A stretch of 64,000 nucleotides of DNA from Amphiscolops sp. MND2022 (lineage: Eukaryota): the NCBI GenBank assembly GCA_964187785.1, contig OZ076409.1, forward strand, positions 40,364,001 through 40,428,000. The letters run 5' to 3'. Below the pieces are notes generated by a model. It did not search any database, was not told the origin of the DNA, and was given only the letters and a program-made list of their open reading frames with translations. The position numbers and the translations under genes are program-made. Positions 1 through 64,000 of the stretch are shown piece by piece. Each line of letters begins with the position of its first letter. The stretch's first letter is position 1.

Positions 1-129
1 CTTCTATCACAGTGACCGGTTTGACATCCGGTTGTCCTTACTCCTTCACTTTGAAAGCAGCTTGCGAGGAATCAGATGGCACCTCAGTTGTAGTGTCGAG
101 TGCTGCACATAATGAGGAACATTGCACAA
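1..129 (+). CDS. Host exon 1 in window (5' truncated), FN3-like repeat type A
   Basis: Reads SITVTGLTSGCPYSFTLKAACEESDGTSVVVSSAAHNEEHCT. Donor A|GTTAGT at 130. One difference from the matching part of exon 2. Confidence 0.85.
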
Positions 130-3100
130 GTTAGTTGATTTATATGGAATGACTTTTTAGTGTTATTGAACTAACAATAGAATAACTCTTTAAGTGAAGA
201 TCGTTGGTTGGATCGTAAAGTGTTTGAAATATTTAGAGCAATAAGTGTAAGTTTTTTGGATCCAATATTTTTTAGAAAGTTCTGATGAAAAGGAGATTTT
301 TGGGAAAGGCTAGTTAGATCCAATGTGGAAACAATTGTTTTGTTCGTACTTTTGCATCGCTTTTAAAATGGCTGTTACTGTTTTTCCCCTGAATTCCATG
401 CAAAAACATTGAATGGAAAGTGTAGTGTGTAATTTCAGTGGAATTATCTTTGACCAACATCTGGCGAAAACTTTTTGACGGAAAACATGTTTATACAAAT
501 TTTGACAGCAGTCAATGTTTATGTTTGGTCCAATCAAACTCGAAGTAGCGATGTAAACCTTAGACTCTTTTAATTGCCGGTTCCTGTTTTTTTAAATACG
601 TTTTGACATGAAACTGTATGAACAGACAACAGACACAACCGACTTGTGAATACCATCAAAAAGCACTTTTTTGAAAAAGAACTTTTTTATTTGCAAGTTG
701 AAGACACAATGAGCGCACGATCTTCACTTCCACTTGGTAACTTGTCCAAACACTGGTCACTTCTTGAGGTGTAGCTGTCATGGAAGTCAGAACATTGAGT
801 AGTTTCTTTTAATGATGTCGTGTAACGGCCTAACTGATGAAACGTCGAACAGTAGAGTGGAGTTAAAATTTGTACACCTAACTAATTCCCAATCAAAACG
901 TGATGATATATCCTCTTTTTGCAGATCTGATTAGTTCCTTATGAGGAACATAAAACTGTTTGGAGTTGACCTGAAAGGTGCGAGAAGTACCAACGAAGCA
1001 GCTTATGTTACATTAAATTGTCAAATAGGCTGTCTCCTGGTTAAAGTCGCTGTTGATTGAGGTGCAAGCCCCAGCTTAGAAATAAAGATTGTGTGAAAGT
1101 TTCGCATCCTTGTTTTGAAGATTGATTGTGTTATTTTTCTAGCTCCAATGGATTTGGGAGGCACGATCACAATCGACACTTCGAATACAAACGACGAAAC
1201 TTCAGTAAAGTTTGATGGGTTGATAGTTTCTGCCGGAAGAGCAAACGTTCAAGTCGCAGCTACGTCTACAACGAGCGGTTGTACTAATAAAGACACTGAT
1301 GTTGACACAGCTGTCAGTTTATCCAACACAGCTTCTTCTATCACAGTGACCGGCTTGACATCCGGTTGTCCTTACTCCTTCACTTTGAAAGCAGCTTGCG
1401 AGGAATCAGATGGCACCTCAGTTGTAGTGTCGAGTGCTGCACATAATGAGGAACATTGCACAAGTTAGTTGATTTATATGGAATGGATTTTTGATAGTGC
1501 TCTTGAACTAACAATAGAATAACTCTTTAAGTGAAGATCGTTTGTTGGATCGTAAAGTGTTTGCCATATTTAGAGCAATAAGTGTAATTTTTTTGGATCC
1601 AAAATTTTCTAGAAAGTTCTGATGAAAAAGAGATTTTTGGGAAAGGCTAGTTAGATCCAATGTGGAGATAATTATTTTGTTCGTACTTTTTCATCGCTTT
1701 TAAAATGGTTGTCACTGTTTTCCCCTGAAGTCCATGCAAAAACTCTGAATGGAAAGTGTGTAACTTCAGTGGAAATATCTTTGTCTAACTTCTGGCGAAA
1801 ACCTTTTGATGGAAAACCTGTTTATACAAAGTTTTGACTGCAGTCAAGGTTTGTGTTTGGTCCATTCAAACATGAAGTAGCCATGTAAATCTTAGACTCT
1901 TAAAACTGTCAAATTCTGTTTTTTCATTACGTTTTGACATGAAACTGTATCAACAGACAACGGACACAACTGACTAGTGAATCACTCTGGAAAGCATTGT
2001 TTTGATAAAGAAACTTTTTGTTTGCAAGTTGAAGACACAATGAACGCACGATTTTCACTTCCACTTGGTACCTTGTCCAAACACTGGTCACTGCTTAAGA
2101 AACCCTTAAGAAAGTGAGAACCCAGTGTAGTTCCTTTTAATGATGTTGTGTAACGTCCTAACTGATGAAACGTCGAACAGTAGAGTGGAGTTGAAATTGC
2201 TACACCTAACTAATGCCCAATCAAACGTGATGGTATATTCTCCTTTTGCAGATCTGATTCGTTATTTATTAGGAACAAAAAACTGTTTGGAGTTGACCTG
2301 AAAAGTGCGAGAAACACCAACGAAGCAGCTTAGGTTACATGAAATTGTCGAATAGGTTGTCTCCTGGTTAATGTCGCTGTTGATTGAGGTGCAAGCACCA
2401 GCTTAGAAATAAAGATTGTGTAAAAGTTTTGCTTCCTTGTTTTTGAAGATTGATTGTGTTATTTCTTTAGCTCCAATGGATTTGGGAGGCACAATCGCTA
2501 TCGACACTTCCAATACAAACGACGAAACTTCAGTAAAATTTGATGGGTTGATAGTTTCTGCCGGAAGAGCAAACGTTCAAGTCGAAGCTACATCTACAAC
2601 GAGCGGTTGTAATAATAAAGACACTGATGTTGACACAGCTGTCAGTTTATCCAACGCGGCATCTTCTTCTATCACAGTGACCGGTTTGACATCCGGTTGT
2701 CCTTACTCCTTCACTTTGAAAGCAGCTTGCGAAGAATCAGATGGCTCCACTGTTGTAACATCAGCTGCCAGTCATTCGGCTGATTATTGCACAACTCCGC
2801 AAGCTATCCAATCAACTGTTTTCACTCAAACCGAAGATAGTTTGACCAGTGTTACACTCACTAGTGTGACTATCACATCGGGTTCATTTGTTGATATTCT
2901 TGCAACTGCAACCGAACGTTGTTCGTCTGCTGACACAGACACTACAGCAGTGAGCAGTACATCAGTGACGACAACTCCTCATTCTTTCAATAATCTGGCT
3001 TCCGGTTGTTTGTTCACTTTCAGTTTTACGCCTCGTTGCACTGCCGATAATGGAGCTAGTTACGTTTCTGGACCGACAAAAACAGAAACTATTTGCACAA

Positions 3101-6100
3101 GTTAGAAAACCTTTAATCAAATTTTATGATATCAGTCTAGGCTATATTTCAACGAACCACTTTTACTAAGAGAACCAAAATAAACATGGAGCTACAAAAA
3201 GCACCAATACAAAGCAACAACAGCTTAGGTTCGTTCGAAATTGCTTGTAATGATCATAAATTTTCAAAAAGGCTGACTAATTGTAGAGTACACTAGTCCA
3301 AAAAGTGAGCGTTGATGCCTTTTTCTACCGACAACAAACAGGCATCGAACTAAGCATTTCGGAAAAGTCTCTGGAATAAAGTAAAAACTATTATTGAGAG
3401 TTTATTGATGCCTTCAGTTTGCAATCACCCGATCAGTTGCCGAAGACTTTCGACAACTTTTTTCTTACTATTTTAGACATTTTGTGTCAAATTTTTTGAA
3501 CAGGTCACAATTATTACAGCTTTCATGATAAACTGTGATAGCTTTAATTTTTCCACTTGATGTTTTTGCCACAGATTAGAACCTTATAAGAGTTTTACTC
3601 AGAACACAAATCTTCAGTTGTACCTATCTGGAGACAAAAGCCGAGAAACCATTTTACCTCAAGTGTTAGAAAATCAAGTAGTTAATTTTTGTTTTAAAAA
3701 AGTCAGCCCATATTCAACTAGAATCTGCTCAGAGTTCCGAAATTATGCCGTAAACGTGTGATTGACGACGTTTTCAACCTTAACAACCAAGCATTGTCAA
3801 AACTTGTTTAAATTTTGGTCATCATAACAATTTCAATTTTTGCCAGATTGCGCAATACAAGAAACACAAATGAAAAGTTGCCAAATTCCAAGAAAATTTT
3901 TGGACTCGAAGAAAGTCTAATTGAAGTGTTATTACTTACTTTTGGTTTGGCGCTGCTGACCAAAAAATTCTAACGTTTTTCGAACGTTTGAGTGATAACA
4001 TTTCAAAATGCTGGTACACAACCATTTCAAAACATTTCTTTTCAGCCTGCCAATCATTCTAGATTACATCCCTCGTTCGAATTAAACTTTACTTGAAGTA
4101 ACTTTTGACCTGCAAAAGAAAATCTACATGCGTTTGGCTCAGTTTATAGCTGGGAAAAAGCTTAAATCGTTTTCTCTAAAAGCTTTGTTTGCGTTCTCGC
4201 AAATTCATGTCGACTGGTTGAGAAAAAAATTGCAAAAACGTCCCGCAATTTGTTGACAACCATAGCATTTTAGAGACAAACAATTGATGCGTTTTTTCGT
4301 AAAATCCTGTATAGTAGTTGTTGATACCTAAAACCAATTTTGTCGTGAACGAAATGACAAGTTAGAAGAGTAGGGATCTTGTAAATGGGAAACCATTTAC
4401 CATACTATACTACATGAGTTGGACCTCTGATCGTAAAAATTGATTTGGAATCGATTAAAGGAGACCAAATTTTCCGAATTTTCGAAGAATGTGAAACTAG
4501 AAGTTAATTGAATTTCAATGTTGATTACAAAAATTTTTGTTTGATAATTCTGAGATTAATCAATTTACAAAACTTAGGAACTATCCGTTTTTCTACTGAT
4601 TTCGTTTCTAACTTGTTTCAGTTCAAATTTCGAAAGCCTTGAGAGTTGAAGAAATCGTTTTTACTATTTCAGACGCTTTTTCAACGAAAGCGTCCACTGA
4701 GATCATTTTCATCGCAAAATTTCGGAAAGAAACGTTCTTGAACAGGTCATTCCCAGAGAACTTGAATGCAATGTAATAAGATAGGGCATAAAATTCACTT
4801 TCGAAAAAATCCATTCCTAACTATAGTTTTTCTTTGATGATATCGTCATTGGTGGATGGATTAGTGTCTGTCAATCATACCAAATTGCAAAACTGGGACT
4901 GTGAGACGTCTAAATTTGCAAGCAATTTGCGCCTATATCAGGACTTAGTAGAAAGTAAGAGTTTTTGAAAGTGATATAAGCAAGCTACAAAATTGTTTGC
5001 AAAACTGATTCGGAAGTGTTATCGCAAAGTTATTGAAATTTCATCATGAATTTTTGATCGCCTCCAAAGTTTTGCCGGGTTCCAGCTAAAATAATGACAG
5101 TCAAGTTTATTCTTCTATCCATGGTTTTGGTTCTGGAATTCTACAAGCCTTCCTTATTTACGAACATCGAATAAGTTTGCCTATTCGTAGTACACTTTCT
5201 ACCGCTTTGGCCTCAAATTTTTTTAGTCGCGGCATTAAAATTTTTGCGGTTCCGTGTGAATCATTGAGAATGGAGCACTCTATGTAATGAATGTTTGAAT
5301 TGAGGGTGGTTAACGTTCATCTGTAACCTTCCATTTTTAGTCGGCGGATTTTCCTTACTATTTCAGTGTCTAGTTTTTTCATCAGACCATAGAGCTCACT
5401 CTGTATGTACCACATATTAGTTTCGGTACAGAGGATAAACGGTGTAGCGGAACCCAGCGGTCGCGGGTTCGAGTCCCTGCTTCAGCGAGAAACTTTTGCA
5501 AAACAGGACGAGACTAAAGGGCCCCTTCAATTTCACAGATTCAGACATTGTGAGGATTTTCAGAATGAACATTTCCCTTAAAATTTGGTTTTCTCAGGCC
5601 CACCACTCAATATCCGAATTTTTTTTGTTAAAGACAGGCGTTTCTTCTATGATACTTTTTAAATACTTGTTTTTATTGAAACACCCCATTTTTTCAGAAA
5701 CCAAAAATTTTGCTAGCATGGAGCACTCCGTAAGGTTTTCGGCACTATGAAACTTAGTGATGAAAATTTTGAATAAAACTTTCAAAGTATTTTGGAAATT
5801 TTATTCTCAATTTTTCGTTTTTTGAGAGATTGTTGGTGGAGCAAAAGGACTTTTTGTCTGAATTTGGGGAAAAAATTGGTTTTCGAGTCTTATTCGTATC
5901 CCTTCGGGTATTTTTGGGCTCTTTTATGATGAAATTTTAACAAAGTCTGTAGTGTCCTTTGGCAAATTTAAAAGACTTTGCTTTCTTGAACCTTGAGTGG
6001 GGCACCGAATTTGGCCGTTCCAGGCTTGTTAATATATGTCCTTTTTAATATGTCGATTCAAAATTTAGGCTCGATAAGTTTAATCGTTTCTGTTTTTTAG

Positions 6101-9100
6101 CGCATCATTTTTACTAGGTGTCCCAAAAGAATAGAAACAAAAGAATTCGAGGTTTTTCGATTATTGAGCGTTAAATTTGTTGTCGATAAGTTCTTCTCAA
6201 TAGTTATGAATATCGCCTATCAACGTGCCAACGTCATTTCGAAGGATTAGCTTGTTCGAGTTTTTTTAAAAATTTTTACACATCGTAGATGAGAAACTTT
6301 GACTCAAACGGTATTCGGACATTTTGTGGAACTTAAAAGCATCAATTAAGACCCTAATACCCTCAAGCATTCTATTTTCGGGACACTTCGTAGTGCACGA
6401 TCGAAAATGTGCCCGACTATTCCAGTCTCTAGTTTTTTTCCAGACCATAGAGCAGCTAGTTTGTCGCTGAACATTTGGTTTCTCATACAAACGTTTTAGT
6501 AGTGTACAAATACAAAAGTTTCAAGTTTCATGAATTGACCAGAAATTCAAAATGTTTTTTTTTGCTTTTCGGCGCACTTTGGGTTTCTTTCATTTTAGGT
6601 TTTTATTCGAAAAATTTCAAATACATATGCCTTGAACCTTTTGTTTTGCTGTCACATAATTATGTGGGAAAACTTCTATATTTTGAATAAAAAGTTGGAA
6701 CAAGGCAATTTTCCGAAAAAAAACCGCAGCTGAGATTCTCTTTTCATATCTGGAATGTGTCCGAACAGTAGTAACATTTGAAGTTTGTTCGGAAATACAC
6801 AATCGAATAAACTTGACTAACGTGAAAACGTTGGGTAATATTCAGGCCCAACCCGGGTTGACCCTCTTACTAGCATCTTGGCTGTCTTGGCAAGATCTTG
6901 CCAAATTCTTACTACATCTTGGCAAACATGCATCCCATGGCAAGATTCTTATTAAGATCTTACTAAGATAATGCTTATTCCAAGATCGTATCTATCACGA
7001 TGGACAAAATTTTAAGATTATAAAAAAACACTATACCTTCGGTACAAGCTGCCGAGACGCAATCTAAAGGCTCATTTCACCCAACAACGACTATTTCTAC
7101 TCATTTTCATAATCAAAATGCTTAAACCTGCTTAATGAAATTTTGCATGCAAAAATGCGTGAAAAATTACGATAACGTATTCTGGCTTCCAAAATTTTGA
7201 AGAGAATGTTAATAACTGCTTACCTGTTTAAGACTGAGAAATGTGAAATGTATCAAATGGAAGCTCCTTTCAAGCACTTTTAAAAACTTGTCACTTATCA
7301 CTCCTGTCGATTCCAGAGACGGAGAAAAACGCTCTCAAACGTCCGGAGCCACTATCGAAATGTTACACAGGAAACACCTAAAAATACGAAAATTTTGTAA
7401 AAATCATATCTCCAGCATTCTTTGAGCCTGTTTTAGCAGCCTTATTACTGCTAGAAATGGCGATCATTTACCAATTTGGGTAATGATTCAGCTCGAGGGC
7501 TTTTCTGACGCCGTTAATGGCGACAGTTTTGCAATTGAAAGAACTATTTAACCAGCAACTTACTATAAATAAACATTATCTCTTCAATTAAGTTTTATAC
7601 ATTGCAAACAGAAAATTGACATGTCTAACTAACAATGTAAATCTGCATAGATGTTGATTTTCGTTGACTTCGTTCCAGATTTGTTTTGGCAAATAGGATT
7701 TTACAATAAAATTTTTCTTGGGAACATGACTGTCTTGATAAGATCTTACCACGACATCTTGCAATTCTTGGCAATATCTTGTCACGATCTTAGCTAAGAT
7801 TTTTCCAAGATCTTGGCAAGATCTTGCCAAGATCTTACTAAGATATTCATGGAGGGTCAACCCGGGACACTTTGGTCGAAGAAGTGTAACTGACTTCGTC
7901 AAAGTCATTCTCAAACATGTTCACATAAATGGAAAAGATTCATGTTTTTGATGGAAGAACTTTCGCGAGTTTAGCTCAAGGGGAAAGGCGATTGTGATCT
8001 GGAACCCAAATCTTTAATACTTCAAAGAATATTTTGATTGACTAACTTTTTTGATAATTTTGCTGGAAAAAATGTAGGAATAAATTGGAGCGACACAACG
8101 CCTTCTATTTTCTTTCACAATGCCTTTAATTTTCAATACCACACCAACAGAGGAGTATACTGTAATAATAATTTCAGTTTACAATAATTACAGTTTATTA
8201 TTACAGTTTATAATAATTACATAATTTATTATAATTTCTCATTGAAAAATGACGCATTTTTCCAGAGCCCTCACCGCCAATTGTGGGAGCTATATCAAAC
8301 GTGCAAACCAATAGCTTCGACGTTGCTTCCATCACCGCAGCACCCAACACCTACGCTGGCTCTTTTAAGGTCCTAGTCAAATGTGGTCAATCTACCATGT
8401 TCTCAGATGATGACGCAACAGGAGCTACTTTCGCAGCCAATAATCTCTCTCCGGGCTGTAACCACGTGATCACTGCTCAAGCTCAGTGTCTAGAAGGATC
8501 CACTGTCAAAACGACAAGTGAAACCAGCACCCCCATTAGTCAATGTCTGAGTAAGTACTGTGTAAAACACAAATTCTTCAAGATTTATTTCGAGAAAGCT
8601 TAGTTGTCGAACTGTAAGTTGAAGTGCTGTCGGTGTTTAATGGACCAGAAACTTTCTGAAGCCATCGAAAAATCTGGTGCTTAAACTATAAACCTCAACA
8701 TCTCCTAAACTATTCGAGTCCGACAAACGATTTATAGCGCTTTGGAAAGAAGACAATCAGGACTTTCCTTATGATTTCTTAACTGCAGGGCTGGTGGCTT
8801 TGCGTCAAAACCTTGCCCGCCTGGTGTCTCTGATTGCAATTCAGTATGTTTCGAAACATGCTAGGGCCGCTGCGACCCAACCTTGATACCAGTGGGATAA
8901 AGTGGCCACAGACAGTAACTGGAAAAACTGAAAATCTGGACTAATTTTTTTTTTCGATTTTTGGTCTCGAGTTTTTGATCTCGGAGACATCAAGTCAATA
9001 ATTCGTGAAAATGCGTGCAATGCTATGTACCATTGTCTGAAAATCTTGTTCAAAAGTTTTTTCATACATTCAGCTAGTGCCTATAGAAGTTTGCAGAAAC

Positions 9101-12100
9101 TAACCGGTACGAAATGGTACCATGGTCCGCTTAGGCTTAAAACTTCTTCCGAAAGCTCGAAACTCCAAATTTACAGTATGTAACGGCAACTGCCCATGTC
9201 AAAATTTTCGAAGCAAAAATTCGTTCAAATCTGACGTGGCACTCAAACATGCTCCAGACGAAAGACCTGTCAAAAAAGCAGATCAGAAATCAGAAATCGC
9301 CCCCGCGAGCGAAGACGAGAAGAGAAGACGTAGAAAACAGTCCCTAGAACACGGTGAAGTGCTCATCTTTGGTCTTTGGCGTTTACACTACATAGGCAAC
9401 GGAAACCGGTGTTCCAGATGCTCGCCTGAAGATCCTGCGGCGTCCTGTGCGGTGACGAGCGCTAGCGCTGGGAAGCCATGGTCAATTCATTCCTACTAAA
9501 AACTCAAACTTCTGATATTGTTGTGCTTGTTGTGCTTTCCTTGTTGTAGTAGATTGATATGCTCGAGAGCTGCCCATTTACATCTATGGTTACCCCTTTT
9601 TGATGTCGATTTTATCAGATTCTCCAATACTATGGCTCTACATCCTCCCGTTTTCAGCCCCCTTTTTAAAGGCTAATTGAGCAGTGGTCTTGAGACATGC
9701 AAGATGCCCGTTACTTTTAGCAATTACAGACTAGGACCAGGCCAGAGAGTTTCCAACAAGACGGTTCCCCCACCTTGGGACTGGCTCCTTCGGAGGGAAA
9801 ATGAGCTAGGGCCGCGGAGATCTAAGTCCCAGATTACATTCGCTGTTCTAGTTCCTCCACTCTACGTTGCGGTTCAAGCGCCAGCGCTTATCGTTACATA
9901 GAACCTCATTTTTTTTGCGACCACAGAGGGATCGTCTTGGGAAGCTTTCCCTAGCGGTTTTTAAAAGATCTGGCCCCCTGGTAATCAGCGCCAAGCCCGT
10001 TTCGACTCTGAAGAAGGAGAGAGAAGCAGAGTTTTGCCCTTTTTTAGTCGTGTGACATTCTACTGGAACTGGGAGAAGCGTTGAACCAGAGAAAACCCGA
10101 AAAAATCACGTTTTCAGGTGCGAAAATGGTATTTTTAGGTGTTTTGGAAGGAAATCGATATTTTTGTGTGATGTGTTGTGTGCCCATCAGCGGGTATCTT
10201 TTTGCAGGTGCTGAAGACCGTAGCACGTGGCTACGGGTGTTTAACAGGTTTTGCAAGCTATTTTCAGCCATTTTATGCCATGCAAGAGGGTGACTGGTGG
10301 ATGGCTGACCATGAACCAGCGAGGCGAAGGGGAAGTCAAATTGTGTGTTGCCTACTTCCTACTCCCATTTCTCGTGGAGACGTCCTAGAGGTATGGTTTT
10401 TGGTGGACAGCAAGTGCAATTGCAGACGATGCTAATGGTCCAACCCGCGTGTCTCTATCTGGTCTGGATGTGGAGAAAAAGCGTGGTGAAGGTGCACCCC
10501 CTGTGACCGGACGCGTCGCTCAAATGGCTCATGGTCGGTGAAATTTTTGAAAATGCACCTTTTTCGACGGGGAATCGTTGGTGCAGGTCAGTAATGTTTT
10601 ATTGTAGATGTAACGACACCCTACGAAGTGCTTTTCTGCAAAAAAGATAGCACTTGCGTGAAAAAACCTTGATTTTGCGTTTTTTTCGTGTTTTTCGTGG
10701 TTTTGAGCACTTGTGCTCAACGGAGCCAGGAAAACTTCATGAAAAGTGTTGTACAAAGCAGCTACAAGGCTCGAGAAAGCTAGTACGAGGCACAGAAGGC
10801 CGTAATTTAGCCTTTGGTTGTGATAAAAGTGCCGATCTAGCACCAGAAAATTGCAAAAAAGTGGAATTTTGACCAAAATGGCACCCAGAAACACAGGCGT
10901 ACACTGGTGTAGAAGTATGAAAAAGCAGTGTACGGTGTTTTGTCAAGCGTAGTAAACCCACGGGACACTAACTGTAACTTTTGCAGCGGATTCAGGCAGC
11001 CTGGGGCTGACACGGTGCAAAAAACCGGTAATTTAAGGTGTTTTTAGGCATAGAAGGTGCATTGTCTGAAAGTCTTGAGGGTGAAGCTTAGTGGACCAGA
11101 GCGAGTCTGAACGCTCTTATTTTCTGTTTTGGCAATAAAAATAGCGCACAGTGGTGAAAACCGCGTGCAAAAATTCCTTTTCATTGCTGAGAAAAGTTGA
11201 AAAACCTTGATTTTTAGTCAGTTTTAGGAGTGTCTGAGTACACAGTTAAAACCCCTTGGGCACTCTATCTTCTTGTTAGCTAGGAGCCTTCGCGCTCTCA
11301 TTTTCTGTTTCTATAATAAAAATAACGCATTGTGGTGAAAACCGCATGCAAAAACTCCCATTCAGTGCTGAGAAAAGTGGAAAAACGCACTGAATCTGAT
11401 CAATTTTCCACAAAACCGGACTGTCTTTGAGCTAGGGTCGGGTCATCGATTCCTGAACCCTAGCCAAAAAGTGGTTGCATTTCCGTAACCACCACAAAAA
11501 GTAACGTTAGTGCCGAAATTTTGGTGGGCGTATCGTTCCCCAAAGTCGAGAAAAGCTCTCTGACGTTTTGACTCCAGAGAAGCTGAAAAAGCCGAAAAAA
11601 TCCAAAACTGCAAGACCGTCAGTGCCTTATATCCAACGGGCACAACCAATTGAGGGTTTATCCCAGTGCTACGGATAGTGGGGCGACACGTTGGTCCCAT
11701 TTTGCCCGCCGTATCACTTTCTGAGGTGATCCTCTTGGTCAATTTGTGAGAAAAGTCGTCAAAAACAGTGTTTTTTTGTGTACAACGTACCTAGTGGGTC
11801 GAAACCTCAAATAAGCGCTCGCGCTTCAATTCGACCTTATCAGTGGCATTATAGGTGCCCACTGGCATAAACTACCAAGTTTGGTGCCGATCTGTATGAT
11901 ACTTGTTGAGAAAATAGAAAAAACGTGGCACCCAAAAAGGCGTGCAAAAAGGCAGTTTTTTCTTAATTTTTCCAAGTAACCCGGGCACCTTAGCCGAAGG
12001 GTGGGGCCATATTGCTGCCCATCATCGTAACCTGTGCTAGTTCCTACGTCGTTGCAGAGAATTTGAGCTTGCTAGCTTTTTTCAGTGGACCGCAATCTTG

Positions 12101-15100
12101 AAAAAGACGTGAAAAACAGTGTGTTTTGGTACATAGTGGTACCGCACGTCTGTACCTAGGCGAAACTGTGTAGAAGGGGCGCAGCTCAAATCTGTGTTTA
12201 TTTTCGTGAACCTACACGTACCTAAGATCTGCTGGTCAATTTTGGGCTTAATACAACGCTCCCAGCGCACACACGAGCCTCTTGAGTGTTGTAGTGCAAA
12301 TTTTGGAAAATCCAAAAAATCTTTGAAATTCTTCCTGTGAGTGACCGGAGACGTTTTGCCCCGAACCAGGTTGATTTTCTGGCCCAGTGTGCTTGTGGAA
12401 AAGCGCTGTGTAAATTTGAACAGCCTACGAGCCTTAAAACGTACTTCGAGAAATTTGGGACGTTGTGAAACAGTCAAATTTCTTAAGTCCGCACCGAGAC
12501 GAGCCCAAAGCTAACAGCGACTCGACAAATCCCGCGTTTTTCGAGGCTTCTTTAAAGGCTACGTCCGAATCATTGACACCTGCTCTGCCATTGGCATATT
12601 GTGTAATGGTCCTACCAGGCCTGGAAAAGCTTGACATGAGTTCGCAATCATGGGTGACCATAGGATCCACAATGGACGGTTCGCATTTTTCAGACGAAAT
12701 GTCTGACGAAGTCACTATCGAGCAACAACGAAAGGAGGAACTGGCCGCCATGGTCCCTCCCTCCGAGGGTTCCGTTGCATCTGGAAGCTCTCGTCGAACC
12801 GAACAATGGGTCGAAGAAACCTGTCGTGAAAGAGCCAATGAAGCAGAAGAAGAGTGGCCCAACTCAAACGTGACCAACGAACTTGCAGCTGAGGAAGGGT
12901 GCTCTCGTGCACCCCTAGGGGAACAAATGAGCTCTCGTCTACAAATTACGGTGGATGAGGATCTGACCTACTCGGAAAACACGAGTGGTGCGAGACCGCA
13001 AGGGACTGGAGTCACTCGAAGTAACCCTAGAGTCTGTGCTTATGGCAAACACAAGAAAGTGCGACCGCCCATGATAAATGTAGGTGAACGTCAAGTTGAG
13101 GTGCCTCGTGAGAGGAGCGTGGCAGGTTCAGTAGCATCATCCCAACGATCTTCGGTGTACAAGGCAGCAATACTGGAAGCACAAGCCGAGACCCAACGTG
13201 CCTTAGCTGAACTGGCTAGCACTCGTGCTGGATGCAATGACCAACACCGTGCCATCGCAGAAAATATGAGAACATTGCAGACCACGATGCGAGAAGGTCT
13301 GCAGGTCAGTGATCAACTGCGAACCGCGCAGAATACGCAGAGCGCTCGCGTAGATGCACTGGGATACAGAATGGGTGAAATGAATGACCTTCTGATGGCC
13401 CGTGAACTTCGTGTGGAAACCCAGATCAATGATTTGAGTAACCAAATGCACACGGTGCTCAATGCTATCAACATCATGAGGCGCGAAAGATCCCTCCCAC
13501 GACAAGCTGGCGCCACTGAAGGTGTGCCGATCGCGGATTCAATGAAGGCCACGGAATCATCGCACCGGAGTCAGGCAACAAAACCCGAGTTGGCGAGCGT
13601 ATTGAAGCCCAGCACCTCCAAGTCGACAACGCCTGAAACCCGAACCAAAGATCCTGTGCCCATCATGGCTGCTGTGGAGCGCAAACCTGCACGGGTGCAG
13701 GTAAGAGGGCCCCACGACTCCTCGTCGATGAGCCAAATAACATCCTCCATAGTTCGAAGTGCCACCCGAGACCAAGGTGTGGACCCGATGTCACCTATCT
13801 ATCTAGATACTTCTACCGACGTTGATTTATCCTGTACTAAGGCCACACTAGGGTCCCAGACTGATGGAGCTGCGTATGTGACGGCCCCTACCATGGTTTC
13901 TGGAACGGACTCCATGTATCGGACCGCTGACTGGACAGCTGAGGACGGGATGCCCTCGGGCGCTCCCTGCGCGAGCAGCACTCGCAGGAAAGAAGACGCG
14001 ACGAACCTCTCGGTGCGAGCTACGCATGGCAGTGACGACGGCACCGATGATGTGGCGCCTAAAGAAGGAGAGGCTGAAGTCATTTCTCCTGAACAATTGA
14101 GGTTCACTGCCGCCATTTCCAAAGCAATGTCCAAAGAACTAGCACCGTTACTTGCGGGACGTGACCTGGCTCAGACCAAACCCAGTGTGTATCGAGGCTC
14201 TAAGGACGGATCAATTGATGGCTGGATCCTAGTGATGCAGCGATACTTAAAGAGAATCCAAACCAAAATCTCGGCCGAAGATCGGGCCTGGAGTATTATC
14301 GGTCACCTCGAGGGTGAGGCTCGCAACTACATTATCAACAAGGCAGAGTCTGAACGTGACGCCCCCGAGAAGGTGTTCGAGCTGCTGTCTAGTCGATTTG
14401 GCGCGGGAGGAAATCGCATGCAGGTGCGGCAGACCTTCCAAAGCCGCGTCCAACAAGAAAAAGAAGACTGGATGCAGTACTTAGACGCTTTAGAGGGTCT
14501 CAGGAGCCAAGGGTTCCCGCAAGAAAGTATCACTACGAAGCGCTATGAAATCCTGCAACGCTTCATGGAGGGTGTGCGAGATCCAGTATTGAGGCGTGAA
14601 CTTGCTATAGTATACGCCTCGGAAACTTTTCTTACCGAACCCCCTACCGTGGAGTCCTTGCGATTTACCACACGTCAGCTGCAACGCAATCGTCCCAGAC
14701 CCACCCAACCTCAACAACCCTATGATCCCCGCTTAGCCATGAGGTCTAGACCTCATCCTTTCGCACCACTACCGCCGAACAAGATGGTTATGCCGCAGGG
14801 CGTCTTGCCACCTCCGGCGCCCCCCCAAAATGTCCCGGCTCCGGCTGTCCCAGCTCCCGTCCGAGCGCCAGTAGGTGCTTGCTTTCACTGTGGGCAAAAC
14901 GGACATTTTGCTCGCGAGTGCCCCAATCGTGACCAGGCCCGAAAACCAATGACCGCCTCCGAACCAGAGGGCGTGAAGGTGACCACGGAAGACACGACCG
15001 ATGGTATCCTTGAAGGTCATCCAGGGATCTATCAATGCGCGAGCTGTGGCCTTTTTGATCAGGCGGAAATGCAATGTGGAGAGCACTCCCATGCGCCGAA

Positions 15101-18100
15101 ACCCAATGAAGAGTTGGCCTACAATCGGTGGGCTGAGGTTGAATCAGCTGGCATCGCCGCGCACACCGTACCTTTGGAAGATGACCGAGTGTTGATGCTA
15201 CACCCAGCGGAACCGCCTGCGTTCCACACTCCGATGACTTTCACTTGTGGCGCTAAGCAAGTTCAAACCTGCTTGGAACCCACAACGTTCGATCCGCAAG
15301 GACGTACACTGATTTCAATTCACCTGTTGCTGGCGGCTGAGCAAACACGTAGGCCGACGCTAACTCTGGCGAAGCTATGGGTCGAATTATCTATCCTCTA
15401 TAAACGAAACGAGTTACCTAGACCGACAGAATGGTACGCTCCGGGAGAGTCTGCGACTCTGACAACGTATTCCCCAGTGCCAGTCTGCGCCTCAATGGAT
15501 GGAGTGGACATGAAGTTCGAAGCCTGTGTGGTGGTGGATGTGTTCCCCCCTGGCATTTGTCTGGGTCCCCAGGAGCTCAAATGCTATAACATCAATCACC
15601 AGGAGCCCACCGGCGAAGCGCGTATAGATGAGCGTGCGTCGCTCGTGGTCTCTTTCGTGGTGCCTCATGCTGCACCTATTCCGCTGCGAGGACTGGTGGA
15701 CACTGGCTCGGGCGTCTCCATACTGACGTTTTCCGCCTTCAATAGAGTGGCAGCTCGAACTGGAACGGTACTTAAACCCTACCAAGTTGACCTGTACGCA
15801 GCCAACGGGAAGACAATAAAAACCTACGGCCTCGCAGAACACATCCATTTCCAGCTGGGAGGATACGAGCTTGAAACGAACTTTGTGGTGGTAGATGACG
15901 CAATGGGCGTGGAAGACTTCCTACTTGGCCGGAACTTTCTTCGCTCCTACCAGGTGTTAGTGGATCTAACATCTATGAAGATTGTGGTGCGAGCACCAGT
16001 GAAGCCCGTGTGGCATCATGCTCACGCACAGGTAGGTGACACTTCAATAGCTACTCCAGTCGTTTTGGACAGTGACTTGGTCCTGCAACCTTTTGAACGA
16101 GCGGTGGCTAGAGCCAAGCTCGTCACCAACGCACTAGAGCCGCTGATTTTTCAAAGCGTAGCACTCAATGCCTCTTTGTCTGACACTACGTTGCACAATG
16201 TCGTCTTTTTAGAGGACAGCGTGGCCACTGTCAGTGAGACAGGAACACTCTTTGTGAGTCTGATAAATCTCACCAGCAACCCTCAACGTATGCGGTGTGG
16301 TGTGCAACTGGGCACCGTAGTACCCGTAACGGTAGTATACCAAGCAGTACCTCAATGTTTGGACTCTCCCACTACAACCGGCACTAAAACTGACGCCGAC
16401 GACAGTCGTGCAAATTTTGTTCATAAAGTTTATAGTGAAGTGAATCTATCTACTGCTTCTGAGTTAACCTCTTCTTCCGAATTTGAGTTTTTGTCCTCTA
16501 CTGACCCTAGCGAAGCAGGACTATCGGAGCGCGAGATTCGCAAACGAACAGACCCAGAGCTAATGGCTCCGATTCCTGGGCCGGAATCTCAGCTCAAGGC
16601 GGTCAAGGATTTGTGGGGCGCTAGCGCCTGCGAATCTCTCCGTAACCTCCTCGATGAATTCGATGAGCTGTTCATGAAGCACAAAGCAGATATCGGTCGG
16701 TGCACTATCGCTAAGCACACCGTGGAGGTGGAACCAGGGGCTGTACCGCATCGCGAAGGTGCTCGCCGGATGTCTCCTGAGAAGGCCGAACGTGCCAATC
16801 AAGAGGTACGGAACCTCTTAGCTCTGGGAATGATACAGCCCTCGCTGTCCCCCTGGGCGAGCGGCATTGTAATGGTGAAAAAGAAAAACGGGGAGTTGCG
16901 CTTTTGCTGCGACTTCCGCCCGTTAAATGAGGTAACTATTAAGGATGCTTATCCCTTGCCCCGCATCGATGAAAGCCTGGCCCGGCTAGGCAAAGCAAAG
17001 ATCTATACCAGCATAGACCTTGCTTGGGCCTTTTGGCAAATTCCCGTGCGCAAAGCGGATCGCCACAAAACCGCTTTTGCTTGCGAGTTAGGACTTTTTG
17101 AGTGGCGGCGAATGCCATTTGGTATGTGCAATGCATCTGCCACGTTTCAACGGTCAATAGCGCGTGCGCTAAGGAATATTGTCAATCGTGAGGGCAGCAT
17201 GGTCATGGCCTACATTGATGATATCGTGATTGCCACAGAGACTGTGGAAGACCATATGGTACGTCTACGTGAAGTCTTTGAATGTCTCCGTGAAGCCGGT
17301 TTCAAAATGCGCGTGGCCAAATGCGATTTCATGAAATCGGAAATCAAATATTTGGGACGAGTGGTGTCCGCAGAAGGAGTGAAGCCCGACCCAAAAGCCG
17401 TCGTCAAGTTGCGTGATTGGGAAATTCCCCGCAACAAGACGGAAATGCAGAGTTTCCTTGGATTTGCCAACTATTATCGCGAGTTCATTCCTTGGCACGC
17501 TAAGCTGGTTGCACCCCTGCACGCCGTCACTGGACTGAATGCCACCTTCGCCTGGGGTCCTGAGCAACAAACCGCATTCAATGAGATCAAAAAAGCCCTA
17601 ATCGAGGCAACTGCGCTCGCGCTGCCTGATTCCGAAGGAGAGTTTGTGTTGGACACTGACGCTAGTGCTGTCGCCATTTCGGGTATCCTGCACCAGTGGC
17701 AAGGTCCCCCGGGTGAACGACGCCTGAGACCGATAGTTTACGGTAGCAAGAAGCTCACCACCACACAAGCCAAATACGGAGCCCCCAAACTTGAAATGTT
17801 CGCCGCTTACTATTTCATAGTGAAGAACCACAGCTATTTATGTCCCCGAAAATTTACCCTGCGGGTGGACAACCAAGCTTTGTCCTGGTTGAAAACCTAC
17901 TCCACGGATCAAGCGTTAATCGGCCGATGGATCATGACCCTGGAGAAATATCACTTTCGCGTGGAACACCGCCCAAGGACCCAACATCGAAACGCCGATG
18001 GCTTGAGCAAACGAACCAACGAGTACCGATGCCGCGAAAAACAGCTTGCACAGCAGCCAGCTGCGGGCGAGCGCTGGAACTTTCTTTCAGCTGACGAATT

Positions 18101-21100
18101 TGATAAACTACCTGTTGCCCCATGGTTCGACCTTCAGGGTCGAGTCATCCCGAACCATCCCGAGTTACCTGCGCACCTGCAGAACTTGGAGCCTAAGGCT
18201 CCCGACCAATTGCTACGCGTACTTCGCCGCACCAAACGAACGAGCAGGAGGGACAGACAAGCGAAAGCATTCGCAGCCCCTTTGCCACCTCCGCCTGCCC
18301 TTGCTCTGCAACTGCACGAGGATGCCTATCCAGACTACCCTGAGGATTGGATTGATGTGACTGATGAAGCACGCGAAGATTATCTGTTGCCAACGCATGC
18401 CGTAAATGTTCCCTCGCGTACCGTCTATGCCATTGCCGGGGTGAATCCTGTGGCGTTGCAAGGTACTCCCTCGGGTGTGCGCGACTCAATTATGGCTCTT
18501 AAAGATATCAACACTGAACTTCACGAACATGCTCACACCGTGCATGGTATCAAAGATTTGGTTCTAGCCCAAAACCGTGATGTTCACGTGCTAGCACTCA
18601 AAAAGTTGGTGCTGAACGAATCTATTGATCACGACGTGTTTCCCGAGAACGTGCGTGAGTTCGCACGCAACTACTACCGCCAGAAGAAAACCCTCCTGTT
18701 TATCAACAAGAATGGTGTACTTTGCGTACAATACCCTCCCAACCAACGTCCCCTGCACGAACGTCCGTGCATGATCGTCATGCCACAACTGTACCAGCAT
18801 GAGATTTTATTCCGCGCGCATGACGCTATGGGACATCAAGGTATCTCCAAGGTGGTGGCTAGGATTCAAGAACGTCACACATGGCCTGGTATTCGGCGCA
18901 GCGTGGGCCGTTACGTTGGCCAATGCCTCACCTGTCAACAAGTGCGGGATAAGCCTGGTGACGTCCGATTCCATTTAAAGAACATCCAGAGCGGATACTT
19001 CAACGAATTGGTTCAATATGATCATCTGAAAATCTGCCCCTCAGACAGTAATAACACTGGCATCTTGGTCATAATTGACCATTTCTCCAAGTTCGCGGAA
19101 GCAGTGCCCTGTAGTCATCATGACTACGACGCTGTGACTACCTCTCGGTTACTGTTGCAAAAGTGGTTCGCCCGTCATGGCACACCCACTAGGATGCAGT
19201 CTGACAATGCCCCTAATTTGACTGCCGAGGTGTCCAACGAATTCCTAAAAGCAGCCCACGTTACCAAAGTAACCTCTACAGCTAGCCATCCGAGAACCCA
19301 AGGCTTGGTCGAGCGCCAAAATCGGACGCTGCTGACCCTACTGCGAGTTTTTTGTTCCCGCCGTATGCGCGATTGGGACCAATGTCTTGATGAGGTCATG
19401 GGTGCCTACAACTCTACGAGGCACGCTACCACTGGCTTCTCTCCCTATATGCTGACCCGTGGCGTAGAGAAGGCCATCCCTCTCACGTTCCTGTATCCCG
19501 AGTTTGCAGCCAAATCCTTCGAGTCGCATGAGGCGTATGTCGATCATGTATTGGCTCGCCAACAAGAAATACATGACCTGGTACGGCGTAACACGCACCA
19601 AGCCCAATTGCGTCAAAAATTGAAGTACGACCGTGCTATACAAGCGCGAGCTTACCAAATAGGCGAGCTCGTCTGGGTTTTTTGCCGCTACGTACCGCAA
19701 AAGGGTTCCCCGAAATTGATGCGTGCTTGGCGAGGCCCGCACAAAGTGGTACAAGTTTTTCAGGACGGTCGTGTCTATGTACTAGACACAGGTCAAAAGG
19801 TTCATTTTGAGCGTCTTAAACCGCACCACAGTGGCCCCCTTGAACTTGCTACTGCACACTCGGACAGTGGTGAGGTGGTGGTCCTCATGGACCCCGAACC
19901 TGAACGTTCCGTCGACGTAGTTGATGACGACAAGTCCTTATCGTCGTATAAACCCGAACAACTACTTTCAGAGGCGTCCGATGCATCTTTGCCCTCACGC
20001 CGACGTCACTGGATGGACACTCGACTACGCACGAAGCTTCGCGCAGGCGGCTCCCGCCCGCATTATCAGCAATTTGACTATTCGACATCGGGTACAGACG
20101 ACGAACTATCCGATGCCATGTTGCCGATACCTCCTAATCCAGTGAACGAGGATCTAGTGGAGCCTGCGGCTCCTCCGACTACGCTGGATCAGTCGATATC
20201 CCCTGCCCGTGTATTACCCCAGCTGTTCTCTGACCATGAGCGCGTGCGCTCACCGTCTCCGCAAATATCCTCTGAAGAAGAGACATCGTTACCAGGAACC
20301 TCAGCATCCTTGTTAACGAATCCCTCGCTAACCAACTTTCTTAGTAACTATCCCATATGGCCGACCGCCCCTCCGATCCCCCTCAAATCTGCCAGCAGCG
20401 ACAGCGACGTTCAGCCCGATCTGCCTGATGCTCCCGAGACTTCGCCAGGAGCGGGGACCGCTCCTTCTTTTAAAAGGGGGAGGGGGAGACCACCCAAGGC
20501 ACAGAAGAAACGGCTGATTCGAGCGAAGGCAAGAACGAGGAAGAAAGAAACACCGAGAAAAACCGAAACTGAAACTGCGATCCAGGCTGAAACGGAAGCT
20601 CCCAGAACTGCAGAGACGCTAACAGAAGCATCTGCAACTGCTCTTAGGTATCAACTAAGGAGTAAGCGACAGCCGCGCTACAAGTGTGGAACCTGCGGGC
20701 TGCGAGATTGTGTCTGCTTATTAGCTGTGAATGAGAACCGGAGGGTTCCCATTGGAGCCCGGGGAGTTCCTCCGGAAGAGAGAGAAAACTTGGTGTACCG
20801 CCTCACGGTGCGGGCCGAAAAAACCTACTCAGCTGTAGAGCGGTCCGGAGACTACCCTGTGGACACTATCCTGGAGAAGTTGTCACTGCCTGGGGTAGCG
20901 AAGGCCCCTTGTCCTAGGTTTAAGGAGTGGACGAGCGATGGAAAGGGCCTGGAGTTTACCCTGCCCACGGTGTTGCCCCCCGTGCCTAGTAATATTGCGT
21001 TTGGACCATTCAATTTTGAAAGGGAACCTGTGCAGATGGTCCGATGCATCACTGCTGACTTGTTGTGCGACAAGTATGGAGTCCAGGTGGAACCAGGAGG

Positions 21101-24100
21101 GGTATACAGCCCGGCTCCTCACTGGTGGCTGCTGGTAACAGCTCCACGAGTGGAGGCGCTGGTAGAACCGTTGAATCTGTTATCCTGTCTGGAGAGTTTG
21201 AGGACCCTCACCACTGTGGACTTAATACTTTGCTTCCATATCATAGACTGGTACCGAGGCAAAATGAAGTTCGCGTGGTGGCTGGAACTAATAATCACAT
21301 GTTTCGCCACCTATCCCAGAATTCGACTATTAGATGAGTGGACTCACACTTTCGAGATCCCCTTGTTCCCTAAAGCCGCCCTGGGAACTTTAGACGCGTG
21401 GGTAAAGGCCGGCAGCGACAATCGAGCGATGCCCCGCTCAGTGTGGCAAGACCTGGCTGCAATCCAAGGGCGTACCCCTCGCGTGTGTCTGCCCCCCGAT
21501 AATGGTCCCGGACGAGAGATTGTTTACCCGGGAGCCCTGTATCCGAACTCAGCCGAACACGTCTCTTACGATGAATCCGATTTCTTGCAGGCCGAGGGCG
21601 ACATAGTGTTAGCATGCCCTGCTGACCTGAAGACCAACTCTGCCGCCCTTCGATATGTGCTGCGGGAGTGCGGCATGGAAGATGTATTTGCCTTACGACC
21701 TAAAGTGGGCGAGATTCTCACTATCCCGCCCGATGTGAACCCCAACCCCAACCAAAGTATTCACCTGTTAATAGTCCGTGCTAACCAGCGCGCACCGCTG
21801 CTGACAGACGACTACTTGCGTTGCATGGCGCACTTGACACAGCGCCTGATTGATAAAGGATCCACACGGGTCCACCTACCGATTCTGGATCCCGAGAGAC
21901 CGGCTTTCTCGTTGGTTAACCTGTACCATACTCTAGCGAGCATGTTCGAGGGTACTGGTATTTACGTGGTTTTGCATAGCCGCGTATATGTATCAATATT
22001 AACTATAGGGCTGAAGTAGCCTTTTCATTTTAGTTGTCCCCATTTTTCCTTTGCCCTCAGTTCTTGTATCAGTTTTTGTAACAACCTTGGAAGAGCCTTG
22101 AAATGCTCTCGAGATGTTAATTTGTCATGTTGTTCACTCAAGGTTTTGTTCTAGTTCGTTAGTTAGTTAGAGTTAGATTTTAAGTTTGTAGTGGCCCCTT
22201 TATGAAGCCGGCGTAGCCTGGCTGCAATTGAGGGACGAACCGACTCACGGCTCGTTCCAAAGAGAACTTATCCCTGTAAGTTTAACAGTGGTCCTTTTTA
22301 GACCTATGCATTAATGGCCCATTGCCCTAACAATTCAGCGCCTGCAACCGGGTCTAATAGTGCAAGGCCCCAGGAATCTGCGCGAGCGCAGAGGGTCAAT
22401 CAGGCCCAATATGTCGAAGACAGGCTGCGGGACGGTCTTTCGCCAGTAGCCGTAGCTGGAGTGGCCGCCCTACTGACCCAGCTTGAATCGATGCAAATGC
22501 TGCCAAATGCATCTCTATCAATCACCACGGAGGTGGCAAGCTATCGTCGCACCTTGACGTGCACCAACAATGCCTGGGATGGGCACGATCTGACTCACCA
22601 GTTCTTGGACGAAAGATCAATCGCAGTGCATGGCCCCAGCCAGGGCACCAGATTCGAACAAGAAACATCACTGCGCATGATGCCCGTCAACGTCCCATCG
22701 CTGCCTCCCATTGCGGCACCAAATCCAGTGCAGACGACGCCGCATTCTAGCTCGATTGCTTATGGGGCACCATATGGAACCCGGGCAACGACGACGCAGA
22801 ACATTACCAATCAACCTGCCTCAAGTCGGGAGCCCTCGGGGTCCCAACCGCCATCAGTGCCTAATCTAAATCTGATTGGACGGAGTCCCAGCGAGCAAGC
22901 GGTGATTGTGGCCCTGCAGGCTGTCGCCAACTACCCCAACTCCTCTGACTTTGTTCGTGCCGTTGAGCAAAGGATTCCCGGATTGACACACTACTTGCAA
23001 GCTGCCGCTCAGCCCTCGGGCTGCGTCACCCCACCCACCACCCTAGCCGAAACTGTGTCTATGGAAGCAGAAACTATGGCTGGACCAAGCACCAGCGCCA
23101 TGACCTATCCCCGTGAGGAAACTGGCCGGAAGCGACTTACTGAGGAAAACATCATCGCTACACGCCATGATTCCGTGACCGACAGTCCGACCAGTCGTCC
23201 CCCTCCGGACAAGCGAGCAGATGTACCCCACCAGTCGCAGATGAAAAGTGTGGTGGTCGTGAGGCCTCCATATCGCGTTGGCCACCTAGGCGTAGGCGCG
23301 CCTCAGATGTCCCTGGAAGAGGCCATCAACCGCTACGGCAGTGTGGAGGCGAATCCTGAAACGAGTCCTGTGCCCTCGGGCACAGGCTCTGCCAACATGT
23401 CCTTGGAGGTGTCCGAGACCATTGATGAGAACAATCCTCCCGCCTTTCTTCCCCCGTCCGATGACGTATCCGGCACAGTGGTGACTGGCGATAGCAAACG
23501 CATCTGGATGGCGGCGGAGTGTTTGTACCCGAACGCGTGTGCGATCAGAAGGAGGGCACCGCCGTCTGACGCCGACCAGAAAGAAGTGAGCAGGATCACC
23601 ATTGCGGCTCAGATAACTCGGTCGTTGCGTGCCCGTGATGCGGACATGAGTGAGCAAGCCTGGGAACAGCGTGCTCGAGAGCAACTGCCCGCGACACCCA
23701 ACAATTATATGGCTCGCCTGCAGCATGACCTCGCCGAGCAATTTCCTGCTAGGTACATGTTGCACGAAGGGGAAACCTGGGAAGCCAACGCCCGCTATGC
23801 TCGCAACATCGAATCAATGAAGCCCCTTCTGAAAGCGGCCCTGCAGCGTGCGCGCTACTGTGTGGCAGTGGACTCGACACTTAGGAGTGATCTCCCCATC
23901 GACAACCTTCTACCCGACGTGCTGGTATTAACAATGCCACTCTCCCGCTTCGCTGAGGTTGCCGAGATGGTCGCGGTCATGTATGACCCTAACTTGAGAG
24001 GATCTCTAAGAGAGCCGCCCCCGCGACGTGTGATCTTCACAAATCTAATCGACCACATGGCTTGTGAAGGGGTGCTACGCAATCTGGATGCCCTCATGGC

Positions 24101-27100
24101 AGATACCCGCAGACCTGGGAGCGTAGCGTCCTTAGTGAATGTGGTTGCAGATGCAATGGAGCGTGCAGCAGGGATCCTTCGGGGTCGTCTGGGAGCGCTC
24201 GCGCTCTTCGCATCCCCGCCGGGATTCATGTATTGGCAACGAAGCTTGCAGCAATTTGTGTACATCCTGTCTGAAGTATGCAAAGCGCGCCGAATCGAGT
24301 TCGCTATTTGCGCGCCAAATCTGCGAGTTGATCGAGGAGACCTACGCCCAGATGCATTGTCATACCCCGCCTTCTTTGCTGCCGTGTCAAGAGTACTAAT
24401 CGCTGTGGAACGATCAGGAAATGCACAACTGACTATCGACGACGCCATACTGTTCGATCATGGAATGTGCATGGGGCGAATGGCCTTCGATTTGGACGGG
24501 AATCGCGTCATGCGAGCATCCAACATGAGTGAACGAGAAGCCGTCCGACGATACAACTGGCTGGTGCGGAAGGACAAAGAAATCCCCGTACGAGCAGAGC
24601 TGGCAGAGCTCGTGAAGGAAATTGAGACCTGGCCTGCCACACGCACGGTCGAAAGGACCATTCCCCAGATTCGGTTTGCCGCGGGAATAGAACCCGTCAA
24701 GTTGCCCGTGGGCATGAGGTACGTCGTGGCCATAGAGGCGACCAACTTGAAGGCTGAAGTAGATGCCGCCGGAATAACGTATGCCGAATGGTATCAGTCC
24801 AGATTCGTGGACAGGACCCTGGCAGAGGTAGCTCAAGAGCTTAACTGTCCCTTGGAAGCCTTTTGTACCAGTCTCGGACTAGGCTGGAACATCGACGTAA
24901 TAGCCTCTGAGTACTTGCTCACCAATGTGCAGACCGACAAATTGTTGGAAACCATCGGCGAAGCTACTGTGGGAGAGATGTTAGCGCTCGCGCTAGCCAT
25001 GGGCCCGACGAAGTTTGTGGCAGGTCCCCTTGCTATGTTAGTCGAGTTGGTAGTGTCTAGTGATCTAGTCACTTTCTACAGCTACCTGATCCTCGCGCAG
25101 GGACAATTACGCAGCCTAACTCGATGGGGTCACCTCCTAAATTCCAAGGACCAGCAAGACTATGTCGCCCAGCTAGAACGCATGCGTGCGTCCCTCCAAC
25201 ATTGGTTGTACTCCACCCTAGTGTTCGCCTCTGGCTTGTTCGTAGGCGTGGATCAATCGCAACCCCTTCACCATTCCGAGCGTCAACTCCCTGCGGAAAC
25301 GGCGGGATTCCCCATGCCCCAGCAAATCGCCGATTTGACTCTGGCCGAAGTGGAGGACTTCGTGGCCGTTATGGCTTCCGTCCTGGCTCCAATCTTCGGT
25401 GCGGTCGGTGTGTGCCGGTATCCCACCAAACCACTGGCGAGAACAGTACAGGTGCATATGGTCTCCTTCTGCACCTATCTCCAAGGACGGCCCCCACTGA
25501 CCTATCAGCGAATCGTGCAGGCTGTATTGAGTGGCGAGATGCCGCACGGGTACACCACCTTGAAGTCGGAGAAACAACTAGAAGAGAACTTGATGGGTCT
25601 GTTGCGTGCTCGTACACGAAAAGCGTGCCCCTTGCCACGAGAATACGGCCCAGTCAACTGGTACTCCGCACCACTCAGCCTGAATGGAGTCCCCTTTAGA
25701 TTCCCCTGGTCGCAGGAGTTCATACGCAAGGTGATCCGAGCCAGCATTAGTGCTGGTCCACCCGTAGATCCCCTGTACGCCTTCAAATGCATCACTTTCC
25801 CAAATCACTACTGGAAGGAGCCACTAGGATGGCCTAGGGCAAAACCCGTTGGTCGCGCCCCTGAAGCCTTCAATCGACAAATCCAGTATATGGAATTGAC
25901 TCAAATCCCAAACTGGATTGAAGGAGCAGCTCAGACTCGCCAGAGAAACCTGCAGAGCCGTGTGACTCCGTTCCCAAGAAAAGCTGCCTGGCGACCGCAA
26001 GCCAAGATGACGATGTCAGGGGATATGTCCATCGTCCAACATGATGAGGTTAATTCTGTGCTAGGCTCCGAAGCCCGCGCGGAGTGGGAAGGACATTGTT
26101 TGGAGCTGGAAATTGCCAGCTTCCCCAAATGGAAGCGAGCTTGCGAGCTCTGGAGTCAGCCCGGCTGGGTCTCCAAGCGGATATCCTTGGCCGTGGAGAG
26201 TAGAGCTGAACTCGAGAGACAACAGGCGTTCGCGCCTACCATGCTGGCACCCACAATGGCCATGTCGCTAAGTCAGCCCATCGACCGACCCGTGACTCTG
26301 GATTTACCCACTCATATCCTGCAGGCAGAGCCTGTGAGTCCACCATCGACACAAGCCAGCCCTCGGTCATCACAACCCCAGACCGGAGAACACGACGCTG
26401 AACTGACCCCCAACACTATCCTGGTGCAGCCAATCGCCGATTTGACGCTCCCAGAGGACCTGTCCGACTCGGAAACAGTAGTTACTGTGATTCCTGCTCA
26501 ACGCAGAGCGTCAGTTGCGTCGGAAGATGCCAGCAGTCCAGGAGCTCCCAATGATGCCATAAAGAATCGAGCTCGACGCAGCTCAGCCCAATAAACCCTG
26601 CCGCCAATGGGAGCGTTCGCGCTCCCTATAGACTCTAAACTCTACCAAAACTGTGCCTTCAAACTTATTGCTTTAGCCGGTGCTACCCCTACTTGGTGCA
26701 AATTTTTGTTCATAGTTATTACTTAGTTATTGTACTGTTAGTAATGCGCTGGGTGTACGGTCAATAGAGTGCACCTGCCCCAGCTGCTTCGCCTACAAAG
26801 TAAAAAAGAATCTATTACCAAAGAAAAACTATTATTTCTGTTGCGCACCGTTCGCGGTGTTTTTGAGTTGCCATGGTCTAGAAAAAAGTCTTAGCCTTTT
26901 AGTTACGATTTTTGCCGTTTTTTTTGTGTTTTGGTGCTCAAGCACCTTCTATCGACTGTCTAAGGAGTAGCCGATGCGGCGCGCTCCCAAAAGAAGTTTT
27001 ATGTTGTTCGAAATTAATCGAAAACTGTAAATGACAAGTTGCACGAAAAAGGAAATTTTAGCTGACCTTGGTCGCAAAAGAATTTTTAGCGAAAACTGCT

Positions 27101-30100
27101 TGCCCAAACGAGTTTTAACCGACTGAAAACCTTAGCTCTCGAGCTGGTGCTAAAACCTCGTTTGCACTTTTTGTAAAAATACCAGGCAGTAAAATTTTCT
27201 TTGAAAAAAACAGCGAAATTTGTCAAAAATAGTTACTGAAAAACAAGGACTCGTCCTTGTGCCCTGTGGTGTGGATGATGATCCCCAGCAGTCTCAGCGA
27301 TGCCGTTTCCAGACGAGGCCAGATGCCGCTTGCCAGGGACGACAAGCCAGAAGCCCGGGGAGTGATGTAACGGCAACTGCCCATGTCAAAATTTTCGAAG
27401 CAAAAATTCGTTCAAATCTGACGTGGCACTCAAACATGCTCCAGACGAAAGACCTGTCAAAAAAGCAGATCAGAAATCAGAAATCGCCCCCGCGAGCGAA
27501 GACGAGAAGAGAAGACGTAGAAAACAGTCCCTAGAACACGGTGAAGTGCTCATCTTTGGTCTTTGGCGTTTACACTACATAGGCAACGGAAACCGGTGTT
27601 CCAGATGCTCGCCTGAAGATCCTGCGGCGTCCTGTGCGGTGACGAGCGCTAGCGCTGGGAAGCCATGGTCAATTCATTCCTACTAAAAACTCAAACTTCT
27701 GATATTGTTGTGCTTGTTGTGCTTTCCTTGTTGTAGTAGATTGATATGCTCGAGAGCTGCCCATTTACATCTATGGTTACCCCTTTTTGATGTCGATTTT
27801 ATCAGATTCTCCAATACTATGGCTCTACATCCTCCCGTTTTCAGCCCCCTTTTTAAAGGCTAATTGAGCAGTGGTCTTGAGACATGCAAGATGCCCGTTA
27901 CTTTTAGCAATTACAGACTAGGACCAGGCCAGAGAGTTTCCAACAAGACGGTTCCCCCACCTTGGGACTGGCTCCTTCGGAGGGAAAATGAGCTAGGGCC
28001 GCGGAGATCTAAGTCCCAGATTACATTCGCTGTTCTAGTTCCTCCACTCTACGTTGCGGTTCAAGCGCCAGCGCTTATCGTTACAGTATTTTCCATGTTG
28101 TAGAAATTCAAATTAGCGGTTCATTCACAGAGCTGTCGTTTTATTATTTTATTTTGGTTAACACTTAGATGATGCCAACAAAGTTGAAGAGGATTATTCT
28201 TTCCACTAAGTTTTCAGCTGAAACTCAGACATTAAGAGTAATTGTCTGCAGATGCTACAATCAAAAGAGTTTCGTAGCCAATGAATAAACCGTGATTAGG
28301 TTATTCTGAGAGAAATTTTCTTCAAAAATATTTTTTGTAATTGATTGTAAAAGTCGATGATAGTAACTATGTTATGCAAAAGTTGCAGTTAGTTATCATT
28401 ATTTCTCTTAAATGTTATCTTCAGCATAACGTTCCTTCAGCTATCAGTTTTGTGAGACTAATCAAAGTTTGCCATTTTAGAGCCGCAAGACTTCGCCAGT
28501 GGTGTCGCGATTGGAACACCCACCAGCGATACAGCTACTTTCACGGGAGCCAGAGTTGCGGCTGGAACCGGAAAAGTTCAAGCAAGCGCCACTTCCACCA
28601 CTTCTGGATGTACTGACAAGCCGAGTCATATCGTGGATTCCTTCACTTTGAGCCAGACTGCGAGTTCGTTCCAAGTCAGTGGGTTGGTGCCTGGATGCCC
28701 TTACGCATTCACAGTACAACCTGTGTGTGTCAATACCGACAACTCGGTCGTGGCTTCGACCAATAGCTATACAGCTACTCGTTGTACTACACCATCTGAA
28801 CTTGATACCAATCCGATGACTCAAACTTTAACCAGTATTACTCTAACATCCGTTTCTGTGGTTTCTGGTGTATACTATGACCTTCTTGTTTCATACACTG
28901 CGGGATGCACTGGTGGAACAGCCTCCTCGGACGAAGCAGTGACGTCATACCCCAAAGAATTTACAAGTTTGAAGAGTGGGTGTCTCTACACATTCTCATT
29001 GACCCCACGCTGCAGTCTGGTTGAAAGCCCAACTCAGAGCTCTGATTACGTCACGGGGCCGGTGAAAACTGTCAAACAATGCACTAGTAAGGATATGTTT
29101 GTTCCCATTCATAGGCATACACAAGTTTGAAATGAATGAATGCTCCCATGAATTGCTGGACAAACGCACGTGCAGTTTGATACAAGTAATTACAGGTTCC
29201 TCAAGACCATAAATTCGACATATACACACCAATTTCACAGAAGTGTCCTGAGGATATTCATGGATTTGAATTTGAAAAATCGCAAGTGTTCACGTTATTC
29301 AGATGTGGTTAAAAAATGACTGGCATTGCTCGATGCTTGTCACGAGTTCACTCGAAAATGGATATCAAAAAATGTTGTTCCGAGCCAAAAATATCTTCAG
29401 GTTTGTAATAAAAACCGCTATACCTTTTTCTCACAATAGTAATGTTACTGTTACCATCAATTTGAACCGTCAAAGTGAACCTCTTAGTCAAGTTCGTAGT
29501 AGAACTGTTAAAGCTCTTCAGCGTTTCCCCGTATTTCATATCGGGTTTTCTATCTGTTTTCCCAATTTTTACAATTAATTTATGATTGAATACTTTTTTG
29601 TTTAAGAACCTGAAGCGCCAACTTTGGGATCTATTTCAAGCGTTGATACAAGCGCTTTCACGATTTCGTCAATAACAGTACCCTCAGACACCTACGCAAA
29701 CACTTATGACATCTCTGTGGCGTGTGGAGGTACTGAAAAAGATACTGAGAATGTCAACCATGGCACTACAAATGTTCAGATGACAAACCTTGTGCCCGGA
29801 TGCAAACATGCTATAACAACAACAGCCCAATGCAAGGATGGCAACACTGTTATGACTACCAGTGAGAGCACCGTTGTCAGCCAGTGCACAAGTTGGTGAA
29901 TATTACAATTATTTTTTTAGTTTTAAACAAACATAGTTGAAGAAAAATAAAGTTGAACTTTTCAAACTCATTCAAAATGTTCATTTTTTCAACTATTACT
30001 ACTGAACCAATTCAGAGGTTTTAATGACATCACCTGAATTAAGTAGCTTCTGAAACATTGAAAATCTTTGCTCCTGTTGATTTCTTTTCAACAATTATTG

Positions 30101-30141
30101 CTAATAATCGATCCTATTCTGTCGAGGGTTCGAGAGAGGGC

Positions 30142-30179
<38 letters not shown>

Positions 30180-33100
30180 TTTGATGATTGAATTATTGAA
30201 TTTTGTTAATAGGATGTTAATCTTTTCTTGTATTCCAGAGCCGCTTCCTCTCAGCAGTTTGACGCTGGTATCAGGAACAACTACAACGAACAGCATGACA
30301 CTGCTTCCCAATGCCCCGTTGCAACCAACCGGCGCGAACCCAGATTCAACGATCCACATCATTCCTAAGTGTGAGAACACGAATGCAGAGACTGAAAAGA
30401 GTGGATGCACAGTGGGCACCAACTGCGTCATCAGTGAGCTGAATACCCCAGGATGTCTTTACACCTTCGATGTCACCCTCAGATGCCAGGTCGAACAGCA
30501 AGCTGCAGTTGACAGCAATCTTGCAAGTTACCAGTTCTGCACCAGTAAGTTTATAACTTTTAGTTGGAGAACACCAGCCTGTCGAAAAAATAGTGGATGT
30601 TGTCATGTCTTTCCTGATTTTTTCATGTTCAGCTATGAATTTATTTACACTAAGAAAAAATAGAAAGCGGAAAATCGAGGATTCGATGATTCATAAACTG
30701 AATGTTCGCTTTTAGAGCCGGCAGATTTGGATGTTACGGACATACAGGTCTCCCAAACGGGCACTACCGTGACCTTCACGGGTGTCAAACTAACATCAGG
30801 TCGAGGAAAAGTTCAGGTCACTGCCATTTCTGATACTCCTAACTGTGTGAATAAGAACAGCTACATCTACTCTGGAGTCACAAACCTGGAAACTTCAGGA
30901 GACGGATCTACTGTCGTTGTTGATGGACTGACCCCTGGATGCCCATACACGATCACTTTGAAAGCTGCTTGTGAAAAAACTGCAAACGGCCAGACTACTG
31001 TTGTGACGTCAGATGGACTTCACACTCACACCACGTGCACAGCACCTGAAGCAATTGATGAGGCAGTTTTGGTAAATGCTGGTTTAACCAGCGTAAGTAT
31101 TTCATCAGTGACTCTAGCCAACTCAGGATCCTATGTCGACTTGTTGGTTTCGGCAACTGAAACCTGTTCAAGTGACACAGCGGTCACAGCAGTAGACGGT
31201 CAATCTGTGCCATCAGTCCCTCGAATTTTAACTGATCTGTTGTCGGGATGCCTCTACACTTTCAGCATCGCTCCTCGGTGCTCGTCTGACAGTGGCAACA
31301 CTTACACTACAGGAGCTTCTGTTTCAAAGAAAATGTGCACAAGTGAGAAATTTAAATGCTAATTAATTCAATCTAACAGAAGAGCAAAAACTCAGTGCAA
31401 AATTTTAGTTCGCGAAAAATTGCCTTCGAGCGTCATGCTCTAAGGTACCTCGGAGACTTCAAGAATGGCTTTATTTATAAGAAAACTCATGTTATGCCGA
31501 GAACTAATTGATGAAACAAAATGACGTTAGGACACAAAAAAACTTTTAGAAAAACTTCTGGTAATGAAGGCAATGACAAATGTCCGTTAATGATATCGTT
31601 AAAAATGAAATCGGTATCGTATAAACTTTCATTTTTATTGAAACTATAGCAAGAGCTCAAAACCATATATTCTAAGAACTCCAGACAGTGTGTAATTTTG
31701 AAGAATGCAACTCAAACTTTTCAGAGCCTCAGCCACCATTTCTGGGAGCAATTTCGAACATTCAGATCAACAGTTTCGACATTGAATCGTTCGGTGTGCC
31801 CGCTGACTCCTATGCAGGTCAATACAGCATTGTTGTAAAATGTGGAAATGACCAAAGATTCTCGAAGAATGACGCGACAACAGCATTGCTAACAGTGAAT
31901 AATCTCACACCAGGATGTGAGCACACCATCTCAGCTCAAGCTAAATGCCTCGATGGCACGACAGTCCAGGGAACAAGTGAAGATACCGTAATGAAACAGT
32001 GCACAAGTCAGTAGAACTACTCAACTATTTAGCCGTTGGCTTCCCATAACTCGAACGTACATGCCTTTTGAAATAGAGATCAAACACCATTGCACCGAAA
32101 TGACAATTTAAATGAAAATTATCGGGTGAAATATAATGAAAATGAAATATATAATATATAACATAATGAAATTTAAAAAATTGAAAAAAGTTCTACCGAA
32201 CAAATGATGTAAGCGTCGACAGCACCACAGTTGATTCTAGTTGTCCAAGCAACTTTCAAAATTACTTGGTTGTTTAAAAATAAATGTTTAACGACTGCCA
32301 TTGTGAATTCATTTTCAGTGAACCCGTGCTGACAACCCAGGGCAACTCACCGGTGGCCACCACAAAATGGGGTATTACTGGAAAAACCACAGGAATAAGA
32401 TCTAGAATTATCGAAAAACCACTGGAATAAGATCTAAAAGAAAACAGAATAAGATCTTTTTCAGCGAACAGATTAAGATCTCTACGGACTAAATATTTAC
32501 CTGATTGCCTCTCAAACCTGATTACCACAATGAAACAATTTGTCATGCTCAATTGCAAAATGCCCTGTCACAAAGATTTAAAATTAAGAAACACTTAAAA
32601 CATCCGATCATATCAATCCACTAAAAACGATAATTGCGTGTATAGATTATCAAGTAGTCTTTTGGAGGATTGGACTACATTCTCACATTTAATTGTGACC
32701 CACATCAGCTTGTGGCCGCCTGCGGTCATCTGGCTGAGTGAAACTATACTTGGATGTTTAAAATTGTAATTCTACTAGATTTACTACCGGAAGTTTACTG
32801 AATTTTCTATATTTTATAAAAAGAAATACCCTGCATACAATCCTGCAGCATGTAAAAAATTGCAGCAGTCTCGCCTAGTGTAAGCAGCAGAAATACCTCG
32901 TGGGAGTAAAGATCAAATCTAAGCAATCGAATGGAAGTTGGTCTTTTCAACGACGAGGGTTTGTGCAAATAACAACTGTAGCAGTGCTTTCATTTATATA
33001 TGGATTCTTTCGAAACTCGTTCTGTTTGCTTAGTTGACTTTCTTTAATTTTTTTGAGAGTCCCGATATAATATTTTTATCCCAGGCGTTTGAAACTTTTT

Positions 33101-36100
33101 AAAATAAAATATTAGGCGTTAGATACCATTCAATTAAAAGTTGCCTAGCTGCAAGCTCTACCTCTGTGGTCGACCGATGGTGTGGGGTTTATGCTTGGTC
33201 ACGAACCCGAGTACCAGCTCTTTGTCTTTTGTCTCTTGTTTGTCTCGAGTGTTTCACAGTTGATGTCAATATTAACCATTGGTTTTGTTTCAGAACCGAA
33301 TCAGCTCACTAGCTTCGCTATCGATGCCAAAACTCACAACACTATCACAGTGGGAAGCATCGAACCTGACGGTCTAACGAACACGTACACAGTAAAGATA
33401 GAAACAAGCGCGACAGATGATTCTTTCGTTCGTTATTTCTCAGATAACGCTCTCTCCGTGACTCAGATCATAATTCTTCAATTGACACCTGTGACCCCAT
33501 ATGACGTCACTGTGACTCCCTACTGCACCAGCACTACAGGAGGAAGCGCTGTGGCAGGAGAAGGAACGACGCAAACTAGAGTGATCACAAGTGAGTTTTT
33601 TTAATCTAATCATTTGGAGACCAAAATGTGCAGAAATAGAAAACAACCCCCGCTCGATAAAATGGTTGCAACTATGCACTCATAGGTTGCAAAAATGCAT
33701 CAAATTTAAAAGGTAGAACAACAATAGCAAATATTTATTAAAATCTATCGAAAATGTTTTGCAATTTAATAACCTCTATTTGACATGAAGAAGCGAACAA
33801 CAAAAACAAGAATTAAAGATCTATGCTTCCGAATTTAAAGCGTAAATTTTTCATCACATGCAATTTTTCTGAACGCCAGTTTGCTTCTACCAGTTTTCAA
33901 TTTCCCCTCTAAATTGGAATCAGCTCTCAAGTTTTTGTTTTGTACAGTTTGAAGGATTCTGTTTGAGGAACTGTGACTTTTTGGTTGCCAAATTCGAGTC
34001 TTCCAATTTTTTTGCTGGAATGTCACGAGGCTGAATTGAGAAATATCATGACTAGCTGCATTCTTGAATGATGTATCATAAAGTGGTCTACTGGTTATTC
34101 TACAGTGGCCAAAGACAATGTTATTAAGGCTAGTTTTGGACATTTTTGCAGTCAAGTGTACGTTTGCTCTTTTTGAGAACGAGGAAGCAAAAACTTAATT
34201 TGGAGTTCCTCGCAACATCTGGTACACTTACTTACCGAAAATCAATTAATAGTAACGATAAAAATTTCGGATTCAGCAGAAAAAAGTCAATATTCAGCAG
34301 AAATTGTACAAAATCCATGTTTATAAATTTTGAAGCTTGAAGCAATCTTTGTTCGGTGTTGTTAAAAAAATGCGAAATTAACTTCTTTCCTGTCAAAAAA
34401 TGTGACATTTGACCTTTTCTAAATTTGAATCCGTTTTTCTTGTCATCTATGATTTTTTTCGATGGATTTTCCTAATATAGATGTCTTGTTTTAGAACGTT
34501 TGAAGGGTCGAATATGACCACCAATTTCGAACTAGTTGCCTATTATTATCTTCGACCAATTCAAACAATTTGGCATGATGATGTATACTTCTTCACGATG
34601 GTGCACTCCCAGGACCATTTCTTGGAACAACTTTCGTTTCGCTAATATTGATAGCGGTGCACGTTTCGACGGAAACTATCGTTGATCAAATGCTACAATC
34701 TAGCTCATTTGGTTTTCTGAGGCCAAATTTTGTTGTATTTTCTCTGGTGATACAGTAAATTTTCTTCTTCTGAAAGAGGACCAAGGCAATTGTCTTTCTT
34801 CTTGTGCTAGAGTGATCAACCAGAGCAGTCTCAATTATAGTCGTATTTCGTGTGGAAGACCCATTGGTTAAGTTTGTAGACCCATTTCCAGACTGTTGGC
34901 GGCTAATATCTCCAGACCCAATCATTGTACTGGCATGATGAACATGTTTTTTCATGTTGGCCTCCCAGGTTTTTCTCGTAGAACAACGTTCATCCCGCTA
35001 ACGCTGCCTCTGGATGCAATTTTTGACGGAACAAAGTCGTTGATCGACGGCGACATTCTTGACATTTCAGCTTGTCTGCTTTTCTAAACCTATATCGTGT
35101 AGAGTAATGTTTTGTAGTGAAAAGTCTTCCCCTGAAAGATACCAAGGCAGTTGTCTATGTTCCTGTGGTCGAATGTTCAACCAGAGCAGGTTCCTTTAGT
35201 GTTCTATTTGTTGTGCAACCTTCGTCGGTTGAGTTTTAAATCGTGTATCCACCCTGTTAGCTATTAATACATCCGGAACCAATCAAGATACTGATATAAT
35301 GGGAAATTCCGTTTCGAGGTGCCCTCTCGGGGCCTTCTCGTAGAACTAATTTTAACTCGCAAATGTAGCATCTTCAGTGCATTTTTTGACAAAAGCTGGT
35401 CATTGAATAATTCAAACATTTATCCAATCTAGTTTTCTAATGCCTATGTTCGAGACTATTTGTGATGCCGATTTATATCTTTAAAAAAATTCAATAGATT
35501 ATTCATCGCAAGCGTTTGTGCTAAGCACCTTAGCGCATATGTTTTCAATTTAAAAAATGTGAACTGATAAAAAGACATCTTTTGTCAGTGTGTTTTTCTT
35601 TTTTCTTACAAGATTTGTATAGTTTTGAGAAAATGAGTTTCCACAAAGTTCAATAACAAAACGAAATATTGTACTCAGATGTAGAGAGATTGGTAGGTTT
35701 TTGAAAAGAGATAGACAGAAAAACATTTTCCAAATTTAAGAAATTCCGAACTATCTCTTAAAGTTTCTGGGTAATTGGCTCCGTTGGAGACTCAAGAAGA
35801 TGCCTTAGTATGTGTACTTTCTAATATGGTGAGCAAGATTCAGTTAACTTTTTTGTATCAATTTCAGGAGATTCAGAGCAATTAGGTTTTTTTGTAAAAA
35901 CTTTTGAGAGCGGCAAATGATTTCAAGCCTCGATACCCTTTTTACCAAGTGGCTTCTCTGTATACAATTTTTACCTCTGTCAACATTGTAAAACCTTCAT
36001 TTAAGAACACTTTTCAATTCATTTGCTCAAAAAGGATTTCCAGAACGATCAGTCCACTTTTAGCAGAAGCGAATCCTACTTGTCTCATTTGAATAAAATG

Positions 36101-39100
36101 TCTATCAACCTTTATTTCAGGACCGGTACCTGTCACAATGACTCTCAGTGAATCCACATCCTCGACTTGTTCTTTTGTGATTACTCTGCCGACAGAAGGT
36201 AATGCCGCGAGATACGAGATAGCCTTTTCTCGAGATTCAACAACCGTTTATGAAAGTTTCGAAGATTTGTCGAGCAGTAAAACTTTCGACAGTCTCACAG
36301 CCAGTACGGATTACACGTACCGTGCAAAGCTGAAGTACACTACCTCTGAAGGAGACAGCGTAGAAAGTACACCCACAGAAGTAGTATGCAGAACAGGTAA
36401 ACAAAGTTTTTGTTTTCTTTAGCCTGGCGAATCGAGTTTTTTAAATTTAGAAAGTAACGTTTTTTATATCATTTGCAAAATTTTTTTAGCAATAAGTAAG
36501 TTGAAGATTGCGGAAAACAAACGTTTCGTCAATCAATTCATTTTAGTTTGGGTAGCTTGTAAGTTAGTTGGTGGATATTTGACTTCAGTTTTCAGAGGAG
36601 AAAACTAATTCCTAATTCATCGTTTTCATATGTTATGTTTCAACCTCTAAATGACTCAAATTATTTTTTTTGAGACCTCAGAAGCATGTATTATATAACA
36701 AAATTGTCACCAGGGAAAATAGCTTGAGCAGAATTGCCTGAAAACGATTTTAATTTTGCCTGAAAAGCTCAAGTGAAAAGGGTTACCATGAAAAATATCT
36801 GAGATACATGAAAAATAGCTCAAAATTGAGCAGATTCAACTCTAGAAACTCAGCAAGGACCGCATTAGAAATACCCGAGGACATCAAGCAACGAAGTACA
36901 ACTTGTTCCGAATGTGAGATAGCGATTGCAGTTTCTGCTCCGATTTTATTTTCAATCGTGGTTCCAATTTTACTAGATTATTATCAGGTTATAATATTTG
37001 TAACGTAGGGGCTAATTTGTTTAGGAAGAAAAAGTAAGTTTATTTCAGAAAAGATGACCCTAAGGCTTTAACCTCTGAAACGAGCAGGAAATATGCATTC
37101 AGGTTATAGAAAAATTATCGTGATTCTAAACATTTAAAAGACCAAAGCATTTACTTTTTTGTTCCCACAAATCCATTTTTGGACACTGGAGCTTCATAAT
37201 AAATCAATTACGCTCAACAAGCGTTTGTGTAAGTTGACTACGTTATGCTAATTCCTACCATGCTTTTGAATGGCCTGCTGCTCGAGGAAACCGGAGCTAT
37301 TGTGCCGAAGAAACTTCAAGTAACGTTTTACCTTTGGGGTATCTCAGGTGATTTTGCACAACTTGTGGTTGCCCAAGACATCATCAGGACATTTTACTCC
37401 CGCTGTTTTTACAATTTGGTTAAAAATTGCTTAACAAAAGCTCAGTTTATAACCAAGATATGAGATTTAACTAATAACGTGTAAAAACTTATCACATCTC
37501 ATACGTAACCTTTGTTAGAATTCGTCAGCCAGTCCTCAGGAAATTCTTCTTCATGAAACTCGCTCAACACCTCAACATTAGCTTTATTTAGAAAGCCACC
37601 TTTTAAAATTAGGCTAATTTCAAAAAGTGGCTTTCTAAATAAAGCTAATGTTGAGGTGTTGAGCGAGTTTCATGAAGAAATTTTGTATGATGCTTGGAAT
37701 GAACTCACATTCGGAAGATATATTCGGGTTGGATAAGTTGATCGCAGAAACAAATGTGCTAGATATATCAAGTTTAGGACCTGCGACTTTCACATCAGTT
37801 GAAATCGAAGCATTCGGAGCTGTTTCCTTGGATTTGGCGGCAGTGTACACTGGTTCAATCACTTCTCCTGAGACCTTGAAGATCAAAGCGCAAATAGTGG
37901 GTCCGAACGGAGGACTTACTGATGCTACATACAAAGATGACAGCAGCTCATCATTATGCCGACTTACCGGAACCCTACAGACTTGCTCGAATGTATACGA
38001 CGTGAAGCGAATCATTGTCGGTCTAGAACCTTCAACGACTTATAGAATCCGAATGTACGCTGAATACGATGGTCAAATTGCCGGTGCAAACAACGATCAA
38101 ACAGAAACAACAGGTAAAGATTCACCGAAAGTCAGGTTCTGAAAAATGCAAAATCCCACTAGTTTGAATAGGCAAAATGTTCACCGTAAGTATCGATGCA
38201 AAAATGATGAAGTTGTTAGACAAACTTCATTAAACTTGAAGTATCACGTGTACAGCTTAATGGGTGCAAGGTGCTGGCTGATTTTACAAGTTGAACACTA
38301 CTTGGAAAAGTATTAAAAGGTCCTCTCTGTGGTTTTAAGAACTGTGAGACCAAGTTTTTGCTTTTTCTAATGTTTTGTTCTTTGTATTTTCTACAAACTT
38401 TTAAGGCGCCCAATTTTACCTGTTGGCCTAGGGAACAGAACCAAAAAGGTTTCCTTTCTTTCTGCGTAACATACAACACCGGGCGAGGCTAAAGGCTCCC
38501 CTTTTCAGTTTTCTTTCAGCATTGTGAGACTTTTTTGCAAAGAATTTCTTTTCACCCGAGACCCCCCTACAATTTTTTGATGATTTGCGATAGAATGGAT
38601 AAAAAATCTCAAATCGTCCCCCTGGCGCGTCAATTCGGTCTAACTTTCGAGTATTTTGGATACTGTAGGAGAGAATACTTTGAAGTCCTTCTGCTATTTT
38701 AGCCTTAGATATGGCGCCGACTGCCGGCTTGTTTGTTCTCCCAAGTGCTCCACGCAACTCCCATTGAAAAAAAACATAGCTGAAATCCTATAATGTGTAG
38801 ATTGTATACATTGACCATGTGGTTTGCCGTTTAAATTACGTTTCGAAGTAAGTCTCTTAAGTTTCTTGAAATCCTGAGAAACCAATGTCATTCGAATGGT
38901 AGTTGATTTCTCGTGAAAGTTTTTGTCCAAGAGCCCGGGTTGACCCTCTGACTAGTATCTTGGCTGTCGTGGCAAGATCTTGCCAATTGCTTACTACATT
39001 TTGGCAACCATGGGTCCCATGGGAAGATCCGTATTAGATCTTAGTATGATAATACATATTCCAAGATCGTATCTTATCACGATGGACAAAATTCTAAGAT

Positions 39101-42100
39101 TATAAAGAACACTATACCTTCGCTACAAGCAGCGGAGACTCAATCTGAAGCATCATTTGACTCAACAACGACTATTTATACTCGTTTTCATAATCAAAAT
39201 CCTACACCCCGCTGAGACAAATGTGCATGCAAAAACGAGCGAAAAATTACGATAACGTATTCTGGCTTCCGAAATTCTGACGAGAATCCTAATAAATCTA
39301 ATAAGTTTGAGAAATGTACCAAATGAAAGCCCATTTCAAGGCCTTTTGAAAACTTGTAACTTATCACTCCTGTCGTTCCCAGACACGGAGAAAAATGCTC
39401 TCAAACGTCCAGAGCCAATATCGGAAAGTTGCACAAATAAAAATCCGGAAGTTTTTGTATTTTCATTTTTCCAGCTTTCTTTGAGCCTGTTTCAGCAGCC
39501 TTATTACTGCAGGAAATGGCGGTCGTTGCCCCGGTTTGGGTAATGATTCAGCTCGAGTCTCTTTTGATGCCGTTGTTGGCTACAGTTTTGCGATTGATAA
39601 ACCAATGTAATCAGTGCCTCCCTAAATAAACAACATCAGGACTCTTCAATCAAATATTATATCTTGCTAACAGAAAATTGCCATGTCTAACAATTTAAAT
39701 CTGCATAGATGTCGAGTTTTGTTGACTTCGTTTCAGATTTTTGCTAGCAAATTAGGATTTTACAAGAATTTTTACAAGGATTTTTCTTGGGAACATGGCT
39801 CTCTTGACAAGATCTTAGCCAAGATTGTTCCAAGATTTTGCCAAGATCTTTCTAAGATTTCCATGGAGGGTCACGCCGGGTACAGCTAACAACAATTTTT
39901 TGGGAAGCAATCAATTGTCAAATCAACAGGTCACTTGGTCGTGATCAAATGGAATTGTTTCTATGAAAGTAAAAGGACCTCTTGTAAAACTAATGAGTTT
40001 CGGTGAAAAATAATTTTAACCATCGAGTTTCTGGAACGTTCTTGTTGCCGAAATTGCCACTCAAAGATAAAGGTTAATGCTTTGGTTTTGGTCTCACGAA
40101 TATTATCATGTGCTGGCACAGCAATGAGGTTAAGGAATACCAAGACTGACTCTGGTTCCCGAGTAGCCTGAAACCCTTTTTGGTCCTGCTGCAGTCCCTG
40201 TGAAAAGTGACCGTTTCATTTTCTTTTCAAAACACTCCTACAATTGTTTTCTTGCGTACGTTTTCAAAGTTTAACTTTTCGGTCCCAATGAGGTTAGCGG
40301 TAAAATGATGGGGTTCCACTCTAAAAATTAGCTTCAAATTTCCGCTAATTTGATTCAGATTATCCTTGTTTGCCAACTCATAAGATTATCCAATTCTCGG
40401 GAAGTTTAGCAGTCCTTGATAACACAATTTTCTCTGCACAGAATTTCTTAGAATTTGTTGCCTATAGGCCTATTTGTTGACTATAGGAACTATAGTTGGC
40501 GCAAATATGGTTGAATTGAACAAGCAGAGGTGTTTGGAAAGTAACCATACCAGAATTTGGGAGGTAAACTTTTTTCATCAGATATTTATGTGTTAAAAGC
40601 CTCCGAAAATAATATTTTTTTTGCATAAAAATTTAGATCTCTTTTTTTTGCCAGGGCTGGGCTTCAAAACTTTGATGGTAGCAGCTTGTAGGAATTTAAA
40701 TGCGCAATTTTGAGGAGCCGAGCTCTAGCCAACGCGTAGTTGGCTGATGATACTGATCAAGTAATCTCAAGTCGATCGTTTTGTCGGACTTAAATACATT
40801 GTTAGTTTTGCGCAATTACTCTTGACGGGAAACAATTGCTACATAGCTTCCTAGCTAGATTCAGAAGGCGCAATATTTGCGTCATTGTTAAATATAAACT
40901 GGAAAAACAAAAGTTAGAAGAAGAAGAAGAAGAAGAAGAAGAAGATGATGAAGATGAAGGAGAAGAAAGTTTTATTTGATTTAAAGTCTACACTATAAAA
41001 GTAAGCATATGCTGAAGAGATTAAACTCTGAAAGATGTTTCAGTTATTGAAGAAAATCGATCCGAAACACTACGGAGCTCAAAAAATTTTACATGAAAGT
41101 TTTTTCCATTACTGCAGATTAACAGAAAGCGTAATTTTTTAGCTGGCTGTGTGGATAATGATTCAGGCACCAACCAGTGTGTTCTGCCAGATGGAATTAC
41201 CAATTTGCCCCAGAACAAGCGCTGCAGAGCTGGCTACAAACCTTTGCCCATCACTGGACAGTGCGGAAGTAATACTTCATTTATTTTCATTCCCCTAAAA
41301 TGATTTCTGAGTTTTGAGCACACAACATTTTGAGCGTGTCTCGCAGAGATTCAATTAAAATGTTACACGACAAAATCTCTCAAGTTATAATCTAAGTTAA
41401 AATCTCCTAATTAAAATGAAGACATTGGTTGTATGACTCGACCCTTCTCATAACCAGCAGCTGAACCAGTACTGGCACGTCGCTCGTGCATTTAGGTCAC
41501 TATCGGAATCTGAAGGTAGCTAATCACGTTTCCCTAATTTAGGATATTTCAACTTAGAAGATTTTAAATTAGAAGATTTTGACCTGATAACTCTTTAAAA
41601 TACTCTCAGATGCTTCTGGGGTATACTTTTTTGAAATAGATAATTGAAAAACTTAGAAAGGGGAAATGTGTTTCAGACTTTTTGGGAACACCACGACTTG
41701 AATATTCTTGAAATTGTGTGTTAACTCCGTGATGACATATTCATCTATGTAGATTTTTGGAATTGTCTTTTTCCATGAAAAGAGCTTCCTACGATGGAGG
41801 TCAAGTTTTTTTTCAAAATTATCTGAGAATAGTTGCTCTTTGTTTCAGTTGCCCCCGTTGATTACTTTGGAATGGCCATCAATAATTCGAGAGTGACTTT
41901 CACGCATGAAACTGATCAGCTTTCCAAAAACATTCAAATCAAAAACGTTGCTCTCATTGAATCAAAAACCAAAAAACCCTAAACTAAAAAGTACAATCGA
42001 CAATTCAGAAAGGCCTACTAACAATTACCTTCTGTTATTTTTGTACTGTAAATGTCATTAACTCCGTTTTGAAAAATTTTACCCCCAATATTTAGATAGA

Positions 42101-45100
42101 TTGAATAGTTTAAATAGATTCTGATAGATTGAATAGTTAACAAGACGGAAACGTCTCAAGTGAGCCTAAGATTCAAAAAGCGCAAATTTTTTAAAATATG
42201 CTCAAGGTTTTTTTTAAAATAAAATTTTACGAATATAAGAGTGCCAAAAGTATCCAAAGGGAGCCTCTCGTTCTCAGAAAATGCCTTTCTATCACTAAAA
42301 ACATCAAAAATGCAAAATTGGGGAACGCTTTTCCTGATTTTTTTTAAAAAAATCGCACTGTGTCGAAAAAACAGTAAAACCAAAAAGTAAACTTGAATTG
42401 TCTAATAACGACAAAACCTTAAAAAACTATGGTAGCTGTAGTAGACGTGAAAAGAACAGTTAGAATAACAATGAACTGAAATACTACTATTTACAAACAC
42501 CTGCTAAAATGCTAGAGTCTGATAAATTACGATCATTCATTTGCTGTTGCCTTTGTATTGAGTTTAGTACGTAATTCATTCTTAACTCTCAAATTCTTCT
42601 TGCTTCGCAATTATACCCTTCAACATGGCGCTGCGAGCATCAAACTCGTCAAATACTTCTACTTCCTCGCAGAAAGATGCAATTCCTTCATTACTTCCGG
42701 GATTACCACTGTTCTGGCCGCACGCAGACAAACCCCCTGCGATGGAATGGGAACGATGGATAGACCTATTCGCTGTGGCTGTGATGGCCAAACATTCGAT
42801 ATCAATAGATGAACTGACAAGAACTGTGGATGAGGGTCATCCCAGGGTAAAGGCGCTAATAGGGGATATGCCAGAAGAAGCGGCTGAGAAGAAAGTCGTA
42901 ACTTGGCTATTCCTGTCAGTTGGCGAACCGGCACGAAAACTCTTCAAGGATAAATATCCAGAGCTGTCAGTGTGGACATTACAGACCAGAGAGATGTTGC
43001 AAAGATGCGAGAATTGCTTCCACATAGCAAGAAACAGAACGTTAGACAGACACAAGTTTCTATCCAGAAAGCAGCAAGCAAACGAATCGCTACAACAGTT
43101 TTGGCATGCGCTAAACGGCTTGGCCTCCAAATGCGAATTGGGGGAAATCACCCAAACACTAGTGCACGACGTCTTCATTCTAAACATGAACAACAAGAAA
43201 GTGCAGGAGAAGTTGTGTGTGGAACCATTTAATGAACCCCAAGAAGCCCTTCAATACGCCATATCCTATGAAGAAGGCATAAAAAGACAAAGATCCATGG
43301 GAATAGGAGCGGCAGAAGGCTCAAAACCAGCAATAAAGACCGAACTGGTATGTGCTGTGGATAAGAGGAACAACAGAGAATGCTTTCGATGTGGTGTAGG
43401 CAATTTCACAACCGACCACATAAAGAAATGTCCAGCAACAAATCACAAATGCGAGTTCTGCAATATAACCGGACATCTGGAAAAGTGCTGCAATCAAAAG
43501 TGTCCGGAGAGAAAAAGGCAAATGAAGCAGAGGATGCAAAACCGCAGAAAAAGATTTTCCCGGGTACATTACATATCCGAAGATTCAGACGAAGAACTGG
43601 ACGAAGATGAAATGGTCTTGTAGGTCGATGGAACAGGAGTGAAACCGTTCGAGATTGAAGGCTTGATGTGTGGCAATAAATTCAGAGCCATAATCGATAC
43701 GGGGTCGCCTGTCTCGATATTTGCGATAGACGAATTGAGAAGAATAATTGGAAGACGATGGCTAGTCGTCAGAGACATGATCGACGGCGAGATATATGTT
43801 GACTTCAATCGACGCCCACTTCCGTTATTGGGATATATGTTTGTCAGCATCCAAGTAGGAAAAACAAAAATGTCAAAAGCAAGGGTGCTGGTGGCAAAGA
43901 AAGGAGCTAAATCGATCATTGGACGTGATTGGCTGACAGCGCTGAAATATAGAATCGAACCACCAATCACAAAAGGTGAGAACGCTGTAAATAGCATTTC
44001 CCGCGAAAGCGACGAATCAGAAAATAAGCTAAGTCGGGACGCGCAGCAATTAGTTCAAGAGTTCCCAAATCTATTTAAACGACGCGGCAGAGTAAACAAT
44101 TATAAAATCAAAATTGAAATGAAAGACGGCACGCGATTTACACAGCAGAAAGGACGTAGAAATCCAATCCAATTACAAGATCAAGTTGATAGCGAAATAA
44201 CGAATCTTTTAGATCAAGGACATATTGAAAGAGTAGACACGATAGAAGATGATGTTTTCATACAACCAGTTGTAATAACGGTAAAGACAGATCGATCTGT
44301 AAAAATAGCTTTAGATGCAAGGGCGCTGAATGACTCGATTGCAAAACATAAGTACCAGATGCCAAATCTAGAAAATTTGATGGATATGGTTGCGGAAAAA
44401 ATCGACGGAAAAGAGGGTCAAGTTTTCTACTCGTCGGTAGATATGAAGTACGCATACGGACAAATTCCGCTAGATGAAAGTACGGCAAAACACTGTAACT
44501 TCCAAAATAATAGGCGGAAAATCAACTGGTACATACAGATTTGTATAGGGGCATTACGGACTAACAATAATGCCGACCGAATTTCAGAAAGTAATGGACT
44601 TAACACTTGTAAATATGGATAGTACATTTGTATTTATAGATGATATTTTAATTGTTACAAAAGGTGAAAAAAGTGTACATATGCAAAAAGTTCGGGAAGT
44701 ATTAGAAGTGTTAGACAAAGCCAACTTGCAACTGAAAGCCGATAAATGTAAAATAGCGTGTACAGAAATTGAATGGTTGGGATACAAATTATCAGGTGAA
44801 GGCGTAACCCCGATAAACGGCAAAATCCAAGGAATTAGCGAAAGGCTAAGACCGAATAATTTGAAGGAATTGAGATCCTTCTTGGGGGCGGTCAACCAAT
44901 TGAATAAATTCGTACCCGACCTAGCAAGTATTTGCGCACCGTTTAGATCGATCCTAAAGAAAGAAGCAGAATGGAAATGGACAAAGGAGCATGAAAAAGC
45001 CTTTTTAAAAATAAACCAAGAAATAAAATCGATAACGGAATTGACACATTTTAAAAGAAACAAGAAATTAAGAATTATTTGCGATGCAAGCAAACAAGGG

Positions 45101-48100
45101 CTTGGAGCAGTGCTCCAACAACAGCAAGATAACCAAGAATGGAAACCGGTGTCATTTGCGTCATTTTTTTAACGAATTTTGAAGCTAAATACTCGATAGA
45201 TGAATTAGAGCCGTTAGCTGTAGTATGGGCGATAGAACATTTTAGAAATTACGTGTACGGAGTGAAATTTCAAATTATTTCAGATCATAAAGCGCTCGCT
45301 TCAGTATTACGACCGAACAGAGGAAATAAAACGTTTTCAAGTCGCCTAACTAGATGGGTTGACAGGCTATTACCGTTCGAGTTCGAGGTAATACATGCGC
45401 CGGGCAGGGTACTAGGTTTTGCGGATTATTTATCCCGGCATCCTACCGAATTGAAACGAACAGTAGTAAAAGCCGAAAAATTGTGGAACGATTGGTTCAC
45501 GGTAAATACAATTACAAGAATTAATGTCATTCCAGAGAATGAGACAACTCCGCAGGACGTACCAAGAGAGAAGAAGCTGACGCGCGCGCCTGACTCGGTA
45601 TTACGAGTAGAGAATGAACAAGAGGACAGACAGGCGACGAAAGCAAAACAGGCAACGAGAGCAAAACAGCGAGAAGGTAAGCAACCAATCAAATCGCGCG
45701 AAAATAAAGCGAACGAAAGCGGACACATAATCAGTGTGGACGATAAATTTGCTAACGTAAGTAAACAGCGAGAAAACAAAATCATGCAAACCGGCGCATC
45801 TGAAATAATTGATAAAATAAATCAAGCATACTTACCGGCTAATTACGAAGCAGATAAGGTCCTACAAAAAGTAATCCAACTGGTAAAAACCAGGGAAGGA
45901 TAAAAAATTTCGCGATTACCTGCTCCATGGAGAGTGAAATTTAACGCCTTTAGTGTAGACCATAGAAATTACTTATACATGGACCAACGTCTAGTAATCC
46001 CTGCAAATCTTCGCTCGTCAATTATGAGTTCTATTCATTATGGTCATCCAGGAAGAGATACCATGTTACGGTATGTGGCCGATATCTGGTGGCCGAAGAT
46101 TCACCGCGAGGTGATAAATACAGCAAAATGTTGCGAGCAGTGCAGTGAAGCAGGTAAAAACGTTAAAACTTTATTAAAACAGTCACAATTTGGGGAAATA
46201 CCAAAATCAAAAGAACCGAACGAGGAAATCGCACTAGATTTTGCGGGCCCCTTCCAAAATGCGGAACATGGAAAAAAATATTTGTTAGTTGCGATAGATA
46301 ATTACTCCGCGTGGCCGGACGCCCTATTTTTACACAAACCCACAACCAAGAAAGTTATCGAATTTTTAAAAAACTACGTGGCACAGTACGGCATACCAAA
46401 GCAAATCAGATCAGACCCCGGTTCAGTTTTCACTAGTGAAGAATTTAAAACATTTTGTCGACAGTTCCAAATAAAACACGTAACGTGCCCGCAACGTGAT
46501 CACCGGGGAAACGGTAAAATAGAACGACTAATCCGAACTCTCAACGAGAGATTAAGGACGAATAGAAATATTATCTTGAAAAGAGATAAATCAGGATTGT
46601 CGGAAATCTTATATGCGCTACGAATGGGAAAAAAGGCGGACGGAAGTTCACCATTCGAAAAGCTATACGGACGGGAACCAAATACCGTGAAAAGTAACAT
46701 AATAAACAAAATCAAAAATGTTTCAGAAAACGATCCGAAGGTTGAGTTTACACAGTCAGACTTCGAGGAAGAGGTAGACTCAACAATCCTAGTGAGAGAA
46801 CGTACTAAAGGCTCGAAACTAGAAGGACAATACAAAAGAAAAATCGGAAAAGTGATAAAAGAAAGTGCTCATACAATCACATTTCTACCAAAAAATAGTA
46901 AGAAAGAGGTTGTGTACGCAAAGAGAGACGTGGCTAAAGCAAGCGAGACTAAACCAGCAGAAGAACAAAAAGCGGGATGCTCAAAAACAGGAAACGAACC
47001 CGGAACCTCTTGCGATAATGAAACGGGAGAGCTAGAAGAATCCTCTGATGACGAAACTTACAAACACCCGGAAGATACTGAAGATGAAGAAACAGTGACA
47101 ACGGACAACACGTCAGAAGAGATGGAAACAACTACCACGATGGAAACAGTTGACAACCTAAAAGAAGCACAACCGGCGGAAAAGGCAAATCCCCCGGAAA
47201 CGACCAAAATACAAGAAATGGGCTCTGCAGCAGAAGGAGCAACTAAGGACGAGAAGTCACCAAAAAAGAAAGCGGTACAACCCTCGGTGGAGTGGTCGAA
47301 TGTCAAGAGGAGAGAACCACGCAAAAGAAGGCCAACTGAGAGATATGGCATTGATGTCATAATGAACGTGACCGAAGAACAAGCTGAAAACTAAAAACAT
47401 AACTCATCTGAAACAAAAACATTGAGAAGTCATGTAATCTGAAATAAATAAAATTAACTTGAACATTTAGTTGTTTGCTGAGACATGAACATATTGTAGT
47501 ATGTTATTCTACTAATACAACTGAAGTCAAATAACAAGACACAACCCCAGGTGTTATATCAAAAAAGGGAGTGTAGTAGATGTGAAAAGAACAGTTAGAA
47601 TAACAATGAACTGAAATACTACTATTTACAAACACCTGCTAAAATGCTAGAGTCTGATAAATTACGATCATTCATTTGCTGTTGCCTTTGTATTGAGTTT
47701 AGTACGTAATTCATTCTTAACTCTCAAATTCTTCTTGCTTCGCAATTATACCCTTCAACAGTAGCCAAAGTTGCTACCCTTTGGAAGCATCTGAGATTGC
47801 TTTTTAGTAAGGTCGGAAGGCCCAGAGAAGTTCTGTAAAAAGTCGAGCTTTCAGAGTGTGATCTGTGGTATTGCAAAAAAAGTTGTCCCAGTAACAGTCG
47901 GTCACTTTGTTACAAAAAGCGTCAACTAAAAACCAGTTTAAACCTCCGCTCAGTCTGATTAAAGTAGCAATGTAAAAAGGTGGTTGGCAAAAACCATCAA
48001 AAAGTTTCCAATGCTACTGTTGTTTTACCTTAGGATTTTGGTTTTTTGACGTTATTTTCTGCAACAATTATAAATGTTTTCTGCTCAATGAAAATTAAGT

Positions 48101-51100
48101 TGTCGTCTTGTCGTCCAACCATTCAGATGAACAAAATGGTTTATAATCAAGTCCCTTTCAGCACACAAGGTTGGAGAAAATAACGTTCAAAGAAATTGCC
48201 TCCAAAGCAAGTTGGAAATAATGTCCAAAACTTTTGATTGGAAATAAAGTCCAAAAACTTCTTACAAAATATTATTCTGAAATGTAAAAACCTAAAATCG
48301 ATTGAAAAATTGGTTGTATGGCTCGCTCTCTTCTTCCGGTTTTGCAAAACCAGTTGAAAGACTGGTAATGGCACGTCGCTATGCTTCGCTTCGCTCCTTC
48401 ATTTAAGGCACAAGATGCATTAGACCGTGGCAGATTGCGAGTACCTTCTATGGACGTTATTTACTTTCACAACTTTTGGACATTATTTACCGTCTCCACA
48501 CATAACTTAGTAACCTATTGATACCTATGTGGCAGAAATTGATACATCAGAGTTTTTCATCAACTTTCAACATTGATTTTTGCTGTTTCTAACAAGGCAT
48601 ACTGTTTTGCTGCGATTCTGAATAGATGGTTCATCTACGAATATGTGAAAGATTTGATCTGAGGGGCAAAACTTTCACTTGATTAAATATGTTCAATCTA
48701 GTGGAAAAGTATCCCCTCAGATCATATTTTTCATCATATTTCATATTCACACTTCTCGGATCTTAAGGCAAACCGAGCCATTTTTTATTTGCTAGATACC
48801 TGTGAACCTGGAAGTGGAACCAATCCTGATAAAGACGGCGCTTGTCAAGAGAAGTGCCCCTTTGGCTCAACTCACTGCACTTGTAATGATAATGACGTAT
48901 TTGACCTCACGGCTTGCAAGTGTGCAGCAGGTACTGTTCTCAGCCCATCTACAGCCCTTTGCACGAGGAATTGTGATGCTGGAGTCAGTAATTGTCGTGA
49001 GCACAAAACTGATTCGGATGGGAACACTGTTCTGGTTGTTTGCAACTTTGATTCTGACGCTGACAAGTGTTTCTGTCTAGACAATTACTACATCAGCCGA
49101 GGCAGTTCAGAGACAGAATGCATAAGTTAGTAGTTTGCCAATGTTTACAGAAAAATTCAAGTTTTTGATGTTTGATAAATCAACTTGATTATTTTCTCAA
49201 AATGATATGCCTTTTAACATCAAAAAGTATCAGGAAACAACCATTTGACTTTATTCACTTTACCGATGGCTTTTCCTTTAGAATCGACTTGGGAAGGAAG
49301 TATTTTATGAAAAAAAAGGAAAAGTTTGAAAGAACACCTATTAATAAGAAAGTCTGATGAACATTCTATTTTCATCGTCTCTCTGATGACCAGACTGAGT
49401 TAAGACAACGTACTACGACGTCTGTTGAGGGTCAATTCTAGCAATTACGACTGTCGGTGGCGTGGATCGACTAGCTTAGTAGATGAATCAAAAAGCCTAA
49501 TCTGGGGAGAAACTGAATTGCAGTGTGGAGTGGCAAATTAGAATGTTTTTTAACGTTGAAAAATGAAACTCGGATATCAGTTTGCTCAAATATTTTTGTC
49601 CCTCTACCTTGAAAAATTCTGGCTAAAGTATGCTCAAGAAAGAGATTTTATAGTCAATAACAACAATTTGTTCCTCAACATAATTTCCTGATGGTTTTCA
49701 TCAACTTTTAATGATTTCATGTGTTATTCGTTGAAATATAAAACAAGACGCCCGCTGAGTAGCGAGACATTTTACGCCACAAACTGTTCTACAACGACAT
49801 AAAATTGAGGCTCAAGAATAGCCAATGCACTCTCAAAATGAAGGTTCGAAGAAAAGAAAGTCATCTTAGCCCATTTTAGAGCAAACGCCAAATTTATAAA
49901 CACGCTAAGTATCCACCTGTTATGTCGTTGAACTATGTGTTTACCAGTACCTAACATGCCAAATTATCAGTAGGCGCTTTTCTTCAGTAAAGGGCGACTA
50001 CTGTCATGGCGTTTCGACAGTATTTTTTTCGATAACACCAAATCTAGCAAAAGTTCTACAACTTTTCATGGAAAAGTTACATACTTCTCACTGCCACTTG
50101 ACCTGGTGGTTAACGTGAACGAATTCCTGCAGTGTTAAAAGCAAAGCTAAGTGGTTTCGAGTCTCGCACCCTCTCCAAAAATTTTTCCGTGTTGGAAAAG
50201 CAGGGGCAGACTTCCTTCGTTTTTCAGCAGAACCTGAAGCGCTTTGCAAGCACAGATGGTCACTTTTGTTTTTCTTCGGCACTGTGTGACTTACTAAGTC
50301 AAGAAGACACTTTTGAAAAAAATTTCCGGAAAAAATGTTTTTTTTTTCAGTTTTAGCTTTTTGGGTTTTCTGTGAAGGAATTATGTTTCCTGAGCCTTGA
50401 AGGTGACCTTCTTGTTGTTTTTCGATTCTGTGCAACTGATGAGATTTCTGAACGATTGTGGAAAATACCTCTACTCAGCTTTTGTGAGTCTTTCCGAAAC
50501 AATCATCTTGCCGAAGGGTATCCCTCACATTCAAAGCTGATTTCGTCTTGAGAAAAAGTAGTTCTACTAGCTGAAACTTTCTTCGGCAATATGGGACATT
50601 TCCAAAAAAAATCCAAAGGGCTTTTTGTTTTTCCTGTCGCGGAAAAAGTTGTTTTCGAGTCTCTGGCGATGGGCTATTTTTTGGGGTTTTCTGGCCCTGA
50701 GAAAAAGGGTAAAAGCATGAAACTAGTATCCTTTAGGAAACTTGAGCGGGGGCGCCAGATTGGGCCGGTCCCGGCTTGTTATATCATTTCACATAACGTC
50801 ACCAGAAGTTTCAAAAATAGTAACAGTTTGATATTTTTGACAACTATGGGGTCAATTTGACTAGCTTTTCTATCAGCTATTCAGTCAAGGGAAACTGAGT
50901 TTAGTTGTTTTCGAAAGTTTACACCATTCTAACCCACGAAAGAGCCCGAAAATTTCACAAGCAAATTGCAACAAAACGCCAAAACTTTTTTTTGGGTCAT
51001 TCTCATAGTTTCTTCCTACGCGGAGATCTGCAAAAACAGTTTCTTTTGAAAGGCGTACTCCATAATTTGTGATTTCAGTGATTTTGCTCGGATTGTTTGA

Positions 51101-53059
51101 ATATCAAAAAATTGACAAAAAAGTGCGAAACAAAATAACGTTTCAAGGAAAGTTTTCCGGAAGTTGTGCTGATGAATTTGTCCGATATCTTTTCAAAACA
51201 CTACCGGTAGCTATAGATTTCAAACCTAATCCAAATAGTTTTCTGATTGAATAAACATTTGAAAGGGTACAAAATTAGGACTATGTTAGCAAAAATTGAA
51301 AAATTAGGTAAGTTTGGCACCTTGTTGTCAAATTCGAAGAATTTATCCCTCTTTCTTTCATCAATTGCATTTTTAAAACCCTACTGTTGGAACGTTCATA
51401 TCATTGGATGTTTTACTTTACAAAAACTTTCGTGGTTTGACTGAAAATTGGAATAGTTTTTGGCGTTTTTTTGGAATTCGGGATGTTTATGAGGCCAATT
51501 CCAACAAACAATTAAAGTTATATCTTCAAAAACGCCGATTGGATACCAGAATGGACTGTTGCTGAGCTTTTTGAACCAATTTAGGTAAGGAAATTGCTCA
51601 AAAATCCTACAAAAAAGTGCATAAAAACTTGAAACAACTCAGAGACTTTCCTATACTTTGGTTATTTCCGAGGCAACTTTCATTCATGAAAAGTGCAAAG
51701 TTCTTTTTTGAAAGAAAGCTGCGAATTTAGTTATACCATCTGGAGTAATTCGAAGCTCTATCTCTGTTTCTAATCTCTGATAAAAAAAGTCACCAAAAAT
51801 GTCAAAATTCAGCAAAACTTTTACATTTTTGCGGTCAATTGGCGGTCAATATTGAGGCATTTTCCAACCGAAGTCTACAAATATGTCCTAAAAAGCTTAC
51901 TTGATCTTTAGTTCAGTCGTTGTTGAACGTTTTCCAACATTCTACTTCAAAAACATTTGAGAAAATACAGATAAGTTGCATGAAAACATCCTACAAAACG
52001 GTGCAATGTTCTCGCCAAAAAGGGTACTGCATAGCTTGTACTTTCTATTTTGAACGTTTTGGAACTTCTAGTTCATGAAGTCTCTCGGAAAGTGTACAGA
52101 AATTGCATTAAAAAATTTTTTGATTTTTTTTGACAATTTTTGGGTCAATTCGACAGTTCGACAATCACTTAACAAAAGCCTTCTGGAACAACAAATTCTT
52201 CTATTGTTTAACAGTTTTACCACTCTAATTCAGGAAGTCTATCAAAACTTAGACGAAAAATGAATAAAAATGGTGAAAATCGGTAATCTTCTCGTGTTAT
52301 TCGGAGACGTTATTCATTTAAAAAACAGCATTTACGCATTTACCTTTTTCGATAAGCCTACTGGACAACAAACTCGTTCCTTGTTGGCCCTTTTCAACAT
52401 TCCAATCCACGAAATCTGTCGAACCTTCGTCAAATATTGCATGGAAACTTTGAAAGTTGAAAAATTTTGGATTTTTTGTCATTTTCGGTGTCTATTTTGA
52501 GATATTTTTCATTTGGAAAACCGCAATTATCTCTTCGGAAAAGCCTACTGGACTGCAAATTCTTGCCTTGTTGAAGGTATTTAACATTCTAATCCACGAT
52601 ATCTTTCAAAAATTTGGCAAAAAATGTATAAAAACTGAATTTTTGTTATTTTCTGGGATATTTTTTGAGTCATTATGGTATCATTTTCGTCATTCCCAAA
52701 AAATTCAAAAATCTCTACAAATACATATCACACGAAACTAAATTACGTTGATTAAATTTTGTGGGTGACACCCTTCAATTTAAGTATAAATTTGAGGCTT
52801 GGTAAATATTGTTAAAATTCCGTTTGTTTTAAATATTTTCCTTACCCTAATGGAATATGGGCGGAAAATAAAGAGAAAATTTTATCCCTCAAACTTAATG
52901 TCATTTCAGGTGCTACTGGATCATTCTGTGACCCCCTGCAAAATAAAGATTTCCATGGTGACGATGATATTTGTACCTGTACGGATGCTTATGACACTTC
53001 AACATGCTCCTGTGCTGCTGGGTATGTGAACCTATTCACCGACCAGACACTGTGTACAA
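1..53059 (+). CDS. Multi-exon host gene (partial at both ends): large extracellular protein with ~15 Cys-containing FN3-like repeats followed by Cys-rich EGF-like modules
   Basis: 15 exons bounded by AG/GT. Every intron is phase 1 and every complete exon length is a multiple of 3, so they splice into one open frame. The repeats carry the FN3 L.(P/S)G..Y.(F/I).(V/L) signature. Individual exons are listed separately. Confidence 0.85.
1143..1463 (+). CDS. Host exon 2, FN3-like repeat type A
   Basis: Acceptor ttttctAG at 1141-1142, donor GTTAGT at 1464; 321 nt; lies within ORF 1115..1468. Confidence 0.88.
2471..3100 (+). CDS. Host exon 3, two FN3-like repeats (A+B)
   Basis: Acceptor ttctttAG at 2469-2470, donor GTTAGA at 3101; 630 nt; motifs GLTSGCPYSFTL and NLASGCLFTFSF. 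Confidence 0.88.
5415..6030. mobile_element. Degenerate interspersed repeat with a tRNA-like B-box and a Helentron/DINE-1-like end
   Basis: GGTTCGAGTCCC at 5466-5477. Ends GGCACCGAATTTGGCCGTTCCAGGCTTGTT, like the ends at 38733 and 50780. Left boundary approximate. Confidence 0.45.
6852..7866. mobile_element. Non-autonomous TIR DNA transposon (MITE-like), copy 1
   Basis: Perfect 15-bp TIR CCCGGGTTGACCCTC / GAGGGTCAACCCGGG, subterminal CAAGATCTTG arrays, second copy at 38934-39880. No clear TSD. Confidence 0.85.
8266..8550 (+). CDS. Host exon 4, FN3-like repeat type C
   Basis: Acceptor ttttccAG at 8264-8265, donor GTAAGT at 8551; 285 nt; motif NLSPGCNHVITAQAQC. Confidence 0.88.
9179..9898 (+). 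repeat. 5' LTR of element 1
   Basis: TGTAACG...CGTTACA. No difference from 27366-28085 found by eye. Confidence 0.97.
9915..9932 (+). promoter_or_regulatory. Primer-binding site of element 1, probably tRNA-Arg
   Basis: TTGCGACCACAGAGGGAT (TGGCGACCACAGAGGGAT in element 3). Resembles the complement of the animal tRNA-Arg(TCG) 3' end as I recall it. Confidence 0.7.
11020..11390 (+). repeat. ~181-bp tandem repeat (about 2 copies) in the 5' UTR of element 1
   Basis: CGCTCT.ATTTTCTGTTT...GTGGTGAAAACCGC.TGCAAAAA at ~11112 and ~11293. Same repeat at 56930-57300. Confidence 0.8.
12465..22019 (+). CDS. gag-pol: Gag-Pol polyprotein of element 1 (likely ATG at 12606 or 12636) with a long C-terminal extension
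   Basis: Gag core YRGSKDGSIDGWILVM; CCHC knuckle CFHCGQNGHFAREC (14880); protease LVDTGS (D at 15699); RT YIDD (17211); RNase H LDTDAS...ADGLS; integrase HDAMGH...CLTC and DDE core; WRGPH motif; AT-hook; macrodomain-like C-terminus. No stops or frameshifts. Confidence 0.97.
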   Translation: MKQSNFLSPHRDEPKANSDSTNPAFFEASLKATSESLTPALPLAYCVMVLPGLEKLDMSSQSWVTIGSTMDGSHFSDEMSDEVTIEQQRKEELAAMVPPSEGSVASGSSRRTEQWVEETCRERANEAEEEWPNSNVTNELAAEEGCSRAPLGEQMSSRLQITVDEDLTYSENTSGARPQGTGVTRSNPRVCAYGKHKKVRPPMINVGERQVEVPRERSVAGSVASSQRSSVYKAAILEAQAETQRALAELASTRAGCNDQHRAIAENMRTLQTTMREGLQVSDQLRTAQNTQSARVDALGYRMGEMNDLLMARELRVETQINDLSNQMHTVLNAINIMRRERSLPRQAGATEGVPIADSMKATESSHRSQATKPELASVLKPSTSKSTTPETRTKDPVPIMAAVERKPARVQVRGPHDSSSMSQITSSIVRSATRDQGVDPMSPIYLDTSTDVDLSCTKATLGSQTDGAAYVTAPTMVSGTDSMYRTADWTAEDGMPSGAPCASSTRRKEDATNLSVRATHGSDDGTDDVAPKEGEAEVISPEQLRFTAAISKAMSKELAPLLAGRDLAQTKPSVYRGSKDGSIDGWILVMQRYLKRIQTKISAEDRAWSIIGHLEGEARNYIINKAESERDAPEKVFELLSSRFGAGGNRMQVRQTFQSRVQQEKEDWMQYLDALEGLRSQGFPQESITTKRYEILQRFMEGVRDPVLRRELAIVYASETFLTEPPTVESLRFTTRQLQRNRPRPTQPQQPYDPRLAMRSRPHPFAPLPPNKMVMPQGVLPPPAPPQNVPAPAVPAPVRAPVGACFHCGQNGHFARECPNRDQARKPMTASEPEGVKVTTEDTTDGILEGHPGIYQCASCGLFDQAEMQCGEHSHAPKPNEELAYNRWAEVESAGIAAHTVPLEDDRVLMLHPAEPPAFHTPMTFTCGAKQVQTCLEPTTFDPQGRTLISIHLLLAAEQTRRPTLTLAKLWVELSILYKRNELPRPTEWYAPGESATLTTYSPVPVCASMDGVDMKFEACVVVDVFPPGICLGPQELKCYNINHQEPTGEARIDERASLVVSFVVPHAAPIPLRGLVDTGSGVSILTFSAFNRVAARTGTVLKPYQVDLYAANGKTIKTYGLAEHIHFQLGGYELETNFVVVDDAMGVEDFLLGRNFLRSYQVLVDLTSMKIVVRAPVKPVWHHAHAQVGDTSIATPVVLDSDLVLQPFERAVARAKLVTNALEPLIFQSVALNASLSDTTLHNVVFLEDSVATVSETGTLFVSLINLTSNPQRMRCGVQLGTVVPVTVVYQAVPQCLDSPTTTGTKTDADDSRANFVHKVYSEVNLSTASELTSSSEFEFLSSTDPSEAGLSEREIRKRTDPELMAPIPGPESQLKAVKDLWGASACESLRNLLDEFDELFMKHKADIGRCTIAKHTVEVEPGAVPHREGARRMSPEKAERANQEVRNLLALGMIQPSLSPWASGIVMVKKKNGELRFCCDFRPLNEVTIKDAYPLPRIDESLARLGKAKIYTSIDLAWAFWQIPVRKADRHKTAFACELGLFEWRRMPFGMCNASATFQRSIARALRNIVNREGSMVMAYIDDIVIATETVEDHMVRLREVFECLREAGFKMRVAKCDFMKSEIKYLGRVVSAEGVKPDPKAVVKLRDWEIPRNKTEMQSFLGFANYYREFIPWHAKLVAPLHAVTGLNATFAWGPEQQTAFNEIKKALIEATALALPDSEGEFVLDTDASAVAISGILHQWQGPPGERRLRPIVYGSKKLTTTQAKYGAPKLEMFAAYYFIVKNHSYLCPRKFTLRVDNQALSWLKTYSTDQALIGRWIMTLEKYHFRVEHRPRTQHRNADGLSKRTNEYRCREKQLAQQPAAGERWNFLSADEFDKLPVAPWFDLQGRVIPNHPELPAHLQNLEPKAPDQLLRVLRRTKRTSRRDRQAKAFAAPLPPPPALALQLHEDAYPDYPEDWIDVTDEAREDYLLPTHAVNVPSRTVYAIAGVNPVALQGTPSGVRDSIMALKDINTELHEHAHTVHGIKDLVLAQNRDVHVLALKKLVLNESIDHDVFPENVREFARNYYRQKKTLLFINKNGVLCVQYPPNQRPLHERPCMIVMPQLYQHEILFRAHDAMGHQGISKVVARIQERHTWPGIRRSVGRYVGQCLTCQQVRDKPGDVRFHLKNIQSGYFNELVQYDHLKICPSDSNNTGILVIIDHFSKFAEAVPCSHHDYDAVTTSRLLLQKWFARHGTPTRMQSDNAPNLTAEVSNEFLKAAHVTKVTSTASHPRTQGLVERQNRTLLTLLRVFCSRRMRDWDQCLDEVMGAYNSTRHATTGFSPYMLTRGVEKAIPLTFLYPEFAAKSFESHEAYVDHVLARQQEIHDLVRRNTHQAQLRQKLKYDRAIQARAYQIGELVWVFCRYVPQKGSPKLMRAWRGPHKVVQVFQDGRVYVLDTGQKVHFERLKPHHSGPLELATAHSDSGEVVVLMDPEPERSVDVVDDDKSLSSYKPEQLLSEASDASLPSRRRHWMDTRLRTKLRAGGSRPHYQQFDYSTSGTDDELSDAMLPIPPNPVNEDLVEPAAPPTTLDQSISPARVLPQLFSDHERVRSPSPQISSEEETSLPGTSASLLTNPSLTNFLSNYPIWPTAPPIPLKSASSDSDVQPDLPDAPETSPGAGTAPSFKRGRGRPPKAQKKRLIRAKARTRKKETPRKTETETAIQAETEAPRTAETLTEASATALRYQLRSKRQPRYKCGTCGLRDCVCLLAVNENRRVPIGARGVPPEERENLVYRLTVRAEKTYSAVERSGDYPVDTILEKLSLPGVAKAPCPRFKEWTSDGKGLEFTLPTVLPPVPSNIAFGPFNFEREPVQMVRCITADLLCDKYGVQVEPGGVYSPAPHWWLLVTAPRVEALVEPLNLLSCLESLRTLTTVDLILCFHIIDWYRGKMKFAWWLELIITCFATYPRIRLLDEWTHTFEIPLFPKAALGTLDAWVKAGSDNRAMPRSVWQDLAAIQGRTPRVCLPPDNGPGREIVYPGALYPNSAEHVSYDESDFLQAEGDIVLACPADLKTNSAALRYVLRECGMEDVFALRPKVGEILTIPPDVNPNPNQSIHLLIVRANQRAPLLTDDYLRCMAHLTQRLIDKGSTRVHLPILDPERPAFSLVNLYHTLASMFEGTGIYVVLHSRVYVSILTIGLK
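22314..26594 (+). CDS. ORF2 of element 1 (env position), 1426 aa, with a degenerate SGNH/GDSL-like domain and a hydrophobic helical region
   Basis: 4.3-kb uninterrupted ORF between pol and the 3' LTR. SGNH-like blocks at 23856-24407. No N-terminal signal peptide. The ORF is secure; the product call is an inference. Confidence 0.85.
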   Translation: MAHCPNNSAPATGSNSARPQESARAQRVNQAQYVEDRLRDGLSPVAVAGVAALLTQLESMQMLPNASLSITTEVASYRRTLTCTNNAWDGHDLTHQFLDERSIAVHGPSQGTRFEQETSLRMMPVNVPSLPPIAAPNPVQTTPHSSSIAYGAPYGTRATTTQNITNQPASSREPSGSQPPSVPNLNLIGRSPSEQAVIVALQAVANYPNSSDFVRAVEQRIPGLTHYLQAAAQPSGCVTPPTTLAETVSMEAETMAGPSTSAMTYPREETGRKRLTEENIIATRHDSVTDSPTSRPPPDKRADVPHQSQMKSVVVVRPPYRVGHLGVGAPQMSLEEAINRYGSVEANPETSPVPSGTGSANMSLEVSETIDENNPPAFLPPSDDVSGTVVTGDSKRIWMAAECLYPNACAIRRRAPPSDADQKEVSRITIAAQITRSLRARDADMSEQAWEQRAREQLPATPNNYMARLQHDLAEQFPARYMLHEGETWEANARYARNIESMKPLLKAALQRARYCVAVDSTLRSDLPIDNLLPDVLVLTMPLSRFAEVAEMVAVMYDPNLRGSLREPPPRRVIFTNLIDHMACEGVLRNLDALMADTRRPGSVASLVNVVADAMERAAGILRGRLGALALFASPPGFMYWQRSLQQFVYILSEVCKARRIEFAICAPNLRVDRGDLRPDALSYPAFFAAVSRVLIAVERSGNAQLTIDDAILFDHGMCMGRMAFDLDGNRVMRASNMSEREAVRRYNWLVRKDKEIPVRAELAELVKEIETWPATRTVERTIPQIRFAAGIEPVKLPVGMRYVVAIEATNLKAEVDAAGITYAEWYQSRFVDRTLAEVAQELNCPLEAFCTSLGLGWNIDVIASEYLLTNVQTDKLLETIGEATVGEMLALALAMGPTKFVAGPLAMLVELVVSSDLVTFYSYLILAQGQLRSLTRWGHLLNSKDQQDYVAQLERMRASLQHWLYSTLVFASGLFVGVDQSQPLHHSERQLPAETAGFPMPQQIADLTLAEVEDFVAVMASVLAPIFGAVGVCRYPTKPLARTVQVHMVSFCTYLQGRPPLTYQRIVQAVLSGEMPHGYTTLKSEKQLEENLMGLLRARTRKACPLPREYGPVNWYSAPLSLNGVPFRFPWSQEFIRKVIRASISAGPPVDPLYAFKCITFPNHYWKEPLGWPRAKPVGRAPEAFNRQIQYMELTQIPNWIEGAAQTRQRNLQSRVTPFPRKAAWRPQAKMTMSGDMSIVQHDEVNSVLGSEARAEWEGHCLELEIASFPKWKRACELWSQPGWVSKRISLAVESRAELERQQAFAPTMLAPTMAMSLSQPIDRPVTLDLPTHILQAEPVSPPSTQASPRSSQPQTGEHDAELTPNTILVQPIADLTLPEDLSDSETVVTVIPAQRRASVASEDASSPGAPNDAIKNRARRSSAQ
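27349..27365 (+). promoter_or_regulatory. Polypurine tract of element 1 (imperfect)
   Basis: AGAAGCCCGGGGAGTGA directly before the 3' LTR. Confidence 0.65.
27366..28085 (+). repeat. 3' LTR of element 1
   Basis: 720-bp direct repeat of 9179-9898. Confidence 0.97.
28481..29086 (+). CDS. Host exon 5, two FN3-like repeats (A+B)
   Basis: Acceptor cattttAG at 28479-28480, donor GTAAGG at 29087; 606 nt; motifs GLVPGCPYAFTV and SLKSGCLYTFSL. Confidence 0.88.
29607..29891 (+). CDS. Host exon 6, FN3-like repeat type C
   Basis: Acceptor tttaAG at 29605-29606, donor GTTGGT at 29892; 285 nt; motif NLVPGCKHAITTTAQC. Confidence 0.82.
30132..30179. repeat. (GA)n microsatellite
   Basis: Interrupted GAGAGA run upstream of exon 7. 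Confidence 0.9.
30239..30544 (+). CDS. Host exon 7, FN3-like repeat with an extra Cys pair
   Basis: Acceptor attccAG at 30237-30238, donor GTAAGT at 30545; 306 nt; motif LNTPGCLYTFDVTLRC. Confidence 0.86.
30716..31342 (+). CDS. Host exon 8, two FN3-like repeats (A+B)
   Basis: Acceptor cttttAG at 30714-30715, donor GTGAGA at 31343; 627 nt; motifs GLTPGCPYTITL and DLLSGCLYTFSI. Confidence 0.88.
31725..32006 (+). CDS. Host exon 9, FN3-like repeat type C
   Basis: Acceptor ttttcAG at 31723-31724, donor GTCAGT at 32007; 282 nt; motif NLTPGCEHTISAQAKC. Confidence 0.87.
33294..33590 (+). CDS. Host exon 10, FN3-like repeat
   Basis: Acceptor gtttcAG at 33292-33293, donor GTGAGT at 33591; 297 nt; motif QLTPVTPYDVTV. 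Confidence 0.86.
36121..36396 (+). CDS. Host exon 11, FN3-like repeat
   Basis: Acceptor tatttcAG at 36119-36120, donor GTAAAC at 36397; 276 nt; motif SLTASTDYTYRA. Confidence 0.86.
37547..37679. repeat. 133-bp near-perfect palindrome
   Basis: 53-bp perfect inverted arms (37547-37599 / 37627-37679); the spacer is itself nearly self-complementary. Confidence 0.95.
37778..38113 (+). CDS. Host exon 12, FN3-like repeat
   Basis: Acceptor gtttAG at 37776-37777 (weak pyrimidine tract), donor GTAAAG at 38114; 336 nt; canonical GLEPSTTYRIRMYA. Confidence 0.8.
38470..38733 (-). mobile_element. Helentron/DINE-1-like non-autonomous repeat fragment
   Basis: The reverse complement begins AACAAGCCGGCAGTCGGCGCCATATCTAAGGCT, matching 54722-54762. 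Confidence 0.6.
38934..39880. mobile_element. Non-autonomous TIR DNA transposon (MITE-like), copy 2
   Basis: CCCGGGTTGACCCTC ... GAGGGTCACGCCGGG; collinear with 6852-7866. Confidence 0.85.
40915..40968. repeat. (GAA)n microsatellite
   Basis: GAAGAAGAA run degenerating into GAT/GGA units. Confidence 0.9.
41143..41268 (+). CDS. Host exon 13, Cys-rich EGF-like module (not in ORF track)
   Basis: Acceptor ttttttAG at 41141-41142, donor GTAATA at 41269; 126 nt; reads GCVDNDSGTNQCVLPDGITNLPQNKRCRAGYKPLPITGQCG. Confidence 0.78.
42139..42436 (+). mobile_element. Helentron/DINE-1-like repeat interrupted by element 2 (probably resumes 47761-~47932)
   Basis: Starts AACAAGACGGAAACGTCT...CTAAGATTCAAAAAGCG, as at 54722; shares the AAAATCGCAC.GTG.CGAAAAA motif. 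Confidence 0.55.
42437..42625 (+). repeat. 5' LTR of element 2
   Basis: TGTAGTAGA...CTTCAACA, preceded by TSD GTAGC. Confidence 0.95.
42625..47394 (+). pseudogene. gag-pol: Disrupted gag-pol of element 2
   Basis: Gag with two Cys/His knuckles, protease IIDTGS, RT FIDD, RNase H CDAS, integrase HYGH...CEQC and DDE core. In-frame TAG at 43621 and TAA at 45901; frameshifts near 44505 and 45165. Confidence 0.92.
47572..47760 (+). repeat. 3' LTR of element 2
   Basis: Direct repeat of 42437-42625, followed by GTAGC. Confidence 0.95.
48640..48740. repeat. Imperfect ~100-nt inverted repeat (hairpin)
   Basis: TGATCTGAGGGG pairs with CCCCTCAGATCA, and pairing extends on both sides. Confidence 0.75.
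48796..49125 (+). CDS. Host exon 14, two Cys-rich EGF-like modules
   Basis: Acceptor tttgctAG at 48794-48795, donor GTTAGT at 49126; 330 nt; motifs CKCAAGT and CFCLDNYY. Confidence 0.86.
50090..50780. mobile_element. Degenerate interspersed repeat related to 5415-6030
   Basis: tRNA-like GGTTTCGAGTCTC near 50153 and terminal GGCGCCAGATTGGGCCGGTCCCGGCTTGTT. Left boundary approximate. Confidence 0.45.
52910..53059 (+). CDS. Host exon 15, Cys-rich EGF-like module (not in ORF track in this frame)
   Basis: Acceptor catttcAG at 52908-52909, donor GTAAGT at 53060; 150 nt; reads ATGSFCDPLQNKDFHGDDDICTCTDAYDTSTCSCAAGYVNLFTDQTLCT, similar to exon 14. Confidence 0.85.
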
Positions 53060-54721
53060 GTAAGTAGTTATAAAAATAATACAAAGTTGCTTTTTCACTT
53101 CAGTTAATTAGTTATTTGAAAAAAAAATCGAAAAAGAAACTTTATACAAAAAAGACCATACCAAACTTTTAAATTTTGGGAGAAATTTATTTTCATATCA
53201 ACCATAATTTTTACATGGATTGCATGACTTGTATGACAGCGAAAATATTCAATATTCAAGTTGGTCGTATACTTTTCACCAAAAGCAGTGCAATTGTTTG
53301 ATTCAATTGAACAAACGCGAAGAAGCGAAATTACCGCGCTTTTGAACTCTCGTAAAGTGCTGGCTACATACACTAACTCCAGTGCAAAGATTTTCCCAAG
53401 ATTACAAGAATCAGTTGATCACAAAAATAATGAGATTTTTGGAAGTTTGAGTGAACTTGTTTAAAATTCAGGAAACTTGATCTGATTTTTTTCACTAAAA
53501 TCTTACTAAGATCATGCAATTTTCCAAGATCGAATCAAACAAAGATAAGCAAAGTTTTAAGATCCCAAAATTGTCGCATCTGGTAGGAGAATATTAAAAA
53601 AGAGTTTCAAGTTGACTTGGTTGAAACAGCCTGAACTTTCCACAATTATTTGTAGCTTGCCTAGCAAAGTTGTCTTGATTTTTAGAACAGATAAAATTTC
53701 ACAGTTTTATTCAACTTTCATCAAGCTGCCTAAGAAACGCATCCTAACTTTGGCGGCAATTTGAAGCCACGAAGTTTCGCTAATGTAGCTATGCGATAGT
53801 TCTTTTTTTTTCAAATAATTTTAATGCCATTTCAAGGCAAATCAACTTCAGACAACTCATGTTTTCAAAGTAGCGTCGTATTTGCGTGCCAATTGACTAC
53901 TGATGATTGCAAAGTTTAAATATTTGAGAAAGTGAAGTATGAAAACCAGTAATCGAGACGGCGGAGAAAAAGTTTTTTTTTCAGTTTTGATTGCAATAAT
54001 AAACCCTCAACCTTTTTGGAAGAAAGCACCCAGAATTTTTTTACGTGTATTTGTGAAAAAAGCTTTGTGTGCATAGAAGCAGCATGAAAAACTACACAGC
54101 AGATTCAATCATTTCTGGGATTATCATCTGTTAATAGTGATCACAAGGAGGATTTTTTTCGTATGTTCTGCCATGATGGACTGAATCAAACTAATGTCGT
54201 TTAATGACAATATTCTCCGGAAGATAACTCTTTAGGTATGAAGACCGCTTTTTCAACTTAAAAACAACTGAAAAACTGGAAAGGAGACTAGGTAGTGACA
54301 AAGAACATTAGATAAAAATTGTAGTGTCGGAAAAACCAGAAGTAGGCACCATTCAAACTCATTCAGTTTTTTAAGTTAATATTTTTTTGCGAGGAATAGG
54401 CGGGAGTCTTGGGCGCCCTTGGATGCACTTTAGTTCTCAGGCTAACTAAAAACTGGACTTTTATAATTTATCACCTTACGAAAACCAAAACATTGAAAAA
54501 ACTTTTAAAATCCTACAAACCCAATTAGCCCCAAAAGTCTGGACCCTTTGGTTTTACCTCGACCTTTGAAAGCATGAAAACTTTTTTTGGTGACGTCCGG
54601 GACTTAACCCAACGTTCACGCAGAGGAACTTATTCACTTTGTAGGGAAAATCGAATTAACGCCTTGGCCAAGTGGACAGTACTTTCCTAGTAGCTATTGG
54701 CTAAAAGTGATGGAAGAAAAG

Positions 54722-55043
54722 AACAAGACGAGAACGTCTAAAGTCGGCGCCATATCTAAGGCTCAAAAAGCGTAAAACACTTTTTTTGGAAAAAAATTGA
54801 AATTTTTGAAAAAAAAATTTTCTTTCAAAAGAAGTCGCATAGTGCCGAAAAATGTAAAAGGGGGGACCCTTCTGGATTTATTAACAAACATTACGTCGCA
54901 AAATATCAAAAAACTCAAAGGGGGGACCCTTTGGGGACATTAAAAAATTTTCGAAAAAAAGTCGCACAGTTCCGAAAAAAATCCAAAGGGGGGACCCTTT
55001 GGGCACGTCCGGTTTTGTATGTTTCCTTGAAAAAGTAAAAAAT
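54722..55043 (+). mobile_element. Helentron/DINE-1-like repeat with internal AGGGGGACCCT repeats, interrupted by element 3
   Basis: Begins AACAAGACGAGAACGTCTAAAGTCGGCGCC, reminiscent of DINE-1 ends. Three AGGGGG(G)ACCCT motifs at ~54860, 54919 and 54987. Confidence 0.6.
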
Positions 55044-55816
55044 TGTAACGGCAAGCTCTGGTACAGCAATATCAACCGATTTTGCAACTTTGACATGTTC
55101 AGAAATTTTGTCAAAAATTCTAATCCGATGTGTGACGTGGCACTGAGCATGTGATTGCTCTTTTCGCTGTTTCCACGAAATTGGCAGGTACTTCGACAAC
55201 AAAGAGCAAGCACGAGCAAAAAGACGGGCGCGCCGCCATGACAGAAGCCAGAGACGGCAAGAACATCCGAAAATAGACTCTTTTTGAGGTGCTAACACCG
55301 GTTTTATCGATTTTCAGCATTATGCTACCCTATGTAGCGGAAACCGTAAAAATGAGTCTTTTCGCCTAAAGATCCTTGTTTGGTGCTTGGAGCCCCTCCG
55401 CCCCAGCTTTTTAGCTGTGTGGTTTGCCATATTCGTGCCTGTTTTCATGTATTTTCAGTGATTTTGGCTGTATTCAGTAGCGTTAGCGCTAGTTTAGATC
55501 TTATTCCCCAATTTTAGATCTTATTAACATTTCACCCTGGAACTGGAAATTTACCTTATTCTTGGCATTGTTTTTATATGCTAGTTAAGCGGTGGTCTTT
55601 AGAGAGCCAGAAAGATGCCCGTTACTATTAGCAATCAAAGACTAGGACCGGTTGGACAGTATTCGTCGAAGCACCCGCGGCCCCGGGACGTATTTCACCC
55701 CTGGAGGCAAAATGGATCTGTGGCGATGGGCGCCTGTCCCGATCGAATCACCCATTCCTGCAGGTTCCTCCACCTCTGTTAACGTGTTAAGCGACCGATA
55801 ACTGCTTGCCGTTACA
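55044..55816 (+). repeat. 5' LTR of element 3 (773 bp)
   Basis: Perfect 13-bp terminal inverted repeat TGTAACGGCAAGC / GCTTGCCGTTACA. Shares blocks with the element 1 LTR (TGACGTGGCACT; AAGATGCCCGTTACT.TTAGCAAT). Followed by a PBS. The partner LTR is outside the window. Confidence 0.85.
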
Positions 55817-55831
55817 TGAGACCTCATTTTT

Positions 55832-55849
55832 TGGCGACCACAGAGGGAT
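55832..55849 (+). promoter_or_regulatory. Primer-binding site of element 3, probably tRNA-Arg
   Basis: TGGCGACCACAGAGGGAT. Confidence 0.75.
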
Positions 55850-57764
55850 CGCTTCCGATTTTTGCCCTATTATATGGTTTTGAAATTTCCGACCCCCTGG
55901 TATTGGACGCCAAGAACGATTGGACTCTGGAAGGAGACGTTTACCCAGAGTTTTTCCAAATTTTTTAGATGATATGACATTATATTTTGGTATTTTTCCA
56001 GTCTTTCGGGGGATTTTTCCGAATACCTATGGTACGTTTTGATAACAGGTATTTGTTGACAGGTATCGTCTAAAATTGCACGTTCCCATCAGCGGGTACC
56101 TTTGTAATGGCTTAGCGAACCGCTAGAAAGCCGTTACGCATGTTGTAACAGGTGTTTTACAGCTCATTTCAGCGTTTTTGGCTATGTACGAGAGGTGAAG
56201 TTGATGGTTGAACCATATTCCATCCGACTGATAGATGAGCTGAAATGAGTGTTCCCGACTCTCCTTTCTCATTTCTCGTGGAGACGTGCTAGAGGGATGG
56301 TTTTTGGTGGAAAGGTAGAACAAGTGCTGACGTTGCCGACGGTCCAAACTGTTTCTCTCTAGCTGGTCTGGGTGTTGAGAAAAAAGACGACGAAAGTACC
56401 ACCCCTCATTCCAGAAGTATCAGTTTTTCGGAGTATGGTATGAAAAAATTTTTAGATTGTGTATTTTTTGACGGGGAATCATTTGTGCATGCTAGTTTTA
56501 CCCTGTTGCAACTAAGTGTGTGCTTTTGCACCCGTTTTCAGTGAAAAAAGTGCGATTTTTAGTGCAAAAGTCGCAAAAACGTGATTTTTGGCATTTTTGA
56601 GTACTTTTCTTGGTACGAGCGCGAGCGCTCGAAGTATTGGCCACAGCAGTTGCAAAAATAAATAGAAAGCAGCCCAAAACCTTGAGGGTTTTGCTACATA
56701 ATGTAACGACAACCAGAAAGGCCGTTGGAGACCTTTTTGAGACACATTTTGCATGAAAAAACCCGGTTTTTGGCGAAATTGGCAAAAAACCACTATGAAA
56801 TGCCACTGGGAGAGTGCTGGATTGTGATGTAATTGCCTCTTCCGTGCTGCTATTAGTTTGGGGCACACTCCACAGTACCGAAAATAGGATTTAAGAGAGT
56901 TTGTAACGTTTTCTTGGTGAGAACAGGTCGAAAAACCTTGAATTTTGGCCAGTTTCAGGAGTGCCAGAGTGCATCATTAAAACCTCTGGGGCACTCAGTG
57001 TTTTCGAGACCTGAGAGCCCGCGCGCTCTCATTTTCTGTTTTTGTAGTAAAAATAACGCATTGTGGTGAAAACCGCGTGCAAAAATTCCTTTTCAGTGCT
57101 GAGAAAAGTTGAAAAACCTTGATATTTAGTCAGTTTCAGGAGTGTCTGAGTACACAATTAAAACCACATGGGCACTCTGTCTTTTTGTTAGCTAGGAGCT
57201 TCCGCGCTCTAATTTTCTGTTTTTATCATAAAAATAACGCGTGGTGGTGAAAACCGCGTGTAAAAACTCCCATTCAGTGCTGAGAAAAGTGGAAAAACGC
57301 ACTGAATCTGATCAATTTTCCACAAAAACGGACTGTCTCTGAGCTAGGGTCGGGTCATCGATTCCTGAACCCTAGCCAAAAAGTGGTTGCATTTTCGTAA
57401 CCACCACAAAAATTAACGTTAGTGCCGAAAATTTGGTGAGCGTATCGGTCACCAAAGTCGAGAAAAGCTCTCTGACGTTTCGACTTCAGAGAAGCGTAAA
57501 AGGACCGAAAAAACCCAAAACTGCAGGACTGTCAGTGCCATTATACCCAACGGGCACAACCAATTGAGGGTTTATCCCAGTGCTACGGATAGTGGGGCAA
57601 CACGTTGGTCCCATTTTGCCCGCCGTATCACTTTCTGAGGTGATCCTCTTGGTCAATTTGTGAAAAAAGTAGTGAAAAACAGTGTTTTTTCGTGTACAAC
57701 GTACATAGTGGGTCGAAACCTCAAATAAGCGCTCGCGCTTCAATTCGACCATATCAGTGGCATT

Positions 57765-59850
57765 GTAGGTGCCCACAGGCATAAACTATCAAGTTTGGTG
57801 CCGATCTGTGTGATACTTGTTGAGAAAATAGGAAAAACGTGGCACCCAAAAAGGCGTGCAAAAAGGCAGTTTTTTCTTAATTTTTCCGAGTAACCCGGGC
57901 ACCTTAGCCGACGGGTGGGGCTATATTGCAGCCCACCATCGTAACCTGTGCTAGTTCCTACGTTGCTGCAGAGAATTTGAGCTTGCTAGCTCTTTCCAGT
58001 GGACCGCAATCTTGAAAAAAGACGTGAAAAACAGTGTATTTCGGTACATAGTGGTACCGCACGTCTGTACCTAGGTGAAACTGTGTAGAAGGGGCGCAGC
58101 TCAAAACTGTGTTCATTTTCGTAAATCTACGTGTACCTAAGATCTGCTGGTCAGTTTTGGGCTTGATACAGCGCTTCCAGCGCACACACGAGCCTCTTGA
58201 GTGTTGTGGTGCGATTTTTGGAAAATCCAAAAATTCTTTGAAATTCTTCCTCTGGGTGACTGGAGACTTTTTGCCCTAAACCAGGTTGATTTTCTGGCCC
58301 AGTGTGCTTGTGGGAAAGCGCTGTGCAAATTTGAACAGCCTACGAGCCTTAGAACGTCTTTTGAAAAATCTTGGACGTTGAAAAACATCAATTTTCTTAA
58401 GTCCTCACCGAGACGAGCAGAGGGCCAAATCCTTGAGAAGACCCCCTGCAAGCCTACCACCGTCTATTTCACTACTCTAACAGCGTGATTGGTGCCTACT
58501 GACAGCGTTTGCCAAGTTTGGTGTCAATTGGTACTGTATCTGTTGAGAAATTGACTAAAACAAACTGCACAAGAAGGTGCGCAAGAAGGCGAATTCTACG
58601 AAGTCTGGTGGGATTGCCTGAACACCTTATTCAGAGAGTGGGGCCAAATTGCTGCCCACTATCGTAACCAGTACAAGTTTATCGTTTTGTTGCCGAAATA
58701 ACGAGCTTGAGAGCTCTTTGCTGGTTGCCGGAATCTGAGTTGACACGTGAAGAACACTGCATATTGGAACACGGTGATACCGAACGTCTGTACTGTGTTG
58801 AAACTTTACCTAGTCATCTCAGCACAAATCAGCTATTCTTCCCTTGTACCTCAACTTACGTGGGACTGTGTGGTTGATTTTGAAGTCGATCCTGCGTTTC
58901 TAGCGTTAGCGCTAGCCTCTGGAGTTTTTTTCAAGTGAAGCTGAAAAACCCAAAAAAACATCTGAAAATCCTCTGACCTGTGACTGGATCCTAATACCCC
59001 GATTCTGGACTCACTTTTTGGGTCAGTGCATCAATCCGGAAGTGCTGTATACCTTCCAGCACGCTACAACCCTTGGAACTTATTTCGACGCTTCTCGGAC
59101 GTGCATATTCATTGTGTCTGTCAGAGGTCTCACCGAGACGAAAACAGGGAAAGTGAGAAAAAGTCATTTCTACGTGTTGGAAACCTGTGGAAACCCCTAG
59201 TTTGAACTCCCAGCAGTTAGTTCATTGCTGTGCGTGTGATATTTGATCAGTATCGAGTGGGCTGCCTTGCTGGATCATAGCATTTTGTTACTTGAAGTTG
59301 TGATATCCTGTGTATTGTAACGAATTGGATCATTTTTTGGAACTATCGGCGCACCTTATTGGAAAGTTGGGATAACATTGCCCTGGACTATTCTTATTAG
59401 TGTCATTTGGTGCACCGTTGCTGAAAAAGTGAGCTCGAGAGCTCAGCACTGTGGACGAGAGTCTTTGATTGCATGTGAAAAATCGTGTCAATCGAGACAC
59501 GGTGATACGGAACGTCAGTATCAGATCTAAATCTTGCCCAGTGGTCTGAATTCTCATTGATTGTTTTTGTAGTGTAGCTGGCTGTACGTGCGATCGCGTG
59601 ACCAATTTTGCGTCCGATACCACGTTTCCAGCACTTGTAAAAGCCATCTGAGTGATTTTCGAAAAAAGTTGAAAAATCCAAAAATCGTTGAAAAAGGCTC
59701 TAGCTTGAAGCTGGAGGCAATTATCAGCTACGGAAGGTTATTTTTCTGACTTGTGTGGCTGACGAAACGTGCTGTGTTATTTTGTACCCAGTACGATTGG
59801 TAAAACTGAATTTGACTTTGTTCAGACACACGTTTTGAACGAAAATCCCG
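57765..59850 (+). repeat. Three diverged tandem ~725-bp units in the 5' UTR of element 3
   Basis: The anchor GTGAA.AA...GTG.TAC.G.ACGTC.GTA recurs at 58024, 58747 and 59475. Confidence 0.75.
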
Positions 59851-60397
59851 AAAACGCCAGAAAAACTATCAGAGTAAATCCTCAATACTTCCGCTGTACA
59901 GGAGGCAGACCCAAAAAGCCTTCATTTTCCAACGGAACGGACCCAATAGACCTTCCTGGGTGCAAACGAGGCAAATCCCACGGTTCAAAAAAATTGCCGG
60001 CAGGGGTCATAAATTTTGGACTCCTCTGGAACTTTGAAATTTGATCCTGAACAGTTCAAGGCAGCAGTTTTAAAGTGCCTGCGACGCACTCTGGGCTACA
60101 TTTTCCAAACGAAAATCTCTAGGAGTTACCTGGAGCAGGGTTTTCGATATCCGAAAGAGACCCTGAGTGTTCCGACTTAGCCAAAATCACAAGATTTTGG
60201 GAGGAGCAACTTCCTAGTGACGACAAATTTGAGCGGATTGCCCGAGTGTGACACCTTTTTGAACACTCTGGTGCCTCATTTTGGTGTTATTTCGCTGTAT
60301 CGAGTAGCACCAACGCCGAATATTACGCCAAATTTGCAGAGAACTCTTTTTTGGGCAATTGCAAAATACCCAAATCTCTCGAGGTTGAGAGGCGAAG

Positions 60398-63300
60398 TTG
60401 CTACCGAGTTTGCTGAAAGACTCCTTTGAGCCACATTCTGCTACATCTAACGCTGGAATGAAACCTTCGGAACAATTCCAACGCCTCTGCTTCCTTTTGA
60501 AGGGGGGAGAGGGCACCAGCGCAGCACAACCAATCGATGAACCGGCCTCGATATCTTTGAACAACGCAACCATGGGCATGGCTCACACGTCGCCTAGGGA
60601 TCGAGGCGGGTTGCTCGAGAGCAATCATGGTACTGATGACCCAAAAGATGAATTGATATCTCCCGAACAGTTGAAATTCACGGAGGCGATATCCAAAACT
60701 ATAACTAAAGCGTTGGCTCCCTTGATTGCCAATCGTGATCAAACCGCTGTTCGACCAACCTTATACAGAGGTTCGAAAGACGGGACTGTTGAAGAGTGGT
60801 TGCTCGTGATGAAACGGTATTTGGAGCGAGTTTATTCCAATGCTTCACCTGTCGACAAGGCCTGGGCGATAATCGATCACTTAGGTGATGAAGCTCGGAG
60901 TTTTATAATCAACAAACCGGAGTCCGAACGGGATTCTCACGAGAAGGTGACTACCTTGCTGTCCAGCAGATTTGGGACTGGGAAAAGTCGCTGGCCAGTG
61001 AGGCAGTCTTTCAGGTTGCGGAATCAGCTTGAGAAAGAGGGCCTGATGCAGTATCTAGATGCATTAGAGGGTCTGAGGAGTCAGGGTTTTCCTGATGAGC
61101 CTATCACTACCCGACGCTATGAAATCTTGCATCGGTTCATGGATGGGGTCAGCGATCCCGTGTTGCAACGAGAACTGACGGTAGTGTTTGCGACTGAGGC
61201 GTATCTAGTCGACCCACCTACCGTGGAGTCACTTCGGTTCACTGTCCAGGAACTCCAAAGGAGTCGTCACCAACAACAGCCTCGTGACCCAGGGTGCACC
61301 GAGACTGTACCTTATCAGTACCTACAGAGCGACGAAGTGCCGGGGTCACCAGTGGCTCCGCAGCATGAATTCCTGCCACCCCTTGCACGCCGGTCGGCGC
61401 GATTGCCGATGCCGGCTGCGTCAGTACACACAACCCCTGAATACAGACAGACCGCAACCTTAGAGCAATCCGCGCGCTGCTTGCAGAGTGCTTGCGCGAG
61501 ACGCAAGCTGGTGGTGCATCGCCCGGAGCATATTCTTGACCCACATAGTGAGTCCCAGCAAGGTGCTGCAGCAGCGGTTCTAGCGCCTGCTGTCCCAGTG
61601 AAATCGTGCACAACTGAGGTGTCTGCAGGTCGTCCAACATTATCAATCCAGTCAGAAACTTCCAGCCCTAGGGCTGAAGAAAAGAAGAAAACGGATGCAA
61701 CGCAAACCCTGTCTACTGCCTCTGGCAGGGTATTAATGCTACGTCCAGCTGACCAAGCCACTGTAAATGCTCCATTGACTGTCACCTGTGGCACAAAGCA
61801 GGTGCAGACAAGTTTGGAGTCCACAACGTTTGACCCTAGTGGCCGGACTTTATTGTCTGTACACCTAGTGCTGGCCTCGGAGCAACAAATACGCCCAGAT
61901 TTGACCTTGGAAAAATTGAAGCTGGAGTTAGCTAGCAATTCGGCTGTCAAAAAGATCTCCTTACCACTGCCAAAAGAATGGTATACTGAAGGCGAAGCTA
62001 GTACGTGCACGGCATACACCCCAGTTCCTGTGCATGCCAACATAGATGGCGTGGACATGAAATTTGATGCTAGCGTGGTAGTAGATGTGTTCCCTCAAGG
62101 AGTGTGTCTAGGGCCACATGAACTCCGCTGCTATAGCATCAGCAAGCAAGAGCCCACAGGTGAGGCCCGCATAGATGAGCGTGCGTCGCTCGTAGTATCT
62201 TTTGCAGTGCCAGATGCCAACCCTATTCCACTGAGAGGAATGGTCGACACGTGATCAGGCGTATCAATCATGAGTTTCTCAGCCTTCAACCGTGTAGCCT
62301 TGCGGACAGGTGTAGCGCTACAACCTTATCGAATCGACTTGTATGCTGCTAATGGGAAGACGATAAAAACGTTTGGAATAGCGGAGCGTGTGCGCTTCCA
62401 ACTTGGTGGATATGAACTCGAAACAAATTTCGTGGTCGTTGATGACGCACATGGCTTGGAAGATTTCTTGCTGGGTAGGAATTTTCTGCGAACATACAAC
62501 GTGCTGGTAGATCTGACCTCCATGAAAATTGTGGTGCGAGCACCGGCTAAGCCTGTGTGGCATCACGCACACACCCAGACGAGTGACGAAGCTTTATCCA
62601 GCACAGTAGTCTTGGATCAAGACGTAGTGCTCCAGCCATTTGAACGTGCTGTTTTACGAGCTAAGTTGGTCACTTCGAACTTGGAAGCTTTCGCTTTCAG
62701 TAATGTTGTGATTAACTTTGCAACACCGAACCGATTGCTGAAGAACACTATATTCGTGGAAGACACTATAGCCACTGTTGGAGAGACAGGTTCGTTCTAT
62801 GTCTCTGTTGGCAATCTGACAAGCAATGCCCAGAAAGTGAAGTGCGGCACCATGCTTGGTACTGCTGCACCAGTACGCCTAGTCTACCATGCAGTTCCCC
62901 AATGTGTGCTAGCGCATAAAGGCGAGAGTGACGAAAAATCGGACTCCCCGAATGAGTTCGTCAACAGGGTCTATTCTGAAATGGACCTGAACTCACATTC
63001 AAGATGTTCGTCGTCGTCGGAGTTCGTGTTTCTCTCCTCTACAGACCCATCGGAGGAGGGGTTGTCAGAACGCGAGATCAGAAAGCGCACTGACCCTGAT
63101 CTCTTGGCCCCTATTCCTGGACCCGAATCTCAGTTAGAGGAGGTACAAAAGTTGTGGGGACAGACTGCCCGCGACTCGCTGAACAACATCCTAACGGAAT
63201 TTGATGACCTATTCATGAAGCACAAAGCAGACATTGGTCGCTGCACAATAGCCAAGCATCCTGTTGAGTTGGAGCCTGGGGCTGTACCGCATCGTGAAGG

Positions 63301-64000
63301 TGCTCGTAGAATGTCTCCTGACAAGGCGGAGCGCGCCAATCAAGAAGTACGCGCAATCTCCTGGCTTTGGGCATGATCCAACCTTCGCTATCACCTTGGG
63401 CGAGTGGGATTGTGATGGTAAAAAAGAAAAATGGGGAGTTGCTATTCTGTTGCGACTTTCGCCCCCTCAACGCTGTCACAATAAAGGATGCGTATCCCCT
63501 CCCACGCATCGATGAAAGCCTTTCACGCTTGGGTAAGGCCAAGATTTACACCAGTATTGATTTGGCCAGGGCTTTCTGGCAGATACCAGTGCGCAAAGCA
63601 GATAGGCAGAAAACGGCCTTTGCCTGCGAGCTGGGTTTGTTTGAGTGGAGACGTATGCCCTTTGGGATGTGTAACGCTTCAGCTACTTTCCAGCGAGCCA
63701 TAGCGCGAGCGCTACGGAAAATTGTGAACCGTGAAGGAAGCATGGTGATGGCGTACATTGACGACATCGTCATTGCTACCGAGACAGTCGAGGACCACAT
63801 GGTACGCTTACGCGAGGTATTTGAATGTCTGCGCGAAGCTGGCTCCAAAATGAGAGTCGGTAAGTGCGACTTAATGAAGTCGGAAATCAAGTACCTGGGA
63901 CGTGTGGTCTCTGCCGAAGGTATCAAACCTGATCCTAAAGCAGTGGCAAAACTACGCGATTGGGAAGTACCGAGGAACAAAACGGAGATGCAAAGCTTTT
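60398..64000 (+). pseudogene. gag-pol: Disrupted gag-pol of element 3 (partial)
   Basis: Gag YRGSKDGTVEEWLLVM. TGA at 62252 replaces the Gly of protease DTG. 2-nt insertion near 63352. RT continues from 63355 with YIDD at 63754. Confidence 0.93.

Follow-up and report, generated by a model that had tools for sequence, protein, structure and literature searches.

Results

Organization of the retroelement

The window, i.e., the whole stretch of 64,000 nucleotides analysed here, carries an 18.9-kb Ty3/Gypsy element (9179-28085) bounded by two identical LTRs. Its features are as follows.

9179..9898, + strand: 5' LTR, 720 bp, TGTAAC...GTTACA, with the GTA target duplication just 5'
12438..22019, + strand: Gag-PR-RT-RH-IN frame, a single frame of 3193 codons stop to stop
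20472..20498, + strand: presumed AT-hook-type motif KRGRGRPPK, RGRP conserved in homologs
20649..20660, + strand: YxLR motif (YQLR), resembling the foamy virus Gag YNLR core
20679..20717, + strand: CxxC-x4-CxC cluster, predicted zinc site
20985..21344, + strand: D1, predicted macrodomain copy, the more degenerate one (aa 2850-2969, motif HIIDWYRG)
21555..22001, + strand: D2, TARG1-type pseudo-macrodomain (aa 3040-3188), last domain of the 3193-codon frame; R at the K84 position at 21777, loop PILDPERP (21879-21902) and an additional C-terminal strand, HSRVYVSI
22302..26594, + strand: ORF2, 1430 codons, no family assigned
27366..28085, + strand: 3' LTR, 720 bp, identical to the 5' LTR throughout, with GTA just 3'

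The order of Pfam domains in the 3193-codon frame (zinc knuckle, protease, RT, RNase H and integrase) was that of Ty3/Gypsy, and the nearest relative of the RT-RH part in the PDB was yeast Ty3 (E 3e-65). TG...CA LTRs, a CX2CX4HX4C knuckle and a GPF/Y-type motif in the variant form WRGPH were further Ty3/Gypsy traits of the element. No Pfam chromodomain match was detected at the Pol C-terminus at E values up to 1, and the tail was modelled as macrodomains, not as a chromodomain. A previous sequence-only reading of this DNA had described a macrodomain attached to integrase. The domain indeed lies in the same Pol frame at its C-terminus, but the attachment is not direct, as approximately 700 residues separate the integrase core from D2, consisting of a GPH/SH3-like part, a disordered linker, short motifs and the second macrodomain copy D1.

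ORF2 gave no match in Pfam, ESM Atlas or PDB. It was found in one sister family at 28% identity (the ORF of L070), where the central region is conserved, and is missing from the family of the second element in the window; by eye only, it resembles SGNH. A primer-site-like stretch starting with TGG is located approximately 14-16 bases past the LTR end, not adjoining it (window 9899-9930), and this offset was seen in the window family as well as in the second element. The latter, belonging to the same lineage (55044-64000, continuing in L066), has a 773-bp LTR and the target duplication AAT, and carries D1 and D2 in an interrupted frame without ORF2. The region 42437-47760 holds an unrelated, interrupted Gypsy-type element with LTR-like repeats of 99% identity.

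Fold of the C-terminal domain D2

The six peptides from which a TARG1/Poa1p-type macrodomain had been proposed were all found in the frame 12438-22019, at residues 3042-3180 of 3193 (VSYDES begins at 21561 and LHSRVY at 21972). When a profile of 59 D2 family members was searched against the PDB, five TARG1/C6orf130 sequences were detected (E 6.5e-16 to 8.9e-16) and the next match appeared only at E 0.81. The profile alignment spanned residues 7-144 of the TARG1 chain, in agreement with the proposed collinearity. The alignment-based model of D2 showed a mean pLDDT of 87.4, and TARG1 ranked first in all three PDB structure searches: Foldseek, the check suggested in the sequence-only reading (E 8.3e-9, TM 0.84 by target length), VIA (Z 17.2, rmsd 2.0 Å, 136 aligned) and a third search (Z 15.9). 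It was followed by DarG (Z 14.4), BT1257-type and Poa1p domains. The family profile and the alignment-based model thus bore out the proposed fold, and D2 is, as judged from both, a TARG1-type macro alpha/beta/alpha sandwich.

The D2 segment alone gave no match in Pfam, and neither did its single sequence in a phmmer search of the PDB, while Pfam over the 59 members gave one weak Macro match (E 0.3). The fold predicted from the single sequence (pLDDT 57) again placed TARG1 first, but at E 0.016 and with a VIA Z below 6. In ESM Atlas, the best matches (0.91) were to three clusters without names and of mainly viral content; a cluster containing Macro domains followed at 0.89, as a lead only. A look-up of clusters yielded neither taxa nor informative names, and a search for longer fused homologs recovered 12 close relatives only.

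Alteration of the pocket and catalytic residues

The TARG1 residue numbers used here were taken from the profile alignment, and the counts refer to 25 non-redundant D2 members below 70% identity. K84, D125, the GxG loop and a TARG1 sequence pattern are named in the accessible text of PMC6397177. The sequence-only reading had pointed out that MGAGIA and GCGLD are lost and that LITK reads LIVR here, and the catalytic motifs were indeed altered. The catalytic Lys84 was replaced by R in the window and in 23/25 members, and the catalytic Asp125 by P in the window and by P, G or S in 22/25. The GxG diphosphate loop was also replaced, with D121 in all 25 members and E123 in 18; E123 is not universal, as four members have G at this position. 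R124 was found in 21/25 and P35 in 17/25, and D37 was kept in 20/25; S35P and G43A represent additional loop changes. R84, D121, E123 and R124 form a new conserved signature. A widened form of the pattern in PMC6397177, TKx(30-40)Px[IL]GxGxD, matched 0 of 157 D2 sequences (many near-identical), whereas 36 of the 45 macrodomains examined from the remaining Gypsy lineages of this genome conformed to it. The alignment indicates that the catalytic pair is lost in D2.

According to the accessible text of PMC5928194, the G123E substitution in human TARG1 abolished both ADP-ribose binding and catalysis and stabilised the fold, and the variant still bound RNA and localised to nucleoli. By its sequence, D2 naturally bears this laboratory null, and the effect of G123E in TARG1 predicts a blocked ADP-ribose pocket in D2. 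This bears on the earlier proposal of an ADP-ribose reader or decoy, in which the catalytically dead domain would steer integration to PARylated chromatin or sponge PARP signals. The fold and D37 are retained, and motif-intact TARG1 domains at the same place in other elements make ancestral ADP-ribose handling likely. However, most members carry the substitution reported as a validated binding null in PMC5928194, all have D at G121, the changes G121D, S35P and G43A alter the loops, and the surface is net acidic, so that we consider a reader or decoy improbable. The accompanying suggestion that the domain counters PARP-based defence in the manner of viral macrodomains found no support, given the loss of both binding and catalysis described for TARG1-G123E in the same source.

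D37, R84, D121, R124 and the H-x-R strand could line the old pocket and provide a new ligand or active site, which might accept, e.g., ADP-ribosylated nucleic acid or some other nucleotide derivative. In favour of such a site, the polar residues at positions 121, 84, 124 and 37 are fixed, at the frequencies given above, over members 24-80% identical, and DarG is the next fold match. Nevertheless, D and E stand in place of the glycines giving room to the diphosphate, the nucleophilic lysine is absent in 23/25, and D1 keeps only the D...R pair of the signature, which fits a structural role. A remodelled active or ligand site accordingly appears rather improbable.

The isoelectric points of the D1 and D2 domains were 4.9-6.6 (8/8), while those of other lineages were at least 8.8 in 9/11 domains, and the acidity of D1 and D2 argues against polyanion binding. 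Binding of RNA, whether to package the element genome or for nucleolar routing, has a parallel in the pocket-independent RNA binding of TARG1 and would agree with the RNA binding and nucleolar localisation kept by TARG1-G123E (accessible text of PMC5928194), but RNA binding of TARG1 is ascribed to basic patches and both domains are net acidic here, which makes this role highly unlikely. A metagenomic fragment (P0167) keeps K84, G123, L124 and D125, yet has D at G121; as it branches first in the derived clade, its sequence marks it as a possible intermediate.

A probable second macrodomain copy upstream

D1, located just upstream of D2, had been missed by the sequence-only reading. Comparison of D1 with D2 by hhalign using non-overlapping alignments gave a probability of 91.9 (E 7e-7), compared with 1.45 for the reversed control, and the value reached 95.5 when distant rows were added. 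The order of beta strands and alpha helices of D1 within the tail model matched that of a macrodomain, and the D2 profile detected a weaker upstream copy in 8 of 15 distant fragments, some of them 24-25% identical. The clean D1 profile alone detected neither D2 nor intact macrodomains, D1 gave no match when compared directly with TARG1, and the A4 profile reached TARG1 via D2 only. Whole-model matches spanning both copies were weak (8ufm, Z 7.1; 4d86, Z 10.7; rmsd > 10). On the sequence comparison, D1 and D2 are tandem duplicates. The duplication likely took place after derivation of the domain, because D1 is closer to D2 (92-95) than to motif-intact macrodomains (probability 44-70).

Motifs upstream of D1 and selection on the tail

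The motifs preceding D1 were surveyed in 61 long homologs, mostly of one family, with three families represented. RGRP, within what we take to be an AT-hook, lies at most 160 aa upstream of the Cys cluster in 60/61, and strict YxLR is present in 60/61, a four-residue motif being weak evidence alone. The Y-x-L-R core is common to the tail and to foamy virus Gag, whose YNLR core contacts the acidic patch of H2A-H2B through a motif with invariant Y537 and R540 and thereby directs integration, according to the accessible text of PMC12125541 and PMC6042332; by this likeness of sequence, the tail might bind nucleosomes.

The host genome (1.07 Gb) yielded 3471 candidates, and the 150 of them that were scored were all 95-100% identical to D2, many sitting in full 3193-codon frames; the family of the window element is present in high copy number and has been active recently. 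The key sites read R/D/E/R/P in 30/30 closest copies. Conservation of D2 in sister elements, a check named in the sequence-only reading, was supported among family members, and both macrodomain copies persist in families whose tails share 41-57% identity. In comparisons with two sister subfamilies, pN/pS was 0.07 and 0.07 for D1 and 0.19 and 0.12 for D2, with bootstrap intervals below 0.42, and the constraint on D1 was about equal to that on the integrase C-terminal domain (dN/dS 0.03-0.06). Both D1 and D2 are under purifying selection. A neutral, decaying relic was rejected on the low pN/pS of the two domains.

The tandem domain might be released by the element protease as a counter-defence or anti-silencing protein that binds a host factor, like the macrodomains of the SARS-unique domain (SUD). 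A low-complexity linker of approximately 290 residues between the integrase C-terminal domain and the tandem domain, the presence of tandem and SUD macrodomain structures among the weak matches spanning both copies, and the large unexplained ORF2 would be compatible with release. In contrast, rapid evolution was not seen, with D1 constrained much like the integrase C-terminal domain, and no cleavage site was identified in the tail; we therefore regard release as unlikely.

Other macrodomain-bearing Gypsy lineages in the genome

A Pfam Macro search of the genome gave three matches in long frames, one of which (L035) showed intact motifs and matched TARG1 at E 1e-26. The search seeded with L035 (150 scored of 1378 candidates) led to 14 loci, in which the macrodomain lies after integrase (11), between RNase H and integrase (1) or in a Gag-protease frame (2). 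Single TARG1-type domains after integrase were seen in L064 and L104-L114, the domain between RNase H and integrase in L103, and those closing a Gag-protease frame of 834 codons in L102 and L115. The element formed by L064 and L071, with a motif-intact macrodomain, has an extra frame of 783 codons with a hydrophobic start before the 3' LTR, which by eye is possibly envelope-like.

In the macrodomain tree (midpoint root, without outgroup), 25 derived domains were separated from 11 other domains at 100/100, and three lineage-B domains having E123 and lacking K84 nested among the motif-intact ones. The pocket was likely lost twice, because these lineage-B E123 domains nest among intact ones. The macrodomain of the lineage-B subgroup evolves faster, with an uncorrected pN/pS of 0.44 and 52% identity, compared with 97% in RT. 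This subgroup (L086, L095, L106 and L110) shows independent loss of K84 together with E at G123. The RT tree, which has an implausibly long inter-lineage branch and was built with L103 left out, supports only the distinctness of the lineages.

Target duplications and insertion sites

Exact 3-bp target duplications were found in 26 of 32 insertions of the tandem-macrodomain lineage. The window copy is flanked by GTA (9176-9178 and 28086-28088), and exact 3 bp, none longer, was observed in 17/20 further copies of its family (18/21 including the window copy), in 3/6 copies of the second family and in 5/5 of the third (copies among loci L116-L173). The insertions without such a duplication had mismatched, truncated or unpaired ends. 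Among 13 elements of other macrodomain-bearing lineages, 5 bp was found in eight by script and in one more by eye, the rest being unclear, and the E123 element L106 has a 5-bp duplication. Since the other lineages including L106 give 5 bp, the 3-bp footprint tracks lineage, not pocket loss as such. The accessible text of Kojima 2025 (PMC12440569) gives 3-bp duplications for Troyka and 4-6 bp for other LTR elements; the latter is a typical trait of non-Troyka LTR elements and not a taxonomic criterion, and the tandem lineage departs from it.

Insertions occur on each of the 13 large contigs, no tRNA genes were found at the flanks of 40 loci, and a central A/T bias was the only preference at the insertion sites (24/26, p 0.0008). 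There was no sign of narrow targeting.

Discussion

Proposed role of the tandem macrodomains

We propose, with a probability of roughly 55%, that D1-D2 is a non-enzymatic docking module in the integrase tail that tethers to chromatin. The ancestor would have had a functional TARG1-type eraser following integrase, an arrangement that other Gypsy lineages of this genome retain. G121D would have arisen first, then K84R, G123E, L124R and the loss of D125, and the derived domain would then have been duplicated to give D1 and D2. In the present element, the AT-hook, the arginine anchor of YxLR and the Cys cluster may hold the integration complex at nucleosomal DNA. The partner of the acidic pair D1-D2 would be a protein, either a host chromatin factor or an element protein, not ADP-ribose. 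A chromodomain-like role in target-site selection, as suggested in the sequence-only reading, is conceivable; the neighbouring motifs fit chromatin tethering, but the broad spread of insertions gives no sign of narrow targeting. A wider scenario, which we advance only tentatively and regard as doubtful, would be that Gypsy elements here repeatedly captured TARG1 erasers, implying an ADP-ribosylation defence, and twice turned them into pocket-blocked pseudo-enzymes, one tandem pair becoming a new integrase targeting module with a 3-bp stagger otherwise described for Troyka alone.

A single genome offers a natural series from motif-intact TARG1 domains on Gypsy elements to pocket-blocked ones that likely arose twice. 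The series makes two questions testable, namely whether ADP-ribosylation serves animals as a defence against LTR retrotransposons and which function remains to a TARG1 fold without ADP-ribose; the small soluble domains suit both.

Comparison with known systems

No paper on Gypsy macrodomains, including the tandem pseudo-enzyme form, was found in the mainly open-access literature searched. Poa1p-like domains have been annotated in databases for certain Gypsy proteins of arthropods. Macrodomains in retroelements as such are known from fish endogenous retroviruses (PMC4977317, accessible text), and the tandem pseudo-enzyme form and the 3-bp Gypsy footprint were not found in print, as far as our search reached. 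A non-Troyka 3-bp Gypsy footprint was likewise not found in the literature searched, and Repbase and supplements could already list such elements.

With Troyka/Kuafuortervirus, the tandem-macrodomain lineage shares the 3-bp target duplications. The accessible text of PMC12440569 describes Troyka as having CG...CG ends, a CX2CX8-10HX4C knuckle, no GPF/Y and LTRs of 100-400 bp, whereas the window element has TG...CA ends, a CX2CX4HX4C knuckle, GPH at the GPF/Y position, and 720-bp LTRs around an interior of 17.5 kb. Its termini, knuckle and sizes led us to reject membership in Troyka. By combining a 3-bp footprint with TG...CA ends, the lineage forms an exception to the 4-6 bp stated for non-Troyka elements, and annotation tools requiring 4-6 bp duplications would likely miss the tandem-macrodomain family.

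Chromoviruses, Gypsy elements with a C-terminal chromodomain, likewise end Pol after integrase with a captured cellular fold (PMC12440569, accessible text). The window element differs in having a macrodomain pair in place of the chromodomain, and its targeting role is only putative. Fish epsilon-like endogenous retroviruses also combine a retroelement with a macrodomain, their macrodomain ORFs being reported in the review PMC4977317 citing Basta et al. 2009; these are retroviruses with macrodomains as additional ORFs, and the accessible text of the review describes no degenerate or tandem form.

The closest systems to D2 are TARG1 and, grouped with it, the Macro-2/Poa1p-like clade with DarG and Poa1p. 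Macrodomains of the SARS-unique domain are not known to bind ADP-ribose. This coronavirus domain (PDB 8UFM and 6YXJ, the latter a complex with Paip1) offers an analogy, its macro folds being reused for protein binding, but belongs to another macro clade and an unrelated virus and matches weakly in structure (Z 6-7). Human TARG1/OARD1/C6orf130 (PDB 4J5R and 2LGR) has the same fold as D2 and is collinear with it, D37, T83 and P118 being largely kept. D2 differs from TARG1 by S35P, K84R, G121D, G123E, L124R and the loss of D125, and in being acidic, extended by an extra C-terminal strand, duplicated and fused into a retrotransposon polyprotein.
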